Program-made: the position numbers and the translations under genes | The notes under the pieces: model-generated | The model's input: the letters and a program-made list of their open reading frames with translations, nothing else | Database searches by the model: none | What the model was told of the DNA's origin: nothing | In this document: positions 1 through 55,515 of the stretch, in pieces | Layout: each line of letters begins with the position of its first letter | How positions within the stretch are numbered: position 1 is the stretch's first letter | NCBI GenBank assembly: GCA_039798005.1 | Contig: JBDKGV010000001.1 | Coordinates: 1-55,515 of the forward strand | Direction: 5' to 3' | Origin: Fibrobacterota bacterium | Lineage (GTDB): Bacteria > Fibrobacterota > Fibrobacteria > UBA5070 | DNA: 55,515 bases

Positions 1-2
1 CC

Positions 3-1604
3 AACCCCAAACGAGTGCTCCTGACCACGGAAAGCTGCTATGGCGGCAATTATTCTTGGGCGGATGGCAGCGGCAATGCCGGCGACATCTTTTTCTTGAG
101 TGAAGACGCTGGAGCCACTTGGAAGACCCTCAACCCTTGGGGCGCCAGTCCGACGGTGGACGCCAATGGCAATGGATGGATCTCGGGGAGCTCGATCCAC
201 TGGGCCGGAACCTTGGAATTCGATCCGTTCGACAGCAAGAAAGTCTGGGTCGGATCCGGCAACGGCGTCTTCCGCACCGACGACCTCACCGCCGCCGTCC
301 CGCTCTGGAAGTTCCAATCCAAGGGCATCGAAGAAACCGTTCCACTGGAAGTCGTGAGCGTACCTGGCGGCCCCTTGGTGACTGCCATCATGGATTATGA
401 CGGAGCCAGCTACAAAGACATCACCGTCAGCACGCCTGTCCACAGCAACCCGATCGGCTCAAGCAATTCGCTGGGCTATGCCGCCTTGGTCGGTGGATTC
501 CTGCGCTCCGGTCGCGTCACCGACTACGGCGCCAAGCCTGCCGTGACCTATGACGTCCTCTATCACTCCGCCGACAGCGGACGCACATGGAAGGCCACGG
601 ACACGGCGTCGCTGCCAGGGTCAGCCGGCACGCTCGCAATGTCGGCCGACGGACGGGTTTTCCTCCTGCGCCCATCCTACACGCACACTGGCAAGAATGC
701 CAGCACGTCCACCTTCTATCGTTCTGCGGACGCCGGCAAGACATGGAAGCCTGTCACGGGCCTGAGTACCCAAGACGGCAAAATGATTTCGGATCCGGTG
801 AACCCCGCCAACTTTTACATCGTCCCCAGCGGCTACCAAGGCGATGTCTACGCCAGCACCGACACCGGCGCCACCTTCAGCAAGGTCGGCACCCTGATCA
901 ACAACGCCACCGGTGAGTACTCCGCAAGTTCGGGCCTGCTGCGCGCAAACCCCTACGCTGCCGGTGACCTATGGATCGCTCTCGATGCGGCACAGAGCTG
1001 GAACGCCTCGGGGTTCAGCTCCAACGGTCTGGCCCACTCCACTGATGGCGGCAAGACTTGGACACGCATCAAGACCATGGTCGCCTGTCTCTCGGTCGGG
1101 CTTGGCAAGGCTGCACCCGGCAGCGACTATCCCACGCTCTACATGTGGGGCAAAGCCAACAGCGAGCCCTTGGGCATCTATCGATCGATCGACAAGGGCC
1201 AGACTTGGCTGCGCATCAACGATGACCAGCACCAGTATGGTGGCCCGGCCAATGGCGGATTCGTGGTTGGGGATTTCAATGTCTATGGACGCGTGTACAT
1301 GAGTACGGCTGGCCGCGGCATCGTGTACGGCAATATCGGGGAGATCCCCACAACATCCATCGATGGACGGAAAATGACGGCTCCCAGGGTGCGCTTGAGC
1401 CTGCATGGCCGGGATCTGCACATCCAAGACCTTGGCACCAAGGACGCCCGGCTCGAACTCATGGACGTGTCCGGGCGGATTCTTCAGCAGCAGGAGGTGA
1501 AGGCCACTGCCGTGAAACTGAACGAAAACCTGCACGGCTTGGTGATTGCACGCCTGCGCCTTGGCTCCACGACCTTGGCTTCGCTTCGATTCGTCCTGCC
1601 GTAA
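3..1604 (+). CDS. Secreted BNR/Asp-box beta-propeller glycoside hydrolase, GH74 (xyloglucanase)-like, with a T9SS-type C-terminal sorting domain; 5' partial because the frame is open to the window edge
   Basis: Six S-x-D-x-G-x-T-W/F Asp-box motifs (SEDAGATWK, SADSGRTWK, SADAGKTWK, STDTGATFS, STDGGKTWT, SIDKGQTWL). The C-terminal ~70 aa (LELMDVSGRIL...LVIARLRLG...RFVLP) resembles a Por-secretion tail. No in-frame stop occurs between nt 3 and the listed GTG at 15. Confidence 0.75.
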   Translation, partial: NPKRVLLTTESCYGGNYSWADGSGNAGDIFFLSEDAGATWKTLNPWGASPTVDANGNGWISGSSIHWAGTLEFDPFDSKKVWVGSGNGVFRTDDLTAAVPLWKFQSKGIEETVPLEVVSVPGGPLVTAIMDYDGASYKDITVSTPVHSNPIGSSNSLGYAALVGGFLRSGRVTDYGAKPAVTYDVLYHSADSGRTWKATDTASLPGSAGTLAMSADGRVFLLRPSYTHTGKNASTSTFYRSADAGKTWKPVTGLSTQDGKMISDPVNPANFYIVPSGYQGDVYASTDTGATFSKVGTLINNATGEYSASSGLLRANPYAAGDLWIALDAAQSWNASGFSSNGLAHSTDGGKTWTRIKTMVACLSVGLGKAAPGSDYPTLYMWGKANSEPLGIYRSIDKGQTWLRINDDQHQYGGPANGGFVVGDFNVYGRVYMSTAGRGIVYGNIGEIPTTSIDGRKMTAPRVRLSLHGRDLHIQDLGTKDARLELMDVSGRILQQQEVKATAVKLNENLHGLVIARLRLGSTTLASLRFVLP

Positions 1605-1628
1605 AGGCGAAAAGTCCAAGCCATGAAC

Positions 1629-1660
1629 AAAGGCACCTTTTCCCGGGTGCCTTTTCTATT
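1629..1660 (+). terminator. Rho-independent terminator after the GH74-like gene
   Basis: Stem aaggcacc (1630-1637) pairs with ggtgcctt (1646-1653), with an 8-nt loop and a T-rich tail ttttctattt. Confidence 0.6.
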
Positions 1661-1718
1661 TCTCCATCGAACCGGATCGATGCACGGATCTTGAAACCAC
1701 TTTTGCGGAATCTTCCCA

Positions 1719-2339
1719 ATGCGCCTTCGCCTCCATCTATTCGCTGCGATCCTCGGATCGGGACTGCTTGCTTGCAAAAAGGATCCTGCCGCCTCCCCAG
1801 TGCCCGGCCAGCACGCACCTGACACCGGCGCCATCGCACCTACGGAACCCATGCTCACCCGAGGCGACACGCTGAAGTCGATGTCCGAAAGCCTTCGGGA
1901 AGTCGAGCACCAGGATACCACCAGCGTGCGCATTTCGATTGCAAGGATCGATTCGTCCCTCGCCGCCTACGATGGCGGCGATACGCTCCACGACACGGTG
2001 ACAGGCAGCAACGAATGCATCGGGGAGGATCTTCGGGAGATCCAGCTGAAAAATGGCCTGCTGCTTTCGGGAAGCACGTACAGCATTCACGCCCAAGATT
2101 GGGTCTTCAGCGGCAATTTCACACCGATTCTCGGACTTCGACCCGGCATGGACTCCAGTGAGGTGATCCGCTTGCTTGGAAAACCTCGCGTCCGATCGAA
2201 AAACGCCTTCCGCTACGTTTCCGAGCCCCCGGAAGGTCGGGAGGCCGACTTGTTCGAGGCTCTTTGGACGCTGGATCTGGTGTTCGAGCATGGCAAGCTC
2301 AAGATCGCCACCTTCATTCCCAGCATGGACGACTGCTAG
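1719..2339 (+). CDS. Hypothetical lipoprotein
   Basis: N-terminus MRLRLHLFAAILGSGLLAC has a lipobox (LLAC). Amino-acid composition looks protein-like. No recognisable catalytic motif. Confidence 0.6.
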   Translation: MRLRLHLFAAILGSGLLACKKDPAASPVPGQHAPDTGAIAPTEPMLTRGDTLKSMSESLREVEHQDTTSVRISIARIDSSLAAYDGGDTLHDTVTGSNECIGEDLREIQLKNGLLLSGSTYSIHAQDWVFSGNFTPILGLRPGMDSSEVIRLLGKPRVRSKNAFRYVSEPPEGREADLFEALWTLDLVFEHGKLKIATFIPSMDDC

Positions 2340-4078
2340 TCCTCCTTGTCATCCCCATGGCGGTACATCCCCAACCGCTTCATCACGTCGCGAAGCACCT
2401 TGCGGTCGACATCGAGAATCGCCCCGGCTTGGGTCAGGTTGCCGCTGGCTCGCGCCAGCGCCTTTTCAATGGCAGACCGCTCTGCCGCTTCTCGCACCTG
2501 AGCCAACGTCTCGATCCCGCCGGAAGGAGTGCCGGCATCGAACCCGAAATGCTCCGGCTCCAACCGCACGCCACCCGCCTCCAGCAAGGCCCGCTGGATC
2601 CGGTTTTCAAGCTCCCGAACATTGCCGGGCCAAGCATGGCGCAACAACGCCTTTTCCGAGGCTCGTGAGAATCCGGACCAGGGAATGCCGAATTCCGTCG
2701 CTGCCCTTTGAGCAAAGAGCCTGGCCAGCGGAAGGACATCCTCGAACCGATCCCGAAGCGGTGGAATCCGCACGCTTGCGACATTGAGCCGGAACAGAAG
2801 ATCGCGACGGAAGTGGTTCTCCCCGACCATCTTGTCGAGGTCGCGATGGGTCGCCGCGACGATGCGCACATCCACCGTGCGCTCTTGACTTGAACCCACC
2901 CGGCGGATGGTCTTTTCCTGGAGTACCCGCAAAAGGGCCGCCTGCATCTGAGGCTCCAACTCACCGATCTCGTCAAGGAAGAGCGATCCCCCGGCCGCCG
3001 CCTCGAAAAGGCCCAGGCGCTCACCGGTCGCCCCGGTGAACGCGCCCTTTTCATGACCGAACAGCTCCGCTTCCATGAGAGAGGATGGAATCGCGGCGCA
3101 ATTGACGGCAAGGAATGGACCATTGCGACGAGGCGAGGAGCGATGCACCAGTCGCGCCAAAAGCTCCTTGCCCGTGCCGGTTTCACCAAGGATCAGGACG
3201 GGGACATTGGCGCTGGAAAAGCGACGCGCTTGTGCCACGACCGCCTGCATCTGGGAGGAGACGGCAAGGAGCCCCGCGGAATCGGAAGCCTGCAAGGACT
3301 CCAGAGCCATGCGATCTTCCATGTGACGCCGTGCGGCATCCAGCACCTTGCCAAGGCTGCGCGTCAGGCGATCGAATGCCTGCCGTTCCATCTCGCCAAA
3401 CGGCTCGCTCTTGCCGGTTCGGTGGAGATAGACACAAGTATCCGTCTTGCCTTGTGCATTCCTCAAAGGGGCGACGAGGATGGAGCGGATTCCGGCCTTC
3501 AGGATGGATGGCCCCGCCAGCGGAGCATCGGATGGTCCGGCATCGGCCCAAAGCACCGCCTTGCCGGACTCAAGGCAGGCTTTCACGGCACTGCGCGAGT
3601 GCTCAAGCACGACATCCGTGGGCCAACTTGCCAGAATGACACTGTCCTTGGCTGAAACCAGCAAACCGCCGCTGGCCCCCAAGTGCTGGGCTGCAAACTG
3701 CAGCAATTGTGGCAGCACGGCAGCAGGATCGGGCGCTTCGACCAAGGTTTCGACCGCCTGCAGCACGGGTTCGACCGAAAGGACGACGGTGGCGGGTCTG
3801 GGGCGCCGCAAGACCCAGCTCCTGCCGGAAATCTCCAGGCGACTGCCTTCCTCCAGCACCGCCCGACCACCGGCCAAAAGGACCTCACCGTCGACCCGCG
3901 AACCTGACTTGAGACCTTCTACGGAAACCTTGGTCCCCAGCACCAGAATCTGCATCACCTGTCCGGGAATGCCCGGTGCGCGCAAATCACAGCCGGCATC
4001 ACTGCCCAAGACCAGCACACGCTTGTTCAGTGGAAAATCCGGCTCGCCTTCCAGTGTCCATTCGATCGTCTCTGACAT
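2336..4078 (-). CDS. Sigma54-dependent transcriptional activator with FHA, GAF-like, AAA+ and Fis-type HTH domains
   Basis: Walker A VLILGETGTGKELLA. GAFTGA motif (HEKGAFTGA). ELFGHEKG and RVIAATHRDL-type segments. C-terminal HTH (NLTQAGAILDVDRKVL). The N-terminal ~90 aa is FHA-like (LVLGSDAGCDLRAPG...VDGEVL). No receiver domain is present. Confidence 0.85.
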   Translation of the reverse strand: MSETIEWTLEGEPDFPLNKRVLVLGSDAGCDLRAPGIPGQVMQILVLGTKVSVEGLKSGSRVDGEVLLAGGRAVLEEGSRLEISGRSWVLRRPRPATVVLSVEPVLQAVETLVEAPDPAAVLPQLLQFAAQHLGASGGLLVSAKDSVILASWPTDVVLEHSRSAVKACLESGKAVLWADAGPSDAPLAGPSILKAGIRSILVAPLRNAQGKTDTCVYLHRTGKSEPFGEMERQAFDRLTRSLGKVLDAARRHMEDRMALESLQASDSAGLLAVSSQMQAVVAQARRFSSANVPVLILGETGTGKELLARLVHRSSPRRNGPFLAVNCAAIPSSLMEAELFGHEKGAFTGATGERLGLFEAAAGGSLFLDEIGELEPQMQAALLRVLQEKTIRRVGSSQERTVDVRIVAATHRDLDKMVGENHFRRDLLFRLNVASVRIPPLRDRFEDVLPLARLFAQRAATEFGIPWSGFSRASEKALLRHAWPGNVRELENRIQRALLEAGGVRLEPEHFGFDAGTPSGGIETLAQVREAAERSAIEKALARASGNLTQAGAILDVDRKVLRDVMKRLGMYRHGDDKED

Positions 4079-4177
4079 GCCCTCAATCTATTTGATCACG
4101 TTTGGTTCCGGTGCATCTTACTGACCAGCACAGAAAGTGGAATGCCAAATTCCGACTTTCCCTGTATGTTTTATTGA

Positions 4178-4609
4178 ATGAAGATTTCGCACAAGACCGT
4201 CTACGCCATCCATCTGCTGGTGGCCCTCTCCGAGCAGGCGCGCATCAGCCGATCCCCCCTGCAACTTCGCGAGATTGCCGAAAGTCGGAATCTTCCGTTC
4301 AAGTTCCTGGAGCAGATCGCCATCACGCTCAAGGGCGCTGGCTGGATCCGAGGGCAGCGAGGCAAGGAAGGCGGCTATTCCCTGTCCATTCAGCCCGGCC
4401 AACTCAAGCTCAGCGACATCCTGCTGCGGCTCGAAGGAACCACTCCCCTTCTCGATGGCGATGAGGACTCTGGCGTGCAGGATGTCCTGGGCGACATCTT
4501 GCAGCGTTGCCAAGCCAGCATCGACGCCATCCTCGGAGGGATCAGCCTTGCCGACCTCGCCTTGGAAATTCGCGACAGGAAGCTCCCCGGCTCGGACTAT
4601 GTGATCTGA
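4178..4609 (+). CDS. Rrf2-family transcriptional regulator
   Basis: N-terminus MKISHKTVYAIHLLVALSE...LQLREIAESRNLPFKFLEQI is a typical Rrf2 winged-helix region. Length is 143 aa. Confidence 0.8.
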   Translation: MKISHKTVYAIHLLVALSEQARISRSPLQLREIAESRNLPFKFLEQIAITLKGAGWIRGQRGKEGGYSLSIQPGQLKLSDILLRLEGTTPLLDGDEDSGVQDVLGDILQRCQASIDAILGGISLADLALEIRDRKLPGSDYVI

Positions 4610-4883
4610 CAAGGTGAGGCCATGCTCCGGGAGAGATGCTTCCGGCCTGCCCTTCTGGAACACATCGGGCCGTGGCAAAATGGTGGAATTTCCCCAGTTT
4701 GAGCCCTGAGCCTAGCAACCACCACCTGTAGTGGTACGCTCTTCGCAGCCCATCCAACACCCCGGCCGGATTGCAGCGAAGTTTCACACAAATTTTCCCT
4801 TGCGCCGAAGCGGCAAAAATGCCTCGATTTTGCGTTTGGCAAGGAAATCGCATATCGGCTACCTTCAACAAATGCGTCGCTCC

Positions 4884-4931
4884 TCACGACATTTGGGGTT
4901 GCCTTGAGGGAATTTATCCATATATTGTGAT
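4884..4931. promoter_or_regulatory. Possible pair of NrdR-box-like sites upstream of nrdJ
   Basis: The two candidates are tcacgacatttggggt (4884-4899) and atccatatattgtgat (4916-4931), with starts 32 bp apart. They match the 16-bp acaCwAtATaTwGtgt-type consensus at only about 10-11 of 16 positions each. The spacing is typical of tandem NrdR boxes. Confidence 0.3.
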
Positions 4932-5097
4932 GCATCAGTGATCGGCGCAAAGAATGCCCACCGCATCAAGGCGTCAGTGGGCATCGCAAATCTCTCCGAT
5001 CAAGACATCTTCCACGAAACGAAATGCTCTTCCTGATCACGCAGGAAGACAAAGCCATCTTGTGTCATGTACGCAAGACAACCAAGGATCCTCTCCG

Positions 5098-7608
5098 ATG
5101 CTGACGAAGGAAAAGAGCATGACAGTCAAGCCAGGATCGACCTCCTCGCCGCTTTTGAACGACCTTGGCGAGAAGATCTTCCTGGATCGTTACGCTCTGA
5201 AGGACATGACCAAGAAGTCCCTTTCCGTCGGCGACACCGTGATCGTGTGCGTGAACCAGAAGAGCCGCCAGCGCGAGATCGGCAAGGTCACGCAACTCAA
5301 GGGCGAGCGCGTGGCGATCGAGTTGCGCGATGGCACCTCCACCGAGCAGGGCATCGAGGACGTGGACAAGCCTCTCGAACTGGTCCCTGAGCAGATGATG
5401 GAACGCGTGGCGCGTGGCATCGCCGACATCGAGAAGAGCCCAGAAAAGAAGGAAGAGTGGGAAGCTCGCTTCCGTTGGCTCCTGGACGAATGGCGCTTCG
5501 TGCCGGGTGGACGCATCCTGACCGCCGCTGGAACCGAGCAGGAACTGACCTTCTTCAACTGCTACGTGATTCCCTCGCCCGAGGATTCGCGCCGCGGCAT
5601 CGTCGACACCCTCTCCCAGATGATGGAGATCATGTCGCGCGGCGGCGGCGTGGGCATCAACCTGTCTTCCCTGCGCCCGCGCCACGCCTACGTGAAGGGC
5701 GTGAACGGACGCTCCTCGGGTTCGGTTTCCTGGGGTGGCCTCTATTCCTTCGTCACCGGCCTGATCGAGCAGGGCGGCAGTCGTCGCGGCGCCCTCATGC
5801 TGATCGTGAACGCTTGGCACCCGGACATCTTCGACTTCATCAACGCCAAGCGCGAAGCCGGCAAGATCACGAACGCCAACATCTCGGTGGGCGTGACCGA
5901 CGACTTCATGGAGGCCGTGGAGAAGGACGCCGACTGGCAACTGCGCTTCCCGGACGCTCAGCACCCTGACTACAAGGAAAAGTGGGACGGCAACCTCGCC
6001 GCGTGGGAGAAGGCTGGACTGCCGGTCATCGTGTACAAGACGGTGAAGGCACGCGACGTGTGGCAGAACATCATCGAGTCGGCTTGGTCCTCCGCCGAGC
6101 CGGGCGTGTTCTTCATCGACCGCGCCAACAAGGAATCGAACTCCCACTACTTCTCGCAACTGGTGTGCACCAACCCTTGTGGCGAGCAGCCCCTCCCCCC
6201 TTGGGGCATTTGCAACCTTGGCGCCATCAACTTGGCGCGATTCGTCACCCCCCAAGGCGACGTGGCATGGGACGACCTGCGCAAGTGCGTGCGCTACGGC
6301 GTGCGGTTCTTGGACAATGTCATCGACGCGACGCCGTACTTCTTCGACGAGAACCAGACCCAGCAGCAGAATGAGCGCCGCGTGGGCATGGGCATCATGG
6401 GCCTTGCCGAGATGCTGATTCGCTTGAAGATCCGATACGGATCCAACGAATCGATCACCTTCATCGAGAAGCTGGGCGAGTTCATCGCATCGGAAGCCTA
6501 TCTGGCCTCCACCGATTACGCCGCCGAAAAGGGATCGTTCCCCAAGCTCGACACCGAACTTCTGCTCCAGTCGGGCTTCATGTCCCGCATGAGCGACCGC
6601 GTCCGCAATGCCATCCGCGAGAAAGGCCTGCGCAACGTTACCCTGCTCACGGTCGCCCCCACCGGCACCACCGGCACCATGGTCAACACATCGACTGGTG
6701 TGGAGCCCTACTTCTCTTGGAGCTTCTTCCGCACCAGCCGTTTGGGCGTGCACGAGGAACGCGTGAACGTGGCCGACGAGTGGGATCGCGAGAATCCGGG
6801 CAAGCCCCTTCCTGACTACTTCGTGAGCGCCATGCAGCTCCTGCCCGAGGACCATGTGCGCGTGCAAGCCGCGCTTCAGAAGTGGATCGACTCGGCCATT
6901 TCCAAGACCTGCAACGTCCCCAACAGCTACACGGTCGAGCAGACCCGCGAGCTCTACGAGCTGATGTACAAGCTGGGCTGCAAGGGCGGCACGATCTACC
7001 GCGACGGAAGCCGCAACGAGCAGGTGCTCAACCTCAAGAAGGAAGAGAAGAAGGAGGAGGTCAAGGAAGTGAAGGCCGCTCCGCTGCCCGCTTGGATGAG
7101 CCTTCCCAAGATGCGCCCCCGCCCGCCCCTGTCCCACGGCATGACCGTCAAGAAGGAGAGCCCCTTGGGCTCGGTCTTCGTGACCGTCAACGACGACGAG
7201 CAAGGCGAACCGCTGGAGATCTTCATCACCTCCGGCAAGGCGGGATCGGACATCACCGGCATGGCCGAGGCCATGGGTCGCTTGGCGTCACTGGTGCTGC
7301 GCGTGGCATCCCCCATCTCCCCGGACGAGCGTCTGCGCCTGATCGCAAGCCAACTGGCAGGCATCGGCGGCGCCCGCTCCATGGGCTTTGGCAAGACGCG
7401 CGTGCGCTCCATGCCGGACGCCGTGGGCCTTGCTCTGGAAGATGTCCTCAAGGGCGCTGAGGCCGTGGCGGCGGAAGTCGCTCAGGCACCGGAATTCGAT
7501 CTGCAGCCGGCCGTCCACGCCGACCTGTGCCCCGAATGCGGCGAAGCCACCTTCATTCGCGAGGAAGGCTGTCACCACTGCACATCCTGCGGTCACAGCC
7601 AGTGCTGA
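5098..7608 (+). CDS. nrdJ: Adenosylcobalamin-dependent (class II) ribonucleotide reductase
   Basis: Motifs seen: FNCYV, active-site NPCGEQPLPPWGICNLG, TVAPTGTT, and a C-terminal CxxC...CxxC tail (CPECGE...CHHCTSCG). The start is set at the ATG at 5098 (MLTKEK). The listed ORF start at 4954 overlaps a leader hairpin. Confidence 0.9.
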   Translation: MLTKEKSMTVKPGSTSSPLLNDLGEKIFLDRYALKDMTKKSLSVGDTVIVCVNQKSRQREIGKVTQLKGERVAIELRDGTSTEQGIEDVDKPLELVPEQMMERVARGIADIEKSPEKKEEWEARFRWLLDEWRFVPGGRILTAAGTEQELTFFNCYVIPSPEDSRRGIVDTLSQMMEIMSRGGGVGINLSSLRPRHAYVKGVNGRSSGSVSWGGLYSFVTGLIEQGGSRRGALMLIVNAWHPDIFDFINAKREAGKITNANISVGVTDDFMEAVEKDADWQLRFPDAQHPDYKEKWDGNLAAWEKAGLPVIVYKTVKARDVWQNIIESAWSSAEPGVFFIDRANKESNSHYFSQLVCTNPCGEQPLPPWGICNLGAINLARFVTPQGDVAWDDLRKCVRYGVRFLDNVIDATPYFFDENQTQQQNERRVGMGIMGLAEMLIRLKIRYGSNESITFIEKLGEFIASEAYLASTDYAAEKGSFPKLDTELLLQSGFMSRMSDRVRNAIREKGLRNVTLLTVAPTGTTGTMVNTSTGVEPYFSWSFFRTSRLGVHEERVNVADEWDRENPGKPLPDYFVSAMQLLPEDHVRVQAALQKWIDSAISKTCNVPNSYTVEQTRELYELMYKLGCKGGTIYRDGSRNEQVLNLKKEEKKEEVKEVKAAPLPAWMSLPKMRPRPPLSHGMTVKKESPLGSVFVTVNDDEQGEPLEIFITSGKAGSDITGMAEAMGRLASLVLRVASPISPDERLRLIASQLAGIGGARSMGFGKTRVRSMPDAVGLALEDVLKGAEAVAAEVAQAPEFDLQPAVHADLCPECGEATFIREEGCHHCTSCGHSQC

Positions 7609-7640
7609 TCTGATCGATCTTCCTCCATAAAGAGGGACCA

Positions 7641-7675
7641 AGAGCCGATTCCTTCCGGGATCGGCTCTTTTTTTG
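7641..7675 (+). terminator. Rho-independent terminator of nrdJ
   Basis: agagccgat / atcggctct stem followed by a T7 run (7668-7675). Confidence 0.8.
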
Positions 7676-7790
7676 AGAAATCGCTAAAGGTTGCCATTCC
7701 TGCTGCCGATAATCCTGTTTGGAGGTCTCTGATCTCTTCTCGCGCAAGTGGCATTGCCGAGACGGAAATTCTTCGTCCGGAGCCGGATCG

Positions 7791-8726
7791 ATGGTCGGAA
7801 GCATCAACAGCCTGACGAGCGCCGCGCCGCAGCAAGCCACAAGTGCTGCTGGCAACGCCAATGCCGTCGGACGGGCTGGTGCTTCGGCTGCCGGGGGGGC
7901 GCGCGACCAATACACCTCCGGTGGTAATGGCGTCGTCAATCAGGATGCCTACGGGCCAACTGGCCGATCCATGCGTCGCGTCGATCCCGAAATGCTCCAG
8001 CAGCGCCGGAGCATGCAGCGAAGGCTTGCCGCCCAACGCCGCGAAATCGCCATGGACAAGCTGGCAAAATATCCAATGACCCCGCCGCAGCCATTGCCGG
8101 TCACGACACCCTCGTCGATTCTGCCGACCGTCGCTGCGGTCGGTGCTGGAGCTGGACTGGGCGCGGGCGCCGCCTTGGCCGCCGCCCCGCTCCTCATTCC
8201 TGAGAAGCCGATCGAAAAGCCCATCGAGAAGCCGCTGGAAAAGCCCATCGAACCACCTGCGGAGCTGGAGAAACTCGATCCCGAGGAGAGGGAGCCGCAA
8301 GTCATCAATGTCGAACAGCCGGAAATCAATGTCGAACAGCCCGAGGTCAACGTCGAGGTGGACGAAGACGGCAACATCATCACCGACACGGCGGGTTTGG
8401 TGGTGGATGGCGTGGCCGGAGTCGGCGGTTTGGTCTGGGACGGCGTCTCGCTGGTGGGCGGCGTGGCCTACGACGCGACGGGTGCAGTCCTGTCGGTACC
8501 GCTCAATCTGGCCCAGGGCGCGGCCTTCGGCACCGGCCTTGTGTTCGGAGCTCCCGCAGTCGCGGCAGTCGCGACCGACTACGCAGTGAATGGCACATTC
8601 AATCCGATCACTGGAGCGATGATCATCGGCGAAAATGCCGCCGCCGGAGCCGCCTACGCCGCACCGATCGTGTCCCAAGGCTTGACCGACATCGTGGCCG
8701 GTGCCATCACGCAAAGCGGCGGCTGA
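7791..8726 (+). CDS. Hypothetical Gly/Ala-rich protein with internal tandem repeats
   Basis: ATG at 7791 (MVGSINSL) is preceded by ggag. Internal repeats EKPIEKPIEKPLEKPIE and INVEQPEINVEQPEVNVE are mirrored in the nucleotides at 8209-8250 and 8303-8357. The C-terminal half is Gly/Ala/Val-rich (glycine-zipper-like). The antisense ORF 7593..8714 looks like a GC-frame artefact. Confidence 0.55.
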   Translation: MVGSINSLTSAAPQQATSAAGNANAVGRAGASAAGGARDQYTSGGNGVVNQDAYGPTGRSMRRVDPEMLQQRRSMQRRLAAQRREIAMDKLAKYPMTPPQPLPVTTPSSILPTVAAVGAGAGLGAGAALAAAPLLIPEKPIEKPIEKPLEKPIEPPAELEKLDPEEREPQVINVEQPEINVEQPEVNVEVDEDGNIITDTAGLVVDGVAGVGGLVWDGVSLVGGVAYDATGAVLSVPLNLAQGAAFGTGLVFGAPAVAAVATDYAVNGTFNPITGAMIIGENAAAGAAYAAPIVSQGLTDIVAGAITQSGG

Positions 8727-8733
8727 TCACGAC

Positions 8734-9627
8734 ATGATCCCCAAGGCCTTGAGTTTCGAATTGGACACCTCCGCGCTTGCGGAGAGTTACGATATCGTGA
8801 GCGCTCCCCTCCAATTCAAATACGGCAAGCAACTGTGTTCCGAACTGGGGATCACCGTCGGGGAATCCGTTCTGGATGTCGGCACGGGGACAGGTCTGTT
8901 GGCCGAGCACATGGCAAGTCTCGTCGGCCCAAACGGCATGGTCACGGGAATCGATCCGCTCCCGCTTCGCATTCAGCTTGCCCGTGAGAAGATCCGGCAG
9001 CGACCCCAACTGTCCTTTCAAGTCGGGAAGGCTCACGACCTCAGCGCATTTCCCGATGAGAGCTTTGATGTCGTCTGCCTGAACGACGTGTGGCAATGGC
9101 TTGCGGACCACCAGCACGCCATGCAAGAAATCCATCGGGTCCTGAAGCCCAATGGCCGATTCGGCTGTCAAAGCACGTTCCAAGCCGTCGATGATGCATT
9201 CTTGCGCCAAGCACCCTTTGTGGACTGGTATCCATTTTCCCAGGCAACGATCGGGTCGTTCCTCAAGTTCGAGCAAGTGTTCCCGGCCACAAACTTCCTT
9301 CACGGGAGGGTAGATGCCACGACCTTGGAGCATCTCTTTTCGGATCCGGACGCGGTCATCCGCTTCTTCGAAGCAAGCTCGTTCAACAATTACCTAGGTC
9401 ATCTGCCCGAACCGCTCAGGCACCTCGCGAAGCGGCATCTGGTCGCAAACTTGGAAAAGCATCGCGTTCCGGAAGGCATACTCCTGCGTGGAACTCGAAT
9501 CATCGCCACAGCCAGAAAGCCTCCTCGAGGTGCGCTGTATTCCGGAAACTGGTGGGATGCGCCCTTCAATCGAACACTGAGTACTTCTGCAGCATATTGG
9601 AAGACATGGCGACCACTCAAGACTTGA
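8734..9627 (+). CDS. Class I SAM-dependent methyltransferase
   Basis: Motif I VLDVGTGTGLLAE, plus post-I and motif II-like DVVCLNDVWQWL and LKPNGRF. The ATG at 8734 lies just after the upstream stop at 8726. Confidence 0.8.
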   Translation: MIPKALSFELDTSALAESYDIVSAPLQFKYGKQLCSELGITVGESVLDVGTGTGLLAEHMASLVGPNGMVTGIDPLPLRIQLAREKIRQRPQLSFQVGKAHDLSAFPDESFDVVCLNDVWQWLADHQHAMQEIHRVLKPNGRFGCQSTFQAVDDAFLRQAPFVDWYPFSQATIGSFLKFEQVFPATNFLHGRVDATTLEHLFSDPDAVIRFFEASSFNNYLGHLPEPLRHLAKRHLVANLEKHRVPEGILLRGTRIIATARKPPRGALYSGNWWDAPFNRTLSTSAAYWKTWRPLKT

Positions 9628-10064
9628 TCCATTCTCTCCAGCTCCAACCCCATCCGGAGGGCGGCTGGTTTCGTGAAACGCACCGATCGGAGCACCCCGG
9701 TGCCGATGGACGCTGCGCTTCGACCTCCATCCTGTTCCTGCTGGAGCATCCCCATGTCTCGCACCTGCACCGGATCGATGCCGAGGAGCTTTGGTACTGG
9801 CATGCCGGCTCCTCACTGGATGTCCGGGTGATCCATCCCGACGGACGCTTCGAGACGCATCACTTGGGTCCCGATGGGGTCTTCCAAGCCGTCGTCCCCA
9901 AAGGAGCGTGGTTTGGTGCCGAACTTGCACGGCCCGGTGACTGGGCCTTGGTCGGATGCGCCGTGGCGCCGGGCTTCGAGTTTTCCGGTTTCGAACTGGG
10001 TGAACGCGATGCCTTGCTGGGACGATTCCCGGATCACCGGGAGATCATTGAGCGACTGACCTGA
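9606..10064 (+). CDS. Cupin-fold protein, DUF985-like
   Basis: MATTQDLIHSLQLQPHPEGGWFRETHRS...FLL...SHLHRIDAEELWYWHAG...GCAVAPGFEFSGFEL matches my memory of the DUF985/YML079w cupin family. It overlaps the methyltransferase gene by 22 nt. Confidence 0.7.
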   Translation: MATTQDLIHSLQLQPHPEGGWFRETHRSEHPGADGRCASTSILFLLEHPHVSHLHRIDAEELWYWHAGSSLDVRVIHPDGRFETHHLGPDGVFQAVVPKGAWFGAELARPGDWALVGCAVAPGFEFSGFELGERDALLGRFPDHREIIERLT

Positions 10065-10658
10065 TCAGGGCTTGAGGGTCAGGAGATTGCGGGCTCCGTC
10101 GAAGATCAATTGAGCCGCCAACGCGGAAAGCACAAGTCCCGTCAGCTTGCTCATGATCACGATGCCGCGATGCCGGATGAGCCTCTCGATGGGATCGGCA
10201 AGCAGGAGCAGGATCCCCACCGACAGGATGGCGCAGGAAAGTGCGCCAAGCGCCACGGCCTTCTGCGTGGCGGTCACCATTTCCGCACCCATGATCAGAA
10301 TGGCACCGGTGGTGGCCGGCCCCACCAGGATCGGGACCGCAAGCGGGACCACCGCGACATCCTCCTCCTTGCTTCCGAGCTGTTCACCACCCTTCACCAG
10401 GTTCACGGCCGAAAGGAAGAGCAGCGCGCCGGCCCCGACGCGGAAGGAATCGATGGTGATCCCGGCCACCCGAAAAATGGCGTTCCCGAGGAAGAAGAGG
10501 CACAGGCTCACCATGAAGACCGCTGCGGTCACCTTGAGCGCGAGATTCCTGCGCTCGCGCGCCGTATGGTCCGCCGTGTACAGGACGAACATGGACAGGG
10601 CGAAAAAGGGGGCGAGAAGCACGAAGAACTTGATCCAGGTATTGACAAAATCCGTCAT
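10065..10658 (-). CDS. MarC-family (UPF0056) integral membrane protein
   Basis: From MTDFVNTWIKFFVLLAPFF onward the protein is multi-TM, with a VPLAVPILVGPATTG motif typical of MarC/NAAT proteins. The start ATG overlaps the upstream stop (ATGA at 10655-10658). The longer listed ORF to 11024 is Arg/Gly-rich junk. Confidence 0.75.
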   Translation of the reverse strand: MTDFVNTWIKFFVLLAPFFALSMFVLYTADHTARERRNLALKVTAAVFMVSLCLFFLGNAIFRVAGITIDSFRVGAGALLFLSAVNLVKGGEQLGSKEEDVAVVPLAVPILVGPATTGAILIMGAEMVTATQKAVALGALSCAILSVGILLLLADPIERLIRHRGIVIMSKLTGLVLSALAAQLIFDGARNLLTLKP

Positions 10659-11617
10659 TTCACATCCCCCGTGAGCATCCAGCTCCAGACGTCCTCCAGC
10701 ACCGCGCTGCCGTCCGGCCAACGCGGCGTGCATACATCCAGAGCCAAGCAGTTGTGGCAGGGCGTCTTCGTCGATCCCTCCTGGGACGGATCGAAATCGG
10801 TCGACAGAAGCCGCGCCCCGCCCCAAGGGAAGGTTCCCGACTCCACCGAGGCTCGCAGCCCATCGCCGCAGAACCTCTCGGCGACCCGCGTGGCCATCCG
10901 GCACGGCACCATCTCGTCCCGCTCGTGCAGGAGCGCGAACCGACGCGTGACGGACGTGCGGGCATCGGCGAAGGAATCCACCCAATGGGCCAATTCCCCG
11001 GTTGAGCGCGACCAGTCCGCCCACCCCATCACCACGGCGCGATCCAGGGCATGGCGACTGGCGGCAAGCGCCGCGTAGCCGCCACCGAGAGAATGCCCGA
11101 TGGCCGCAATCTTGGGCCAGTGCAGCAGATCAGCGAGTCCGGCGCGAACCTGCCGATCGTCCAACCGTTCACGAAGAACGATTTCCGTCACGTATCCGTC
11201 CCAGCCCTGCTCGGGATACTGGAGCGCCAGCTTCCCCAGCGCCAGAACCAAGCGATCCAGGATGGCCTCGCCGGATTCCAGATCCACCATCCCGGTCCTG
11301 CAACCGCCGTCCCAGTGATCCAACCGCAGCGGAAGATGAAGCGCGAGGTCGTCTCCAGCCAACTGGTTGATGGAGGCGTCGTTGGGATAGCTCAGGACCA
11401 AGGCATGATAGCCAAGGGCCGCGGCATGATCGGCCATCGCCCGATAGTCGCGAGGCTTCCCGCCGGTCCCGGGAAACAGGAGCGCAAGCCGGCCACGCAC
11501 CCGGGATCCCGGGCTTGCGAAGTAGTGAGGGGAGACCCAACGCTTCGCATCGGATTCGCAGGCACGAGGCGACAGGAAGCCGGATGCGGCAAAATGGGCG
11601 GATTCGGAAATCGACAT
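10655..11617 (-). CDS. Alpha/beta-fold hydrolase
   Basis: Nucleophile elbow GHSLGG (IAAIGHSLGGGYAALAAS). Length is 320 aa. Translationally coupled to the MarC gene. Confidence 0.7.
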   Translation of the reverse strand: MSISESAHFAASGFLSPRACESDAKRWVSPHYFASPGSRVRGRLALLFPGTGGKPRDYRAMADHAAALGYHALVLSYPNDASINQLAGDDLALHLPLRLDHWDGGCRTGMVDLESGEAILDRLVLALGKLALQYPEQGWDGYVTEIVLRERLDDRQVRAGLADLLHWPKIAAIGHSLGGGYAALAASRHALDRAVVMGWADWSRSTGELAHWVDSFADARTSVTRRFALLHERDEMVPCRMATRVAERFCGDGLRASVESGTFPWGGARLLSTDFDPSQEGSTKTPCHNCLALDVCTPRWPDGSAVLEDVWSWMLTGDVK

Positions 11618-11738
11618 CGCCTCACCAATCTACATGGCAATCGCTCCCGGCATCAGGAATCGCAGTGGATCCCACCCGCCAAGCGCAGGCGAACTTGCTA
11701 GAATTCGTGAAACCGTTTTCCCACACCCGGAGCGCCCC

Positions 11739-13223
11739 GTGAAAGTTCCCTTCCTTGCCAAGAATCGCAAGCTCTTCTTCGGTCTTGGTGGCGGGCTTGC
11801 CGTCGCCGCCATCGGCATCTCCGTGTGGATGTTTCGGGGAAAACCGCCTGCGCCCTCGGCAATCCCTGCTGCGGTCAGCGACACCAGCAAGGTCGACGAT
11901 GCCATGGAAGCTTGGGTCTGGAGCGCCTTGAAAACCAGCGGATTCCCCACTGAGCACAAGGCTGCCAAGCTTGTGCGTTCCGGGAAATCCTGGGTTGCGG
12001 ATTTCCGAGGACTTCCCCTCTGGACCCTCCCTGAGGAGGATCATTCCGGTCAGATCGGGTACACCTTTCCCGACTCGATCCGCATCGACAGTGCCAGTCT
12101 GTGCACCGATCTCCCCCCGACGGTCAAGACATGGCTCGATCGGATGGTTCCGAACTGGAAAACCACCCAGAGATGCAAGGCAGGTGATCAGGAAGCCCGC
12201 CTGAACGAATGGCTGACCGAGACCTCGGGCAAGATCGTTCTGCGCAAGATCGGCAAGGATGCCCAAGGCCAGATCACCACGCTCCACCTGTCGTGCAAGG
12301 ATTCCAAGGTCGAGTTCCCTGTCGGACGCATCCTGCACCTGCGAGCCCTGCACGCACTGCAGCTGGACAACTGCGCCCTGGCCATGCGCGAAAAGGACGG
12401 AACGACCTGGTCGTCGGTGCAAAGCCTGCTCCAGCACAGTCCCGTGGTGACCCTGAGACTCACGAACGTCCACGCACGGCTTCTCAACCTTGCGGCGATG
12501 GAGCGGCTCGACACGCTGTCCGTCACAGGTGGGGACCTTTCTTGGCTTGAAATCCCGGACCGCTGTCCCATCGGCAAGGACGACTGCCCCCAAGAGGAGC
12601 ATCTCTTCCCGCGCAGCATGAGCTTCACCGGCATCCCCCTGTGCGATGTGGCGCTGGATTCCAACTTGAATGCCAAAGGCGCCGCTTTGCAGGGCATGAA
12701 ATGTGACGAATACCCCAAGGACGTCGCGACCCAGGCCGATGCCATCGCCGCGCAGTTCTTCGAGGAGGTCGGGAAGAACGGATACTTCCAGGTCAACGAC
12801 AACGCCAAGCCGTTGCGCAAGAAGCATCTCAAGTTCACCACAGGCAATGCGAAATGGAGCGGAGTGCGGCCGGGGGAATTCAGCTGCATGCGAGGGGACA
12901 GCTACCTCTCCGAGGTCGTGCGCCTCGGCGAGGATTGGATCTCGTACGGCAGGCGAGGCACGATCTTCACGGGTTCAAGCCAAAGTCTGGCGGACGACCT
13001 GCCCAATTTCGGCGCCGTCTTCACCGAGTTCGAGCCCCTGCTCCCGCAAGCCCTGGTGCGCACCGACCACTTCGCCGTCTGGGCCGACGAAGACGTGTTG
13101 CAGTTGATCATGCACATGGACGATTCGGGAAAACTCGATGCCCTCTGGTTTCCTTCGGGATGCTGGACCCAATCGTGGGTCTCCGAAGCGCGCACCAGCC
13201 ATCCCAACAACGAAGGAGATTGA
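11739..13223 (+). CDS. Hypothetical single-pass membrane protein with possible leucine-rich repeat segments
   Basis: The GTG at 11739 gives VKVPFLAKNRKLFFGLGGGLAVAAIGISVWMF (TM helix). LRR-like stretches include LHLRALHALQLDNCAL, VVTLRLTNVHARLLNLAAMERLDTLSV and GGDLSWLEI. Start is uncertain; the ORF is open from 11634. Confidence 0.5.
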   Translation: MKVPFLAKNRKLFFGLGGGLAVAAIGISVWMFRGKPPAPSAIPAAVSDTSKVDDAMEAWVWSALKTSGFPTEHKAAKLVRSGKSWVADFRGLPLWTLPEEDHSGQIGYTFPDSIRIDSASLCTDLPPTVKTWLDRMVPNWKTTQRCKAGDQEARLNEWLTETSGKIVLRKIGKDAQGQITTLHLSCKDSKVEFPVGRILHLRALHALQLDNCALAMREKDGTTWSSVQSLLQHSPVVTLRLTNVHARLLNLAAMERLDTLSVTGGDLSWLEIPDRCPIGKDDCPQEEHLFPRSMSFTGIPLCDVALDSNLNAKGAALQGMKCDEYPKDVATQADAIAAQFFEEVGKNGYFQVNDNAKPLRKKHLKFTTGNAKWSGVRPGEFSCMRGDSYLSEVVRLGEDWISYGRRGTIFTGSSQSLADDLPNFGAVFTEFEPLLPQALVRTDHFAVWADEDVLQLIMHMDDSGKLDALWFPSGCWTQSWVSEARTSHPNNEGD

Positions 13224-13226
13224 GCC

Positions 13227-14666
13227 TTGACCATGTCTGGCCCCATGCTCAAGCGCGGACTGTGGGTGATTGCCGCACTTGTGGTGATCGCAAGCCTCGT
13301 GCTTGGGCTTCGTCACCGGCCACAGGGTGCCCCCGAAGTCCTGACCCCGCAAGACAGCCTCCCGCTTGGCAGGAGACTGCTTCTGGATGCCGGCGTCAAG
13401 ACCACCGGCATCGAGATCGACCCGAAGGATTCCACCTTCATCTTCCTGCTCGATACGAATCAGGCGAATCAGGATTCACTGGTCCGATGGATGCACCGCA
13501 ACGATACGATCGCCATAGATTACACGGTTTTCCACGAGCTCGTGAAGGCGGTGGGCTGGCACCACGTCGAGCTTGCCGCCTACGTTCCCGCCTACATCAC
13601 GACCCGTGCGGACAATACCCGGGAGGCCGGACCCATCAGGAAATTCTCATGGATTTCGATTCGCTGCGACCGCGCCACATCCCGGATCATCGCCGCGAAG
13701 TTCCGGGATGTCTACGACATGGACGGACTGATCGATCCATCGCATTTCGAGGAGATCGATCGCAGCAAGGCGGGGTTGCGCACGGTACCGGCCCGTCCCT
13801 TCGCATTGTCCAGGTTTGATCCGACGCTTGCGCAATGGCTCAACGGATCCTTGGGATCCTCCCGCAAAGCCCTTTCCAAAGGCATGGACAGATCGGGCCT
13901 CACCCTGATCCTGGACACGGCATTTCCCCAAGCATGGGTCGACAGCCTGCGTGTCGGTGAAGGCATCGAGACGATCCGCAAGGCGCTGGGACCCGAATCC
14001 TTCATGCTGGACAATGCAGCCTTCTACAAGACACCGACCTTCTATCTGGGCATCGTACCCGATGGACGGATCTTGCTTCGCCCCGTTCGCGAAGTTCCGC
14101 AGGCCCGGCACCAGGACATGCTGCATCGCCTGCTCGTGGCCTTGCGCCGACGGGAGAGCACTGACACGATCGGCTTTGCCGATCAAACCGACACCTTGCG
14201 CAACGGTCAGATCGAGGTCGACGGCCCCGTCGGGCTGCGCGTGCAGCGCTTCCCGGACCGGGACTCCATCGTGATCTCGATCTTCAACAATTTCCCGGGC
14301 AAACTGGTCCATCCCGATCCCGTCCGCCGGCGGGTGCACCTGAACTACCGCAACAAGGACGGCGTCGCGGAACGGATGCTCCTGGACTTTGCCAATGCAA
14401 GAGTCTCGCACACCAACATCACCGTGGTTCATGAACGGTCCCCCACTGGAGCCTACACGCTTCGCTCCAATGGCCTCGAGGGATCCCGGCACCGGCTGGT
14501 GCTGCGGGACGAGAAGACCGGACGCCCCGACTGCCATCTGCGTTCCGGCATGTTGAACCTGACGTGGAAGACCGACGAGAGTTTCGAGGAATCGCACTGG
14601 ACCGGCAAGGAGTGGTCCAAGCCCCGCTTGGAAACCATCGAGCATCTTTACGAAAGGTGCGAGTAG
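13227..14666 (+). CDS. Hypothetical N-terminally membrane-anchored protein
   Basis: TM helix [18 protein letters not shown]. Composition is protein-like and no known motif was recognised. The TTG at 13227 lies 7 nt after aggaga; an alternative ATG is at 13233. The gene starts 4 nt after the upstream stop. Confidence 0.5.
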
Positions 14667-14761
14667 CCCTTGCGCGGCGCGGACCGAATCCAGGATTGCC
14701 GCCATCAGTCCTGCGCCGAAGAATTAAATGGATGAGAAACCTTCCAGTCACGGAGCTACGA

Positions 14762-15961
14762 ATGAAGATCGGCACGCCTTTGTCTCCCACCGCCATTCGC
14801 GTCATGACCTTGGGCGCCGGAGAATTGGGCAAGGAAGTGATCATCGCCCTGCAGCGCTTGGGCTGCGAAGTGATCGCCGTCGATCGCTACCCGGATGCAC
14901 CGGGGCACCAGGTCGCCCATCGCGCCCATTGCATCGACATGACCGACGCCGAAGCCGTCCGCGCCTTGGTCCTCAAGGAGAAGCCACATTTCATCGTCCC
15001 CGAGATCGAGGCGATCGCCACCGAGGAACTGGGACGCATCGAGGCCGATGGCCTGTGCACCGTGATCCCCACCGCGCGCGCCACCCAGCTCACGATGAAC
15101 CGCGAGGGCATCCGTCGTCTGGCCGCCGAGGAGCTGGGCCTTGCCACATCGCCTTACGCCTTCGCAAGCTCGCTTGCCGAACTGCAATCCGCGATCGACG
15201 CGGGCATCGGCTACCCGTGCGTCATCAAGCCCGTGATGTCCTCCTCGGGCAAGGGTCAGTCGGTGGTCCGTTCCGCAAACGAGGTCGAAGCCGCTTGGGA
15301 CTACGCGGCGGCGGGTGGTCGCGTGAACTCGGGTCGCGTGATCGTGGAAGGCTTCGTCGATTTCGAGTACGAGATCACCTTGCTCACGGTGCGCGCCAAG
15401 GGTGCCTCGGGTGAGACCGAAACCTTCTTCTGCGAGCCGGTCGGCCACATCCAGAAGGACGGCGACTACGTGGAGAGCTGGCAACCCCAGCCGATGTCCC
15501 CGGCCGCCTTGGAGCGTTCCCGTGAGATCGCGGACAAGGTGACCACCGCCCTCGGAGGCCGCGGCCTCTTCGGCGTGGAACTCTTCGTGAAGGGGGACAT
15601 GGTGTGGTTCTCCGAGGTCAGCCCTCGTCCGCACGACACCGGACTTGTCACCCTCGGAACCCAGCGCCTCTCGGAATTCGAACTGCACGCCCGCGCCATT
15701 CTTGGGCTTCCCGTGGACACCACGCTTCGTCGGCCGGGTGCCAGCGCCGTGATCTACGGTGGCTTGGAAGCCGTCGGTATCGCCTTCGAAGGGGTGGACG
15801 AGGCGTTGCTTGTGCCCGAGTCCGACCTTCGCCTGTTCGGAAAGCCCGAATCCTTCCTCAAGCGCCGCATGGGCGTGGCCGTCTGCACCGCCGACGACAT
15901 CGGTACGGCCCGCACCAACGCCAAGGAATGCGCCAGCCGCGTGAAGCCCGTGAAGCGCTGA
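14762..15961 (+). CDS. purT: Formate-dependent phosphoribosylglycinamide formyltransferase (GAR transformylase 2)
   Basis: [43 protein letters not shown] is collinear with the E. coli PurT N-terminus. An ATP-grasp core follows, and the length (~399 aa) fits. Confidence 0.9.
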
Positions 15962-16074
15962 CTTCCCGCAAGCCCTTGGGCGGCCCCGCGCAACCGCACG
16001 GTCGGGCCCTCGTGAACCAAGCCCCGGAACGGGTCTTGGCCCTGTCGGGCTTCGGTCCCTGCCGCAAACGAGAC

Positions 16075-16103
16075 GGCCTCCCTGCCAACGGGAGGCCGTT
16101 TTC
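16075..16103 (+). terminator. Rho-independent terminator of purT
   Basis: ggcctccc (16075-16082) pairs with gggaggcc (16090-16097), followed by gttttcg. Confidence 0.65.
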
Positions 16104-16281
16104 GCAAGAGCGGCGTTTGCCAGACATTGATCCGATCTATCAAATTTCATGTCCACGCGTTTACCGCTACAATCGGGAAACTTCCGTATTTCCTGAAACA
16201 ACCTCGAGTTCAATTGACCTGAGATCCATATTTTGTTGAATTCTCCTCCGCAAGCCGCAATGCCAGGGTAGCTTCTCCTCC

Positions 16282-17136
16282 ATGGAGACGCTGCTTGCCA
16301 CCCAGGACTACCGCACTTGGCTCAAGGCGACCCTGTGCGCCCTGCGCAAGCGTCATCCGGCCCGGACAGGCCGCGCCTTGGCGATGCGTCTGGACATCGA
16401 CCCGGCCCATCTCTCCCGCGTCCTCCAAGGCAAGCGCCATTTGGCCGTGCGCCACATCCCTGGGCTTGCCGAATTCTTGGAACTGAACCCGGAATCGACG
16501 CGGATCCTCGAGACCCTCGTGCTCTACCAGACCGCCACCACTCCCGCCTTGAGCCACAAGTATTTCGTCGCGCTCCAGGAGATGCGCGGGGCCCACCACC
16601 GCACCCTGTCCGACGATTCCCACGCCTACTTCAGCCAGTGGATCCATCCCGTGATGCGCACGCTCCTGAGCCTTGTGGAGTTTCGCGGCACCAGTTGGCG
16701 ACGGCTGGCCAGCCTCTTTCGCGCACCCGTGACCCCGGAGGAGGCGCAGGCCTCGGTGGAGCTGCTGCTGCGCCTGAAGCTGATCGCCCCCGATGCGCGC
16801 GGGATCCTGCGAGCCATGCCCGGAACGCTCACCTCCGGCGAAGCCTGGATCTCCGAAGCCGTGCGCAAGTTCCAGAAGGACACGTTGCTTCTTTCCGCCG
16901 AGCTCTTCGACCGGATCCCGAAGGAGGAGCGCGACGTGTCCACGCTCACCATTCCCTCATCGCACGCGCGGCTTGGCGAACTGCGTGACAAGATCCGTCA
17001 TTTCCGTCAGGAGCTGATGGCCTGGGCCCGTGACCTCCCGGAGGAGGATTGCGTAATGCAACTCAATCTCCAGCTTTTCCCGGTGGCCGACGCGAGCCTT
17101 GCCCAGCGCCACCGTGCCCACGGAGCCGCGGAATGA
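16282..17136 (+). CDS. TIGR02147-like (DUF4423) conserved hypothetical protein, probable HTH at the N-terminus
   Basis: The N-terminus DYRTWLKATL...RTGRALAMRLDIDPAHLSRVLQGKRHL matches my recollection of the TIGR02147 paralogous family (Fibrobacter, Bdellovibrio, myxobacteria). Confidence 0.6.
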   Translation: METLLATQDYRTWLKATLCALRKRHPARTGRALAMRLDIDPAHLSRVLQGKRHLAVRHIPGLAEFLELNPESTRILETLVLYQTATTPALSHKYFVALQEMRGAHHRTLSDDSHAYFSQWIHPVMRTLLSLVEFRGTSWRRLASLFRAPVTPEEAQASVELLLRLKLIAPDARGILRAMPGTLTSGEAWISEAVRKFQKDTLLLSAELFDRIPKEERDVSTLTIPSSHARLGELRDKIRHFRQELMAWARDLPEEDCVMQLNLQLFPVADASLAQRHRAHGAAE

Positions 17137-17759
17137 ATCGAAAATACGTACTGCTTGCCGCCACGGCCCTGCTCTGCGGTTGCTCCACGACCGAGAGCCT
17201 GTCCGGCAAAGGGATCATCACCGAGACCACCAACGGCGTGTCGGTGCGTGGCCAAGTGGTCAGCGCCGACTCCGTCCCGCTTGTTGGCGGCAGCGTGCGT
17301 GCGGTGCTGGACGAAGACGTTCCCGAAAGCTGGAACGGGACATCCCGCGCGATCGCAAGCTTCGGAAGCGATGGTGGCTTCCTCCTCAAGGGTCTGGACA
17401 AGCCGCGGTTCATCCTGTTCGCCGAGGCGAAGAACGACCGAGGTCAACACCGCGCCGGCGTGGCAAGCTTGACCATTTCCGGCGACTCCACCCAGACCAT
17501 GCTCCCCTTCGTCGCGGCACCTGCATCCATCCTCCAAGGGCGCTATGCCGCCTACGACTCCGTCGCGGCGACCCTTGCCTCCGGCTGGCAACTGCGTGCC
17601 ACGGTGCGAGGATTGGGAATGTGGACCTTCCTCGACAGCACCGGGGGTTGGTCGTTCGACAGCGTCCCCGCCGGGAGCTACCACTTGCGGATTCAGAAGG
17701 TCGACGGCACTCCCACGCACGAAACGACCCTGATGGAATTCACCCAGTCGACCCCATGA
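17133..17759 (+). CDS. Lipoprotein with carboxypeptidase-regulatory-like beta-sandwich segments
   Basis: MNRKYVLLAATALLCGCSTT contains a lipobox. The ATGA overlap with the upstream stop suggests translational coupling. GSYHLRIQKVDG-type strands are present. Confidence 0.6.
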   Translation: MNRKYVLLAATALLCGCSTTESLSGKGIITETTNGVSVRGQVVSADSVPLVGGSVRAVLDEDVPESWNGTSRAIASFGSDGGFLLKGLDKPRFILFAEAKNDRGQHRAGVASLTISGDSTQTMLPFVAAPASILQGRYAAYDSVAATLASGWQLRATVRGLGMWTFLDSTGGWSFDSVPAGSYHLRIQKVDGTPTHETTLMEFTQSTP

Positions 17760-17766
17760 CCCCTAC

Positions 17767-19911
17767 TCAAGGCACGACGATGCGGACCGCCTGCCCAGAG
17801 GATTGACCTCCACGCAACTGGGCGAGATAGACGCCCTTGGCAAGCGCCCCCAGCCGCACCCAGTCGTTTCCATGAACCGCCCGGATCAGCGCACCGCGCA
17901 GGTCGCGCACATCCAACATGGAACCGACAGGAACCCGCACTTCCCAGCCATCGACACGGTGTCGGGTGGCAAGTCCTTGTGATGCTTGTTGAGCCTCCAC
18001 TCCGACCGCCTCCGAGCATTTGGCTCCGACCGGACACCAGCGGTATGCCATCACCTTCCCGAAGCCGTCCTCCTCCACGAACACGACCTTGTGGCCATCG
18101 GCTTGGGTCCGCACATTCACGCCGTAGAGCAAGTCCACGGCCCCGGCACGGAATCCGACCTCGGCACCGGGGACGATCCATCCGACCATCCTTCCACTGC
18201 GCGCCTCCTGCACGGAGATCTCGCCACGCACCCGCGCATCGCGTCCGTTGTCGAGGTAGGCCGTGTACACGTAGTCGGAATCGGCGGTGAAGCTCATGGG
18301 CAGGGTCATGGCGGCGGAATTCTGATCAAGACGGATCTCGGCTTCCCCCTTGTCATCATAACCAAGATCAATGGTCGCTGACAGATTCCTTCGCGCCGGA
18401 TCGCTCCAATGCTCGTAGCGAAGCACCTTGCGCAGGAAGTAGTTGCGCTGCACGCCCAGATACATCACGTCGGAGCCGGTCAGGTATTTCATCCGTCCCA
18501 CGAAACCGGAATCGGCCGGGAACGGGACATCCACATGGTTGGGCTTGGAGAGGTTCCAGTGCGGGACACCCCACTTGTCGAGACTGTCCAACCCGTAGCC
18601 CACAAGGCCACCGCCCTGGAACTGCACCGACCAATCCCCTTGGCCCCCGGTCCAGAGGGCGCCGTCCTCGCCCACTTCCAGCGACTGGGAGTAGATGTTG
18701 AAGTTGTCGTACAGCGCATACTCCGACTTCTGAGGGATGCCGTCCCCGTTGCGATCCATCCAAGCCCAGCGCACACGCTTGTTGGCTTCGTTGCGTTCGA
18801 AGGCCGGAGCGCTGTCGGCCATCCAAGCGACCTTCGCGTCGCGGAGGCAGATGAACCCGGCAGGCACCGCGATCTCGCTTCCTTCCACGAACCGGTGGAT
18901 CGCCAGAAAATCCCCGGTCATGCTCGTGGAAAACTGAAAGAGCTTGCCTTGGATCCGGCGCAGGAACACCGACTCCATCGGCTGCACGATGCGAGGATCC
19001 GAAGGGTAGCGGAACGGATCGAGGGTGGTGGCCGCAAGCTTCCAGCTCCTGCCGGGCGCCTGGCTCCAGTCCATCTCGAAGCGTTTGGCATTGAGGAACA
19101 CCGACTTGGCGTCGCTTGCGGGGTCGGCATCGGCCGAGTTGACGAACGACAAACCTTGCACCTGCCACAGGAGCGAGGAGTCCTTCCCCGAGAAGACCCG
19201 GATATCGGTGCCGCCCATGGTCTGCATCGGGATTCCCGTGTTGCCCACATAGACATTTCCTGTCGAATCCACCCCAAGCCCCCGGATCCCCCAGAAGCGC
19301 CGCGTGCCCGCCCGTCCCGACACAGGTCCGGCGAAGACCCCTCCCGAATCGCCGAAGGTCCGCAGCAGGCGGGGCTTGGGGGCATCCATCGCGAAGATCT
19401 TCACATTCTGGTCGGGGCCATTGTCGGCCACCAGCAGGTTCCCCGACCGATCGAAGGCCAAGGCCGTCGGATCGGTCACGGAACGCAGCGTATCGTGCCC
19501 GGTGCATGCCACGTAGGGCGCGGAGTCCCCCTTCGGCGGTGCGCTGTTGCGAAAGAGGAAGGCCCGTCCCCACAGGTTCCCGATCGTACATTTCTTCCCG
19601 CCGTACCAAGCGCGGTCGGAATGGATGGTGTCCCGCCACCATTCGGCCTTCCCGATCGAGGCCCCGTCCTTGTAGCCGCAATACCCGCAGTTTCCCTCGT
19701 CCCAGAAGGACGCCGTGATCGCAAGCGGCCCCGAGGCGTTGCTGCCCTGTGCCGGATAGTACACCACCATGTCGGTGAGGAAATTGGCGATGTGCCCCTC
19801 CGAGGTGCCGCTGGTGTTGGCCAACCAATGGCTTGCCACCCCGGGAATCGGCGCAGCGGCGGCGGCAAGCGGAAGGAGAGAGGAAAGCAGGGCGAAGGTA
19901 CGAAACTTCAT
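17767..19911 (-). CDS. Secreted beta-propeller (NHL-like repeat) protein with a T9SS-type C-terminal sorting domain
   Basis: Signal peptide MKFRTFALLSSLLPLAAAAAP. Repeats of the type DRSGNLLVADNG and VDSTGNVYVGNTG. C-terminal tail ...GVYLAQLRGGQSSGQAVRIVVP. Confidence 0.65.
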   Translation of the reverse strand: MKFRTFALLSSLLPLAAAAAPIPGVASHWLANTSGTSEGHIANFLTDMVVYYPAQGSNASGPLAITASFWDEGNCGYCGYKDGASIGKAEWWRDTIHSDRAWYGGKKCTIGNLWGRAFLFRNSAPPKGDSAPYVACTGHDTLRSVTDPTALAFDRSGNLLVADNGPDQNVKIFAMDAPKPRLLRTFGDSGGVFAGPVSGRAGTRRFWGIRGLGVDSTGNVYVGNTGIPMQTMGGTDIRVFSGKDSSLLWQVQGLSFVNSADADPASDAKSVFLNAKRFEMDWSQAPGRSWKLAATTLDPFRYPSDPRIVQPMESVFLRRIQGKLFQFSTSMTGDFLAIHRFVEGSEIAVPAGFICLRDAKVAWMADSAPAFERNEANKRVRWAWMDRNGDGIPQKSEYALYDNFNIYSQSLEVGEDGALWTGGQGDWSVQFQGGGLVGYGLDSLDKWGVPHWNLSKPNHVDVPFPADSGFVGRMKYLTGSDVMYLGVQRNYFLRKVLRYEHWSDPARRNLSATIDLGYDDKGEAEIRLDQNSAAMTLPMSFTADSDYVYTAYLDNGRDARVRGEISVQEARSGRMVGWIVPGAEVGFRAGAVDLLYGVNVRTQADGHKVVFVEEDGFGKVMAYRWCPVGAKCSEAVGVEAQQASQGLATRHRVDGWEVRVPVGSMLDVRDLRGALIRAVHGNDWVRLGALAKGVYLAQLRGGQSSGQAVRIVVP

Positions 19912-20110
19912 CCCTACAGAGTACTGCCGATCGATCGTTCCCGGTGCCGGGCAGGAGTTGAAAGAATTGACCGCAAGTCAATTCCATGCCATGGGATCGG
20001 GGCGGCCCGCGCCGCCGCGCGGTCGGGCTGCCTGCCAAGCCTCCGCAGTCGGGCTCGACGCCCATCGAGACTGCGGGGTCTTGGGCACAGCCGGCATCCC
20101 TGCCGCAAAC

Positions 20111-20140
20111 GAAAAGACCATCCTTGCCGGATGGCCTTTG
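20111..20140 (-). terminator. Rho-independent terminator (minus strand) after the 20162..21055 gene
   Basis: The minus-strand RNA reads GGCCAUCC-ggcaa-GGAUGGUC followed by UUUUCG. The stem contains one G-U pair that only works on the minus strand. Confidence 0.6.
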
Positions 20141-20161
20141 TCGTGCGAAGCTATCCCGCCA

Positions 20162-21055
20162 TCAATGCCAAAAATCCCTCTGGACAGGTTGCGAACCTTG
20201 GATCGCACGCCCCGCCACGGTGCTCTTGAAATGGCTCGAAAGGAAACTCCAGAACCATTCCTTCTCCGGGCACTGCGAGAGGTTGGAAGGCCGGTAGTAG
20301 TCCACATAGGTTGGATGGGCAGGATTCGTGCTGGTGTAGCGCACATCGTTCCGGTTCAGCCGCGTCTTGGTCACCGTCTCCCCCTCTGCGGTGAAGGTGA
20401 CCGTGTTGGCATCGACCATCGCTGCCGTCACATTGTATTGCTTCGCGTCGTAATCGTTCCAATCCGCCACCTGAAGCATGGCCCAGTTGCCGTCCACGAC
20501 CCGCAATTCGATGGCGGTGGTGGTGAAGTGAATCTGGTTCCGCTTCCCTGCCGCGCGATTGGCGGCCGCATACTTGGCACCCTCGGCCCGTTTTCTGGCC
20601 AGCGTCGTGTCGCTTTCCGGGATGTTCAAGGGCTTGAGACTGTCACGGAAGGTGTAGTTCCAAGTGCCCAGGATCGAGCCTGCACTGCCCGAGACCCGTT
20701 CGTAGATCGCCCAACGCAAGGCCTTGCCGGAACTGCCGACCGAACTCGTGTCCCCTCCGACCAGCAGGAGGTTTCCGGACAGGGCATAGTGGACGGTATC
20801 GAGCTTGGCCTTGGACGTATCGAACAGGAACTCCGTGCTGGTTCCCATGTTGCTGCAATAGCCGCGAATTCGCTGCGGGTAGGAATTCACGATCTCGTTT
20901 CCACTCAGGCGCGCGATGGGAAGGGTCCAAGTGGAGTCCCAGGCCCCGTTGGCAACGCCTCCGTCCGAATCCGAGGTCGCGGATCCATCACCATCAAAAC
21001 AGGAGGACAGGGAGAGAAGTCCCACGCAAAGCGAGACGGCAAGAAGACGACGCAT
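20162..21055 (-). CDS. Hypothetical lipoprotein
   Basis: The internal start MRRLLAVSLCVGLLSLSSC has a lipobox. The longer listed ORF N-terminus is Arg-rich and implausible. Confidence 0.6.
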   Translation of the reverse strand: MRRLLAVSLCVGLLSLSSCFDGDGSATSDSDGGVANGAWDSTWTLPIARLSGNEIVNSYPQRIRGYCSNMGTSTEFLFDTSKAKLDTVHYALSGNLLLVGGDTSSVGSSGKALRWAIYERVSGSAGSILGTWNYTFRDSLKPLNIPESDTTLARKRAEGAKYAAANRAAGKRNQIHFTTTAIELRVVDGNWAMLQVADWNDYDAKQYNVTAAMVDANTVTFTAEGETVTKTRLNRNDVRYTSTNPAHPTYVDYYRPSNLSQCPEKEWFWSFLSSHFKSTVAGRAIQGSQPVQRDFWH

Positions 21056-21141
21056 GGTCAACGACTCCAGGAATTTGAAAGGAAGGGAATGGCTCCATTG
21101 GCCACAGCCCTTCCAATGTAGCACAAGAGTCCGAGAATCCT

Positions 21142-22977
21142 TCAAGGCACCATCACCCTCAGGATCTGACCTTGGCTGCGCCCGAGATGGAGTCCAGAGG
21201 CGACGCCACGCAAGTCGATCCGCCCTTCGCCGGAACGCACCAGACACCCTTTCAAGTCAAGCAGATCGACCCGCGCCCCGGAAGGATTGGACAGGGCGCC
21301 CGCGCGCAGCGTCAATGCCCCGACCGGGTCCCGTCGCGGAGCCACGCCGGTCACGGGATTCCCCTTGCCGGCAAGACGGATGGCCGTGATCGAAAGCTTG
21401 GGAAGGGATAGCGTCATCGCGTTTCCGGAGACGGCAACGGATCCCGGCTGCAAGGCGTTCTGCACATGCGAGACGAAGGTCTCCCCGGACAGGCCGGAAA
21501 GCTGCAGCGTCGCGGCCTCGCCCTGCGCGACAAATCCTGACAAATTCACCGTAGCAACCTGTGCGGCGGACGGATCGCGATTGACCAGGATCACCGTCAT
21601 CGAATCGCCGGCATCGCTGATGCTCGAGTAGGCGGATACCAAACTGTCCTGACTTGAAGCAGAGGACACGCGGGTGGTGCGGGCATTGCGGCTCCAGAGA
21701 TGGAGCACTTCCCACCAGCCGTCATACCACTCCCAAGCCGTCAGGATCTCAGCGCCATGATCGGCGAACGTACCGATCAGCGATGCGTAAAAGGCGTTGC
21801 GCACATTCACGTCACCTCCCGCCTTCATGGCTCCGAATTCGGTCAGGGCCACCGGGCGTTCGTCACCCAGATGCGTGACCATCCACTTCGCCACACGGCC
21901 GTAGAGGAAATTGGGCACGGCGGTTTTCCACTTGCCATCAATCATGTGGATGCCGTTGGAGCTGGGCCAAGCGTAGGTCGTGTCCCAGAACATCCGGTGC
22001 AACTGGAGCAGATTGGGAATGTCAGCGGTGGTCTCATACCCGGGATACAAGTGGACATCGAACACATCCAGGAGCTTCATCCCGGAGGCCTTTTCCTCCT
22101 GTCCAATGCGCTTGAGGAACATCTCCATGGGAGTGCGCTTGCTCGCGCCATCCTGGATCAGGATATTGTTCCAAGTCCACCACTGCCATTCGTTGGTCAG
22201 CACCGGCCCCACCAGCTTGATCGTTGGCGACTTGGCGCGGGCGGCCTTGGCCACGGCCAGGTACCTCTGGAAGTAGTCCTCGAACGGCATGGTGTCGGTC
22301 ACCACGTCGTCATGGGTGCCATTCCAGATGTCCGGTTCGTTGTCCATGCTCCAATACTGGAAACGCGAGGCATCCAGACCGGCCCCTCCCGTCCCGAACC
22401 AGCCGTCCAGGATTCCCACCGTCGAATCGGCCGGCCAGTCCATCAGGTACTTGGAAGGATCGCCGTTCGTCGTCGCCTTGTTGCCGCCTGCCGCGTTCAC
22501 CGTGCCACCCCCGACCAGATTCTGGTTCACGCCGCTCCACCAAGCCGATCCGTTGTAGGCGCCGTCCTTGAAATTGTTCGAGGTGTTGGCCGCGACCTTC
22601 CCCAGCAATTGGAAGGCGAAAAGTCCTTGGGTTCCCGGGAGTTCGCTCTGCAGGGTCTGGGCGGCATAGGTCCAGTTGTGGGCGTAGACGTTGTTGTACC
22701 AGTCGGGATGGCTCGTGAGCTTCTTGCGCCAATTGTACTTGGTCGCGTTGTTGCCACCGTTCTCGCGCAGCATCCGAAGGCCCGCCTCCCGGTAAAGGGC
22801 AAGCATGGAATCCGGCACCGGTTCGACCACCTTGTCGGACAGGCTGTTGTTGCGACCGTAGAGCCACGGCGAAATCGCCTTGCGCCCCGAATCCGCGTTC
22901 ACCGCGATGATCACCTCAGCCTCGGCCAGCACGGCTCCCACCAGCACCAAGGCAAGCATTCCCTTCACAATGTCCAT
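21142..22977 (-). CDS. Glycoside hydrolase, GH44-like (clan GH-A endoglucanase/xyloglucanase), with a T9SS-type C-terminal sorting domain
   Basis: Signal peptide MDIVKGMLALVLVGAVLAEA. Motifs GGNNATKYNW and WSMDNEPDIW (NEP acid/base type). C-terminal tail ...LHLGRSQGQILRVMVP. The family assignment is from memory of motifs only. Confidence 0.6.
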   Translation of the reverse strand: MDIVKGMLALVLVGAVLAEAEVIIAVNADSGRKAISPWLYGRNNSLSDKVVEPVPDSMLALYREAGLRMLRENGGNNATKYNWRKKLTSHPDWYNNVYAHNWTYAAQTLQSELPGTQGLFAFQLLGKVAANTSNNFKDGAYNGSAWWSGVNQNLVGGGTVNAAGGNKATTNGDPSKYLMDWPADSTVGILDGWFGTGGAGLDASRFQYWSMDNEPDIWNGTHDDVVTDTMPFEDYFQRYLAVAKAARAKSPTIKLVGPVLTNEWQWWTWNNILIQDGASKRTPMEMFLKRIGQEEKASGMKLLDVFDVHLYPGYETTADIPNLLQLHRMFWDTTYAWPSSNGIHMIDGKWKTAVPNFLYGRVAKWMVTHLGDERPVALTEFGAMKAGGDVNVRNAFYASLIGTFADHGAEILTAWEWYDGWWEVLHLWSRNARTTRVSSASSQDSLVSAYSSISDAGDSMTVILVNRDPSAAQVATVNLSGFVAQGEAATLQLSGLSGETFVSHVQNALQPGSVAVSGNAMTLSLPKLSITAIRLAGKGNPVTGVAPRRDPVGALTLRAGALSNPSGARVDLLDLKGCLVRSGEGRIDLRGVASGLHLGRSQGQILRVMVP

Positions 22978-23101
22978 GCCCAACTCCCCATCGACAAGGT
23001 TTCCTTCCTGCAACGATACCATGGGAACGCCCGCGCCCGCATCCGGTTTCCCTCATGCACTTGCACCCCAAGAGCCGATTTTCCATGTAGGTTGCTGGGC
23101 T

Positions 23102-23521
23102 ATGCAACATTGGCTCATGAAGTCCGAACCGGAAACCTATGCCTGGACCGATCTCTGTCGCGAAGGTGTCGGCACCTGGGACGGTGTCCGGAACTACCAA
23201 GCCCGCAACAACCTGCGTGCCATGAAGAAGGGTGACAGATGCCTCTTCTACCACAGCATCTCCGGCAAGGAGATCGTGGGCATCTGCCAAGTGGTCGAGG
23301 AGCACTTCCCTGACGAAACCGCAGAGGACGGCGATTGGTCCGCGGTCAAGGTGAGTCCGCTCGAAGTCTTCGAGACCCCGGTGACCTTGGCGCAGATCAA
23401 GGCCGACCCGGCGCTTTCCGAGATGGCCCTGGTCCGCCAAGGCCGCCTTTCGGTGTGCCCGGTGACCCCCAAGGAATTCACCCATCTGCGCAAGCTCGGC
23501 AAGTCCCGAGCCATCGGGTGA
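23102..23521 (+). CDS. EVE (PUA-like) domain protein
   Basis: MQHWLMKSEPETYAWTDL...WDGVRNYQARNNLRAMKKGDRCLFYHS is a typical EVE/Thy28-like N-terminus. Length is about 139 aa. Confidence 0.8.
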   Translation: MQHWLMKSEPETYAWTDLCREGVGTWDGVRNYQARNNLRAMKKGDRCLFYHSISGKEIVGICQVVEEHFPDETAEDGDWSAVKVSPLEVFETPVTLAQIKADPALSEMALVRQGRLSVCPVTPKEFTHLRKLGKSRAIG

Positions 23522-23529
23522 AGCGCCCC

Positions 23530-24660
23530 ATGCGGATCATCATGTCCCTCGCCCTGGTGCTTTGCGTCTTCACCGCCGTGCACATGTACATCGGTGCGCG
23601 TCTGGTCTCCCTCCAAGTCCTGCCCCGATCCGCCGCCTTCCCGATCCTTGCCGGCCTTGCCGTGGCGATGCTGGGCGCCCTGTTCCTTGCGCGCACCGGA
23701 AGCGGCGCCCTGCCCGTGCGCGCCGTGGTCTGGGTCGGTTACAGCTGGATGGGCATGGTCCTGCTTCTGCTCATCGCATGCCTTGCCGGCGACCTCATCT
23801 CCTTGACGTTTTGGGTTGGACAGAAATTGTCCTTCCCCATCCAGCCGAACACCTCGCTGCGGATCTCGCAATTCCTGCTCGGGGCCGGAGCCTTGGCGGG
23901 TGTATGGGCCATGGTCCAGGCCATGCGCTCCCCGGAAGTCCATGAGGTCGAGGTCCGCGTCCCGAACCTGCCCCGCAGCTTCGAAGGGTACCGTCTGGCT
24001 CACATCACCGACACCCACCTCTCCGTCCTGCTGCGTCGCGCCTGGAGCCTGAACCTGGTGGCCAGCGTCAATGCCGCCCATCCCGACCTCGTGGTGCACA
24101 CCGGGGACATCGCCGATGGCCCCGTGGCGGCGCTTGGCCCTTCGATCGAACCCTTTGCGCATCTGGAGGCCCCGCGCCTGTTCGTGACCGGCAACCACGA
24201 GGCCTACTCGGGACTTGGCGAATGGAGCATGGAAATGCAGCGGCTGGGATTCACCCTGCTGAACAATTCCCACACCGTGATCGAACGCGGCGGCGAGAAG
24301 CTGGTCATCGGAGGTATCCCCGACCACAACCAGGCCAACCACATCCCCACCGACCTCATCGATGCCCGCAAGACCTTCGCCGGTGCCCCCGAAGGCCCGC
24401 GCATCCTGCTTGCCCACCAGCCGCGCAGCGCCTTCCTCGTGCAAGGCCAAAGCATCTCGCTCCAGCTTTCCGGCCACACCCACGGCGGCCAGATCTGGCC
24501 GTTCCACTATCTGGTGCGCCTGCAACAACCCATGAACGCGGGCTTTGCCACGGTCGGCGACGTCCCCGTCTTCACCAGCCGCGGTGCCGGTTTCTGGGGT
24601 CCTCCGCTTCGCTTGTTCGCACGGTCCGAAGTGCCCATCCTGGTCCTGCGCAGAGGCTGA
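23530..24660 (+). CDS. Membrane-anchored metallophosphoesterase (YkuE/YaeI-like)
   Basis: Three to four N-terminal TM helices are followed by calcineurin-like motifs: HITDTH, GDIADG, GNHE and GHTHGGQ. Confidence 0.8.
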   Translation: MRIIMSLALVLCVFTAVHMYIGARLVSLQVLPRSAAFPILAGLAVAMLGALFLARTGSGALPVRAVVWVGYSWMGMVLLLLIACLAGDLISLTFWVGQKLSFPIQPNTSLRISQFLLGAGALAGVWAMVQAMRSPEVHEVEVRVPNLPRSFEGYRLAHITDTHLSVLLRRAWSLNLVASVNAAHPDLVVHTGDIADGPVAALGPSIEPFAHLEAPRLFVTGNHEAYSGLGEWSMEMQRLGFTLLNNSHTVIERGGEKLVIGGIPDHNQANHIPTDLIDARKTFAGAPEGPRILLAHQPRSAFLVQGQSISLQLSGHTHGGQIWPFHYLVRLQQPMNAGFATVGDVPVFTSRGAGFWGPPLRLFARSEVPILVLRRG

Positions 24661-24773
24661 TTTTGGGCGCCTTCGCCCTCCTGCAGGCTACCCTCCGGTC
24701 GGTGCGCCGCATCCTGTATCCTGATCGATGCCATTGCGGCGCACCCGCTGCGCGGCCTTCCGTCCGGCTGGCG
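24661..24773 (+). repeat. GC-rich intergenic repeat, family R2, copy c
   Basis: Shares ttttgggcgcc, gccctcct, a ggtgc...gcacc hairpin and tccgtccggctggcgc with the copies at 32239-32348 and 43040-43122. Confidence 0.6.
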
Positions 24774-24793
24774 CATCTTCGCGTGCCCCTGAG

Positions 24794-26173
24794 CTACCAA
24801 CTCCAATGCACACCCGCCCGTGCCTGGACCTTGTCGGGCAGATGCCCGACAAGCGATCCCGGCCGCGCCCAAGCCAGCGCGGTGATGGCGCTCTCCAAGG
24901 TCACACGACGCCCAAGTGACCGGTGGAGGTCGGCTTGCACAAGCACGCCTTCCGTCGGACCGATCCACAGGGTGTTGATGCCACCTCCCCAGTTCAAGGA
25001 TTCCACGCTCCCCCATCGCACCAGCAGGCGGTGAGCATAGCCATCGATCCACGGGGAAGTCCGGGCGAATTCACCAAGGATCTGTCGAGCCCTGCCACCA
25101 AGCCTGCTCGGCATCGGAATGGACGACAGATCATCGATCGCCTGCGCCATTTCGCGACTTTGGCGCACGGACATGCCGCCGCCTGACTCCACCCATTCCA
25201 AGGAAAGTCGCGTCAGCCCCAGGCCTGCAGTCGGGAGATCGCGCTGGATCTGCACCGCAAGCTCAGGACGAAAATCTCCATTAGGTGCGACAAGCTCCCA
25301 TTGCCCTGCCGGGTCGCGATCCAAGCGCGGGAACTCCCCGTCGTCACGCATCGCGACCTCGCTGGAAAGGAACCACCCGCTTCGGCTCCATTCCCAGCTC
25401 CCACCCAAGGACAGAAATTGTCCTGTTCCGGCTTCCAGACGCAGATCGTGTCCTCCCGGCAAATCAAACGTCTGCTCCAGACGCACGCATCGCCGCTGCT
25501 CCGAAAGGATCCCGTCCCATCCGGTGACCGGGGAGAGCGTCGGGAACACCTGCACCGCGGTCCGCACGCCCTCCGCCCAAGTTCCTTCCACCCCGATACC
25601 GGTCGGGTTGCGCTCCTGCGACTCGTCGGCGCCTTGCGATTGCCTTGCAACCAGAGGCGAGACCCGTGACGGATGCGCCGACAACCCTGCCCCCGGCTCG
25701 ATCCGCATCGATCCGCTCCAAAGCGCAATGCGCCGGTCACCCTCCCAGCCCATCCGCAGCCAACCTTCCCGCAGCACGAACAGGGACCGAGTCCTCTTCG
25801 ATGCGGAATCCACCCCTTCCCCACCCACTAGCGGGGCGGCATGCGCCTGCAGGACCCAACGTCCATTGTCACCCGCAAAGGCGCGGTTCCCGGAGATCCG
25901 CATTTCACTCCACGCTTGCAGTCGCGACGAGGTCGGATCGCTCCCCAACACCGCCCTGACGAAGGATGCGGAATTTCCCTTCAAGGCTCCGCCCCCCGCC
26001 CACAGGCTTCCCTGCGCCTCGAAGTTCCAGCGTGGCGCAATGGGCGCGTCTTCCACGATCGTGGTGGATGAATCGCTCCAATCGGATGAAATGACAGAAT
26101 CCGTCACATCCTCCAGTGACATGCCCATGCTTGCGACCAGAGCGAGATGAGCCGACAACGCGCAAGCAAGCAT
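24794..26173 (-). CDS. Predicted outer-membrane beta-barrel protein; last gene of the envelope operon
   Basis: Hydrophobic N-terminus. Alternating amphipathic strands are rich in G/W/R/S/E. The C-terminal residue is aromatic (…RAGVHWSW). It starts 3 nt after the upstream stop. The family was not recognised. Confidence 0.55.
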   Translation of the reverse strand: MLACALSAHLALVASMGMSLEDVTDSVISSDWSDSSTTIVEDAPIAPRWNFEAQGSLWAGGGALKGNSASFVRAVLGSDPTSSRLQAWSEMRISGNRAFAGDNGRWVLQAHAAPLVGGEGVDSASKRTRSLFVLREGWLRMGWEGDRRIALWSGSMRIEPGAGLSAHPSRVSPLVARQSQGADESQERNPTGIGVEGTWAEGVRTAVQVFPTLSPVTGWDGILSEQRRCVRLEQTFDLPGGHDLRLEAGTGQFLSLGGSWEWSRSGWFLSSEVAMRDDGEFPRLDRDPAGQWELVAPNGDFRPELAVQIQRDLPTAGLGLTRLSLEWVESGGGMSVRQSREMAQAIDDLSSIPMPSRLGGRARQILGEFARTSPWIDGYAHRLLVRWGSVESLNWGGGINTLWIGPTEGVLVQADLHRSLGRRVTLESAITALAWARPGSLVGHLPDKVQARAGVHWSW

Positions 26174-26176
26174 CCG

Positions 26177-26935
26177 TCAATCCCGGGTCTGGAGATCGCG
26201 GAGATTGTCCTTGTCGAAGGTCCCGACCGGAAATTTTCCGGGAACGAAATGCGAGAACCGCACGCGCGTCTGCCGCTTCACGTTCACCGCATCCAGGATC
26301 TCAAGTTCCGAGGCCAGCTCCTTCCCACCGGTGCGCACGAACCCCTTGTACCGCAGGCTCTTCAGCAACTTCCCCGAGCGCGTCAGAAAGCGGGCCTCCA
26401 CCGGCCTTGCCGACCCGGCGCGCACACGCAGCTGGATCCGCTCATGGAGGGCATCGGGACGGCTGGCTTCAAGGTCCAGTGACAAAAATTGTCCGACCTC
26501 CGTCACGTTCCCGCGATAGCGGCCGCGCAATTCCACATTGAGAACATCCCCGATCGAAGCGTCCCCAAGCAGGCGCTGCTGCACCGAGACCGGCACCGGC
26601 CGCGAGGTTCTTCGGGTCAGGATCCACATGTCCGGCCCACTGGAGAGGATCAGGTTCCCCTTCTCCACATCGGGCGAAAGAACACGCAAGAGCACCGCCC
26701 GCGCCGACGGGGACGGATGCACCTTCAACCGGTACTTGCTCGACTCGCCAGGCTTCCCGCCTTCCCACGTCTCGATCTCCAGGTCGCTCTGGTGGTCGCC
26801 TTCGAGGCCACGGAAGCGATCCACGCAGGAAAGCAGGCTGTCCAGCCGTTCCTGGGTCCATGCGACCTGCGCCGGTGCGGCGACGAAAAGGAGAAGGACG
26901 ACAGAAATTGTCAAACACATCCGGAACTCACCCAT
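26177..26935 (-). CDS. LolA-like outer-membrane lipoprotein-sorting-family protein (periplasmic)
   Basis: Signal peptide MGEFRMCLTISVVLLLFVAAPAQVAW. Size and pattern (…DHQSDLEIETWEGGK…YRLKVH…AVLLRVLSPDVEKGNLIL…MWILTRR…) resemble the LolA_like family found next to FtsX-type ABC permeases. The start overlaps the permease stop by 8 nt; an alternative ATG is at 26920. Confidence 0.6.
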   Translation of the reverse strand: MGEFRMCLTISVVLLLFVAAPAQVAWTQERLDSLLSCVDRFRGLEGDHQSDLEIETWEGGKPGESSKYRLKVHPSPSARAVLLRVLSPDVEKGNLILSSGPDMWILTRRTSRPVPVSVQQRLLGDASIGDVLNVELRGRYRGNVTEVGQFLSLDLEASRPDALHERIQLRVRAGSARPVEARFLTRSGKLLKSLRYKGFVRTGGKELASELEILDAVNVKRQTRVRFSHFVPGKFPVGTFDKDNLRDLQTRD

Positions 26936-28253
26936 TGCGCAGGCTTTCGATCAGGGTACGGCGGCATCCGCGCAGACAGGGAAGCAGCGAGGAGAGCACG
27001 ACGGCAGTCAGCACGAATTCACCGACCTGCAGGATCAGGAACGGCTCCTCGATCACCCGCAGGCGGATGACGTACCCTCGACTGGATCCGGGGGGAGGTG
27101 CCGCCTCCAGTCCGTGCAGATTGAAGAGACCGATCACGCCCAAGGCGACCACGGTGGCAAGCACGGTCCCGACGATTCCCAACAGGACGGATTCCGTCAT
27201 GAAGCGCTGCACCAAGGCCGCGGGCGGCGCACCGAAGGCCCGCAGCAGGCTGATTTCCTGACGCCGCTGCAGGATGGCGATCTCCAGGATGCTGGTGATG
27301 AACACGAACACGAAGCCCAGCAGGATGCCTGCGAAGAAGCGGAAGATGCCGGTGTACAGACTGCGCACCGATTGGTAGTACGTGGCCAGTTCCTCCCAAC
27401 GGCGAAACTCCAAGTCCAGTCCTTCCGATTTGGCCAAGCTGCGGGTGCGCGACAGGACCGTATCGAGGTCGTGGCTGTCGTGCAGGAGCACCAGCACCTT
27501 GTCGCACAGGGTGTCCCCGAGCATGTCCCACGCCGTGCCCAACGGGATCTTGAGGGCCACGTCGTCGTAGTCGCGACTGAAGGATTCCGTGATTCCTTTC
27601 ACCTCCAGATCGCTCGATGCCATGTTGCCGCGCGGTGTGGTGGTCAAAAGCGTCAAGCCCGATCGCGGCTTGGCGTCCATGGCCTGCGCCAAGCCAAGAC
27701 CCGTCAGAGCCGTCGCACCATCCCCGTCCCGGAAGCGTTCGCCTTGGGTGACCTGCTCGCCGAAGGCCGACAGCTTGCGATCGGCGACCGGATCGACCGC
27801 CCGCCCGAGGAAGGTCCGGCTGACATTTCCGTTGGACAGGATCCCCGTGAAGGAGAGCTCGGGAGCCACGACCTCAACCTTCGCATTCAGGAAGGAATCG
27901 GCTTGGAACAGATCACGGATCGCGTTCGGGTCGCGCAGCTTCCAGCCCCACGGATCCTTGCGGGCATGGGTTTCATACCCGTTCTTCATGATCTGGAAGT
28001 GGCCGGTCTGGCTGCGGATGGTGCTCTCGGAAAGTCCCCAGAAGCTGTGCTGGAAATACCCGCCCATGGCAAGCAGGGAAAGCACGCACACCTGGATGGT
28101 CAGGAACAGGATGGCCGTGAAGCCAAGACGCCTGACCAGCCCGATGGCCGCAAGACGGACCATGGCAGGGCGACGCCAGGCCATGCCCACCAGCCACAGG
28201 AGCGCAAGCGCCGAAAAAAGATGCAGGAACAACGAGATGCCGGAAGGAAGCAT
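26928..28253 (-). CDS. FtsX-family ABC transporter permease (MacB/LolC/LolE type)
   Basis: Length 441 aa. Topology is an N-terminal TM, a ~230-aa periplasmic domain, then three C-terminal TMs (…LLGFVFVFITSILEIAILQRRQEISLLRAFGAP…), as in type VII ABC permeases. Confidence 0.8.
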   Translation of the reverse strand: MLPSGISLFLHLFSALALLWLVGMAWRRPAMVRLAAIGLVRRLGFTAILFLTIQVCVLSLLAMGGYFQHSFWGLSESTIRSQTGHFQIMKNGYETHARKDPWGWKLRDPNAIRDLFQADSFLNAKVEVVAPELSFTGILSNGNVSRTFLGRAVDPVADRKLSAFGEQVTQGERFRDGDGATALTGLGLAQAMDAKPRSGLTLLTTTPRGNMASSDLEVKGITESFSRDYDDVALKIPLGTAWDMLGDTLCDKVLVLLHDSHDLDTVLSRTRSLAKSEGLDLEFRRWEELATYYQSVRSLYTGIFRFFAGILLGFVFVFITSILEIAILQRRQEISLLRAFGAPPAALVQRFMTESVLLGIVGTVLATVVALGVIGLFNLHGLEAAPPPGSSRGYVIRLRVIEEPFLILQVGEFVLTAVVLSSLLPCLRGCRRTLIESLRNG

Positions 28254-28255
28254 GG

Positions 28256-28804
28256 TCAGTCCTTCCCCGACGACAACCGGGACAAAGCCGAATCGACCAG
28301 AGTCCGTTCACGGGCCGAAAGGACGCCACTGGCAACCAAGACCGAAAGCGAATCGCGCGCCGCCGCGTCCTTCCGGAAGACCGGAGGCAGATGCGAAAGC
28401 GTGAGCGCGTGCGTCAGCCGCAACCAGGTACTGCCCGGATAGCTCAGATGCCCCGCCTCAAATTCCGCAAGCCCGGCATCCACGGACTCGACCGCCTTGA
28501 TCACATCGCCCGCCTTGGAGTATGCTCCCCCGGTGCGGGTGAGCCAACCGGCGTGGACCGCCAGGAACGCATCGGTGTTCCAACGCGCAAGGAATTTCTC
28601 GAGCCGCGCCTTTCGTTCAAGGGCCACGGGGAGGGTTGGTTCCTCTCCCGAAAGCCAGGCCTTGCCCACTTGCAGGCAGGCGCTGGAATCGCGTCCGTCG
28701 CCGCACGCCCGTTCCAGCTCCAGAAGCGGGTCCCCGCCCTTGGCACAGGCGCCAAGGACAAAAATTGTCAAAATCAACGGAATGATGAGGTGATGGGATC
28801 TCAT
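28256..28804 (-). CDS. Hypothetical helical lipoprotein, possible paralogue of 29477..30127
   Basis: MRSHHLIIPLILTIFVLGAC has a lipobox. There is an ATGA overlap with the ATPase stop. It shares GDVI..A...L..L.A and LR(L/I)....L..(L/V)P..F..D...RD..(S/F)L spacing with the neighbouring 216-aa protein. Confidence 0.6.
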   Translation of the reverse strand: MRSHHLIIPLILTIFVLGACAKGGDPLLELERACGDGRDSSACLQVGKAWLSGEEPTLPVALERKARLEKFLARWNTDAFLAVHAGWLTRTGGAYSKAGDVIKAVESVDAGLAEFEAGHLSYPGSTWLRLTHALTLSHLPPVFRKDAAARDSLSVLVASGVLSARERTLVDSALSRLSSGKD

Positions 28805-29484
28805 GAAATGATCCTTCCGTCGCGAAGGTGAATCAAGGCAGACCCCAGCGGTTCCATGAGCGCCGGGTCGTGGGTGGCGATCAGGATGCCGCAGCCTTCC
28901 CGTTCCCGGATGTCCAGGAACAGGTCGAGGATCTCCGCCGCCGTGTGACTGTCGAGGCTGGCCGATGGCTCGTCGGCGATGATCAGACGCGGCTTCTTGA
29001 GCAGGGCCCGCGCCATGCACACGCGCTGTCGCTGCCCTCCGGAAAGCTTGGTGACCCGCTTGTGCGCGTGATCGCCAAGCCCCAGCCGCTCCAACAATTC
29101 CATCGCCTGGAGACGATGGTCCGACGTGACCGGTCCGATGTGGACCTGCGGGGCCAGCACGTTCTCAAGGCTTGAGAGCCATGGGATCAGCCAGTTTTCC
29201 TGGAACATGAAGGAGATCCCTTGCGCCCGAAGCCGGGTCCGGTCGGACTCGCTCAAGGTGGCCGTATCGTGTCCCAGAAACCGGTACGTTCCGGAGGTCG
29301 GGGAATCGAGCAGCCCCAGGATCTGCAAGAGCGTGGTCTTGCCGCTCCCGGACGGCCCAACGACGCAGCGGATCTCCCCGCTGGCCATGGTCAGATCGAT
29401 GTCTTCAAGTGCTGCAAACATCGCACCGCCGGACTCGCCGTACCGGCGGGACACGGCTTTCAACTCCACCAGCGGCTCAGCCAC
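28801..29484 (-). CDS. ABC transporter ATP-binding protein (LolD/MacB-NBD type)
   Basis: Walker A GPSGSGKTT, signature [15 protein letters not shown] and Walker B LIIADEPSASLD. The GTG at 29484 (VAEPLVELKAV) overlaps the upstream gene by 8 nt. Confidence 0.9.
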   Translation of the reverse strand: MAEPLVELKAVSRRYGESGGAMFAALEDIDLTMASGEIRCVVGPSGSGKTTLLQILGLLDSPTSGTYRFLGHDTATLSESDRTRLRAQGISFMFQENWLIPWLSSLENVLAPQVHIGPVTSDHRLQAMELLERLGLGDHAHKRVTKLSGGQRQRVCMARALLKKPRLIIADEPSASLDSHTAAEILDLFLDIREREGCGILIATHDPALMEPLGSALIHLRDGRIIS

Positions 29485-30127
29485 GGATCGACTCCAGACG
29501 TCGGCGCGCCTGGGCGCGCTGCGTGACCGAAGCGATCTTGCGACCGGCCACCAGCTTCCAAAGCGCGGTGGCCTCACCCAGATTCCCGAAGCGGTAATTC
29601 AAGGCGGCCAAGGCAAGAAGCGTTCCTGCATCGGCTTGGGCGAGTTTCGGGAACCGGGCACGCAGGAAGGCTTCGTCCCGGCGCAATCGCTTGTCGACAT
29701 GGAAGATCTCCGGGACCTCCACCAGGCTGTTGATGCGGAAGATCCGCACGGCAAGGTCCATGGAATCCGCGGCCACGGCGGCATCGAGATGCTCGATGGC
29801 CTTGCCGACCCAGCGCGTGGCCACGATCACATCCCCCCGGGTCCGTCGCGCCTGCAAGGCATCCGCCGTCCCCAGGAGTGCCGCATGCAACGCGCTCGGC
29901 TTCGCACGCTGCAGGGAATCCAGCACCGTCCATGCACTATCCAAGGACGGACCTCCGGTGCTGTCCCCTGCCGCCAGGAACAGATGGATGATTCCCCGTT
30001 CCCCTTCGTTTGAACGCTTGAGCTGTCCTTCCAGTTCAGAGTGCGACAGGGAGCCGCAGCGTTCCACCACTTCCTTCGACGACGGGGCGGACTGCAGCAA
30101 CCCCAACAGCATGATCAAGTGAAGCAT
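29477..30127 (-). CDS. Hypothetical secreted helical protein
   Basis: Signal-like N-terminus MLHLIMLLGLLQSAPS. Composition is Ala/Leu/Arg-rich and helical. It sits between the POTRA outer-membrane protein gene and the ABC ATPase gene. Confidence 0.55.
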   Translation of the reverse strand: MLHLIMLLGLLQSAPSSKEVVERCGSLSHSELEGQLKRSNEGERGIIHLFLAAGDSTGGPSLDSAWTVLDSLQRAKPSALHAALLGTADALQARRTRGDVIVATRWVGKAIEHLDAAVAADSMDLAVRIFRINSLVEVPEIFHVDKRLRRDEAFLRARFPKLAQADAGTLLALAALNYRFGNLGEATALWKLVAGRKIASVTQRAQARRRLESIRG

Positions 30128-30146
30128 CAGTTCTCTCCTTGAGTGT

Positions 30147-31448
30147 TCAGAAATCCCGCTCGGTCACCAGACGAACGCCAAGAAAACGTCCCGCCGACCA
30201 TGCGGAGGTGATCAGGAAATCGACGCCGACCGGCGCTCGAAACGTGAAGTGAAGGCCTGCACCATGGACCAGGCCCCGGTGCACCATTTCGCCCTTTGCG
30301 GCGTACGCCTCCAACAGGCCGTGGATCCCGGCATCCAAGCCCGTGAACCACAGGTCACGCCGCCACAGCGAAAATCGCGGCTGCATGGATATGGTCGCGC
30401 TGCGCTCCAGAGCCGGGTCGACGGATTGGGCCTGCCAGACGCCGAAGCCTCCGGACATGCCGGGCAGGAATCCGGGACGATCGACGACCATCCCCGCATC
30501 GCCCACCATCAAGGCGGAGGCTCTTCCCCAAGCCGCGGTGCGCCAGACGCTGTGCAGGCCTGCCGTCGCGAAAGCCGGATCCTTGGACAGATTCTGTCCA
30601 ACCATCAGTTCCGCACGAATGACGCCACCAAGACCCAGACGCTCCTTGGCCCATGACCCGTCGATTTCCCAGGCGGGCCTGGCGTACAGGGAGAGCTGAG
30701 CCTTTCCGGGCAGCTTCCCTTCGGAGTCGCGCACCGCCCAGACTCCGGCCTCCAGGTCCCAAGCGTGAACCGGTGACAGAATTTGTCGAAGCGTGATCGC
30801 AGAGCGAAAATGTTGCAAACCATGATCCGGGGCCGAGGACTCCATCGGGGTCTGATATTGCAGGAGCCCGCCGACGAACAGCCCGGGTCGCAACGCCAGA
30901 TCGCGATGCCCGCCGATCCGGTTGACCCCTGCCCAAAGGCCCCACTGGTCGCCGACCCCGGTGCAGTTGTGATGGCCGAAGTATCCGAAGGCGTTCCCTC
31001 CGCCGTAGCTTCCAAACGTGCGCGATCGCGCCTCCACCAGAATCCGGAACCCCTCCTGCCATGGCTGGACCATGGCGACGCAGGCTTCGAAGAAATCGGT
31101 GCGCCCGGCCATGCGTTCGTTGAAGGACAGGAGCAGCGCCTCCAGCTCCGCCCTCGACAGCTTCTCTCCCCGATGGACGGGAAGGAGATGCTCCACGAAC
31201 CGGGCCACTTGGGGGTCGACTCCGCGCACGGCGATCTCAAGCACAGGCCGGATCGAATCCACGGAGGATTGGGCGCTTTGGCCATCCATTCCCAGCGCCT
31301 GCGCCTCCTCGGGGGAGAGGGCAAGGCTCGGATCAGGCACGAGGGAATCGACCGAAGCGTCCTGCGGAAGGTCTTGGGCACACGCAATTTGGGCCAAAAG
31401 GATGCACAAGACACCCCCCAGGCTTCGGATGGAAGCGGGAATACGCAT
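30147..31448 (-). CDS. Outer-membrane protein with an N-terminal POTRA-like domain and a beta-barrel (Omp85/TpsB-like)
   Basis: Signal peptide MRIPASIRSLGGVLCILLAQIACAQD. POTRA-like segment IAVRGVDPQVARFVEHLLPVHRGEKLSRAELEALLLSFNERM…FRILVEARSR. Gly/aromatic-rich strands. C-terminal Phe (…VTERDF). Confidence 0.65.
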   Translation of the reverse strand: MRIPASIRSLGGVLCILLAQIACAQDLPQDASVDSLVPDPSLALSPEEAQALGMDGQSAQSSVDSIRPVLEIAVRGVDPQVARFVEHLLPVHRGEKLSRAELEALLLSFNERMAGRTDFFEACVAMVQPWQEGFRILVEARSRTFGSYGGGNAFGYFGHHNCTGVGDQWGLWAGVNRIGGHRDLALRPGLFVGGLLQYQTPMESSAPDHGLQHFRSAITLRQILSPVHAWDLEAGVWAVRDSEGKLPGKAQLSLYARPAWEIDGSWAKERLGLGGVIRAELMVGQNLSKDPAFATAGLHSVWRTAAWGRASALMVGDAGMVVDRPGFLPGMSGGFGVWQAQSVDPALERSATISMQPRFSLWRRDLWFTGLDAGIHGLLEAYAAKGEMVHRGLVHGAGLHFTFRAPVGVDFLITSAWSAGRFLGVRLVTERDF

Positions 31449-31469
31449 GGGCGGGAATAGGCTTTGCGG

Positions 31470-32123
31470 TTATTCGGTGCGGGAAGCGGGGGCGAGATTG
31501 CGGCGGAAGGCAAAGAGCCCGGCGCCCCAACCCAGCATTGGATAGAAGGCCCAGGTCAACCGGCCGTGCTGCCACAGGTCAGCGACCACGAAGACGATGC
31601 TCATCCCAAGCCAAGCGAAGATGTGCTCCTGGAAGGCGCGACGCCGAACCTTGTCCACTCCGGTCTCGGCCGTTTTGGGGCGGGATTGCGCCCAGGCATG
31701 GCGTCCATGCAAGGCAAGTCCAGTCCCCCAGCCAAGCAAAGGCCACTGTGCCCAAGTCACGGCGTGGTTCTGCCAAAGGTCTCCGCCAAGGAAGAACACC
31801 GCCCCGGCCAAGTAGAACCACAGATGCTGGAGGAACTCCCGACGCGGATCGCGGGGAAGGAACAGGTCGAACGGCTCGCGGGGCTCCTCGGGGACCGATG
31901 GCACCGCACGGGCGGTTTCAGGCTCGGTCGGAGTCTCCGAAATCTCGCTCAAGTCCACCCCAAAGGCGGCGGCCAAGGACAGGCGGGAATCGCTGGAACC
32001 GTTCCCCTCCCGCTCGATGCGCTGCACCGTACGCAAGCTCAATCCGGCCACGGTGGCCAGATGCTCCTGGGTCCAGGAACGCTCTTCGCGCAAGTTGCGG
32101 ATCTTCTGAGGGTCAAGCGTCAT
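31470..32123 (-). CDS. Membrane-tethered XRE-family HTH regulator fused to two 2TM-type membrane repeats
   Basis: HTH segment IRNLREERSWTQEHLATVAGLSLRTVQRIEREGN. Two repeats follow of the pattern (R)REF.QH...Y......FL...DLWQ....TWA.(W/Y)P(L/M)LGWG.GL. It lies 21 nt upstream of the POTRA outer-membrane protein gene. An alternative ATG is at 32150. Confidence 0.7.
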   Translation of the reverse strand: MTLDPQKIRNLREERSWTQEHLATVAGLSLRTVQRIEREGNGSSDSRLSLAAAFGVDLSEISETPTEPETARAVPSVPEEPREPFDLFLPRDPRREFLQHLWFYLAGAVFFLGGDLWQNHAVTWAQWPLLGWGTGLALHGRHAWAQSRPKTAETGVDKVRRRAFQEHIFAWLGMSIVFVVADLWQHGRLTWAFYPMLGWGAGLFAFRRNLAPASRTE

Positions 32124-32238
32124 CTCTGGCTTGCACGGTAGGTCGGGCATGACTCCAATGTCAACCCGAACCCGCAATGTGACTACGACAACCACCCGCC
32201 AAATGATGCGACAGTGCGATTGCGGCCTGAAAATGCGG

Positions 32239-32348
32239 TTTTGGGCGCCGCCCCGGCAAAGACCGTGGCCGCCCTCCTCCGGGCTCGCCGGGTCCGGCTC
32301 GGTGCTGCGCACCCACCGGTTCGGTGGCCCTGCGTCCGGCTGGCGCGC
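32239..32348 (+). repeat. GC-rich intergenic repeat, family R2, copy a
   Basis: ttttgggcgcc…ggccgccctcctccgggctcgc…ggtgctgcgcacc…ccctgcgtccggctggcgcg is homologous to copies b and c. Confidence 0.6.
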
Positions 32349-32397
32349 CGAGAAGGCCCCCTGGCGCTGGGCAATGCACGACTTTTTTCTCCAAACG

Positions 32398-32440
32398 TGA
32401 CAAATTATTAGACAGAATTTGTCCGTGATGTGACATTTAC
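32398..32440. promoter_or_regulatory. Candidate operator in the divergent promoter region between the envelope operon and the collagen-like gene
   Basis: Sequence is tGACAAATTattaGACAGAATTTGTCcgtgatgtGACATTTac. It holds the full 13-mer GACAGAATTTGTC (32411-32423). There is an 8-bp inverted repeat GACAAATT/AATTTGTC. A third GACA half-site is also present. It is the only AT-rich island in this intergenic region. Confidence 0.45.
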
Positions 32441-32509
32441 GCCCGTTCTCCAACCGCCCGCAGGACTCCTGCGTTCCATCGTTCATCCAACTCCGAAGAG
32501 GTCAGACTC

Positions 32510-34636
32510 ATGAGTCTTGTCACGCGTTCCGCCGTGGCTGCAGGTTTGCTTGCCGCCACGGTACCGCAGGCGCAATTGGTGGTTTCCCACCAGTCGGCGA
32601 CCGGCAGCAGCAACAGCAATTTGATCCGCCCTTATCTCAAGATCGAGAATCAAGGAAGCGAAACCGTCGATCTGGCCAAGACGACGCTGGACTACCTGAT
32701 CAACGACGATGCCGCCCCGACCGCACTGGTGGCCGACTGCTGGTACAACTCGGCAGGCTCCTGCAGCGATGTGACTGCTGAGATCTCGAACATTCCGGCT
32801 CAGAAAGAGGGCGTGCGGCAGGCCAATGTGCGGGTGCGCTTGGGCTTCCTGCGTGGTCAGTTGGCCGCCGGGCAGAGCGTCATCCTCCAGTGGGGTCTGC
32901 ACGAGCAGAGCTGGCAGCACATCTTCAACGAGCAGGACGACTGGTCCTTCGTCTCGACCAACGGCCAGTGGACGGTGGACACCTACGTGCCCGTGGGCCA
33001 GCCCGGCAAGGAGCCTTCCGCCCCTGCCCTGGTCTGGAAAGGCCTGACCGACCAACTGCCTGACATCGCCTCCTACAAGGTTGGCGATGTGGTCCGCGAC
33101 CGCAACACCGGCTCGACCTATGTCTTGAACGACGGAATCTGGCAATTGCTGGCGGAATCCGGCAAGGACGGCGCCGTTGGCCCCATCGGACCCCAAGGAC
33201 CTGTCGGTGCAACCGGTGCCGCCGGTCAAGATGGCTCAGTCGGTCCTCAAGGACCCAAGGGTGATGTTGGCGCAACTGGACCCGCCGGTAAGGACGGTGC
33301 CGTCGGTGCTATCGGTCCCCAAGGACCTGTCGGTGCAACCGGTGCCGCCGGTCAAGACGGTGCAATTGGACCCGTCGGTCCTCAAGGGTCAATCGGCGCA
33401 ACCGGTGCAGCTGGTCAAGATGGTGCAATTGGCCCCGTTGGACCGCAAGGACCCATCGGTGCAACTGGTGCGGCCGGTAAGGACGGAGCTGTCGGTGCTC
33501 AAGGACCCAAGGGCGAGATCGGTCTGACCGGTGCCGCTGGCAAGGACGGTGCCGTCGGTCCCCAAGGACCCAAGGGTGATATCGGTCTGACCGGTGCCGC
33601 TGGCAAGGACGGTGCCGTCGGTCCCCAAGGACCCAAGGGTGATATCGGCCTGACCGGTGCCGCTGGCAAGGACGGTGCTGTTGGTGCGACGGGCGCCCAA
33701 GGACCCATCGGTCTGACTGGACCCGCTGGTAAGGATGGTGCTGTCGGTGCAATCGGACCGCAAGGCGCAAAGGGTGCTGTTGGTGCGACTGGCCCTCAAG
33801 GCATTGCCGGTGCAACTGGTACTGCAGGTAAGGATGGAGCGGTCGGTGCTATTGGCGCTCAAGGACCCGCCGGTGTACCGGGTGTTGCTGGACCCGCTGG
33901 TCCCCAAGGTCCGAAGGGTGATATCGGTGCAACCGGACCCCAAGGACCTGCCGGTGTGCCGGGTGTTGCTGGACCCGTTGGCCCTCAGGGTGCCAAGGGC
34001 GATGTGGGACCTGCTGGCCCGACTGCCAATGTGACGGCACTTCAGGCACAGGTCACTGCGTTGCAGGCACAACTGGCAGCAGTTGCGAGCGGGAACTTCG
34101 TGTATGACTCCCGCGATGGCAAGGTCTACAAGACCGTCGTGATCGGAACCCAAACTTGGATGGCTGAGAATCTGAACTATGCTGGGAGCGGGACCTGCTA
34201 TGGTGGGGATGCGGCGAATTGCGCCGCCTATGGACGCTTGTACACTTGGGCAGAAGTGATGGGTGTTGCCTCCACTTACAACACGACGAGATTGAATCCC
34301 ACCCCACCCTCAAAGGGCATTTGCCCAACGGGCTGGCATGTCCCCGTCAATTCTGAATGGTACACCCTTAACAGTGCAACAGGTTTCGATGCTGCAGCCC
34401 TCAAGTCGACCAGTGGTTGGCAAGTCAACGGAAACAACAGCTCAGGCTTCAATCTTCTGGCTGGCGGCTTTTCTGGCGGCTATCAAGGAGATATGGCGTT
34501 ACTGTGGGGAGCTTCAGAATACTCTGACAATGGCGTCTACCGTATCGCGCTACGCTCCTCGTGGAGTTCACTTGAATCCGGAGGGGGAGTGGTGGGGAAA
34601 ACCGCTGGCATGTCCTTACGCTGCGTGAAGAACTGA
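32510..34636 (+). CDS. Secreted CBM3-like / collagen triple-helix repeat / coiled-coil / FISUMP (TIGR02145-like) domain protein
   Basis: Signal peptide MSLVTRSAVAAGLLAATVPQAQ. The CBM3-like segment NSNLIRPYLKIENQGSETVDLAKTTLDYLIN…DDWSF…GKEP is collinear with CipA CBM3. About 95 uninterrupted Gly-X-Y triplets span 33161-34021. They are followed by VTALQAQVTALQAQLAAV. The C-terminus is FISUMP-like: YKTVVIGTQTWMAENLNY…GRLYTW…CPTGWHVP…LRCVKN. Confidence 0.85.
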   Translation: MSLVTRSAVAAGLLAATVPQAQLVVSHQSATGSSNSNLIRPYLKIENQGSETVDLAKTTLDYLINDDAAPTALVADCWYNSAGSCSDVTAEISNIPAQKEGVRQANVRVRLGFLRGQLAAGQSVILQWGLHEQSWQHIFNEQDDWSFVSTNGQWTVDTYVPVGQPGKEPSAPALVWKGLTDQLPDIASYKVGDVVRDRNTGSTYVLNDGIWQLLAESGKDGAVGPIGPQGPVGATGAAGQDGSVGPQGPKGDVGATGPAGKDGAVGAIGPQGPVGATGAAGQDGAIGPVGPQGSIGATGAAGQDGAIGPVGPQGPIGATGAAGKDGAVGAQGPKGEIGLTGAAGKDGAVGPQGPKGDIGLTGAAGKDGAVGPQGPKGDIGLTGAAGKDGAVGATGAQGPIGLTGPAGKDGAVGAIGPQGAKGAVGATGPQGIAGATGTAGKDGAVGAIGAQGPAGVPGVAGPAGPQGPKGDIGATGPQGPAGVPGVAGPVGPQGAKGDVGPAGPTANVTALQAQVTALQAQLAAVASGNFVYDSRDGKVYKTVVIGTQTWMAENLNYAGSGTCYGGDAANCAAYGRLYTWAEVMGVASTYNTTRLNPTPPSKGICPTGWHVPVNSEWYTLNSATGFDAAALKSTSGWQVNGNNSSGFNLLAGGFSGGYQGDMALLWGASEYSDNGVYRIALRSSWSSLESGGGVVGKTAGMSLRCVKN
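33521..33700 (+). repeat. 63-bp tandem repeat (~2.8 copies) inside the collagen-like region
   Basis: The unit ggtctgaccggtgccgctggcaaggacggtgccgtcggtccccaaggacccaagggtgatatc starts at 33521, 33584 and 33647. It encodes GLTGAAGKDGAVGPQGPKGDI. Confidence 0.85.
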
Positions 34637-34666
34637 TCCGCTGACGATCAGATCGCGATGAGATCG

Positions 34667-34696
34667 AGGCCGCTCCGGAATGGGCGGCCTTTCTTG
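34667..34696 (+). terminator. Rho-independent terminator of the collagen-like gene
   Basis: aggccgc (34667-34673) pairs with gcggcct (34684-34690), followed by ttcttg. Confidence 0.5.
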
Positions 34697-35028
34697 TATG
34701 CGCCAGGGATGCCGGCCGACAGGCCCAAGCCCCCCGATGCCCTGATCCGGATGCCCCGATGGGGCGTCTCCACATGAAGGGGCATTTCCATTGCGGGCAG
34801 CGGAGGCTTGGCAGGCAGCCCGGCCCGGCTTGCAAGCGAGGCGGGAGGCGCCCAAAAATGAATCAGGACCACGGAAGTCGCGAAGAACCGCAAAAACGGA
34901 TTTTCAGAATTGACGATCTGAATTACCTTCTTCCTGCTTCGGAACCGGTTCGTTTTTTGGGAAGACCGGGGGCAGTGCCCATCGCCACCGTCTGGAAGCT
35001 CCACCCACCATGTCTGGAAGGAGCCTGA

Positions 35029-36582
35029 ATGAGTCAGGAAGATCCGAGAGTCCTTGAACTGCGCGCCATGCGCGAAAAAGTTCGCCTGGGAGGCGGCCAA
35101 GCGCGCATCGACGCGCAGCACGCCAAGGGCAAGCTGACCGCTCGCGAGCGCATCGACGCCTTCATCGACGCCGGCACGTTCCACGAGCTCGAGCCCTACC
35201 TCACCCAGCAGGGTGACGAGCTGGGCATGTCCAAGGAGAAGATTCCTTCCGACGGCGTGGTCACCGGCTACGGCAATGTCCAAGGCCGCCCCGTCTACGT
35301 GTACTGCCAGGACTTCACCGTCTACGGCGGCACCATGAGCGACATGCAGAGCCGCAAGATCTGCCGTCTCATGGACCTGGCCCTGCGCAACGGCGCCCCC
35401 ATCATCGGACTGATCGATTCGGGCGGCGCGCGCATCCAGGAGGGCGTCAAGTCCTTGGGCGGCTACGCCGAGATCTTCCGTCGCAACGCGCGCTACTCCG
35501 GCGTGGTGCCCCAGATCTCCGTGATGCTCGGCCCGTGCGCCGGCGGTGCGGCCTACAGCCCCGCGATCACCGACGTGATCATCATGGTGCGCGGCCACTC
35601 CTACATGTTCCTCACCGGCCCGGACGTCATTCGCACCGTCACCGGTGAGAACGTGGACGCCGAGACCTTGGGCGGCTGCGACACCCACATGAACATCTCC
35701 GGTACGGCGCAACTGGCGGTCGACTCCGACCTCGAAGCGCTGGAGATGTGCAAGAAGGTGCTTGCCTACTTCCCGTCCAACAACGTGGACAACCCCCCGC
35801 AGATCGACATCGGCGACGATCCGGACCGCATGGACGACGAGCTCAACAGCATCGTCCCCATCAACTCCAAGATCCCCTACCAGATGCATGATGTGATTGA
35901 CATCATCGTCGACAAGGGATCGTTCCTTGAGATCCAGCCGACTTGGGCCTGCAACGCCGTGGTGGGCTTCGCCCGCATGGGCGGACAGTCCATCGGCATC
36001 GTGGGCCAGGAGCCCTCGGTGATGGCCGGCGTGGTGGACATCGACGCAGCGGACAAGATCTGTCGCTTCGTGCGCACCTGCGACTGCTTCAACATCCCCA
36101 TCCTCACGCTCATCGACAGCCCGGGATTCCTTCCGGGTGTGGATCAGGAGCATCGCGGCATCATCCGCCACGGCGCCAAGGTGCTCTACGCCTACGCCGA
36201 GGCCTCGGTGCCCAAGATCTCCATCGTGACGCGCAAGGCCTACGGCGGCGCCTACGTGGTGATGAGCTCCAAGTACTTGGGTACCGACGTGACCTACGCC
36301 TGGCCGGGCGCGGAGATCGCCGTGATGGGTGCCGAAGGCGCCGTCAACATCCTGTACAAGAAGCAGATCGACGCAGCCGTGGACAAGGTGGCAGAAGCCA
36401 AGCGTCTGGCCGACGACTACCGCGCCCGCTTCAACAACCCGTACTTCGCGGCATCGGCCGGCTACATCGACGACATCATCGAGCCGCGCGAGACGCGCTC
36501 CAAGGTGATCCAGTCGCTGCGCGCCCTGCGCGACAAGTCGTCGCCGAACCCGCCGCGCAAGCACGGGAACATGCCGGTCTGA
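35029..36582 (+). CDS. Acyl-CoA carboxyltransferase subunit (methylmalonyl-CoA decarboxylase alpha / propionyl-CoA carboxylase beta family)
   Basis: Length 517 aa. KGKLTARERIDAFIDAGTF…VTGYG.V.GRPVYVY.QDFTV.GG…GGARIQEG… are typical of the 12S/PccB family. A good RBS (ggaaggag) is present. Confidence 0.9.
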   Translation: MSQEDPRVLELRAMREKVRLGGGQARIDAQHAKGKLTARERIDAFIDAGTFHELEPYLTQQGDELGMSKEKIPSDGVVTGYGNVQGRPVYVYCQDFTVYGGTMSDMQSRKICRLMDLALRNGAPIIGLIDSGGARIQEGVKSLGGYAEIFRRNARYSGVVPQISVMLGPCAGGAAYSPAITDVIIMVRGHSYMFLTGPDVIRTVTGENVDAETLGGCDTHMNISGTAQLAVDSDLEALEMCKKVLAYFPSNNVDNPPQIDIGDDPDRMDDELNSIVPINSKIPYQMHDVIDIIVDKGSFLEIQPTWACNAVVGFARMGGQSIGIVGQEPSVMAGVVDIDAADKICRFVRTCDCFNIPILTLIDSPGFLPGVDQEHRGIIRHGAKVLYAYAEASVPKISIVTRKAYGGAYVVMSSKYLGTDVTYAWPGAEIAVMGAEGAVNILYKKQIDAAVDKVAEAKRLADDYRARFNNPYFAASAGYIDDIIEPRETRSKVIQSLRALRDKSSPNPPRKHGNMPV

Positions 36583-36583
36583 C

Positions 36584-36853
36584 ATGAGCTTCTTCGACTA
36601 CATCAATCCGAAGATCGTCCTGCGGGGTCTGACCAAGACCCTTCACGGGACGCTCGACAAGTACGCGCCCGGATTCCACGAGGTGGTGCGCACGCGCCGC
36701 CGCCGTGTGGCCGTGGCCGCCGTGGCGACCGCCATGGCCCACCGCAAGGCCTATCCGCCCGAGGTGCTGGCCGCCAAACCCGAGAACGACAATGGCATGA
36801 CGCCCTGGCAGGCCGTGATGCGCACCCGTCAACTCAAGCAGAGAGGACGCTAA
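36584..36853 (+). CDS. Small hypothetical protein between the carboxyltransferase and biotin-carrier genes
   Basis: Length 89 aa, tightly packed (ATG 2 nt after the upstream stop; the next gene starts right after its stop). It contains an Ala/Val-rich hydrophobic stretch RRVAVAAVATAMA. It may be an OadG/epsilon-type accessory subunit, but this is not established. Confidence 0.45.
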   Translation: MSFFDYINPKIVLRGLTKTLHGTLDKYAPGFHEVVRTRRRRVAVAAVATAMAHRKAYPPEVLAAKPENDNGMTPWQAVMRTRQLKQRGR

Positions 36854-37321
36854 GTGAAGATCAAGGTCCGCGTGGACAATCAGGACTACGATGTCGAGGT
36901 CGGTGACCTGGACGTGAATCCGATCGTGGCGATCGTGGAAGGCGAGCGTTTCGAGGTGTGGGCGGAGGATGTTTCGACCCCGACCGCCTTGGCCGCCGCC
37001 AGCTCCGCCGTTCCGGCCGTCTCGGCTCCCGCCGCAGAGGCACCGGCCCGCGCCCATGCGCCGGTGCCGGTGTGGAAGCCGCGTCAGACCGACGTGATCC
37101 CCGGTCAGGAGAACGCCTTGGTGGCGCCCATCCCCGGGCTCATCGCCGAGGTGTTCGTGAAGGAAGGCGACACGGTCGTGTACGGCCAGACGCTCGTGAC
37201 CCTGGAAGCCATGAAGATGCTCAACCCCCTGCGCGCCTCGCGCGCCGGCACGGTCAAGAAGGTCTACGTGGCGGTCGGCCAGGTCGTCAAGAGCCGCGAG
37301 GCGCTGGTCGAGATCGGATAA
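36854..37321 (+). CDS. Biotin carboxyl carrier (biotinyl/lipoyl-domain) subunit
   Basis: The C-terminal biotinyl domain has LVTLEAMKMLNPLRA (the EAMKM biotinylation motif). An Ala/Pro-rich linker is present. The start is a GTG directly after the upstream stop. Confidence 0.85.
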   Translation: MKIKVRVDNQDYDVEVGDLDVNPIVAIVEGERFEVWAEDVSTPTALAAASSAVPAVSAPAAEAPARAHAPVPVWKPRQTDVIPGQENALVAPIPGLIAEVFVKEGDTVVYGQTLVTLEAMKMLNPLRASRAGTVKKVYVAVGQVVKSREALVEIG

Positions 37322-37383
37322 GGGATCATTTGACGGATTCTGTCTTACGACGGAATCCGTCATGATTCCGGTTCCCCAAAACG

Positions 37384-37418
37384 AAAAAGCCATCCTTTGC
37401 GGGATGGCTTTTCCTTTT
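37384..37418. terminator. Bidirectional Rho-independent terminator between convergent genes
   Basis: aaaaa-agccatcc-tttgcg-ggatggct-tttt: the stem is flanked by an A-run on one side and a T-run on the other. Confidence 0.7.
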
Positions 37419-37449
37419 CCTCAAGCGACCTTGGATGGCCGCAGGAAGA

Positions 37450-37860
37450 TTACAGCTTGGGGGTCTTCAGCTTGGCGGCGCCGGCGTCGATCTTCTTGTC
37501 GGTGGCGGCACCGGCCTTGTTGATCTTCTTGGCGGTGGTGTCGGCAACGGCCTTCAAGGCGGCGCTGTCCTTGGCGACTTCGGCCTTCACGGCGGCGTCA
37601 ACCTTGGCTTCGGCCTTGGCCTCGGCCTTGGCGGCGACGTTCTTGGCACCGGCCTTGGCGGCCTTGATGCTGTCGCCGGCGGCAGACTTCATGTCCTTGA
37701 CGCTGGGAGCCGAGACGGTCGAATCGACCTTCGGAGCGGTCACGGTCGGTGCGGTGACCGTCACGGCCGGAGCCGTGGCGGAAGCCTTGGGCAATCCCAG
37801 GGCGAAGACGGAAGCGGATGCAAACGAGACAACAAGAGCAAGGCGAACGGATGAGCGCAT
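37450..37860 (-). CDS. Secreted Ala/Lys-rich low-complexity protein
   Basis: Signal peptide MRSSVRLALVVSFASASVFA. The mature part is AK/AE-rich, with amphipathic repeats (AKAEAKAEAKVDAAVKAEVAKD…). Confidence 0.6.
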   Translation of the reverse strand: MRSSVRLALVVSFASASVFALGLPKASATAPAVTVTAPTVTAPKVDSTVSAPSVKDMKSAAGDSIKAAKAGAKNVAAKAEAKAEAKVDAAVKAEVAKDSAALKAVADTTAKKINKAGAATDKKIDAGAAKLKTPKL

Positions 37861-37955
37861 GAAGGACTCCAATTTGGTAAGGAACAATGCCGACAGGACT
37901 CGGCAGCATGAATCTTTAGATAGCCATTTTCACAAGGCTTCCAAAGGGGACAAGC

Positions 37956-39299
37956 TCAAAATCGCGGTGGACGCGGTCCCCAAGGATGAGCAGGCCGCTT
38001 GGGCCAAAGCTTGACAGGAGCCACGCGGCCAGCGACCAGTCGGCTCGAAGTGGTGTCCTTGAGATCCTTCCAGAGCGAATCCATCTCCGGGGCGGTGAGA
38101 TGCCCCCACGCCAGAAGCACCCTCGTCCCCGTCGTGTCGCTGCGGCTGATGCGGTTGCCCAGGCCGGAGACGCGCATGTCCCAGTACTGCTTGAAGCCGG
38201 CGGCTTGGGATCGGCTCTGCCAATCGATGATGGCGGCGGCGGCGTAGCGCTGGCTGTCCTTGCGCCACAGCCAGACCTGATCGCCATTCCAACCTTCCAC
38301 GGCGCTGCCGGAATTGCCCATGACCTTGCGGTTCATCGACATCAAGAGGGTATTGAGCATCAATTCGCCCATCTGGTCGAAACCCATGTTGGCCCAGCCT
38401 TCGAGGCGATTCATCGCACTCCATGTGCGGGTGGTGTCCCAAGTGCGGTACGGGGCATGACCGATCCCCTGCGCCGGATAAAGCACATGGTGGGTCGTCG
38501 CGGGAGGCGTCTCATGGAGCAGGTCCACGCCTGCCCACCCCTTGGCGCGGCGCACCTCATGCACGAACTTCGGCCCCCAATAGTAGGGCAGGAAACCGGG
38601 CAAGGTGTTGACCAGCGGGAGTTTCCCGTAAGTCGATTGATCGAGGAGGTCAGCCAGTTCCGTCATGTTCTGGAAGTCGTTGTCGGCATCGATCAGGGAA
38701 AGCGAAGGATTCCGGCGGTCGTAAAGCATCTGCGTGTACTCCGCATCGCCTTCCACCACCATGTTGTGGGCATACATTCCATCGAGGCTCGTGCTCCGGT
38801 CCTTGGCCAGATCGAAGTTCTGATCCTGGAGTGCGTGGACCAGCTCATGGGCCATGGTGGACCTTTGATCCTGGCTGCTGGCCTCGCTCACGATCCAGAG
38901 ATGATTGGTGCCCGGGACGTAGAACCCGACGATCGCCGAGCCGCTGAAGGAATTTTCCGCGCTGTCGTAGCTGGCCGGGCTTGCGGTGTAGCCAAGCCCA
39001 TAGGCCAGTTGCCCGAACGTCAAGTCGTCCGGCCCCGCTTCGCCTGGATTCGTGGCCGCCTCGATCGAATCGATCAAGGCCGGCAGATGAGCGCGGTTCA
39101 CGAAGGAGGCCTTCACCGGCTGCTTGAAGGCCAGTCCGCGCAAGGCGGCGATCTCGGAGGACAGGGAATTCACCTGCACCTGCAAGGCGGAATCGGAGAG
39201 ATCCAGCTTGACGGGGTCATTGGTGCCCTCAAGACCATAATTGATCTGTGCGCAACCGATGGACAGGAGAAGGGGCAGCACGATCATGGCGCGTTTCAT
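37956..39299 (-). CDS. Putative zinc metalloprotease lipoprotein (HExxH)
   Basis: MKRAMIVLPLLLSIGCAQ has a lipobox. The HELVHALQDQ zinc-binding motif is present. The longer listed ORF N-terminus is not needed. Confidence 0.65.
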   Translation of the reverse strand: MKRAMIVLPLLLSIGCAQINYGLEGTNDPVKLDLSDSALQVQVNSLSSEIAALRGLAFKQPVKASFVNRAHLPALIDSIEAATNPGEAGPDDLTFGQLAYGLGYTASPASYDSAENSFSGSAIVGFYVPGTNHLWIVSEASSQDQRSTMAHELVHALQDQNFDLAKDRSTSLDGMYAHNMVVEGDAEYTQMLYDRRNPSLSLIDADNDFQNMTELADLLDQSTYGKLPLVNTLPGFLPYYWGPKFVHEVRRAKGWAGVDLLHETPPATTHHVLYPAQGIGHAPYRTWDTTRTWSAMNRLEGWANMGFDQMGELMLNTLLMSMNRKVMGNSGSAVEGWNGDQVWLWRKDSQRYAAAAIIDWQSRSQAAGFKQYWDMRVSGLGNRISRSDTTGTRVLLAWGHLTAPEMDSLWKDLKDTTSSRLVAGRVAPVKLWPKRPAHPWGPRPPRF

Positions 39300-39363
39300 G
39301 CCCGAGAATCTAACTCTCGCAGGTCCAGTCCGCCCAAGGCTCATGTGATCCCTGATCACTGGA

Positions 39364-40494
39364 TCAGGAACGAAGGAGCGACTCGCAAAAGTCCTGCTGA
39401 CGGCGCGCCAGGGCATTCCACTTGAAGTTCCCGGCCCAAAGACGGGCGGCAAGGGACATCTCCTTGCGACGCGACTCGTCGCGCAGCAGTCCCAAGAGGG
39501 CTTGGGCGGTGTCGGCGGCGGCGCTTTCCTCCCTGTTCTTCACCAGGATTCCGGTCTTTCCGTCGCACACCGAATCCAGAAATCCATCCGCCGTGGTGGC
39601 CACCACCGGCAGCCCTGTGGCTTGCGCCTCGACACCCGCGATACACCAACCCTCGAAGCGGCTTGGCGAACAGAAGACCCAGCCCCGCGCAAGCAACGCG
39701 GCTTTTTGCGCATCCGAAACGTTGGTGTGCAGCTCCGTACTCCCGGCCGGAAGCGATTGCAGGCGCGCCCGGATCTCGGTGATCGTCTCGGGGCTTCCGC
39801 GACCGGCCAGGACCAGTCGAGCCGTCGGCAATTCCCGATGAACCGTGGCAAAGGCGGCGAACAGCCGATCCAACCCTTTCATGGCGATGTCCAGTCGCCC
39901 CACGAAAACCACGGTCGGACAGTCGGCAAGCATCGGTTCGACGGAAAGCAGGCTCTCCTCGATCCCGTTGGGGATGAATTCCACCCGCGCATCGGGGTTG
40001 ACCTCGCGGATGCGGGCCGCCACGGCATGGTTGACCGTGACGTAGTTGCGCCCTTTGGACAGGATCTGTCGTTCGTGCCAGTCCGCGACCAGCCCGAGCG
40101 GACCGTATTTGCGCCACGAATTCGACAGCCCGACGATGTGGTGCACCACCAGAAGCGTGGTTTCCTGGTGGGCAAGCAAGGCTGGCACCGGTGCGAAGAT
40201 CGAAGGCGATCCGGACACCACCGTATCGCGGCGATCCAAGGCGGTCAGCGCGCGCTGCGCCTGCGCCGAATATCCGAATCGGGAGATCCAGCGATTGGCC
40301 TTGCGCCAACCAAGCCACCGCGTCTTGGGCGCATCCTGCCCTTTGCCGTCACACTCGGGGAATGCCCCGCTCCAGAGCTCAACCTCCCAAGGCGCCGTGA
40401 AACGCTTGGCCATCTCCCAGTCGCGCAGGGCGCCTCCCCCGGCAAGCCAAGGGTTCCAGGGGGAATCGTAACTGAGATGGACGAGCCTTGGCAT
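39364..40494 (-). CDS. Glycosyltransferase family 4 (GT-B fold)
   Basis: Start at MPRLVHLSYDSPWNPWLAGGG. C-terminal EGWCIAGVEAQATGLPVVAT…DG.TG is the E-x7-E region. The upstream 112 codons of the listed ORF are a translation of repeat R1-A. Confidence 0.8.
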   Translation of the reverse strand: MPRLVHLSYDSPWNPWLAGGGALRDWEMAKRFTAPWEVELWSGAFPECDGKGQDAPKTRWLGWRKANRWISRFGYSAQAQRALTALDRRDTVVSGSPSIFAPVPALLAHQETTLLVVHHIVGLSNSWRKYGPLGLVADWHERQILSKGRNYVTVNHAVAARIREVNPDARVEFIPNGIEESLLSVEPMLADCPTVVFVGRLDIAMKGLDRLFAAFATVHRELPTARLVLAGRGSPETITEIRARLQSLPAGSTELHTNVSDAQKAALLARGWVFCSPSRFEGWCIAGVEAQATGLPVVATTADGFLDSVCDGKTGILVKNREESAAADTAQALLGLLRDESRRKEMSLAARLWAGNFKWNALARRQQDFCESLLRS

Positions 40495-40564
40495 AGCGGC
40501 TGAATGTAGCTCCACATGACTTTTGCACGGCGTGCGGCTGTCATGGGATTGAACTACGTTCTGC

Positions 40565-40768
40565 CGTTGTTCTGGACCTCCGGCCCAGACCCGGCCAAAG
40601 GGGCTTTCGTGCCCCTTTGGAAACCACGACCAGGGGTTACACCCCTTGGAACCCAGCAAAAGGATCGCAGGCAGTGAGCGGCAGCGGCCAGGAGATCTTA
40701 CGAAACCCGCTAGCGAAGGCGAGGCGCCTTCGACGCAGGACCCAATGACCAAAGTGCGATCCGCGACG
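40565..40768 (+). repeat. Structured intergenic repeat, family R1, copy A (~200 nt; possible ncRNA or MITE)
   Basis: Collinear with the reverse complement of 45826-46033 at high identity. It carries three hairpins: tctggacc/ggcccaga, ccaaagggg/cccctttgg and ccagggg/cccc(t)tgg. A gcgaaggcg/cgccttcg(a)c hairpin follows. Confidence 0.75.
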
Positions 40769-40888
40769 GCGTAACGGCCGTGATCAGCAGCCCGGTGCCG
40801 CGCAGCGGCAGGCGCCCTTGCCTTTTGCAATTCAATTCATATATTGCATATAGGTTTAATTGATAGATCCAGCCACGGAGCAAGATCC

Positions 40889-41953
40889 ATGAGCATTTCC
40901 ATCCAGTCGGTGAACAAGACCTTTGGCGCTTTCAAGGCGCTGGACGATGTGTCGCTTGAGATCCCCGATGGCGAACTGGTTGCGCTGCTGGGCCCTTCGG
41001 GCGGCGGCAAGACCACGCTCCTGCGCAGCATCGCGGGGCTCGAGGTGCCGGACTCCGGCAAGATCCTCTTCGGCGGCCAGGACGCGACCCTCCAGAAGCC
41101 GCAAGACCGCGGCGTGGGCTTCGTGTTCCAGCACTACGCGCTTTTCCGGCACATGACCGTTGCGGAAAACATCGCCTTCGGGCTGCGCGTGAAGCCTCGC
41201 AAGGAACGCCCCTCCGACGAGGCGATCAAGGCATCGGTCGACGAACTTCTCAAACTCATCCAGCTCGATTGGATCGCTGATCGCTACCCCGACGAACTTT
41301 CGGGCGGCCAGCGTCAGCGCGTGGCCCTGGCCCGTGCCTTGGCGCCCAAGCCCACCTTCCTGCTGCTGGACGAGCCCTTCGGCGCGCTCGACACCAAGGT
41401 GCGCAAGGAACTGCGCCGCTGGCTGCGCCAGCTCCACGAGGAGCTCAAGATGACCTCGATCTTCGTGACCCACGACCAGGAGGAGGCGCTGGAGCTGGCC
41501 GACCGCGTGGTGGTGATGATGAAAGGCAAGGTCGCGCAGAGCGGCACCCCCGACGAGGTCTACGACCATCCCGTCTCGGCCGACGTCTACCAGTTCCTGG
41601 GCGATGTGAACCTGTTCCACGGCCGCGTCTCGGACGGTTCGTTCCTGCACCTGCCGACCTCCCCGGAGGCTGGTCTGCCCGCCGAGGGAGCCACCGCCTT
41701 CGTGCGTCCACACGAGCTGGACGTGGAGCGCTTCGCCACCTCGGACGCCTCGATTCCGGCCACCCTCCTGCACTCCTACTCGTTGGGCTCGAAGGTGCGC
41801 CTGGAACTGCGCCGTCAGGACACCGAGGAGTTCCTTGAGGCCGAGCTGACCCGCGATCGCTACCGCAACCTGGGTCTGGCCGCCGGCGACAAGGTCTTCG
41901 TGACCCTCCAGCAACTGCGCGTGTTCCGCACCGGCGAAGAAGTGACGATCTGA
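40889..41953 (+). CDS. cysA: Sulfate/thiosulfate-type ABC transporter ATP-binding protein
   Basis: Walker [10 protein letters not shown], signature [15 protein letters not shown], Walker [12 protein letters not shown], and a C-terminal TOBE-like regulatory domain. It is followed by a sulfate-binding protein gene. Confidence 0.8.
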
Positions 41954-43005
41954 TGCCGTACATGAACGACCCCGTTCGTCCTGAGGCTCTCGAAGGATGG
42001 ACGGGAGGCGGCCTTCGCCGACTCCTCGCGCTGGTCCTCGTGTCCGCCACCCTCTCCCAAGCACGCATCGTCGAGATCCTCAACCTTTCCTTCGACCCGA
42101 CTCGCAGGCTCTACCAAGATATCGGGAAAGGCTTCGCCGCCCAGTGGAAGGCCAAGACCGGCGAGACCGTGAAGATCCTGCAGTCGCATGGCGGCTCGGG
42201 GAAGCAAGCGCGCTCGGTGATCGATGGCATCCCCGCCGACGTGGTGACGCTTGCCTTGGGCTATGACATCGACGCCATCGCGACCAAGGGAAAGCTCCTG
42301 GATGCGAATTGGCAGAACCGCCTGCCCAACCGCTCCACGCCGTTCCAGAGCACCATCGTCTTCCTGGTGCGCAAGGGGAATCCCAAGCACATCCGGGATT
42401 GGTCAGATCTTGTCAAACCCGACGTTGCGGTGATCACCCCCAACCCCAAGACCTCCGGCGGGGCCCGCTGGAACCACTTGGCCGCGTGGGCATGGGCGAT
42501 CCGGCAGCCGGGCGGCAATGAGGCCAGCGCCACGGCGTTTGTGAAGAACTTGTACGCCCATGTCCCCATCTTGGATGCGGGCGCGCGCGGCGCCACCATG
42601 ACCTTCGTGCAGCGGGCGATGGGCGATGCGCTCATCACCTGGGAGAACGAGGCGATCATGGCCCGCGAGAAGCTGGGTCGCGACAAGTTCGAGATCATCT
42701 ATCCGTCCATCTCGATCCTGGCCGAACCTCCCGTGGCCGTGGTGGACAAGGTCGTGAAGCGGCGCCATACCGAGGCGGTCTCCAAGGCCTATGTTGAATA
42801 CCTCTACACCCCGGCTGCCCAGGAGATCGCCGCCCGCTACGGCTTCCGCGCCCTGGACACCGCCGTGGCCCGCCGCCACGCCGCGCAGTTCCCGAACCTC
42901 CAGCTCGTGCGCCTCACGGAACTGGGCAAGGACTGGCAGGAACTCCAGAAGAAGCACTTCGAGGACGGCGGCCTGTTCGACAAGATCTACGCCGTGAAGA
43001 AGTAG
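41953..43005 (+). CDS. Sulfate ABC transporter periplasmic substrate-binding protein (Sbp/CysP family)
   Basis: ILNLSFDPTRRLYQDIGKGF…SHGGSGKQARSVIDGIPADVVTLAL..D…TPNPKTSGGARW are typical Sbp/CysP motifs. There is a 1-nt overlap with the cysA stop. Confidence 0.8.
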   Translation: MPYMNDPVRPEALEGWTGGGLRRLLALVLVSATLSQARIVEILNLSFDPTRRLYQDIGKGFAAQWKAKTGETVKILQSHGGSGKQARSVIDGIPADVVTLALGYDIDAIATKGKLLDANWQNRLPNRSTPFQSTIVFLVRKGNPKHIRDWSDLVKPDVAVITPNPKTSGGARWNHLAAWAWAIRQPGGNEASATAFVKNLYAHVPILDAGARGATMTFVQRAMGDALITWENEAIMAREKLGRDKFEIIYPSISILAEPPVAVVDKVVKRRHTEAVSKAYVEYLYTPAAQEIAARYGFRALDTAVARRHAAQFPNLQLVRLTELGKDWQELQKKHFEDGGLFDKIYAVKK

Positions 43006-43039
43006 GGCGCCTCCCCCGCTTTCCTCCACAATGCGTGCA

Positions 43040-43122
43040 ACGCGGGGCCGCCCTCCTCCGGGCTCGCGCAGTCGCGCTCAGTGCTGCGCACTGCCTACGG
43101 CACCCTCCGTCCGGCTGGCGCG
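43040..43122 (+). repeat. GC-rich intergenic repeat, family R2, copy b
   Basis: ggccgccctcctccgggctcgc…agtgctgcgcact…ccctccgtccggctggcgcg. It lies between convergent genes. Confidence 0.6.
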
Positions 43123-43138
43123 GTACAGCTAGGCTGGA

Positions 43139-45427
43139 TTAGAAGGGGGCTCGTTCGATCTGAATCCTGTCCAGCAGCAGGGCGCCTCGGAAGGAGCTGG
43201 AGAGGCCAGCGACAGGATTCATCTCCTGGGCAAGCGGCTCAGAGGACGGTTGCAGGACGGACCAGCGGAACTTGTTGATGCTTGACTTGGCGAAGGCGGC
43301 ATCTCGGTTGACGTTATGCCGCCAAGTGATATCGCTGTTGGAATGAGAGATTGATCCCCACCATTTGCTCAAGCCAAGGGCGTTCATGGAGCTCGATCTC
43401 CCGTTCCCGTAGCTGTCGACCTGGACCCAGCTCGGGGTTTTGGGGCTGAAGTTGGTCGAGTCGGCGATCTTGAGGATGGCCTCCACGGGATACCAGAAGG
43501 CGGAGAGAGTATAGGAATACTGCCTCCAGACGGTGTCCAGTGGAACGATCACGCGCTGGAATGCATCGAGGTATCCCGCATTCGTGTTGTCCAGGTTGGA
43601 ATGGGCGTATTCAAACATCATGGGGACGCTGGTGGCCGTGTTGCCGGGAGCGGGCTCGAAACGAGCCCAGAAGTTCATGCGGATGGCCTTGCTCATGAAG
43701 CTCCCCGGCACGAGTGCATAGATGCCCGCGTAGCCGGGGCCGTTGAAAGGATCAGCCAAGCCTGCCATGCTCGAGGCATGGAGGTCGAAGTCCATGCGGG
43801 CGACGTGCGTGCCCAGGAAGGCGGGATCCCCGATCCGGGTCGGTGTCGGTAGCTGGAAGTGGCCCTTGGTGATGCTGCATCCCGGGGTTCCGGTGGCGTT
43901 CGTGCCAGTGGCGCAACCAAAGGGTTGGAACGGCTTTCCCCAGAGGGTGACAGCTTTGCCGGACTCGAAATCAGCGAGAGGGATCGTGTCCCCAAGGGGG
44001 ATGTAGGAACGACTGGATAGAGGAGAAGAAATCCAGCCCTGCCGGACGGCCATAGCCCGAATCATTGCGCTTCGGCCCAAGCCGATCGGCCCTGTATAGA
44101 CCTGCGTGGTTCCACTTGGAGGGTTGGTCGGAATGGTGGAGTCTGTGGTGTAAAGGATCGAGCTTCCCGGAACCGTGTTGGTCACGCTTACCAAGACGGC
44201 TCCATCGTAGATGCCGGAGTCGGGGCTGAAGCTCAGAGCGGGAAGCGCCAAGGTGAAATGACCGGAGTCGATGGCGCTTGGTGCCCAACCGTCACGGCAA
44301 ACGATGGCTTTGATCTTTTGGCTTGAATCGACCTTCAAGGGCGTGACGTAGCGAAGGCTTGTGCAGGTAGGATCCATGCCGTCGTTTGCGTAGTGGATCG
44401 AACCTCCGGGAGTGGAGGTCGACAGGCTCAGGTCCTGCGAAGAGGTGTAGAGACCGCTGCGAGTGGAAAATATCGCCGCTGTTGCGGCAAATCCGATTTG
44501 GAGAGAATTGATCTGGCTAGGCAGGTATCCGGGAGCGCAGCCGATGGCCTTGACCTGAACGGAGGAATCGATGTTGAGAGCGCCAGAATAGAGGCGGTCC
44601 TGGCAGGAGGGATCGGAACCGTCCAAGGCATAGTGAATCGTTGAACCGGGAGTCTTCCCATGGATTTCAAGGGTCTTGAAATCCGGAAAATTTCCATCGT
44701 TCAAGGAAAACGTCGGAGTCAGGGTCGTTGGCAAGATGGGCGCCGTTTGACGTGAAATCCTGACCGTATCCGACGAACTGTTGCCGGCCTTGTCGGAGGC
44801 GCAAAGGACTGCCAGGATCGTTTCCCCTGAAGCGATCGTGCCACGATGGACATAGCGCCCATCGACGTTGGCGCTCACCTGGCCATTCACGTCCACCCGC
44901 GCAAGCGAGTCGTCAACCACGATCCAATCGATCTGGAAGGTGGAGTCATCGAACCCAAGAGAGGTATCGCGCGTCAAAGCGAAGATCTTAGGACCTGATG
45001 TATCCTGTGGCAAAAGCAGAACGCGGATACTTGCGATGAGAGGAACGGCACTGTTCCGCGAGGAACCGTCCAAGGTCCCGGTCCAGATCCTGCTCGTGCT
45101 GCCATTGTTCCGGATTTTGATTCCATCCAAGGTCAGGTGGAATGCATTTCCTTGAGGCAAGGCAAGCCTGAGTGAATCAAACCGAGTCACCGAAAGGGTG
45201 CTGTCGAACCGGACAGAATCCGGAGACATGGTGGAAAAATGAATGTGAATGGAGTCTGTCGCTGGGAGCACATCTCCATCAGACAAGTGCAATACAGGAT
45301 GGAGATAAGCGCTGTTGGTGGTTTGGGACTGAACGGCCGAATGAGGCGTCTCCGTGTCGTCGCATGAGATCAGGACTAGCGAGACAAGCAGAGCGAAAAG
45401 GGGAAATTTCATAAACTCGACCTTCAT
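43139..45427 (-). CDS. Large surface lipoprotein with three chitobiase/hexosaminidase-C-like (CHB_HEX_C_1-type) repeats and a C-terminal CBM-like domain
   Basis: MKVEFMKFPLFALLVSLVLISCDD has a lipobox. Three repeats are present: IHYALDGSDPSC…VKAIGCAPGYLPS, IHYANDGMDPTC…IKAIVCRDGWAPS and ILYTTDSTIP…IRAMAVRQGWISS. The C-terminal ~280 aa has beta-sandwich-like composition. Confidence 0.65.
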   Translation of the reverse strand: MKVEFMKFPLFALLVSLVLISCDDTETPHSAVQSQTTNSAYLHPVLHLSDGDVLPATDSIHIHFSTMSPDSVRFDSTLSVTRFDSLRLALPQGNAFHLTLDGIKIRNNGSTSRIWTGTLDGSSRNSAVPLIASIRVLLLPQDTSGPKIFALTRDTSLGFDDSTFQIDWIVVDDSLARVDVNGQVSANVDGRYVHRGTIASGETILAVLCASDKAGNSSSDTVRISRQTAPILPTTLTPTFSLNDGNFPDFKTLEIHGKTPGSTIHYALDGSDPSCQDRLYSGALNIDSSVQVKAIGCAPGYLPSQINSLQIGFAATAAIFSTRSGLYTSSQDLSLSTSTPGGSIHYANDGMDPTCTSLRYVTPLKVDSSQKIKAIVCRDGWAPSAIDSGHFTLALPALSFSPDSGIYDGAVLVSVTNTVPGSSILYTTDSTIPTNPPSGTTQVYTGPIGLGRSAMIRAMAVRQGWISSPLSSRSYIPLGDTIPLADFESGKAVTLWGKPFQPFGCATGTNATGTPGCSITKGHFQLPTPTRIGDPAFLGTHVARMDFDLHASSMAGLADPFNGPGYAGIYALVPGSFMSKAIRMNFWARFEPAPGNTATSVPMMFEYAHSNLDNTNAGYLDAFQRVIVPLDTVWRQYSYTLSAFWYPVEAILKIADSTNFSPKTPSWVQVDSYGNGRSSSMNALGLSKWWGSISHSNSDITWRHNVNRDAAFAKSSINKFRWSVLQPSSEPLAQEMNPVAGLSSSFRGALLLDRIQIERAPF

Positions 45428-45565
45428 GGTTGCCGGATGAAGCGCAAAGCTCAGGGCCTCACTCGCCTCCGTGTCACTGCGCCTGAATATATATCCGAGT
45501 ATAGCGGCCTGGTCGCCAGCAGAGCACTCCTATCGCGGCATTCGATTTTTTGCACTTCGTGCCTA

Positions 45566-45660
45566 TTGCTCTGGACCCTCCCGGTCCAGACCAGGGCCAA
45601 AGGGATGCCGCCATCCCTTTGGAAACCACCGCCAGCCGTTCCGCCGGCTGGACCCACGGA
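45566..45660 (+). repeat. Structured intergenic repeat, family R1, copy B (short variant)
   Basis: It has the same three hairpins as copies A and C, with compensatory changes: tctggacc/ggtccaga, ccaaaggga/tccctttgg and ccagccg/cggctgg. It then jumps to the ggacccacgg segment and lacks the central ~95 nt. Confidence 0.65.
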
Positions 45661-45825
45661 TTTCCGCAGCCACTTCGCGAGTCTTGCCACCACTTCGATC
45701 AGCAACCTTGCGACTCAACCGGTCACAATGCACCCCGCGCGATCAGGATCGCACACGGGGACCCCAATTCCGGGGAATGCCAAGATCTCGGGCTTCGCCC
45801 TCGTTTGTAACGTAATGCAGTTGCT

Positions 45826-46033
45826 CGTTGCGACTTCCCACTTCGGCCCGTGGGTCCCGCGTCGAAGGCGCATCGCCTTCGCTAGCGGGTTTCGTAAGCT
45901 CTCCTGACCGCTGCGGTCCACTGCCAGCGATCCTTTTGCTGGGTTCCAAGGGGTGGAACCCCTGGCGGTGGTTTCCAAAGGGCCACCGCAGGCCCTTTGG
46001 CCCGGGTCTGGGCCGGGAAGGCCCAGAACAACG
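45826..46033 (-). repeat. Structured intergenic repeat, family R1, copy C (inverted relative to A and B)
   Basis: Its reverse complement aligns end to end with 40565-40768. Differences fall mainly in hairpin loops or as paired stem changes. Confidence 0.75.
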
Positions 46034-46136
46034 CGCATAAATAGATCTGCATCTGAAAACACTGATGGGCAGGAGAGGATGAGCCCACAACGCACAGACT
46101 CGTGCAGTCCGCAAATTGATACCTTTCCCCCCTTCC

Positions 46137-46811
46137 ATGGAATACGACCTCCAACTCGGGCCGCAAGGCATTTTCCTGTCCCTTGAAGGGGTCGACGGCT
46201 CGGGCAAGAGCACCCAAGCCGCGCGCTTGGCAGACTCCTTGCGCGAGGAGGGCTTCACCGTGGAACTTCTTCGCGAACCCGGCGGCACCGCCTTGGGCGA
46301 GAAGTTGCGCGAGGTCCTGCTCTCCCGCAGCGAGATCCGGATCGGAACCTCGGCGGAGCTCCTCCTGTTCAACGCCGCCCGCGCCCAGTTGCTGGAGGAA
46401 CGCATCGTTCCCGCCCTCAAGGCAGGGCATGTGGTGATCCTCGATCGCTTCTGCGATTCCACCTTCGCCTACCAAGGCTACGGGCGCCGCCTTCCCGAAG
46501 GCTACTTGGATGCCTTGGAAACCTGGGTCGTGGGCGAATGGCAACCGGCCCGGACCTGGCTTCTGGATGTACCACCCGAGGTCTCGCGCGCCCGACGCGA
46601 GGTGCGGGGCGAAACCGCCGACCGTTTTGAAGCCGAGGCGGAGAGCTTTCGGGCCCGCGTCCGCGAAGGGTATCTCGAGCGCGCGCGACGATTTCCGGCT
46701 CGCGTGAAGGTTCTGGACGGATCCTTGGGTCCAAACGAGGTCTTTTCGTCGATTCGTGACGATCTGGCGGTATTTCTGGGTGCGCCACCGCCGGGACGTG
46801 GTATAGTTTAA
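46137..46811 (+). CDS. tmk: Thymidylate kinase
   Basis: P-loop region GIFLSLEGVDGSGKSTQ, plus REPGGT, DRFCDSTFAYQGYGR and a lid region. The start is the ATG at 46137; a TTG at 46116 is also possible. Confidence 0.9.
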   Translation: MEYDLQLGPQGIFLSLEGVDGSGKSTQAARLADSLREEGFTVELLREPGGTALGEKLREVLLSRSEIRIGTSAELLLFNAARAQLLEERIVPALKAGHVVILDRFCDSTFAYQGYGRRLPEGYLDALETWVVGEWQPARTWLLDVPPEVSRARREVRGETADRFEAEAESFRARVREGYLERARRFPARVKVLDGSLGPNEVFSSIRDDLAVFLGAPPPGRGIV

Positions 46812-46815
46812 AGTC

Positions 46816-47580
46816 ATGGCCTTCGTTCATCCCAATCCGGTCCCGGACCATCCCTTGCTTGCGCGCCTTTCGGCCCGCTATGCCCAAGCAGTGGTGCGCC
46901 TGCAGTACCTGGATGGAGAGGAGATCCTCAAGGAAGGTGCGGCTGAATCCGCGCTCTTCTTCTTGGAGGAAGGGTCCCTTGTCGTCGAGCAGACCGCCGG
47001 CCCCGGCATCCCTGCCCGCATCCTGAAGCTTCTCACCAACTCCGCGGCATCGGGTCAGCTGCTTCCCTTTGGCGAGATGGCCCATGTCGTGGGTGTGCGC
47101 ACCGCGACCATCCGTTCCAGTGGCGGCAGCACCGTGGTCCGCATCGAGGCGACCGTCTTCGAGGACATCTACAAGGAATTCCCCGAGATCGCCCGCACCC
47201 TCAATCTCAAGCTCGTCGAAAAGCTGCGAGACACCAACCACCGCCTCAAGGAGCTTTCCTTGCGGCTGGAGCCTCCGGTGGAGCGCATGTTGCTGGACCG
47301 CGACGAGACCCTGACCACGGCGGGCGAGCCTTCCGAGACCCTTTGGCAATGCGTGGCCGGCCATGTGCGCCGCATCCATCCCGATGGCATCAGCGAGGAG
47401 ATCCTCCCGGATGCCGACGGATTTCTCGACCCGCTGCCGTATTTCCGCGAAGAACCTTGGCCCCGCACCTTGGAAGCCTCCGCCGGCGCCTTTCTCGTAC
47501 GCTGGAATGTCGCGGAACGGTTCGACGTGTTTCGCTTCTATCCCGAACTGGCACAACGCCTCCTCAAGGATCAATCGTGA
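46816..47580 (+). CDS. Cyclic-nucleotide-binding-domain protein (no obvious HTH)
   Basis: The cNMP-binding beta-roll pattern runs from YLDGEEILKEGAAESALFFLEEGSLVV to FGEMAHVVGVRTATIRS. The C-terminal half was not recognised. Confidence 0.6.
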   Translation: MAFVHPNPVPDHPLLARLSARYAQAVVRLQYLDGEEILKEGAAESALFFLEEGSLVVEQTAGPGIPARILKLLTNSAASGQLLPFGEMAHVVGVRTATIRSSGGSTVVRIEATVFEDIYKEFPEIARTLNLKLVEKLRDTNHRLKELSLRLEPPVERMLLDRDETLTTAGEPSETLWQCVAGHVRRIHPDGISEEILPDADGFLDPLPYFREEPWPRTLEASAGAFLVRWNVAERFDVFRFYPELAQRLLKDQS

Positions 47581-49040
47581 ATCTGGGATTCTCCCTGAAT
47601 ATGGACATGCGGATGGAGCAGAAGCTCACTCCGCAGATGATCCAATCGCTCAAGTTGCTGCAAGTCTCCTCTCTCGAGCTGGAAATGCTCGTCAAGCAGG
47701 AGATGGAGCAGAACCCCTGTCTGGAACTGGACGACGGCCCTGAGCCCTACGAGGAGCGCAACTCCGACGACCGGTCCACCGAGGACAACGAATGGGAGGT
47801 CAAGGCTCCGGACGACTTCGAGGAGACTCCTGCGGCCGTGCAGGAGGAGGCCCGGCAGGAGATCGACTGGGAGACCTACTTCGACGACGGCTTCGAGACC
47901 GGCACGAACTTCAACGAGGAACGCGGCGGCGAGGAGGAGTCGTGGGAAGCCACGCCGGTGCATCAGGCCAGCATGGAGGAGTTCCTCTTGGGGCAGCTCA
48001 AGGAAAAGCGCTTCGACCAGACCTTGCGCCCTCTGCTTGAATACCTCGTGGGCGGACTCAACGAGAACGGCTTCCTGGAAGCCACTCGCGAAGAGGCCGT
48101 GAAGAAGTTCCCGGAATTGGATGAGGCCACCTGGGAAGAAGCACTCAACGTGCTCCAGCACCTCGATCCGCCCGGCATCGGAGCCCGCGACCTGCGCGAA
48201 TCGCTTCAGATCCAACTGCTGCGTGGCGGCCATCGCGACACCTTGGCATGGCGCATCGTGGCCGAATGCTTCGGCCTCCTGCAAAAGCTCAAGATCCCCA
48301 CCATTGCCCGGCGCCTTGATTCCACTCCCGAGGAGATCCAGGCCGCCATCAAGGAGATCGGCCAGCTCGAGCCGCGCCCGGGTCGCCAGCTCTCCAGCCA
48401 GCCGCCTCCGTCGGTGATTCCCGACCTGATCGTGGAGAAGGCTCCCGACGGCACGTGGATCGTGATCATCAACGACCGGACCGTTCCCTCCTTGCGCGTC
48501 TCGCGCAGCTATCAGGAGATGATCCGCCGCGGCAGCCGCGCCAGTGCCGACGAGAAGAAGTACGTGCGCGAGAAGCTCAACTCCGCCTCGTGGCTGGTGC
48601 GCTCGATCGAGCAGCGCAAGGGCACGATGCTGCGCGTGATGTATGCCATCATCGACAGCCAGCCCGAGTTCTTCGAAGAAGGCCCCGGTCATCTGCGCCC
48701 GCTGGTGCTGCAGATCATCGCCGACAAGGTGAAGATGCACATCTCCACCGTGAGCCGCGTCACGAATGAGAAGTACGTGCAGACCCCTCACGGCGTCTTC
48801 GAGCTCAAGAGCTTCTTCAGCGCCTCGGTGACTCAAGAAGACGGCACCGAGATCAGTTCGGTGGAGGCGCGCGACGCCATCCAGAAGATGATCCAAGCCG
48901 AGGACCCGGAGGCCCCCCTCTCCGATCAGAAGATCGTGGACGAGCTCAAGAAGAACGGCTTGGATGTCGCGCGGCGCACCGTCGCGAAGTACCGCGACAT
49001 GATGGGGATCCTCCCCGCCCGGATGCGCCGCAAGTTCTAA
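47577..49040 (+). CDS. rpoN: RNA polymerase sigma-54 factor
   Basis: Region I QKLTPQMIQSLKLLQVSSLELEMLVKQEMEQNP, an acidic region II, and a C-terminal HTH. The RpoN box is present (ARRTVAKYRDMMGI). The GTG at 47577 overlaps the upstream TGA (GTGA); an alternative ATG is at 47601. Confidence 0.9.
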   Translation: MNLGFSLNMDMRMEQKLTPQMIQSLKLLQVSSLELEMLVKQEMEQNPCLELDDGPEPYEERNSDDRSTEDNEWEVKAPDDFEETPAAVQEEARQEIDWETYFDDGFETGTNFNEERGGEEESWEATPVHQASMEEFLLGQLKEKRFDQTLRPLLEYLVGGLNENGFLEATREEAVKKFPELDEATWEEALNVLQHLDPPGIGARDLRESLQIQLLRGGHRDTLAWRIVAECFGLLQKLKIPTIARRLDSTPEEIQAAIKEIGQLEPRPGRQLSSQPPPSVIPDLIVEKAPDGTWIVIINDRTVPSLRVSRSYQEMIRRGSRASADEKKYVREKLNSASWLVRSIEQRKGTMLRVMYAIIDSQPEFFEEGPGHLRPLVLQIIADKVKMHISTVSRVTNEKYVQTPHGVFELKSFFSASVTQEDGTEISSVEARDAIQKMIQAEDPEAPLSDQKIVDELKKNGLDVARRTVAKYRDMMGILPARMRRKF

Positions 49041-49043
49041 GGA

Positions 49044-50651
49044 TCAGGGGACGGCAAGGGCCTTGGCAAAGCTCTCGCCGTTGAAGCGCCCGCGCACCAG
49101 CCACATGCCGGAGCGCAGGGGCGGCAGCGCAAAGCTCACCCGATCGGCACCCCATTCCTGAGCGGGCGTGGCGACCACGCGTCCTTGAGCATCCAGGATC
49201 TCAAGCTCCAGCAGACCCGCCCGGGGAAGTTGCGCCTGCAAGGTGCGCCCATCCATCCGCAGGTTCAACCGGGAAAGCGTGCCAGCCGGGCGCAGGCCCA
49301 CGACGCCCGGGCGCTCGTAGGCTCCAAGGTCGGGCAGCCCCACATAGGTGATCGCAATGCCCGGATGCGCCGCATCGGGCGGGACCGTCCCGGCGTTCGC
49401 AAGTTCGCTTGTCATGCTCAAGCCGAAGACCGACAGGTCGACCGTGGAGTCGGCCAGACGGCGCGGCTTCAGGAGACCTTCACTGTACTGAGCGAGATTG
49501 CTGACAAAATCCGTCATATCAACCAGGCGCCCGCGACCGCAGCGCGACTTGGGGGTCTTGGACTTGTCCCAGAGGCAGTTGGAGCTGTCCACGTCCGTCA
49601 CGCCGTCGCGCTTGTCGGTGTAGCCCACGCCTGCCGACCATGCGCTGACGTTGTTGTAGAACACTGCCGCCGAAGGGGCGCTGGACTGGCCGAACTTGTA
49701 GTTGCCATCGGAAAGCGAATTGTCGAACGCGAGATTGTTCACCATCTGGATGGCGCCCGGATTCGAGTTCCAGGTGAAGCCGTTCTTGCCGTTCCCGTAG
49801 GCGACGCTGCGCGAGACGAAGTGCTGGTTGGCGATGTCCGTGCCGCCCAGCTTGAAGCCGTTCTTGTCCCCCTTGGGATTCACGAAACCCGTGGTGAGCG
49901 TGCCGTTGTGGTGGGCGACGCACTGGTCGATCGTCACGGGCCCGATCGCGCCGGTCTCGACCTTGGTGAACAGGTCCCAGCCGTCGTCGATGTTGTGGTG
50001 GGCGATGCAGCCGCGGAACACGTTGCCCACGCCCGTGGTGAGCTTGACGGCGAACCCGTCGGCGTTCTCGCCCGCGTTGGGAAGGGTGTCGAAGTTGTCC
50101 CATGCCTCGCAGTTGAGGATGAGGTTGCGCGAGGGCCAAAGGGCGATTTCGGCAAGCGTGGAATTGCGCCGCCCCAGCTGCAAGCCGGTGTCGCGGTTGC
50201 GGTGAAGCCAGCAGGACTCGACGATATTGTCGTTCCCCGACACGTAGATGCCGTTGTCGGCCGAACCCATGACTTCAAGGCCCTTGATGTGCCAATAGTT
50301 GCCATCGACCTGCAACCCGCGCGGGTTCGACACGTCGGAGGTCTTGCCGTAAGGCTGGCTGGAGAAGTCCAGCACCGGGCGTTCCCCGGCGTAGGCGAAC
50401 AGGCATTTGCGCTTGCCGGGAGCCCCCGCATTCAGGCTGTCGATGGTGATCTGAGCCGAGAATGCGTACACGCCGCCTCGCATCAGGATGGTGTCCCCTG
50501 CGGCGACCTTTTTCAGGGCAGCGCCCAAGGAAAGCGGTGCGGCCACGGTTCCGGCGGCGGCATCGCTACCGTTCGCCGCGACGATCATGGTGGCGGCCTG
50601 AGCCGTCGAGAAGGCTCCCAAGCCCAAGAAAAGTCCGGTCAACAAACGCAT
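49044..50651 (-). CDS. Right-handed beta-helix polysaccharide lyase (pectate lyase, PL9-like) with a T9SS-type C-terminal sorting domain
   Basis: Signal peptide MRLLTGLFLGLGAFSTAQA. Beta-helix coils include NGIYVSGNDNIVESCWLHRNRDTG, NADGFAVK, HHNIDDGWDLF and GDKNGFKLGG. C-terminal tail LELEILDAQGRVV…WLVRGRFNGESFAKALAVP. Confidence 0.65.
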   Translation of the reverse strand: MRLLTGLFLGLGAFSTAQAATMIVAANGSDAAAGTVAAPLSLGAALKKVAAGDTILMRGGVYAFSAQITIDSLNAGAPGKRKCLFAYAGERPVLDFSSQPYGKTSDVSNPRGLQVDGNYWHIKGLEVMGSADNGIYVSGNDNIVESCWLHRNRDTGLQLGRRNSTLAEIALWPSRNLILNCEAWDNFDTLPNAGENADGFAVKLTTGVGNVFRGCIAHHNIDDGWDLFTKVETGAIGPVTIDQCVAHHNGTLTTGFVNPKGDKNGFKLGGTDIANQHFVSRSVAYGNGKNGFTWNSNPGAIQMVNNLAFDNSLSDGNYKFGQSSAPSAAVFYNNVSAWSAGVGYTDKRDGVTDVDSSNCLWDKSKTPKSRCGRGRLVDMTDFVSNLAQYSEGLLKPRRLADSTVDLSVFGLSMTSELANAGTVPPDAAHPGIAITYVGLPDLGAYERPGVVGLRPAGTLSRLNLRMDGRTLQAQLPRAGLLELEILDAQGRVVATPAQEWGADRVSFALPPLRSGMWLVRGRFNGESFAKALAVP

Positions 50652-50782
50652 GAGTTCCTCCTGAAGTCCAAGCCCGGGCGATTGCCCAAGGATCTGATTT
50701 CAGAGGAAAGAGTACGGCCTCACGCTCACGCCTTGCAGGATCATGCTTCGAGTTGCCGTTGAAGACGGATCAACGACTCCGG

Positions 50783-52261
50783 CTACGTCCCTCCGCCTAC
50801 TTCGGACAGGAAGGAGGTGTCCAGGCCGTTGCTCTTGAAGAGCCCAAGCAACCCACCCTTGTCCACCGCCTTGATGTAGGCCTCCTTGGGCTCCACCAGC
50901 TTCTTGCGCACAAGGTCGGTCAGCGAGTCGTTGAGGGTGCACATGCCGAACTTCTTGCCCGTCTGCATCATGCTGGGGATCTGGAAGGTCTTGCCTTCCC
51001 GGATCAGGGCCGAGACCGCCGGCGTTCCGATCAGGATCTCGTAGGCCGCGATGCGTCCGCCTCCGATCTTGCGGCAAAGCGTCTGGGCGATCACTCCCTT
51101 GAGCGACTCGGAAAGCATGGTCCGGATCTGCTCCTGGCGATCGGAGGGGAACACATCGATCAGGCGATCCACCGTGGAGGGAGCCGTGGACGTGTGAAGC
51201 GTGCCGAACACCAAGTGACCGGTCTCGGCCGTCTCGATGGCGATGGAGATGGTCTCAAGGTCGCGCATCTCACCCACCAGCAGGATGTCGGGATCTTCGC
51301 GCAGCGCCGCGCGCAAGGCGCTCTGGAACGACTTGGTGTGCAGCTTCACTTCCCGCTGGTTGATCAGGCAGGACTTGTTGGGGTGCACGAACTCGATCGG
51401 ATCCTCGATCGTGATGATGTGGTCGTTGCGCTCGGTGTTCACATGGTCCACCAAGGCGGCAAGGGTCGTGGACTTGCCCGAACCCGTGGGCCCGGTCACC
51501 AGCACCAGCCCCTTGGTCAGGAAGCACAGGCGCCGCACCTCATCGGGAAGGCCAAGCTCCTCCACCGAAAGAATCTTGTGGGGAATGACGCGAAACACGG
51601 CACCGGCGCCGTTGCGATCGCGAAACAGATTGGCGCGAAAGCGCGCTTCGCCGGGCAGCTCCAGGGCGAAATCCGTGTCACCGCACTGGAGGAACTCCTC
51701 GCGATTGCGCTCGGGGGCCACTTCCAGCAGGATCTCCCGCAAGCCATCGTCCTCCAGACGCGGCAGCCCCTCGCCCCGCACCATGTCGCCCGAGACGCGA
51801 AACATCGGAGGTTCCCCGCACGACAGATGCATGTCCGAGGCCCCGATCTCGAGCATCCGCCGGAACAGGCGGAACAGGGCCGGCTCCACCGCCCGATCGA
51901 CATGCGCCTCCTCCTCGACGATGCGCGTGACCTCCGCCACTTCAGAGAGCGCCTCATCGATCGGGTTGGGCCGGAAGATCGCCATCATCCCGTTCGGGGA
52001 TGGCCTCAAGCGGATCTTGAAGCTGCGGTTTGCGTACTCGTACCGGAAGGCGACTTCATCGCCTTGGGCAAAGCGGTCCATCATGTGAGGCGGCGCGATC
52101 TCGGTGACCAGGGCCGTGACGGTCTGGGGATGGAGATTCTCCGCCGTCATCGCACGCGGCTTGCCATCGAAGACGAAGGCGATGGGCTTTCCGCCTTCCA
52201 GCAGGAAGTGCGTCGCACCGTGATCCAGTTGCGACTGGAGATATGCATCGAGAACCGCCAT
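50783..52261 (-). CDS. PilT-family type IV pilus retraction-type ATPase with a ~120-aa N-terminal extension
   Basis: Walker A GPTGSGKSTTLAALVDHVN. Motifs HIITIEDPIEFVH and REDPDILLVGEMRDLETISIAIETAETGHLVFGTLHT. Length is 492 aa, versus about 345 aa for canonical PilT. Confidence 0.8.
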   Translation of the reverse strand: MAVLDAYLQSQLDHGATHFLLEGGKPIAFVFDGKPRAMTAENLHPQTVTALVTEIAPPHMMDRFAQGDEVAFRYEYANRSFKIRLRPSPNGMMAIFRPNPIDEALSEVAEVTRIVEEEAHVDRAVEPALFRLFRRMLEIGASDMHLSCGEPPMFRVSGDMVRGEGLPRLEDDGLREILLEVAPERNREEFLQCGDTDFALELPGEARFRANLFRDRNGAGAVFRVIPHKILSVEELGLPDEVRRLCFLTKGLVLVTGPTGSGKSTTLAALVDHVNTERNDHIITIEDPIEFVHPNKSCLINQREVKLHTKSFQSALRAALREDPDILLVGEMRDLETISIAIETAETGHLVFGTLHTSTAPSTVDRLIDVFPSDRQEQIRTMLSESLKGVIAQTLCRKIGGGRIAAYEILIGTPAVSALIREGKTFQIPSMMQTGKKFGMCTLNDSLTDLVRKKLVEPKEAYIKAVDKGGLLGLFKSNGLDTSFLSEVGGGT

Positions 52262-52812
52262 CAGCCCATTCCCCCATCCAAAGGAAGGACCGCATCGATC
52301 CCCTCCTTGTTCAAGATCACGACTCCGCTTTCGGTTTCCATCAGGAAAAAGCAGTCCGGGCCGTTCAACAGATCGCTCACGCGCTTGCGGATCGAGGGCA
52401 TGAGCAGGTAGACTTGCCCATCCAGCGATTCCCCTCCCGGGAAGAACACCCGCAATGGAGCCTTGACGACTCCCACCTGCCGGTATTCCTCAAGCTCGAC
52501 CAAGGGCTCCCAGCAGACGATCCGATGAAAGGAGGATTTCCGCCAGAGCTGTATGACACCCTCCGAGGTCCGCAGAGGCAGGAACGATTCACTGTCGTTC
52601 AAGCGGTCCATCAGGCGCTCCGGACCCCGTGGCCCGTTGTCATGCAGAAAAAAGCCAGCCTGCAGGACACCGCCCTTTTCCGTGGCGATTTCCAAAGGCA
52701 CCTCACGCACCATCACCGCAAATTCACTCACGGAAACCTCGCTTCGGGCAGTTTGCCCGACACTTGCCCAAATTGCCCGACCTAGGAACACAGAACCATA
52801 CCATATTTTCAT
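52261..52812 (-). CDS. Hypothetical protein translationally coupled to the PilT-like ATPase gene
   Basis: Its stop overlaps the pilT-like start by 1 nt. Composition is protein-like and no motif was recognised. The start is uncertain. The ATG at 52713 (MVREVPLEI) would leave the TTGCCC repeats and the sigma54 promoter region intergenic. Confidence 0.5.
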   Translation of the reverse strand: MKIWYGSVFLGRAIWASVGQTARSEVSVSEFAVMVREVPLEIATEKGGVLQAGFFLHDNGPRGPERLMDRLNDSESFLPLRTSEGVIQLWRKSSFHRIVCWEPLVELEEYRQVGVVKAPLRVFFPGGESLDGQVYLLMPSIRKRVSDLLNGPDCFFLMETESGVVILNKEGIDAVLPLDGGMG

Positions 52813-52843
52813 CCATTTTGCTGGAATTCTGCAACTTTTGTTT

Positions 52844-52858
52844 TGGCACGCCCTTCGC
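52844..52858 (+). promoter_or_regulatory. Sigma54-type (-24/-12) promoter upstream of small lipoprotein gene 1
   Basis: TGGCACGcccTTCGC has canonical GG-N10-GC spacing and matches TGGCACG-N4-TTGC except for one base in the -12 element. It lies ~70 nt upstream of the ATG at 52927. Confidence 0.6.
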
Positions 52859-52926
52859 TCTTCTATTGGTCAACCTGAGGGCATTCAGTCCTCAACCCTT
52901 TCAAAACTGTTCTTGGAGTAAATACC

Positions 52927-53124
52927 ATGCGCAAGCTTCTCGCCCTCGCCCTCGTCGCCACCTTCTCCGCTCTCGTTGCTTGCAACAAGGCCGAAGAGAC
53001 CAAGCCCGCCGTGGACAGCACCGTTGCAGTGGACACCGCTAAGAAGGACACCGCTGCTCCCGCCGCTGACACCACCAAGAAGGACACCGCAGCTGCCAAG
53101 AAGGACACCGCTGCCAAGAAGTAA
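52927..53124 (+). CDS. Small (65 aa) Lys/Thr/Asp/Ala-rich lipoprotein, paralogue 1
   Basis: MRKLLALALVATFSALVAC has a lipobox. The mature part contains KKDTAA x3 repeats. A GGAG RBS is present and a strong terminator follows. Confidence 0.7.
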   Translation: MRKLLALALVATFSALVACNKAEETKPAVDSTVAVDTAKKDTAAPAADTTKKDTAAAKKDTAAKK

Positions 53125-53159
53125 TCCTACGGCTTCCATCAGGAAGCTGTTCGAATTCA

Positions 53160-53192
53160 CCCTGCATCACTTCGGTGAGGCAGGGTTTTTTG
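53160..53192 (+). terminator. Rho-independent terminator with a UUCG tetraloop
   Basis: ccctgcatcac-ttcg-gtgaggcaggg followed by tttttt. Confidence 0.85.
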
Positions 53193-53294
53193 TTTTCTGG
53201 TCTTGTGGGCATTCCACCCGATCCTCGGGCTTTCCACCCGTATTTCCAAACGCCGAAATGACCCGATAAGGCCTGTGGGGTCGCATTGGCCAAC

Positions 53295-53309
53295 TGGCAC
53301 GCCCCTCGC
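53295..53309 (+). promoter_or_regulatory. Sigma54-type (-24/-12) promoter upstream of small lipoprotein gene 2
   Basis: TGGCACGcccCTCGC has the same core and spacing as the promoter at 52844. It lies ~65 nt upstream of the ATG at 53373. Confidence 0.6.
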
Positions 53310-53372
53310 GCACTCAAGGGATGAAACGGGGGCAATCGCCTCCCTCAGAATTTGATCTCCGGAGTACCTATC

Positions 53373-53579
53373 ATGCGCAAGCTTCTCGCCCTCGCCCTCG
53401 TCGCCACCTTCTCCGCTCTCGTTGCTTGCAACAAGGCCGAAGAAGCCAAGCCCGCCGTGGATTCCACCGTCGCCGTGGACTCCACTGTGAAGGTTGACAC
53501 CATCAAGGCCGACACCGCCAAGGTCGACACCATCAAGAAGGTCGAAACCAAGACCACCGAGACCAAGACCACCAAGTAA
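53373..53579 (+). CDS. Small (68 aa) Lys/Thr/Asp-rich lipoprotein, paralogue 2
   Basis: The first 71 nt are identical to those of the gene at 52927 (same signal peptide and lipobox). The mature part is VDTIKADTAKVDTIKKVETKTTETKTTK. Confidence 0.7.
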   Translation: MRKLLALALVATFSALVACNKAEEAKPAVDSTVAVDSTVKVDTIKADTAKVDTIKKVETKTTETKTTK

Positions 53580-53619
53580 TCCGACCATCCTTCCGTTCAC
53601 GGAGGGATGTCTGAATTCG

Positions 53620-53652
53620 CCCTGCAGCACTTCGGTGCGGCAGGGTTTTTCT
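53620..53652 (+). terminator. Rho-independent terminator with a UUCG tetraloop (paralogous to 53160-53192)
   Basis: ccctgcagcac-ttcg-gtgcggcaggg followed by tttttc. Confidence 0.85.
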
Positions 53653-53682
53653 TTTCCCCCAAGTTCTCCTACCTTTGCAGAG

Positions 53683-54684
53683 ATGATTCAGGAATTCCAG
53701 CAACGCCGCCCCGATGATTTCCACGTCCATCTGCGGCAGGATGATGACCTCCCCTCCTTCGTACGCACCACCGCACGGCAGTTTGCCCGCTGCTTGGTGA
53801 TGCCCAATCTGCTGCCTCCCGTGGCAAGCGGCGAAGATGTCCTGCGCTACCGCGATCAGATCCGGGCGGCAGGCACCACGCTCGAACCTTTGATGGCCTT
53901 CAAGGTCCTGGGGCGCCACAAGCCGGAAGACCTCCCAGCTCTCAAGGCCGCCGGGGCGGTGGCAGGCAAGATCTACCCCGAAGGCGTCACCACCAATGCC
54001 GAAGACGGCGTGCGTGAACTTTCGGAACTCACCCCGTTCTTGGAAGCCATGCAGGACGCCAATCTCGTGCTTTGTCTCCATGGTGAAAAGCCGGGCGGCT
54101 TCGTGCTGGACCGTGAGGCGCTCTTCTTGGAGGACCTGCGCTGGATCGCCGCCAACTTCCCGCGCCTGCGCATCGTGCTTGAGCACGTGAGCACCGCCGC
54201 CGCCGTGCAGGCCGTGCGAGCCTTGCCTGCCACCGTTGCGGCCACCATCACGCTCCATCACTTGGAGATCACCTTGGATGACGTGGTGGGCGGCAACCTG
54301 CGTCCGCACCTCTTCTGCAAGCCGCTGGCCAAGCGCCCCGAGGACCGCGACGCCCTGCTGGATGCCGCCTTCTCCGGGGAGGGGAAGTTCTTCTTCGGAT
54401 CGGACAGCGCCCCGCACCGCAAGGACCGCAAGGAATGCGCCTCCGGGTGTGCCGGCGTCTACACCATGCCCAACGCGATGGAATGCCTGGTCACCTTGTT
54501 TGACAAGCACGGCAAGCTCGGCCGCCTGGAGGACTTCACCGCAGCCTTCGGCGCCGAATTCTACGACCTGCCCCACAACCATGGCACCATGTCGTTCGTG
54601 CGCGAGAGCACGCGCGTGGCCGATCTCGTGGACGGCGTGGTCCCGTACCGCGCCGGTCAGATGCTGCCCTGGCGGATTGCTTAG
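53683..54684 (+). CDS. pyrC: Dihydroorotase (homodimeric, class II type)
   Basis: RPDDFHVHLRQ (HxH metal site), KIYPEG.TTN, VLCLHGE, LEHVST and FFGSDSAPH match E. coli-type PyrC. The start is the ATG at 53683. Confidence 0.85.
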   Translation: MIQEFQQRRPDDFHVHLRQDDDLPSFVRTTARQFARCLVMPNLLPPVASGEDVLRYRDQIRAAGTTLEPLMAFKVLGRHKPEDLPALKAAGAVAGKIYPEGVTTNAEDGVRELSELTPFLEAMQDANLVLCLHGEKPGGFVLDREALFLEDLRWIAANFPRLRIVLEHVSTAAAVQAVRALPATVAATITLHHLEITLDDVVGGNLRPHLFCKPLAKRPEDRDALLDAAFSGEGKFFFGSDSAPHRKDRKECASGCAGVYTMPNAMECLVTLFDKHGKLGRLEDFTAAFGAEFYDLPHNHGTMSFVRESTRVADLVDGVVPYRAGQMLPWRIA

Positions 54685-54685
54685 A

Positions 54686-55515
54686 TCAGCGCAGGCCCAC
54701 CTCCACCTTGCGGGTGACCGTGCCCTGCCGGGTCGCCTGCCGCGCGAGGTAGATGCCAGGACGCCCGGCCATCCTGCTGACAGCCATTTGCAGGCCCAAG
54801 TCGTCCTCTGTCGACACCTCACCGATCCGGTTCCCCTGCAGGTCGTAGATCTGATGGACGACCCTCTCGCGGCTCGCGGACGCCGCGATGCTCACGGTGC
54901 CGCTCTTGACCGTGATCGTCACCGAGTCCTGTGCCGTATTCCCGTCGTTGTCGGTGGCGACGGCCTTGAGCACGTGCGTCCCGACGGTCGCATCGGTCCA
55001 TTCCCATGTGTATGGCGCACTCCATTCCGAATGGATCAGAGTGGCACCATCGTAGAAGTCGATGTGCGACACGTTTCCATCCGCATCGCTTGCGATCACG
55101 TCCACCACAACGGCGGTGCCAGTCGAGTAGTTTCCGGCCGGCAACGGCATCGTGAGTTTCACTTTCGGGGCGCTCGCAGGAACCAAGACGTCCGCGGTCA
55201 GGACGAAGTTGTCGAGGATCAGGCCGTTGGCGCCCGCCGCATTGGCCTTGTACATCACCACGTTCTTGCCCGCCGCAAGCGTCACGAGTTGGGTGTTCAT
55301 TGTCCAGTCGCTGTCGGTGGCGGTCTTGGCGAAGGTCGGGGTGGCGACCTTCGTGCCGTTGACGTGGAGATCGACCGTAGACACGCTCCCGGCGGCGGAG
55401 GAATACCGGGTGACCAGCTTGTAGGTGCCCGCAGAGGAGACCAGCACGGTGTCGCGGGCGGCCGCGGCGGCGTTGGTCCCGAACTTCAGGTATCCCAGCC
55501 CCTGGTACTTCCGGA
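54686..55515 (-). CDS. Secreted CBM6/35-like plus Ig-like domain protein with a T9SS-type C-terminal sorting domain; N-terminus lies beyond the window
   Basis: The frame is open to the window edge. CBM-like AGTYKLVTRYSS…VDLHVNG…LILDNFVLTA. Ig-like VIASDADGNVSHIDFYDGATLI…YTWEWTDATVGTHVLKAVATDNDGN. C-terminal tail IYDLQGNRIGEV…GIYLARQATRQGTVTRKVEV. Confidence 0.7.
   Translation of the reverse strand, partial: RKYQGLGYLKFGTNAAAAARDTVLVSSAGTYKLVTRYSSAAGSVSTVDLHVNGTKVATPTFAKTATDSDWTMNTQLVTLAAGKNVVMYKANAAGANGLILDNFVLTADVLVPASAPKVKLTMPLPAGNYSTGTAVVVDVIASDADGNVSHIDFYDGATLIHSEWSAPYTWEWTDATVGTHVLKAVATDNDGNTAQDSVTITVKSGTVSIAASASRERVVHQIYDLQGNRIGEVSTEDDLGLQMAVSRMAGRPGIYLARQATRQGTVTRKVEVGLR

Follow-up and report, generated by a model that had tools for sequence, protein, structure and literature searches.

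The palindrome and its copies in the window

The window analysed here, a stretch of 55,515 nucleotides of Fibrobacterota DNA, carries a minus-strand operon for LolCDE-/LolA-like envelope export that encodes an HTH_3-2TM regulator, a 433-aa protein, a 216-aa protein, an ABC ATPase, a 182-aa lipoprotein, an FtsX permease, a LolA-like (TP_0789-like) protein and a 444-aa protein. Within the operon and elsewhere in the window lies a 13-base palindromic word, GAC-RR-WWW-YY-GTC, whose strict pattern (GACRRWWWYYGTC) occurs 14 times. All twelve copies listed in an earlier note on this DNA were recovered at exactly their coordinates, as were its three weaker GACA-N5-TGTC matches (19252, 36052 and 40058), and two further strict copies are present at 27186 (GACGGATTCCGTC) and 37349 (GACGGAATCCGTC). 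Scores from a 17-nt weight matrix are bimodal in the window, with 14 sites at 19 or above, three between 14 and 15.5, and the remainder at or below 10.6. The features are listed below, with intergenic or coding status assigned by JGI gene calls.

24794..32123, minus strand: envelope export operon
31470..32123, minus strand: HTH_3 (XRE) and 2x2TM membrane protein, the binder proposed in the earlier note
10644..10656: GACAAAATCCGTC, overlapping the ATGA stop/start junction of a hydrolase gene and a MarC gene; minus-strand reading ATG ACG GAT TTT GTC; score 25.3
16987..16999: weak copy, GACAAGATCCGTC, score 15.2
23819..23831: GACAGAAATTGTC, inside a Metallophos gene (23530..24660, plus strand) by JGI gene calls; encodes G-Q-K-L-S
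25410..25422: within the gene for the 444-aa putative outer-membrane protein (24794..26128, minus strand); G-Q-F-L-S
26093..26105: at +23 of the 444-aa gene; V-T-D-S-V
26481..26493: within the LolA-like gene (26177..26935, minus strand); G-Q-F-L-S
26900..26912: LolA-like signal peptide, at +23, 16 nt past the FtsX stop codon; L-T-I-S-V
27186..27198: FtsX codons 352-356; [ML]-T-E-S-V
28757..28769: signal peptide of the 182-aa lipoprotein, at +35; L-T-I-F-V
30586..30598: in the 433-aa gene; G-Q-N-L-S, with the GGA codon conserved
30775..30787: in the 433-aa gene; R-Q-I-L-S
32411..32423: intergenic, upstream of both the HTH-2TM gene (~288-300 nt) and a divergent collagen/CBM3/Fib_succ_major gene (87 nt)
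37332..37344 and 37349..37361: tandem pair in the 3' UTR of the BCCP gene
49503..49515: within a Pel9A-like beta-helix gene (49044..50651, minus strand); M-T-D-F-V
33131, 40058, 36052 and 19252: further weak copies (scores 14.3, 15.5 and 10.6 for the first three)

By these calls three strict copies are intergenic (32411, 37332 and 37349), not one as had been stated. The purine-rich half does lie mostly on the plus strand, as had been noted, simply because almost every host gene is encoded on the minus strand. The two copies of the tandem pair are base-paired with each other within a 22-bp hairpin (37322-37369; dG -36.7 kcal/mol, z -5.6), and the real intrinsic terminator lies 3' of this hairpin, at 37388-37419.

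The enrichment of the palindrome in the window is confirmed by several backgrounds. The 14 strict copies compare with 0.10±0.31 expected from 300 dinucleotide shuffles, and the over-representation of GACA-N5-TGTC asserted in the earlier note was borne out by the same type of shuffle (11 observed, 0.86 expected). When proteins were kept fixed and synonymous codons permuted, the 11 coding copies compared with 0.54±0.69, with a maximum of 4 in 1000 shuffles. With the core fixed as RRWWWYY, 189 kb of related DNA contained the arms GAC..GTC 41 times and every other member of the 64-arm set at most three times, and the weight-matrix background in 1.04 Mb of viral DNA was 0.012/kb.

Distribution and conservation among Fibrobacterota

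Related DNA was sampled as loci rather than whole genomes (~190 kb, ~8 lineages; L numbers below). The concentration on the envelope operon described in the earlier note holds, with 9 of the 14 copies in 24794-32423. L002, L005, L006 and L021 keep the gene order of the operon, and L003 keeps part of it; across genomes the operon carries ~1 site/kb vs 0.1-0.3/kb, and the flanking core genes for RNR, PurT and sigma-54 have no copies. In the window the density is 1.07/kb inside the operon vs 0.19/kb outside (P=0.00085), and in four genomes the operon is 3-9 times denser than its flanks. Motif-compatible peptide positions in the window are realised at 8/9 within the operon and at 2/13 outside it (P=0.0015). 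Because orthologous sites lack independence, P values for the hot spot are inflated. By sequence comparison, density and realised positions both mark the LolCDE-/LolA-like operon as a genuine hot spot of the word that has been conserved in evolution.

The implied restriction to this operon did not hold, since the motif is equally enriched in unrelated housekeeping loci from other GC-rich Fibrobacterota. In eight GC-rich loci, housekeeping loci included, enrichment is 20-200-fold, with weight-matrix hits over shuffle means of 17/0.36, 5/0.07, 11/0.18, 7/0.11, 8/0.04, 13/0.14, 3/0.02 and 3/0.16, and no hits were found by the same scan in three AT-rich orthologous loci. L012, where the motif is enriched, is a pure housekeeping locus, and motif-compatible positions in ordinary housekeeping genes are realised at 6/11 in L012 and 4/7 in L016 (55-57%). 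Density throughout these genomes is roughly 0.1-0.6 sites per kb. The A/T centre is kept even at 70% GC; mixed half-sites occur in the window, L005 and L006, and a lineage dialect, GACGGAWTCCGTC, in L003, L016 and L017. The sampled loci show the word to span an uncultured GC-rich Fibrobacterota clade.

Individual sites differ in how widely they are kept. The FtsX site reads xTG ACR GAA TCY GTC in 6/6 motif-positive genomes and is lacking from the AT-rich orthologues. The site at 26093 is kept in position in L006 and, with one mismatch, in L005; that at 26900 in L004 and, with one core mismatch, in L005; that at 28757 in L021, L005 and L006; and that at 30586 in L021 and L005 and, with a weaker core, in L006. 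L021 retains the copy at 30775, which has decayed in L005 and L002, the copy at 32411 lies in a window-specific segment absent from L021, and the copy at 49503 has no conserved counterpart in the L006 orthologue. In place of the lipoprotein site, L003 has a copy that lies 12 codons further downstream and in a different reading frame. Against L021 and L004 (~91-94% identical), arm and centre positions had 0/63 substitutions where 4.8 were expected (P=0.007), and the 4/28 changes at R/Y positions were all motif-preserving (R↔R or Y↔Y only). Codon conservation, a check suggested in the earlier note, was likewise higher in sites (identical-codon fraction 0.66) than in the rest of the operon (0.48, P=1.5e-4). 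Comparison at orthologous positions thus shows the sites to be maintained by purifying selection.

A signal on double-stranded DNA

The earlier note held that selection acts on the nucleic acid and not on the protein, and rare codons, fixed-protein shuffles and orthologue peptides agree. Of the three frames it described, the strong window copies use two, and the third is used in related genomes; over 36 coding sites in the window and relatives, usage is 18/12/6. The motif is spelled with rare codons (usage ACA 0.04, TCT 0.03, ATT 0.17, TTT 0.21, CGA 0.10), as had been claimed, and the L006 lipoprotein site, TTG ACA ATT TCT GTC, has codon usages of 0.02, 0.05, 0.03 and 0.03. Orthologues without the motif do not conserve the host peptides; at the FtsX site they encode AESV, TENI or GEIL. 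Some 88% of copies lie inside genes, near the coding fraction, with no strong promoter association. Because all three frames are used, rare codons are recruited and the peptides are absent from motif-less orthologues, and because there is neither a bias of G·U over A·C nor an RNA folding signal, the signal resides on double-stranded DNA rather than at the level of protein or RNA. The site peptides sit at poorly conserved residues.

An origin in codon bias, amino-acid composition or repeated protein motifs has next to no probability. Two peptide classes do recur at the sites (T-x-[FS]-V and [GR]-Q-x-L-S), and fixing the protein sequence lifts the expectation from 0.1 to 0.54, but the coding copies far exceed that figure, intergenic copies exist, rare codons are in use, the peptides are missing from motif-negative orthologues and the L003 site has moved to another frame; codon shuffles, FtsX codons, the substitution pattern and the non-conserved host peptides refute this origin. 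Short mRNA hairpins with a GACR/YGUC stem, affecting translation or stability near cistron starts, are highly improbable. Four window copies do fall within 16 codons of the gene start, in line with the earlier observation of copies near gene starts, copies are ~2.3-fold enriched within 60 nt of gene boundaries, and the strong hairpin of the tandem pair has one compensatory change (L021 substitutions 37335 G>A and 37358 C>T, which are pairing partners in the stem). However, the mRNA sense of the 36 coding sites contains 8 G·U pairs and 9 A·C mismatches, leaving no strand asymmetry; in a hand tally of the 14 copies, A·C frequency equals random expectation on both strands; and the sole site in a plus-strand gene shares the symmetric form of the ten in minus-strand genes. 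Folding z-scores of single copies are not significant, 10/11 coding copies lying between -2.0 and +0.3 and the copy at 30586 reaching -2.46, and Rfam gave no family match. Pairing bias and folding tests together largely refute the hairpin for single copies.

Candidate readers and comparison with known systems

The word might be the target of a DNA methyltransferase or restriction-modification system, type I-like in form (GAC-N7-GTC) and possibly in epigenetic use, and its bipartite symmetric 3-N7-3 layout is reminiscent of type I or type IIB targets. Further support comes from HIP1, whose abundance is linked to orphan methyltransferases in PMC4390886 and bioRxiv 2026.06.24.733823. This is nevertheless very unlikely: the 7-bp spacer is under tight constraint (RRWWWYY), as true N spacers are not, targets of restriction are as a rule avoided rather than enriched 100-fold, GANTC occurs in only 5/14 copies, and the only methyltransferase gene seen in the window is of the UbiE/Methyltransf_11 small-molecule type, with no DNA methyltransferase gene. 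The adjacent membrane-anchored XRE regulator, suggested earlier as the binder, might use the palindromes as an operator array throughout the operon to which it belongs, as a repressor roadblock or membrane tether. XRE dimers typically bind palindromes about this size. In 6/6 motif-positive genomes that have the hot-spot operon, the regulator gene heads it, AT-rich orthologous operons lack regulator and motif alike, the HTH-2TM family seems confined to uncultured Fibrobacterota, its recognition helix is nearly invariant, matching the invariant arms, and a copy lies upstream of the regulator gene in the window (about -300) and in L006 (-123). The case is weak and the reading unlikely, however. 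The motif is enriched in L012, L016 and L017, yet no copy there comes within ~1.5 kb of the regulator homologue, and the regulator promoter lacks the palindrome in L005 and L021. Moreover, shared ancestry confounds the co-occurrence of regulator and motif, 13 sites spread over 20 kb of housekeeping genes do not make a regulon, and the regulator has its own strongly conserved upstream block (~32124-32233; ATTGGCGG, TGNCG repeats) that differs from the palindrome and would be a more natural autoregulatory site.

Somewhat more credible, though still rather unlikely, is a genomic word like DUS/USS or HIP1, favoured by uptake and recombination, repair or methylation, with no local action of its sites. 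The word is genome-wide in several lineages, realised at over half of its compatible peptide positions in L012 and L016, roughly proportional to coding DNA in all frames, diversified into lineage dialects, and mildly enriched near gene ends; its paired copy forms a hairpin just 3' of a gene. The peptides encoded by uptake sequences have been described at poorly conserved residues, as here, and HIP1 shows equal conservation inside and between ORFs. Against this, realisation within one genome is non-uniform, as the operon and the site-free RNR, PurT and sigma-54 genes attest. Uptake sequences are biased to preferred codons, and how densely they occur has little correlation with function, unlike a word that uses rare codons and is several times denser in one operon. 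Known uptake sequences are also non-palindromic and denser (~1/kb).

The best explanation, to which we give about an even chance, is that GAC-RR-WWW-YY-GTC is a lineage-wide double-stranded DNA recognition word of GC-rich Fibrobacterota, read by a candidate dimeric DNA-binding protein. The palindrome is probably the docking site of such a putative protein, a symmetric helix-turn-helix or winged-helix dimer that would contact two invariant 3-bp arms spaced by one helical turn. Inward of the arms come purine/pyrimidine-degenerate positions, and these enclose a centre of 3 bp that is strictly A/T. A/T centres of this kind narrow the minor groove and bend readily. The word is written into coding DNA in three frames through rare codons and even amino-acid changes, and its reader may be an abundant chromosome-associated architectural or global-regulatory factor, with the multi-site array exerting a local effect on the hot-spot operon. 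An architectural, modification or uptake-type signal, all named among the possible roles in the earlier note, is the class to which the evidence points.

The sites of Noc, SlmA and MatP are likewise words read by chromosome-associated proteins, as has been proposed for HIP1. These known chromosomal palindromes are at least ten times sparser than the Fibrobacterota word, which counts against the recognition-word explanation, as does the lack of a strong promoter association. The pervasive realisation in L012 and L016 is more typical of uptake sequences and HIP1 than of classical regulator or nucleoid-protein sites. In favour of a dimeric reader, the sites of the winged-helix dimers RisR and DriD have GAC-N7-GTC as their core.

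Abundance and distribution of the palindrome

The 13-bp palindrome GAC-RR-WWW-YY-GTC is present at all twelve positions listed for it in an earlier note on this DNA, as are three weaker GACA-N5-TGTC matches, and the strict pattern GACRRWWWYYGTC brings the number in the window to 14 by adding copies at 27186 (GACGGATTCCGTC) and 37349 (GACGGAATCCGTC). Dinucleotide-preserving shuffles predict 0.10±0.31 copies, and the GACA-N5-TGTC form occurs 11 times versus 0.86 expected. With a symmetrised 17-nt weight matrix, 14 sites score at least 19, a handful fall between 14 and 15.5, and the remainder score 10.6 or less. In 189 kb of related DNA, the RRWWWYY core has GAC..GTC arms in 41 cases, versus three at most for each of the other 63 arm choices, and N7 is the preferred arm spacing. 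The shuffles, weight matrix and arm counts thus confirm an excess of the palindrome far beyond chance. The over-representation also holds against codon shuffles: when synonymous codons are permuted inside each gene and the proteins are kept fixed, 0.54±0.69 coding copies result (maximum of 4 in 1000 shuffles), and 11 are found. By the gene calls of JGI metagenome contig Ga0451745_0000122 (3300043426), three strict copies (32411, 37332, 37349) are intergenic, rather than the single one reported before. The window also encodes Pfam Fib_succ_major, GH44 and CBM3, and a TIGR02147 (Fsuc_second) paralogue, features that assign it to Fibrobacterota.

Related loci were obtained mostly by exact-protein look-ups; scans with FtsX as bait gave one locus each in genome and metagenome collections. 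The word is enriched 20- to 200-fold in eight loci from about eight lineages.

Weight-matrix hits (score of at least 13) in eight loci of up to 55 kb each, with the shuffle mean
Locus, observed, shuffle mean
Window, 17, 0.36
L002, 5, 0.07
L003, 11, 0.18
L005, 7, 0.11
L006, 8, 0.04
L012, 13, 0.14
L016, 3, 0.02
L017, 3, 0.16

Three of these loci (L012, L016, L017) were reached via homologues of the regulator that heads the window's envelope operon, and none of them has the transporter operon; L012 is a housekeeping locus (ZapA, FolD, XseA/B, IspA, Dxs). Because of this multi-locus distribution, the word is a property of a GC-rich Fibrobacterota clade and not of the operon, and the view, implied earlier, of the motif as belonging to the operon is not supported, its enrichment being just as high in unrelated housekeeping loci elsewhere in the clade. 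Its density implies hundreds to thousands of sites. The WWW centre is retained even at 70% GC, and lineages have their own dialects: L003, L016 and L017 use almost only GACGGAWTCCGTC, and the window, L005 and L006 mix GACAA, GACAG and GACGG half-sites. Three AT-rich orthologous transporter loci (L007, L009/L010 and L011; 34-44% GC) contain zero copies, despite a composition favouring the A/T core. The empirical background is 0.012/kb in 1.04 Mb of viral DNA, and an exact 15-mer search of viral contigs returned single chance matches only. One viral contig (L028, IMGVR_UViG_3300037400_004655; 8.3 kb, 35% GC) has five weight-matrix hits, at 2355, 3842, 4586, 6075 and 8159, and the GAC..GTC arms are complete in three of these; for the remaining 119 viral stretches the mean is about 0.1 extra hit. 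This AT-rich phage fragment, with its weak and strong hits, was judged uncompelling; the hits may be due to chance, given the AT-rich sequence, or belong to an unrelated set of TTGAC-N7-GTCAA operators.

Protein, RNA and DNA as carriers of the signal

The copies use codons that are rare in their host genomes, as the earlier note had observed. In L006 (68% GC), the lipoprotein copy, in the signal peptide, reads TTG ACA ATT TCT GTC, with codon usages of 0.02, 0.05, 0.03 and 0.03. Strong copies use two reading frames in the window, where at least three had been proposed, and all three are used across relatives (18/12/6). The site in the FtsX permease gene reads xTG ACR GAA TCY GTC in six of six motif-positive genomes, and the same position in the AT-rich orthologues encodes AESV, TENI or GEIL, with no motif. 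More generally, the host peptides GQxLS, RQILS, LTIFV, LTISV and VTDSV are unconserved in motif-negative orthologues, so the peptides are imposed by the DNA word and not the reverse. In L003, the lipoprotein site is gone and a new copy lies 12 codons downstream in a different frame. Protein is excluded as the basis of the signal, and the synonymous shuffle together with the motif-negative orthologues rules out a protein-motif or codon artefact, which retains a negligible probability. Rare codons, frame use and the absence of the peptides where the motif is absent bear out the claim that selection acts on nucleic acid rather than on protein.

The suggestion of short mRNA hairpins fails at the two inner potential pairs, where, in mRNA sense, 8 G·U are found versus 9 A·C, with no strand asymmetry. 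Folding of 61-nt contexts gives z-scores of -2.0 to +0.3 for 10 of the 11 coding copies and -2.46 for the copy at 30586; no Rfam family was matched, and no tRNA or tmRNA was detected, in the window. Only the tandem pair 37332/37349 folds significantly. RNA is excluded as the basis of the signal for single copies, and hairpins are an extremely improbable explanation of the word. The reported bias of the purine-rich half towards the plus strand is present, as a by-product of host genes lying on the minus strand. With the protein and single-copy RNA readings excluded, the signal is one of symmetric, double-stranded DNA.

The tandem pair follows the stop codon of the BCCP gene and precedes a canonical intrinsic terminator in the following region:
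37322-37419, 3′ UTR of the carboxyltransferase/BCCP operon, with two hairpins
37388-37419, the intrinsic terminator
Being palindromic, the two copies can pair with one another, forming a 22-bp hairpin (dG -36.7, z -5.6). The pair is kept in L021, a relative with about 91% nucleotide identity, where 37335 G>A and 37358 C>T fall on stem partners and constitute a compensatory G-C to A-U change. A conserved promoter site upstream of small ORFs (p205 in the window, p206 in L006) was considered for the pair and rejected, as the two proteins are unrelated and the pair lies in a 3′ UTR. ORF p205 (37397..38014) begins within the terminator, and its start is therefore doubtful. The collagen-repeat/CBM3/Fib_succ_major gene (32510..34636) and its flanks (approximately 32348-34869) are an insertion relative to L021, in which the carboxyltransferase gene directly abuts the regulator promoter; the copy at 32411 lies within the segment missing from L021.

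Copies are retained at orthologous positions in proteins of 48-76% identity: at about +850 of the 433-aa gene, in the lipoprotein signal peptide, at FtsX codon 352, and at +23 of both the LolA-like gene and the 444-aa gene. The start of the last, which encodes a putative 444/459-aa outer-membrane protein, is ambiguous (26128 or 26173, giving a motif offset of +23 or +68); L005 supports the longer form (the equivalent of 26173), and L006 and the JGI call support 26128. At identical amino acids, codon identity between genomes is 66% inside copies versus 48% in the rest of the operon (P=1.5e-4). In seven sites alignable with L021 and L004 (94% identity), 0 of 63 arm or centre positions are substituted versus 4.8 expected (P=0.007), and the 4 changes among 28 degenerate positions are all R↔R or Y↔Y, a substitution pattern that mirrors the degeneracy of the motif. 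The analysis shows that the palindrome is a double-stranded-DNA word of the whole clade, that it is imposed on coding sequence and kept by purifying selection, and that it has a conserved hot spot.

The hot spot and candidate readers of the word

The hot spot is the operon of LolCDE- and LolA-like envelope transport genes:
24794..32123, minus strand, operon of HTH_3-2TM regulator, 433-aa protein, 216-aa protein, ABC ATPase, 182-aa lipoprotein, FtsX permease, LolA-like (TP_0789-like) protein and 444-aa protein
31470..32123, minus strand, the HTH_3-2TM (XRE) regulator
The concentration described earlier is upheld, with 1.07 copies/kb inside the operon versus 0.19/kb outside it in the window, and it recurs in L005 (0.80 versus 0.09/kb), L006 (0.68 versus 0.21/kb) and L003 (0.99 versus 0.33/kb). 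The combined P for the four genomes is 8e-5, with orthologous sites that are non-independent. The operon is thus 3- to 9-fold denser than a background of 0.1-0.3/kb. Motif-compatible positions are peptide sites at which some synonymous spelling could yield the word, and chance realisation of such positions is about 2.5%. In the window, 8/9 are realised in the operon versus 2/13 elsewhere (P=0.0015), which rules out a passive permissiveness of envelope proteins. Realised fractions are 4/5, 2/3 and 4/5 in the operons of L005, L006 and L003, 6/11 in L012, 4/7 in L016, 1/10 in L017 and 0/7 in the AT-rich loci; the pressure is therefore pervasive in some lineages and concentrated on the operon in the lineage of the window. 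A contrast of core with accessory DNA was rejected as the cause of the hot spot, as core genes in the flanks (RNR, PurT, sigma-54 and its activator, sulfate ABC) have no copies in the window; a replication landmark or foreign island was rejected on the absence of a GC-skew switch and on normal GC content.

Copies are enriched about 2.3-fold within 60 nt of gene starts and stops (P of about 0.001-0.009, inflated by orthology). ATGA-type junctions with overlaps of 4-8 nt are found at 28801-28804, 26928-26935 and 29477-29484 in the operon and at 10655-10658 between the hydrolase and MarC genes, and such cistron overlaps suggest translational coupling. Three copies follow such junctions at a distance of 16-71 nt, and the copy at 10644 overlaps the hydrolase/MarC junction. 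In the AT-rich loci L009/L010 (1-8100 and 13476-19400) and L011 (1-8515), the ABC, FtsX and LolA-like genes sit inside a ketoacyl-synthase/ACP/FabA/ApeI/ApeP-like/KR cluster that resembles aryl-polyene lipid biosynthesis. This setting suggests that the window operon may export an outer-membrane lipid or lipoprotein.

The word has invariant arms one helical turn apart, R/Y-degenerate flanks and an A/T centre. We infer that it would be the site of a symmetric dimer contacting successive major grooves, and a dimeric DNA-binding protein would then read it. The operators of RisR and DriD are likewise built around GAC-N7-GTC. Such a reader would be abundant and chromosome-associated, with an architectural or global-regulatory role, a proposal to which we give roughly an even chance. 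It is favoured because realisation within one genome is strongly site- and region-specific, a pattern not expected from a uniform uptake or repair drive. The main alternative, though a rather unlikely one, is a word of the drive type, comparable to uptake sequences or HIP1: pervasive realisation in L012 and L016, lineage dialects, the hairpin-forming pair and peptides imposed at poorly conserved residues all speak for it, and the uneven realisation within one genome (8/9 versus 2/13) speaks against it. A methyltransferase target is highly unlikely. Type I and IIB restriction-modification targets are bipartite, have an unconstrained spacer and are usually under-represented, whereas the spacer of the word is constrained to RRWWWYY and its over-representation is about 100-fold; the window has no DNA methyltransferase gene, and the word contains neither GATC nor CGATCG.

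The adjacent HTH_3-2TM regulator was the reader first proposed, and an operator for this protein is an unlikely account of the word. Wherever a motif-positive genome contains the operon, the regulator is its first gene; the recognition helix of the protein hardly varies, and the AT-rich operons do not encode it. Every motif-positive locus belongs to a lineage with the family, and neither regulator nor motif is found in the AT-rich operons, a co-occurrence confounded by phylogeny and by the way the loci were found. Against it, no copy lies closer than about 1.5 kb to the regulator homologues of L012, L016 and L017, and the regulator promoter has a site in the window (-300) and in L006 (-123), a weak one in L003, and none in L005 or L021. 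The regulator also has a conserved, non-coding upstream block of its own, of about 100 nt, which is a more natural autoregulatory site:
32124-32233, minus strand, conserved upstream block in the window
approximately 6010-6145, the block in L005
approximately 6070-6173, the block in L006
approximately 7160-7272, the block in L003
upstream of the gene at 10001, the block in L012, L016 and L017
The missing promoter and nearby sites and the separate block leave the link to this regulator weak. The block is found in 7/7 loci, though the proteins are 45-75% identical and neighbourhoods differ, and it probably serves to control the regulator gene itself. Its features are an invariant ATTGGCGG, TGNCG repeats at a spacing of about 11 nt, a -35 element (TTGACATT), and CATGCCCGACC, after which comes a TAnnnT -10 element ending about 13 nt before the ATG, so that the transcript would be nearly leaderless. 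A PDB sequence search with the regulator returned generic XRE matches only. Other possible DNA-binding proteins of the window are sigma-54, a GAF-domain sigma-54 activator, a cNMP-binding (Crp-like) protein and the TIGR02147/DUF4423 paralogue (genes at 2336-4078, 46816-47580, 47343-49040 and 16282-17136), none of them linked to the motif. A more specific conjecture, which we regard as quite improbable, is that the membrane-embedded XRE protein (HTH plus 2x2TM) reads the word and pins the chromosome to the inner membrane via hundreds of intragenic palindromes. If so, tethering would be densest at the operon encoding envelope export proteins, forming a Noc-like or transertion-like DNA-membrane tether; we know of no tether of this kind in the phylum.

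Comparison with known genomic words

Genome-wide words that owe their place in coding DNA to selection are rare (known examples are HIP1, uptake sequences, Chi, and the Noc, SlmA and MatP sites), and they have informed work on uptake, repair and chromosome organisation. A literature search for the literal motif yielded nothing beyond generic GAC-N7-GTC operators, those of RisR and DriD, and no description of a word of this type in Fibrobacterota was found; it would be the first selection-written genomic word reported in this phylum. Selection for the word prevails over extreme codon bias and even alters amino acids, and the design is unusual, a site of 13 bp whose obligatory A/T centre persists at 70% GC. 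The defined 17-mer provides a testable handle on the DNA-binding system of organisms that have not yet been grown, and the word can mark the lineage when genomes are binned or recently acquired DNA is sought.

The operators of the winged-helix transcription factors RisR (Rrf2 family, Myxococcus) and DriD (WYL, CGAC-N7-GTCG) share the arms and spacing, which are typical of homodimers. These operators are few and located in promoters, whereas 88% of copies of the present word are intragenic, and they lie in unrelated housekeeping genes. The sites for chromosome-organising proteins (Noc NBS, SlmA SBS, MatP matS, GTGACRNYGTCAC, and RacA ram, TGACGCCGGCGTCA) are 12-14-bp palindromes that are read by dimeric HTH proteins, mostly intragenic and conserved. 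Some carry TGAC..GTCA arms, and Noc also ties DNA to the membrane. The word is likewise a mostly intragenic, conserved palindrome in this size range. Those sites number tens per genome, are region-restricted and have known binders, whereas the word is at least 10 times denser, and the window has no GC-skew landmark.

Uptake sequences, the DUS of Neisseria and USS of Pasteurellaceae, are 9-12-bp words present in hundreds to thousands of copies, often or mostly in ORFs, with lineage dialects and with paired copies that form hairpins after genes. They reshape the encoded peptides at poorly conserved residues, their density correlates poorly with gene function, and their frames use preferred codons. 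The word is similarly accommodated at poorly conserved residues, but with rare rather than preferred codons. Uptake sequences are asymmetric and occur at about 0.4-1/kb roughly independently of function, whereas the word is palindromic and unevenly realised, on a background of 0.1-0.3/kb with a hot spot. As for a competence machinery, the window shows only a PilB-like ATPase.

The closest analogue in behaviour is HIP1 (GCGATCGC) of cyanobacteria, which is also a clade-specific, intragenic palindrome held by selection. HIP1 is in 15- to 300-fold excess, and its orthologous copies are conserved both inside ORFs and between them; no role in peptides, RNA or regulation has been found for it, and a role in chromosome or nucleoid structure has been proposed. 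The 20- to 200-fold excess of the word in the eight loci lies above the 15-fold level, and its conservation at orthologous positions exceeds the neutral expectation (0.66 versus 0.48; 0/63 versus 4.8). The two are unrelated in sequence, with neither GCGATCGC nor a variant of it in the word. HIP1 is an exact, GC-rich 8-mer with GATC and CGATCG methylation targets, often present in more than one copy per gene, whereas the word is 13 bp long, is R/Y-degenerate at some positions, requires an A/T centre, occurs at 0.1-0.6/kb and carries no known methylation target. Unlike HIP1, it belongs to another phylum and has a conserved 3- to 9-fold hot spot on a single operon.

Follow-up and report, generated by a model that had tools for sequence, protein, structure and literature searches.

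Eight open reading frames, g1 through g8, are encoded on the minus strand of the window, by which we mean the whole 55,515-nucleotide stretch of DNA analyzed from an uncultured Fibrobacterota bacterium. An ORF check returned all eight with the coordinates and strand given in an earlier note on this DNA. The junctions from g1 to g8 were recomputed as +21, +19, -8, -4, +2, -8, and +3 nt, identical to the overlaps and gaps described in that note.

The first gene, g1 (31470..32123), encodes an XRE-type regulator with an N-terminal HTH and a C-terminal 2TM region, as had been proposed; Pfam returned both HTH_3 (E=3.7e-7) and 2TM (E=5.7e-15). Two related loci, L001 and L002, have 213-aa orthologues immediately before g2, and no g1 precedes g2 in L011/L051 or L052. 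It is a lineage-specific, membrane-anchored regulator outside of the conserved seven-gene module. Ahead of the operon, the divergent intergenic region between g1 and a collagen-like gene (32124..32509) is the sole non-coding gap to exceed 21 nt, and it presumably holds the operon promoter. A scan of this region for the sigma-70 consensus found no site.

The ATPase and permease

The product of g4 (28801..29484) is an ABC ATPase of the LolD/MacB/DevA type, and that of g6 (26928..28253) is an FtsX-family permease of the type VII ABC transporters. Translation of g4 begins at a GTG codon, with the reading frame overlapping g3 by 8 nt, and the Walker A, signature, Walker B, and H-loop motifs are intact. 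Pfam identified ABC_tran (E=2.4e-32), and the best NCBIfam matches were MacB, LolD, and DevA, all of which fell under the curated cut-offs; the score against the LolD model TIGR02211 was 184.5 bits, with a cut-off of 307.75.

Similarly, g6 matched Pfam FtsX (E=3.2e-15). The hydropathy profile has four TM helices and one extra N-terminal hydrophobic segment; the stretch of about 245 residues separating TM1 from TM2 is periplasmic and aligns to the periplasmic domain of LolE. Residues 123-380 align to the lolCE/LolE models and to LolE in the PDB, yet these models scored far under their cut-offs (46.7 bits against 362.45 for TIGR02212, lolCE). The best matches among solved structures were LolE, LolC, LolF, and YtrF, and g6 is far closer to the module-specific permeases described below than to the Lol models. 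The ABC ATPase and the FtsX permease with a large periplasmic domain recognized in the earlier note were both recovered.

Periplasmic and outer membrane components

The gene following the permease, g7 (26177..26935), shares 8 nt with the end of g6 and encodes a periplasmic LolA-fold carrier with a signal peptide and without a lipobox. The LolA-like character noted previously was substantiated by a match to PF17131 (E=1e-14), a family called LolA_like and now named TP_0789-like, and by alignment of residues 33-248 with PDB 3buu (NE2245, LolA superfamily; E=1e-15). When the LolA and LolB models were searched against the eight operon proteins, none matched at E<=0.1, and PF17131 was the only match; the models for the HlyD-type adaptor and for TolC/OEP matched none of the eight. 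The absence of an HlyD-type adaptor, TolC, and LolB asserted in the earlier note was thus borne out in the HMM search of these proteins.

Sequence searches with the g2 protein (30147..31448) returned no Pfam, NCBIfam (E<=0.1), or PDB sequence match, and the family HMMs Bac_surface_Ag, ShlB, and POTRA gave none at E<=0.1. An AlphaFold2 model of moderate confidence (8 sequences; pLDDT 69, pTM 0.66) has a beta-alpha-alpha-beta-beta unit followed by 15 long strands, and the strand count from DSSP on this model predicts a barrel of approximately 15-16 strands. The protein has a signal peptide, a POTRA-like domain at approximately residues 67-140, and a C-terminal Phe, which is the last residue in all g2 orthologues. 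Foldseek comparison with the PDB placed BamA, TamA, and CdiB on top (E=7e-9 to 4e-7, probability 1.00), with query-normalised TM-scores of 0.38-0.48 among the 50 matches listed. The structural model therefore confirms g2 as a predicted Omp85-superfamily barrel with one POTRA-like domain, in keeping with the POTRA-plus-barrel assignment made earlier. As in BamA, TamA, and the TpsB proteins (FhaC, CdiB), the POTRA-like domain precedes a barrel of about 16 strands. In contrast to these proteins, g2 is missed by the family HMMs, has a single POTRA-like domain, and has an ABC/LolA-like system for its partners rather than BamB-E, TamB, or TpsA. The family is rare, with 8 clusters among 5.8 billion proteins.

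Two further genes, g3 (29477..30127) and g5 (28256..28804), encode a TPR-like helical protein, predicted to be secreted, and a helical lipoprotein, respectively. Comparison of the two family profiles with hhalign gave a probability of 77% and E=2e-5 over 83 collinear columns, upholding the earlier suggestion that the two helical proteins are paralogues. The Pfam TPR models match four of six members of the g3 family, and the g3 family profile gave weak matches to TPR proteins in the PDB (CpoB, E=0.003). The lipobox of g5 (LGAC, LSGC, FAGC, or IISC) is kept in all five orthologues, in agreement with the previous lipoprotein call, and no Fibrobacterota-type locus is without g5, not even the reduced form in L053. 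From these profile and motif comparisons, g3 and g5 are confirmed as TPR-like paralogues, with g5 the predicted lipoprotein.

The final gene, g8 (24794..26173), encodes a predicted secreted protein that is a candidate outer membrane component. It is the fastest-evolving member of the operon and is always last, after the LolA-like gene. The protein has a hydrophobic, signal-peptide-like N-terminus, and most relatives end in a C-terminal RWSW/RWNW/RYFF motif. No match was found in Pfam, NCBIfam, or the PDB, and in a set of 1.84 billion proteins the family forms only 12 representative clusters. The earlier description of g8 as a second barrel is consistent with the signal peptide and the aromatic C-terminus, but it draws no support from the AlphaFold2 model, which was unusable (pLDDT 33), or from the database searches. 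An amphipathic-periodicity score applied for barrels failed to recognize even g2.

Conservation of the operon

The order of g2 through g8 is repeated in six other contig lineages, in which g6 is 49-70% identical, and the gene neighborhood is conserved outside this genome. Three of these loci, L001, L002, and L010, have the same gene order and the same 8/4/8-nt overlaps. Identities between L001/L002 and the window are 68% for g1, 51% for g2, 61% for g3, 68% for g4, 47% for g5, 70% for g6, 58% for g7, and 39% for g8. Much more diverged copies of g2 through g8 were kept in L011/L051 (GC 36%; g6 53%, g2 26%, and g8 21% identical) and in L052 (GC 42%). In L053/L054, g2 and g3 are absent and g4 through g8 persist. 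The recurrence of the same order and overlaps in L001, L002, and L010, and in the diverged loci, indicates an arrangement beyond chance. The retention of the 8/4/8-nt overlaps in loci with protein identities as far apart as 21-70%, together with fewer terminator-like sites within the operon than expected from shuffling, supports the reading of g2 through g8 as one unit. The operon in this bacterium is confirmed as real and conserved. A pattern-limited scan of GTDB picked up only two Fibrobacterota species representatives. The extreme rarity of the g2 and g8 families suggests a module that is accessory rather than housekeeping.

Related modules in Proteobacteria

A five-gene core is widespread among Proteobacteria and consists of the ATPase, a TPR-like protein, the FtsX permease, the PF17131 protein, and a protein of ~400-480 aa. 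Of 5426 complete E. coli genomes, 390 carry this core, which is also that of E. coli O157:H7, and the genome scan detected it in Enterobacterales as well as in genomes bearing the labels Acinetobacter, Neisseria, and Vagococcus. Plasmids of Paraburkholderia and Aliiroseovarius carry the core without the helical protein, and a Bdellovibrio plasmid has the core genes in a different order. The PF17131 protein of these modules is annotated "outer membrane lipoprotein-sorting protein," and the last gene is annotated as hypothetical.

Two arrangements serve as examples. In the E. coli O157:H7 island adjoining ycdU, gene order and sizes match g4-g5-g6-g7-g8, and a 218-aa protein occupies the position of g5 between ATPase and permease. 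In the plasmid-type cluster of E. coli G8 and Brenneria, order and sizes match g3-g4-g6-g7-g8, and the ~220-aa protein preceding the ATPase is homologous to g3 (33% identity to EcG8_h220 by BLASTP, E=2.4e-7, in an alignment having common motifs). The permeases are 28-31% identical to g6 (E=8e-57, at 31%, for that of O157, and 2e-47), and g7 is related to the O157 family by hhalign (E=4e-23). Homology with the proteobacterial modules is shown for g4, g6, g7, and g3. The sequence link between g8 and the proteobacterial last-gene family was no better than controls. The proteobacterial modules differ from the operon in having no Omp85-type gene and a single helical protein, and in being set within KS/ACP/KR-type biosynthetic clusters, unlike the window.

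The O157 module lies with KS, ACP, and malonyltransferase genes; the G8 module with genes for ACP, KS, SDR, crotonase, and a FeeM-like N-acyl amino acid synthase; and the Paraburkholderia module with P450, SDR, and PPTase genes. Within Fibrobacterota, the L011/L051 MAG module is found with three KS, two PS-DH, hydrolase, KR, and aminotransferase genes, and L053/L054 have the same biosynthetic set. Biosynthetic genes were found neither in the 55-kb window nor adjoining the module in L001, L002, or L052.

A counterpart in Borrelia

The BBJ23-29 cluster of Borrelia, described from computation only, encodes a pair of TPR paralogues together with an Omp85 barrel, an ABC ATPase, a homodimer-type FtsX/MacB-like permease, a LolA-like protein, and a last protein of unknown function, and this seven-gene cluster was stated to be found only in Borrelia (Nixon et al. 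2026, PMC13078400). The list of seven parts is that of g2 through g8, and the order of ATPase, permease, LolA-like protein, and last protein is common to both. Homology between the permeases extends along the full length (24% identity between g6 and BBJ27, E=5e-24; hhalign of g6 with the Borrelia permease family, E=6e-21), and the ATPases are 34% identical (g4 and BBJ26, E=6e-38). The LolA-like proteins are weakly related (g7 and the BBJ28 family, hhalign E=0.0017 over 155 collinear columns). Homology with the Borrelia module is shown for g4, g6, and, weakly, g7. Sequence profiles gave no link between g2 and BBJ25, g3/g5 and BBJ23/24, or g8 and BBJ29 (hhalign E=0.65 for g8), and therefore the equivalence of g2, g3/g5, and g8 to the Borrelia parts would rest on fold and position.

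The two modules also differ. The g2 model has a POTRA-like domain, whereas BBJ25 is reported to lack one (PMC13078400). One of the TPR-like paralogues, g5, is here a lipoprotein encoded between ATPase and permease, and an HTH/2TM regulator is attached. The operon is chromosomal in a GC-rich Fibrobacterota, in contrast to the linear plasmid of Borrelia. Directly downstream of the Borrelia group-2 clusters are genes for SagB, SagC, YcaO, and a CAAX protease, genes that make a modified peptide and not a lipid.

Discussion

MacAB-TolC and DevBCA-HgdD are tripartite type VII ABC exporters, and DevBCA exports polyketide-derived heterocyst glycolipids and is linked to a PKS/FAS-like lipid cluster. 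The operon has a MacB-type ATPase/permease engine in common with both systems, but lacks an HlyD/DevB adaptor and a TolC-type channel; in place of a continuous duct, a soluble carrier presumably crosses the periplasm. LolCDE-LolA-LolB likewise pairs a type VII ABC extractor having a periplasmic domain with a LolA-fold carrier, as here. However, g4 and g6 miss the LolD and LolCE equivalog cut-offs widely, the carrier belongs to PF17131 rather than the LolA family, LolB is missing from the operon, and the Omp85, TPR-like, and g8 components are extra. These same HMM results argue against a standard Lol operon, in line with the earlier note.

Starting from the observed gene set, its conservation and coupling, the linkage of its relatives to biosynthetic clusters, and the family or fold assigned to each of g1 through g7, we infer a direction of transport, an order of hand-over, locations for g8, g3, and g5, and the nature of the cargo. 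On balance, g2 through g8 probably constitute a dedicated trans-envelope export module for hydrophobic cargo, with g1 a lineage-specific membrane-bound regulator. ATP use in the cytoplasm by a (g4)2(g6)2 type VII ABC transporter would move the LolE-like periplasmic domain and draw an amphiphilic molecule out of the inner membrane, from its outer leaflet, to be taken next by the soluble LolA-fold carrier g7. The TPR-like pair, soluble g3 and lipid-anchored g5, may serve in docking or scaffolding. The recipient of the cargo at the outer membrane would be g8, always paired with the carrier, and in this lineage and Borrelia the POTRA-bearing Omp85 protein g2 may insert the cargo or pass it to the surface. 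Because the modules of relatives lie inside fatty-acid/polyketide-like gene clusters, the most likely cargo would be a lipid-like secondary metabolite of fatty-acyl or polyketide origin, and not a protein. The lack of biosynthetic genes in the window and beside the module in L001, L002, and L052 weighs against this reading, as do the modified-peptide genes that follow the Borrelia group-2 clusters, and the LolA fold and LolE-like domain would fit a lipoprotein cargo equally well. The earlier note had put forward the collagen-like neighbor and nearby lipoproteins as cargo; this proposal was not sustained, as in L001/L002 no collagen-like gene separates the operon from the carboxyltransferase gene and relatives lie in KS/DH/KR/aminotransferase clusters.

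We consider it unlikely, though the most credible of the alternatives, that the operon is a Lol-like lipoprotein route, in which the ABC/FtsX transporter would extract a subset of triacylated lipoproteins, g7 would shuttle them, and g2, together with g8 and the TPR proteins, would insert them or flip them to the surface, replacing LolB and acting like Slam or BamA-assisted surface lipoprotein export. The structural matches of g6 to LolE, LolC, LolF, and YtrF, the match of g4 to LolD, the LolA fold of g7, and the lack of a LolB-like protein would all be in keeping with such a route, as would a sub-threshold match of one g3 homologue to the Slam TPR domain (E=0.0075). A lipoprotein route is also among the readings offered for BBJ23-29 (PMC13078400). 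Against it, all Lol equivalog models scored far under their cut-offs, housekeeping sorting would call for families far more common than those of g2 and g8, only the two Fibrobacterota representatives appeared in the pattern-limited GTDB scan, and relatives are set within small-molecule biosynthetic clusters.

The SagB, SagC, YcaO, and CAAX-protease genes directly downstream of the Borrelia group-2 clusters, and the good, though below cut-off, scores of g4 against the L_ocin_972_ABC and darobactin-export ATPase models, would suit a modified-peptide or bacteriocin exporter or self-protection pump, with an ABC/FtsX unit like MacB, BceAB, or lactococcin-972-type transporters and with periplasmic and outer membrane parts completing secretion. 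We hold this to be distinctly improbable: neither the window nor the surroundings of the module in any Fibrobacterota locus contained precursor-peptide or modification genes, peptide exporters are not known to use a LolA-fold carrier having a hydrophobic cavity, and KS/ACP/KR clusters are present in most contexts. Protein assembly or secretion of the TAM, BAM, or two-partner type, with g2 central, g8 or the collagen-like protein as substrate, and the ABC components unrelated or only regulatory, is very improbable despite the likeness of the g2 model to BamA, TamA, and CdiB with one POTRA-like domain and the divergent gene for a large secreted collagen/CBM3/Fib_succ_major protein, since g2 and g3 are dispensable (missing in L053/L054 and the E. 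coli O157-type module, where g4 through g8 persist), the collagen-like gene does not adjoin the operon in L001/L002, and Pfam and NCBIfam identified no TpsA-like or TamB-like partner among the operon proteins.

The export of hydrophobic cargo thus remains our preferred reading. The earlier note had stated that this combination of components corresponds to no characterized pathway. This holds insofar as we found no experimentally characterized pathway of this composition, but the combination is not unprecedented, given BBJ23-29 and the core in Proteobacteria. The operon of this Fibrobacterota bacterium has the same design as that of Borrelia, where it was described in 2026 by computation.

Gene organization and conservation of the operon

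Re-examination of the window revealed eight co-directional open reading frames, g1 to g8, on the minus strand (24794-32123), separated by junctions of +21, +19, -8, -4, +2, -8, and +3 nt, an exact match to the coordinates and junctions reported in the earlier note. A metallophosphoesterase gene converges on the 3' end of the operon, and 386 nt separate the 5' end from a divergent plus-strand gene (32510-34636) encoding a large secreted protein in which a CBM3 cellulose-binding domain is combined with long collagen triple-helix repeats and, at the C-terminus, a Fib_succ_major domain; the repeats produce many spurious overlapping ORFs. The g1 reading frame (31470-32486, minus strand) is open for 121 codons farther 5' of the proposed start, and another in-frame ATG lies 27 nt farther upstream; the length of the g1 orthologue, 213 aa, supports a start at 32123. 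A promoter scan found no sigma-70 consensus, and terminator-like hairpins within the operon fell below the level of shuffled sequence; both scans were counted as uninformative. Within the divergent intergenic region is an AT-richer patch (32380-32450) that, read on the minus strand, has two TGTCAC motifs, AATGTCACATCAC ... TTTGTCACGTTTGG, and could serve the g1 regulator as an operator or belong to the promoter.

The gene order, whose conservation the earlier note had proposed to check, recurs in other contig lineages. The complete g1-g8 arrangement with the same short overlaps was found in L001, L002, and L010, with protein identities to the window in the first two ranging from 39% (g8) to 70% (g6). 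The closest g6 sequences in a genome scan came from metagenome-assembled genomes labelled "uncultured Fibrobacteres bacterium" (71% identity) and "Fibrobacter sp." (53%). These matches place the window in an uncultured Fibrobacterota lineage, which is GC-rich (approximately 62%). Lineage L052 (GC 42%) has g2-g8 without the regulator, L011/L051 (GC 36%) has g2-g8 with a third TPR-like gene, and L053/L054 (GC 47%) has g4-g8 only, together with a TPR-like gene of the L011/L051 type. From the gene content of these lineages, g4-g8 is the core of the system, g2 and g3 are an add-on, and g1 is lineage-specific.

The modules of L011/L051 and L053/L054 are flanked by genes for three KS-like proteins, two PS-DH-like dehydratases, a hydrolase, a ketoreductase, and a 970-aa aminotransferase. 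The third helical protein at these biosynthetic-cluster-linked loci, of approximately 370-385 aa, is encoded after the g8-type gene (L011:13661-14773, L053:11834-12991). Weak similarity links the L011 copy to the TPR-like protein of the Escherichia coli G8 plasmid, and the window is without a copy.

The ABC transporter, carrier, and regulator

The product of g1 combines an XRE-type HTH with two 2TM-domain stretches. The g4 product is an ABC ATPase with complete catalytic motifs, whose best NCBIfam matches were MacB, LolD, and DevA, each under the curated cut-off. Its partner, g6, is an FtsX permease with four transmembrane helices, an extra N-terminal hydrophobic segment, and a loop of approximately 245 residues that aligns with the periplasmic domain of LolE. 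The extra segment (residues 6-24; window 28182-28238) precedes the usual first transmembrane helix and is also present in the E. coli O157 homologue, while neither BBJ27 of Borrelia nor the homologue from E. coli G8 has it; should it be membrane-spanning, g6 would have its N-terminus in the periplasm. The g7 product belongs to PF17131 (LolA_like, named "TP_0789-like" in precomputed annotations) and matched the LolA-superfamily structure 3buu with E = 1e-15. In the literature, TP0789 was encountered only in a proteomics study, as a predicted lipoprotein. A search for LolA-like proteins combined with FtsX found no paper, and one on lipoprotein-sorting proteins clustered with ABC permeases yielded only work on Porphyromonas gingivalis.

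The Omp85-like protein and the TPR-like proteins

Searches of Pfam, NCBIfam, and the PDB gave no sequence-level match of g2 to any family or solved structure. An AlphaFold2 model built with eight known relatives (pLDDT 69) comprised a beta-alpha-alpha-beta-beta domain followed by approximately 15-16 long strands, and in Foldseek the top-ranking matches were BamA, TamA, and the TpsB protein CdiB, with E down to 7e-9 and probability 1.0. This modelled topology, together with the Foldseek matches, supports at the level of fold the previous description of g2 as a POTRA plus barrel protein. A metagenome scan with the g2 alignment recovered already-known lineages only.

An hhalign comparison links the g3 and g5 proteins as relatives (probability 77%, E = 2e-5, 83 collinear columns), and the g3 family gave weak matches to TPR proteins in both the PDB and Pfam. 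The lipobox of g5 is kept in all five orthologues.

The last gene of the operon

No family or structure match was obtained for g8 in Pfam, NCBIfam, and PDB searches, nor did its distant members match Pfam. An exhaustive HMMER search of 1.84 billion proteins recovered only 12 representative clusters, and a word-indexed profile search added one further sequence. One protein of 2105 aa (P0021) matched positions 282-328 of the g8 profile at 26 separate sites, which probably reflects repeats or composition; it also had DUF3331 and T2SSF-like matches. The AlphaFold2 model of g8, made from five sequences, was unusable (pLDDT 33). The N-terminus resembles a signal peptide and the C-terminus carries the motif RWSW/RWNW/RYFF, features compatible with g8 being a candidate outer membrane protein. 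A home-made beta-amphipathicity score was discarded, as it failed to tell the modelled barrel g2 apart from the other proteins.

A related core in Proteobacteria

Relatives of the module were sought by tblastn with g7 and by a genome scan with a permease alignment of four sequences. Outside Fibrobacterota the order is ATPase, a helical protein of approximately 220 aa, FtsX permease, PF17131 protein, and a hypothetical protein of 400-480 aa. According to the genome scan, many Enterobacterales have the module, as do genomes labelled Acinetobacter, Neisseria, and Vagococcus. By tblastn, plasmids of Paraburkholderia and Aliiroseovarius were found to carry it without the helical protein, and a Bdellovibrio plasmid to have the module genes in another order. 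Of 5426 complete E. coli genomes, 390 carry the version seen in E. coli O157:H7.

The g6 permease is 31% identical to that of O157 (E = 8e-57), far nearer than to LolE (E = 2e-7), and g7 matched the O157 carrier family with E = 4e-23. Likewise, the helical protein of the E. coli G8/Brenneria version is a homologue of g3 (E = 2e-7), with motifs common to both in the alignment. The last gene is homologous across the Proteobacteria examined, and a PDB profile search with this family found no match. An hhalign comparison of g8 with the last-gene proteins of Proteobacteria reached E = 0.011 (208 collinear columns), and HMM P-values were 2e-4 to 1e-3, versus 4e-3 to 9e-3 for unrelated control families; the sequence link was taken as not significant, being no better than the negative controls.

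The O157 locus (L008:1-13076; EDL933 record NZ_CP124742.1), which adjoins ycdU, contains homologues of g4, g6, and g7, and other proteins occupy the places of g5 and g8. Of its six module genes, three carry no annotation beyond "hypothetical protein", and the ATPase, permease, and lipoprotein-sorting protein are generically named. Our search of the E. coli O-island literature found no reported function. The O157 module is embedded in a KS/ACP/malonyltransferase island, the G8 module lies among genes for ACP, KS, SDR, crotonase, and a FeeM-like N-acyl amino acid synthase, and that of Paraburkholderia is accompanied by P450, SDR, and PPTase genes. On the G8 plasmid, the gene directly 5' of the helical-protein gene (L009:3928-5289) encodes the FeeM-type domain (E = 4e-8), and its Brenneria salicis orthologue (L044:4901-6235) is 75% identical. 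These genes suggest that the exported product of the G8/Brenneria variant may be N-acyl amino acids.

Comparison with the Borrelia cluster

The Borrelia sequences compared were from lp38 and three other plasmids. The g6 permease aligned end to end with its Borrelia counterpart (E = 5e-24; profile E = 6e-21), the g4 ATPase is 34% identical, and the LolA-like families are weakly similar (E = 0.0017). Profile comparison showed no similarity of g2, g3, g5, and g8 to the BBJ25, BBJ23/24, and BBJ29 families, such that the correspondence of the Omp85, TPR, and last proteins to their counterparts is one of fold and composition only. Taken together, g2-g8 reproduce the Borrelia parts list. Unlike the Borrelia cluster, the operon here has a POTRA-like domain in its Omp85 protein, a lipidated TPR paralogue between ATPase and permease, and an attached regulator.

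In Borrelia "group 2" clusters, SagB, SagC, YcaO, and CAAX-protease genes stand directly after the seven-gene BBJ-type module (L046:9400-13306, Borrelia sp. RT5S p-lp25; L047:9335-13250, B. afzelii PKo lp28-8). This set forms a streptolysin-S-like modified-peptide cluster, a hint of a possible cargo there. The sections of Nixon et al. 2026 (PMC13078400) consulted here make no mention of these genes behind the group-2 module.

Discussion

The earlier note had the parts list right, and its families, their coupling, and their conservation are directly observed. It had also held that the combination corresponds to no characterised pathway. We likewise found no experimentally characterised counterpart, but the combination has precedent in the computational description of Borrelia BBJ23-29 (Nixon et al. 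2026, PMC13078400), and we rate the locus as a variant of that recently described system.

The best-supported reading of g2-g8 is a dedicated relay across the envelope. The type VII ABC extractor g4/g6 would start the relay, the soluble LolA-fold carrier g7 would take cargo through the periplasm, and the TPR-like g3 and g5 would serve as docking factors. The outer membrane acceptors would be g8 in all versions and, here, the Omp85 protein g2 as well. In this scheme, which way the cargo travels, in what order it is handed over, and where g3, g5, and g8 reside are inferred from established knowledge of MacB/LolCDE-type transporters and LolA.

That relatives repeatedly lie within KS/DH/KR-type clusters speaks for a lipid-like metabolite as cargo, the main rival being a route specific for lipoproteins. 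Such biosynthetic genes are found neither in the window nor adjoining the module in L001, L002, and L052, and the Borrelia group-2 clusters have streptolysin-S-type neighbours; for the window organism, a lipid-like metabolite is thus a candidate cargo. The cargo proposal of the earlier note is unsupported: the divergently encoded collagen-like protein is an unlikely cargo because its gene is not conserved beside the operon in L001 and L002.

We tentatively suggest, as a possibility short of an expectation, that g4-g8, together with the corresponding genes of Proteobacteria and spirochaetes, may constitute a widespread, unrecognised route across the envelope for lipid-like cargo, leading from a type VII ABC extractor via a TP_0789/LolA-like carrier to a new class of outer membrane proteins (g8 and the last genes), with Omp85 and TPR proteins added for surface delivery in Fibrobacterota and Borrelia.

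The locus bears on the question of how the periplasm is crossed, on the way to the outer membrane or the cell surface, by hydrophobic molecules besides LPS, phospholipids, and canonical lipoproteins, including in phyla lacking LolB. The BBJ23-29 design is not restricted to Borrelia, as free-living Fibrobacterota have a version with a POTRA-bearing Omp85 protein. The finding thus carries the system beyond spirochaetes, splits the g4-g8 core from the Omp85/TPR add-on, and ties it to biosynthetic clusters and tractable E. coli relatives. Because the core also occurs in Enterobacterales that are amenable to genetics, among them E. coli O157:H7, where a small gene cluster of fatty-acid/polyketide-like type lies next to it, the system is directly testable. 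Under the wider route suggested above, the Omp85 protein would work with a carrier of lipids or lipoproteins in place of unfolded beta-barrel substrates. The system could establish a new pathway of envelope trafficking and a non-canonical role for an Omp85 protein.

Follow-up and report, generated by a model that had tools for sequence, protein, structure and literature searches.

The window, by which we mean the whole stretch of 55,515 nucleotides analysed here (contig JBDKGV010000001.1 of an uncultured Fibrobacterota bacterium), carries three copies of an intergenic repeat, which we call A, B and C. Copy A lies in the spacer between GT4 and cysA, while B and C are found between a gene for a 762 amino acid surface protein and tmk (Table 1). 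A sequence-only reading had placed copies at these sites, and blastn, 15-mer counting and a covariance model (CM) all returned them. The 15-mer CCCTTTGGAAACCAC occurs three times in the window versus 0.06 expected, and the covariance model gives exactly three window matches, namely C, A and B. By blastn, A (40565-40759) and C (46033-45836) show 87.4% identity over 198 nt (E 1e-65), and B (45566-45645) is 80% identical to C over 80 nt (E 6e-16), a three-hairpin module being common to both. The repeats create spurious long ORFs (39364-40830 and 45828-46040). That these are not genes, as had been suspected, agrees with the JGI calls, which place the GT4 start at 40494 and show no gene in either spacer. 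A comparison of the translated repeat with 5.8 billion proteins found no copies called as spurious ORFs.

Table 1. Features of the repeat copies and of the variable segment in the window (CM, covariance model score; H0 to H3, hairpins)
Feature	Position	Strand	Remarks
A, outer hairpin box H0 (GCAC-GGC-GTGC)	40525-40535	-	read from sequence
A, end module	40571-40649	-	best-folding strand; CM 65.5 bits
A, module segments	H1 40571-40589, linker 40590-40594, H2 40595-40620, H3 40630-40649		+ coordinates; checked against the sequence
A, pseudoknot strands	40607-40612 with 40624-40629		+ coordinates
A, tail of type T_A	40650-40768	-	contains hairpin CGAAGGCG-agg-CGCCTTCG
Segment absent from L148	43034-46110	.	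~3.1 kb; from L148 gene order and spacer
Second repeat in the 3.1-kb segment	43043-43121
762-aa surface-protein gene in the 3.1-kb segment	43139-45427	-
B + C composite unit	45552-46040	.	inverted end modules around T_B and T_A tails
B, H0 box (GCAC-TTC-GTGC)	45552-45562	-
B, end module (H1, H2, H3)	45570-45651	-	CM 61.7 bits
B, tail of type T_B	45652-45805	-	separate conserved module, not a truncation; ~150 nt
C, tail of type T_A	45836-45945	+	abuts the end of the B tail
C, end module	45946-46027	+	best-folding strand; CM 84.8 bits

Each copy consists of an end module and a tail. The end module, about 90-130 nt, comprises the H0 box, hairpin 1 with a mirror linker, hairpin 2 with a pseudoknot, and hairpin 3. 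The small H0 hairpin box (GCAC-nnn-GTGC) lies outside hairpin 1 and is part of the element; it is common to A, B and the metagenome copies, and the variant GAGC-TGC-GCTC still pairs. In A there are an extra ~35 nt between this box and hairpin 1, the usual second box beside hairpin 1 having been deleted, and the orthologous spacer of a related locus (L141) has the same first box. In C the box is degenerate and the pseudoknot pairing is GCGGTG/CACCGC. A candidate sigma-54 promoter composed of TTTTGCAC...GCGTGC was rejected on inspection, as the spacing falls 2 nt short and the supposed promoter box is itself a covarying hairpin of 4 bp. The linker following hairpin 1 mirrors the 3' strand of that hairpin, producing in the window copies a mirror palindrome of 13 nt that could form only 3-4 triples; between subfamilies, the linker position covaries.

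Homology between the tail of A and other T_A copies stops near 40760 (blastn, and an alignment of A, C, L126, L128 and L135). Copy B had been described as lacking the central ~95 nt; instead, it belongs to another subfamily and carries a different conserved tail reaching to about 45805, which by blastn is matched at 88% over 237 nt in L135, and also in L125, L122, L130 and L124. The junction of T_A with a T_B fragment recurs in L135 (5836-6304). T_A, T_B and a third type, T_long, recombine with the same module, at least three alternative tails existing in all. B and C face each other, as the sequence-only reading had it, and form an inverted repeat, a convergent unit with arms of 90 nt that are 78% complementary. 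A is a solo half-unit, and B + C one complete unit.

Covariation was analyzed in an alignment of 21 copies, three from the window and 18 from related metagenome contigs, hand-curated to the structure. Both-sided changes were present in 19 of the 31 base pairs, with every helix covarying. The covariation score was 0.359 versus 0.133 in shuffles, none of 500 shuffles reached the observed value, and slid-pairing controls were only 27-59% paired. On the strength of the double-sided changes, the failure of shuffles to match them and the collapse of the slid controls, selection on single-strand secondary structure, proposed earlier for the window copies, is strongly supported. The substitutions cited for it were all recovered: A.C, A-T and G-C in hairpin 1 of A, B and C, respectively; G-C, A-T and C-G, in the same order, at the closing pair of hairpin 2; and GGG/CCC versus GCC/GGC in hairpin 3.

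Structural selection acts, however, on the strand reverse to the one originally chosen. Of the 597 cells, 97.3% are paired on the reverse strand versus 93.1% on the other, cell counts which overstate the independent events because many of the 21 copies are related by descent. By helix, reverse-strand pairing amounts to 100% for H3 and H2, 98.7% for H1 and 88.9% for the pseudoknot, and the originally chosen strand has 25 A.C cells and zero G.U. The only mismatches tolerated are G.U, on the strand running from the interior of a unit to its outer end. The fold energy of A is -49.8 kcal/mol on the minus and -42.2 kcal/mol on the plus strand, but such energies alone are no guide to the strand, the reverse being always more stable and its shuffles likewise. 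Nor do the loops vary freely, as had been thought: the 3' part of the hairpin-2 loop forms a fourth pairing with the bases after GGAAAC, giving an H-type pseudoknot. Taken alone, this pairing exceeds the 74.5% found in shuffles and has a covariation score of 0.468 versus 0.209; its variants are TGGCGG/CCGCCA, TGGTGG/CCACCA, TGGAGG/CCTCCA, GCGGTG/CACCGC and TCGTG/CACGA. Its geometry (L1 of UU or UUU; S2 of 7-9 bp with A-U pairs) fits the reverse strand only.

Hairpin-rich repeats are prone to template-switch correction, which in palindromes can mimic compensatory hairpin change, less easily so in a pseudoknot. It might be argued that no structural selection exists and that GC-rich palindromes are simply kept perfect by template-switch repair in a decaying repeat. 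Copy B would fit, as its H2 loop (ATGCCGCCAT) is no longer complementary to the pseudoknot partner and its hairpin 2 has turned into a perfect palindrome of greater length; in the B-type copies of L123/L135 and L125 (CCTGCGGTGG) the loop still matches. We nevertheless consider this improbable, since the pseudoknot pairs covary though they are not a simple palindrome, and since a 25-to-0 strand asymmetry of mismatches is unexpected from double-strand repair.

The repeat is not confined to the window. Dispersed intergenic copies of the end module are present in 18 metagenome stretches, related contigs holding more than 25 copies, and all 35 of 35 nhmmer matches are intergenic. Flanking genes in the relatives' loci were called with a codon-usage model trained on the JGI calls. 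The hairpin-1 end points toward a gene start in seven cases and toward a gene stop in eight, showing no orientation bias. A-type copies occur in L126 and L128 (93% identity over 194 nt), loci which, despite these copies, contain no homologue of any window gene; the sites are non-syntenic. Copies usually occur in inverted pairs, which are convergent in seven instances and divergent in none, and the arrangement seen in B + C recurs in L122 (twice), L124, L126, L128 and L130. The arms of inverted pairs measure 31-90 nt and are 74-94% complementary, the two often being of different subfamilies, and units bracketed by inverted end modules span 380-650 bp. Tandem duplications and truncated copies also occur. 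About 80 kb of L139, L140, L143, L144, L146 and L147 contained zero copies, indicating that the repeat is sparse in several relatives.

Close relatives also differ at orthologous sites. The GT4-cysA spacer exists in three states: an A-type copy in the window, a copy of another subfamily in L141, and none in L143, the Sbp proteins of L141 and L143 being 87% and 81% identical to that of the window. In L148, tmk follows sbp after 56 nt, and the region of B and C is missing together with the remainder of the 3.1-kb segment. L143, L144 and L146 have just 60-182 nt upstream of tmk and no element. Insertion polymorphism among related genomes is thus found both in the GT4-cysA spacer and for the segment bearing B and C.

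In the window, each of the three copies occupies a divergent promoter region, on the favoured strand and 28-130 nt from a start codon, as a cis-regulatory, riboswitch-like leader of cysA/sbp, tmk, GT4 or the 762-aa gene would. Such a role is extremely improbable: in other loci the same module is found next to genes of unrelated kinds and after stop codons, the conserved cysA promoter block persists in L143 though the element is absent, and tmk in four relatives has spacers of 56-182 nt without it. The idea of a 5'-UTR function was rejected on the orientation counts in other loci and the empty sites. A gene-specific RNA reading is, in short, not supported for the repeat.

A broader benefit to the host would be conceivable if this were a domesticated REP-like element, its co-transcribed reverse-strand fold protecting or processing mRNA ends or organising DNA, with each copy selected. 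The folds are stable (z-scores of -2 to -5), structure is selected on one strand, and the distal arm of an inverted pair has the favourable polarity for read-through from either direction; REP, ERIC and Correia elements behave in this manner (PMC10969869). Against this, the copies occupy divergent, tandem and convergent spacers equally and in either orientation, close relatives without copies at the same genes keep conserved promoter blocks, and terminator-like U tracts, for which we searched, are absent, so that we regard domestication as unlikely.

No Rfam family was matched at the gathering score in the window or in 38 loci. The best sub-threshold match was of C to RF01999 (group-II-D1D4-2), at 26.2 bits versus a threshold of 36, raising the question of whether the copies are degenerate group II intron fragments, i.e. 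domain I pieces. In both, (C/G)AAACCAC comes after a pair of neighbouring hairpins, and L135 contains a true RF01999 match (69.5 bits) precisely at the position expected of a partner arm. As A and B have no match whatever, and as the intron core, domain V/VI (RF00029) and a reverse transcriptase are lacking, the last two from every locus and the window, an intron origin is very improbable. A weak match (18 bits) to the CPEB3/HDV ribozymes was rejected, the helix order being without P3 and P4.

Nor was an enzyme encountered. Neither a transposase (the RAYT or IS200/IS605 type having been anticipated) nor TnpB or a reverse transcriptase is encoded in the window or beside any copy, in about 250 kb of loci. 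When the flanking ORFs were compared all against all by BLAST for a neighbour shared among loci, nothing but histidine kinases, response regulators and ABC transporters recurred. There are no consistent direct repeats flanking the copies; a candidate 7-bp target-site duplication in L128 (GTCTTCG) was discarded because the identical sequence follows the L141 copy and is internal to the element. A plasmid similarity search gave no match, a permissive fuzzy box search gave only noise, and the literal repeat sequence was found in the literature only among primers. We found no intergenic repeat described for Fibrobacterota.

Using a sigma-70-type consensus only, no promoter was predicted in or beside the copies, and no terminator was predicted there. 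This bears on whether the copies might be independently transcribed, trans-acting small RNAs, in which the 3' scaffold (H3, pseudoknot, H1, H0) would be conserved and the 5' tails variable. The covariation, including a pseudoknot whose geometry suits only the reverse strand, the tolerance of G.U on one strand only, and tails varying beside a conserved scaffold would all be in keeping with such a family. We think it improbable, given the missing promoter and terminator, the absence of an Rfam family, the close relatives without copies, and inverted pairing, tandem duplication and truncation, which are typical of repeats. The earlier suggestion had been hedged between a structured RNA and a MITE/REP-like mosaic element; the latter half stands, whereas a dedicated RNA gene, with neither fixed orientation, promoter, terminator nor Rfam family, does not.

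We propose, with a probability of roughly 0.6, that A, B and C are non-coding, dispersed, modular MITE/REPIN-like intergenic repeats of an uncultured Fibrobacterota lineage. Named matches to RpoN come without exception from Fibrobacterota. The assignment is based upon their dispersal to non-syntenic sites, their modular tails, the inverted pairs and their presence or absence in relatives. Bacterial MITEs are small, intergenic and multi-copy, and their transcripts form stable stem-loops (PMC10969869). Like those of Neisseria (Correia/NEMIS), enterobacteria (ERIC/IRU) and pneumococcus (BOX/RUP/SPRITE), the usual MITE size being about 50-600 bp, the Fibrobacterota repeats are small, with units of 380-650 bp, non-coding, multi-copy and intergenic, no ORF being called over the units. 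They share with MITEs terminal inverted repeats, here in seven convergent units, modules as in boxA-B-C, and presence or absence differing among relatives. In contrast to MITEs, the arms are about 100 nt long and each folds into three to four helices that include a pseudoknot, and the element is GC-rich rather than AT-rich. No target-site duplication could be shown, and no parent IS was found in about 250 kb of loci. That the arms of one unit often belong to different subfamilies is unusual for MITE inverted repeats and counts against the MITE/REPIN-like assignment. So do the lack of a gene for a mobilising enzyme in the window and beside the copies, the failure to show a target-site duplication, and the scarcity of copies in several relatives.

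REP, BIME and REPIN sequences are imperfect palindromes that lie outside genes and frequently form inverted doublets; their hairpin matters on one strand, they make no target-site duplication, and they combine with other motifs into mosaics. Intergenic inverted pairs, a one-strand hairpin signal and mosaic modules are found here as well, but a REP consists of one hairpin, 20-40 nt long and marked by a conserved 5' tetranucleotide, and the Fibrobacterota module has 90-130 nt, 3-4 helices and a pseudoknot. REP systems usually include a REP-flanked RAYT (Y1 HUH) gene; no RAYT was present in roughly 250 kb examined.

Two further likenesses concern the fold itself. Scaffolds of guide RNAs are found at transposon ends in the omega/reRNA of TnpB/IscB and in HEARO. 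They resemble the end module, and it is a resemblance only, in being pseudoknotted multi-hairpin structures at an outward-facing element end, on the outward-reading strand; they differ in that no tnpB or iscB is nearby, the scaffold is present at both ends, and no HEARO or IS605-orfB family of Rfam matches. The intrastrand-triplex repeats BoxC/PIT/TMECO of E. coli and other bacteria are abundant, intergenic and of obscure function (Holder et al. 2015, PMC4666352). Their triplex motif is defined by three consecutive blocks, the hairpin arms and a mirror third strand, of at least 6-8 nt. As in these, a GC-rich hairpin is followed by a strand mirroring one arm (in the window, for example, GGCCCAGACCCGG), a trait that is strong in look-alike elements of other phyla. 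BoxC consists of a single hairpin and a third strand, arranged C-G-G, and the Fibrobacterota mirror part is just 3-4 bases. An E. coli BoxC copy that we inspected is without the second hairpin, the pseudoknot and the third hairpin.

If the repeats are indeed MITE/REPIN-like, the folded end module, either as a single-stranded DNA intermediate or as RNA, would be recognised by a putative enzyme encoded elsewhere, and we infer that the element would thereby be copied or moved. Only those copy lineages that keep the fold would leave descendants. Any effects on neighbouring genes such as GT4, cysA, tmk and the 762-aa gene, for instance through stable folding of read-through transcripts, would be incidental.

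A scan of contigs with the loose pattern CCAAAGGGN{8,12}CCCTTTGGAAACC disclosed look-alikes from other phyla. Among the matches listed, the plan of hairpin, mirror linker, hairpin and AAACC occurs in many copies in Clostridia, Rhodobacteraceae, Alteromonas, Syntrophobacter and other deltaproteobacteria, Chloroflexota and others. Their mirror arms, among the same listed matches, are 5-8 nt (mean 2.98 versus 2.34 +/- 0.07 permuted), and the mismatches show the strand bias of the Fibrobacterota family. The cross-phylum plan opens with a GC hairpin and its mirror linker; next comes CCWAAGGG-loop-CCCTTWGG, whose loop forms a pseudoknot with downstream bases, and an AAWCC spacer leads to another hairpin. 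Perhaps the end module represents one branch of a class of structured elements that spans phyla, its fold a scaffold for a widespread unannotated mobilisation system, maybe RNA-guided, although we judge this rather unlikely. Because the fold sits at an outward-reading element end, it would on this conjecture act as an RNA scaffold or a single-stranded DNA signal, any RNA guidance resembling that by the omega RNAs of TnpB/IscB.

To our knowledge, the intergenic repeats of uncultured phyla are almost unstudied. The present family is an unusually clean case of a mobile-looking repeat with ends that fold elaborately, into three hairpins and a pseudoknot, in place of simple inverted repeats. Its strand-specific signature implies that selection sees a single-stranded form, which points to propagation via single-stranded DNA or RNA and to a putative enzyme. 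The repeats would mislead riboswitch searches, and they mark strain-variable spots at which genes for surface proteins are gained and lost. Should the resemblance across phyla reflect shared ancestry or machinery, they would represent a widespread, unannotated class of elements.

A repeat search of the window together with blastn placed the three intergenic copies where the sequence-only reading had them. Copies A and C share 87.4% identity over 198 nt (E 1e-65) and B and C 80% over 80 nt; a 15-mer common to the copies, CCCTTTGGAAACCAC, occurs three times versus 0.06 expected. The three hairpins described for each copy are also predicted here (fold z-scores -3.1, -4.3 and -4.7), and the substitutions quoted between A, B and C are correct against the sequence. 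JGI gene calls for the same DNA contain no gene in either spacer and start the glycosyltransferase at 40494; the long ORFs across the copies, already discounted in the earlier reading, are therefore artefacts.

The conserved portion of the repeat is an end module, and the tail behind it is of at least three kinds. In order, the module comprises a 4-bp box hairpin (GCAC-nnn-GTGC; compensated variant GAGC-TGC-GCTC), hairpin 1, a linker of 5-6 nt, hairpin 2, a spacer of 2-3 nt, a 5-6-nt stretch that is the pairing partner of the 3' portion of the loop of hairpin 2, and hairpin 3. Considering the window copies and the related metagenome loci (L numbers), tail T_A is present in A, C, L126, L128 and L135, T_B in B, L135, L125, L122, L130 and L124, and T_long in L122, L124, L137, L130, L128 and L141. 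Copy B had been regarded as lacking the central ~95 nt; instead, its module carries the T_B tail conserved in five other loci, and it is therefore a different subfamily and not a deleted A. Modules occur mostly in convergent inverted pairs bracketing 380-650 bp (seven pairs, B + C included), an organisation which, like the pseudoknot, adds to the earlier account. In L135, cargo appears to lie between the inverted modules.

Coordinates of the repeat copies and other features (for A, B and C, the strand is that on which the fold is selected)
Locus	Feature	Coordinates	Strand	Remarks
Window	Copy A	40565-40768	-	Solo half-unit; inner box deleted
Window	Copy B	45566-45660	-	
Window	Copy C	45826-46033	+	
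Window	Inverted arms (repeat search)	40590-40759 / 45836-46005		170 nt, 87% complementary
Window	Inverted arms (repeat search)	45566-45655 / 45942-46031		90 nt, 78% complementary
Window	Hairpin 2 of copy B	45595-45620		Longer perfect palindrome, CCAAAGGGATG-ccgc-CATCCCTTTGG
Window	Mirror linkers	40582-40594, 46006-46018, 45581-45593		Also in L009, L019, L021, L027, L030, L041, L096, L113
Window	sbp-tmk segment	43034-46110		3.1 kb; 762-aa gene, B + C unit, another small repeat
Window	762-aa gene	43139-45427	-	Secreted-type product; Fn3_assoc and CHB_HEX_C domains
Window	Second, unrelated intergenic repeat	24732-24774, 32264-32346, 43043-43121		49 nt at 86%, 43 nt at 65-77% identity; end CCTCCGTCCGGCTGGCGC; one copy between convergent sbp and 762-aa genes
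Window	Gene with collagen-like Gly-X-Y array	32579-34636		63-nt period, repeats at 33161-33982; also CBM_3 and Fib_succ_major domains (JGI Pfam)
Window	Tandem duplication	52915-53195 / 53361-53655		133 nt at 89% identity; small 65-68-aa gene with lysine- and aspartate-rich repeats; each duplicate followed by terminator-like hairpin and T run
L135	B-type and C-type modules, each with tail	2847-6304		~2.9 kb between, with genes, among them one for a Fib_succ_major protein
L135	Second T_B fragment	5836-5907		Within the above interval
L135	RF01999 match	3167-3292	-	group-II-D1D4-2, 69.5 bits
L122	Two long-type elements, head to tail	4380-4905		405-nt period, 94% identity

Covariation was analyzed in 21 distinct copies, hand-segmented into rows of equal length and each verified against its source. 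On the strand used in the sequence-only reading, 93.1% of 597 cells were paired (556 Watson-Crick, 25 A.C, 0 G.U, 16 other), with 19 of the 31 pairs changed on both sides and none on one side only. On the reverse strand pairing rose to 97.3% (hairpins 3 and 2, 100%; hairpin 1, 98.7%), since the 25 A.C cells, arising from ~9-10 separate changes, are all G.U there. In this alignment, which was fitted to the structure and whose copies are related by descent, the reverse-strand covariation score was 0.359 versus 0.133 in shuffles (0/500 reaching 0.359), pairing in slid controls dropped to 28-59%, and the pseudoknot alone was 88.9% paired versus 74.5% in shuffles and scored 0.468 versus 0.209. The shuffles and slid controls strongly support the selection on single-strand secondary structure proposed earlier, though the strand must be corrected to the reverse one, running from the inside of the unit outward to its end. 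Nor do the loops vary freely, as had been stated: in hairpin 2, the 3' portion of the loop pairs downstream and covaries (TCGTG/CACGA, GCGGTG/CACCGC, TGGCGG/CCGCCA, TGGTGG/CCACCA and TGGAGG/CCTCCA among others).

Fold energies did not separate the two strands once shuffles were considered. On the original strand the knot would need a loop of 2-4 nt to span the minor groove of a stem of 7-9 bp; on the reverse strand it has a stem 1 of 5-7 bp, a UU/UUU loop 1, a 7-9-bp stem 2 containing A-U pairs and a 3-5-nt loop 3. Judged by the general stereochemistry of pseudoknots, the latter is a classical H-type knot, and the geometry agrees with the choice of strand. Hairpin 2 of copy B has lost the pseudoknot match, which the other B-type copies retain; copy B may be decaying, with its palindrome having undergone correction.

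Scanning metagenome contigs for an exact pattern yielded 18 stretches, within which nhmmer and a covariance model located diverged additional copies. The A-type copies of L126 and L128 match A at 93% identity over 194 nt. No homolog of any of eight window proteins was present in the metagenome copy loci, and the copies therefore occupy unrelated contexts. By a gene finder whose codon-usage model was trained on the JGI calls, and which recovered the window's genes, all 35 hits were intergenic. The hairpin-1 end pointed at the start of a gene in seven cases and at a stop in eight, and divergent, tandem and convergent spacers occurred without preference. The head-to-tail pair in L122 indicates that local amplification by tandem duplication also occurs.

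The best named RpoN matches (71% identity) were all Fibrobacterota MAGs. The orthologous GT4-cysA spacer contains an A-type copy in the window, another subfamily, with an inverted box and a tail of type T_long, in L141 (Sbp 87% identical) and no element in L143 (Sbp 81%), the cysA promoter block being conserved in all three. In the close relative L148 (Sbp 88%) tmk follows sbp after 56 nt and the window's 3.1 kb are absent; these are therefore an insertion. Upstream of tmk there are only 60-182 nt in L143, L144 and L146, and the covariance model found no copy in ~80 kb of L139, L140, L143, L144, L146 and L147.

No Rfam family was found at gathering score in the window or 38 loci. A group II intron fragment was rejected: copy C reached 26.2 bits against RF01999 (threshold 36), and intron core and reverse transcriptase were absent from the window and every locus examined. 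The true RF01999 match in L135 stands alone, precisely at the expected partner-arm site of a B-type element, flanked by the T_B tail and a Fib_succ_major gene; the 10.6-kb locus showed no domain V/VI. Transposase, RAYT and TnpB genes were absent from the window and none recurred beside copies in the loci. Neither a protein-space search with the translated repeat nor a plasmid collection gave a match.

A loose hairpin-2 pattern scan of genome contigs revealed, among the matches listed, elements of the same plan in many phyla: a GC hairpin, a linker mirroring its 3' strand, CCAAAGGG-loop-CCCTTTGG, then AAACC, often with covarying loop-to-downstream pairing (CCGA/TCGG vs GCGA/TCGC, CACG/CGTG, TCAG/CTGA). 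Among these matches, in which the pattern fixed hairpin 2 but not the remaining features, mean loop-to-downstream complementarity was 3.39 versus 2.88 +/- 0.07 permuted, mirror arms averaged 2.98 versus 2.34 +/- 0.07, and A.C mismatches numbered 21 versus 6 G.T. The Fibrobacterota model gave full-length matches (26-46 bits) in look-alike loci at positions outside the pattern picks, including compensated hairpin-2 variants such as CUUAAGGG/CCCUUAAG. Multi-copy intergenic elements in L001-L119, from Clostridia, Rhodobacteraceae, Alteromonas, Syntrophobacter, Chloroflexota, Actinocatenispora and others, share CCAAAGGG-loop-CCCTTTGGAAACC, an upstream GC hairpin and the covarying loop-to-downstream pairing, and individual MAGs carry several copies, in either orientation; the elements matched no Rfam family, and no associated protein was found for them. 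The resemblance across phyla may reflect descent from a common ancestor, machinery in common or convergence.

The linker that comes after hairpin 1 mirrors the 3' strand of that hairpin, being its reverse and not its reverse complement; the window has GGCCCAGACCCGG, and examples from other phyla are GTCTCCCC..CCCCTCTG and TCCTCTCTC gcg CTCTCTCCT. Among Fibrobacterota subfamilies the mirror position covaries (G,G vs C,C), and L125 has changed to an A-T pair with T. Mirror linker and covariation together appear to be the signature of a BoxC/TMECO-type intrastrand triplex. BoxC, PIT and TMECO are known intrastrand-triplex repeats, whose feature corresponds to the hairpin-plus-mirror part of the look-alikes (PMC4666352); the E. 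coli BoxC copy inspected has this part only.

The repeat is thus dispersed, polymorphic and non-coding, with an end module kept folded on one strand. Dispersed intergenic copies, alternative tails, inverted pairs and presence/absence between relatives bear out the MITE/REP-like interpretation, and we place A, B and C, with a probability of about 0.6, in a family of non-coding, dispersed, modular MITE/REPIN-like intergenic repeats. The folded form would be single-stranded DNA or RNA. The main rival, a host-level role of the fold in transcript stability, seems to us unlikely. No promoter (sigma-70-type consensus only) or intrinsic terminator was predicted within or adjoining the copies. A search for target-site duplications gave one candidate, internal to the element. 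In the mobile-repeat reading, an enzyme encoded at another site would recognise the fold as the signal by which the element is propagated. HUH enzymes act on single-stranded DNA hairpins of REP and IS200 type. Conservation of all helices across subfamilies differing by 10-25% would be expected from selection among source copies, and the hairpin-1 G.U mismatch common to seven copies may have been inherited from a then-active source. No such repeat seems to have been described for Fibrobacterota; the kind of element is known (MITE/REP-like), and this unusually structured form of it appears to be new.
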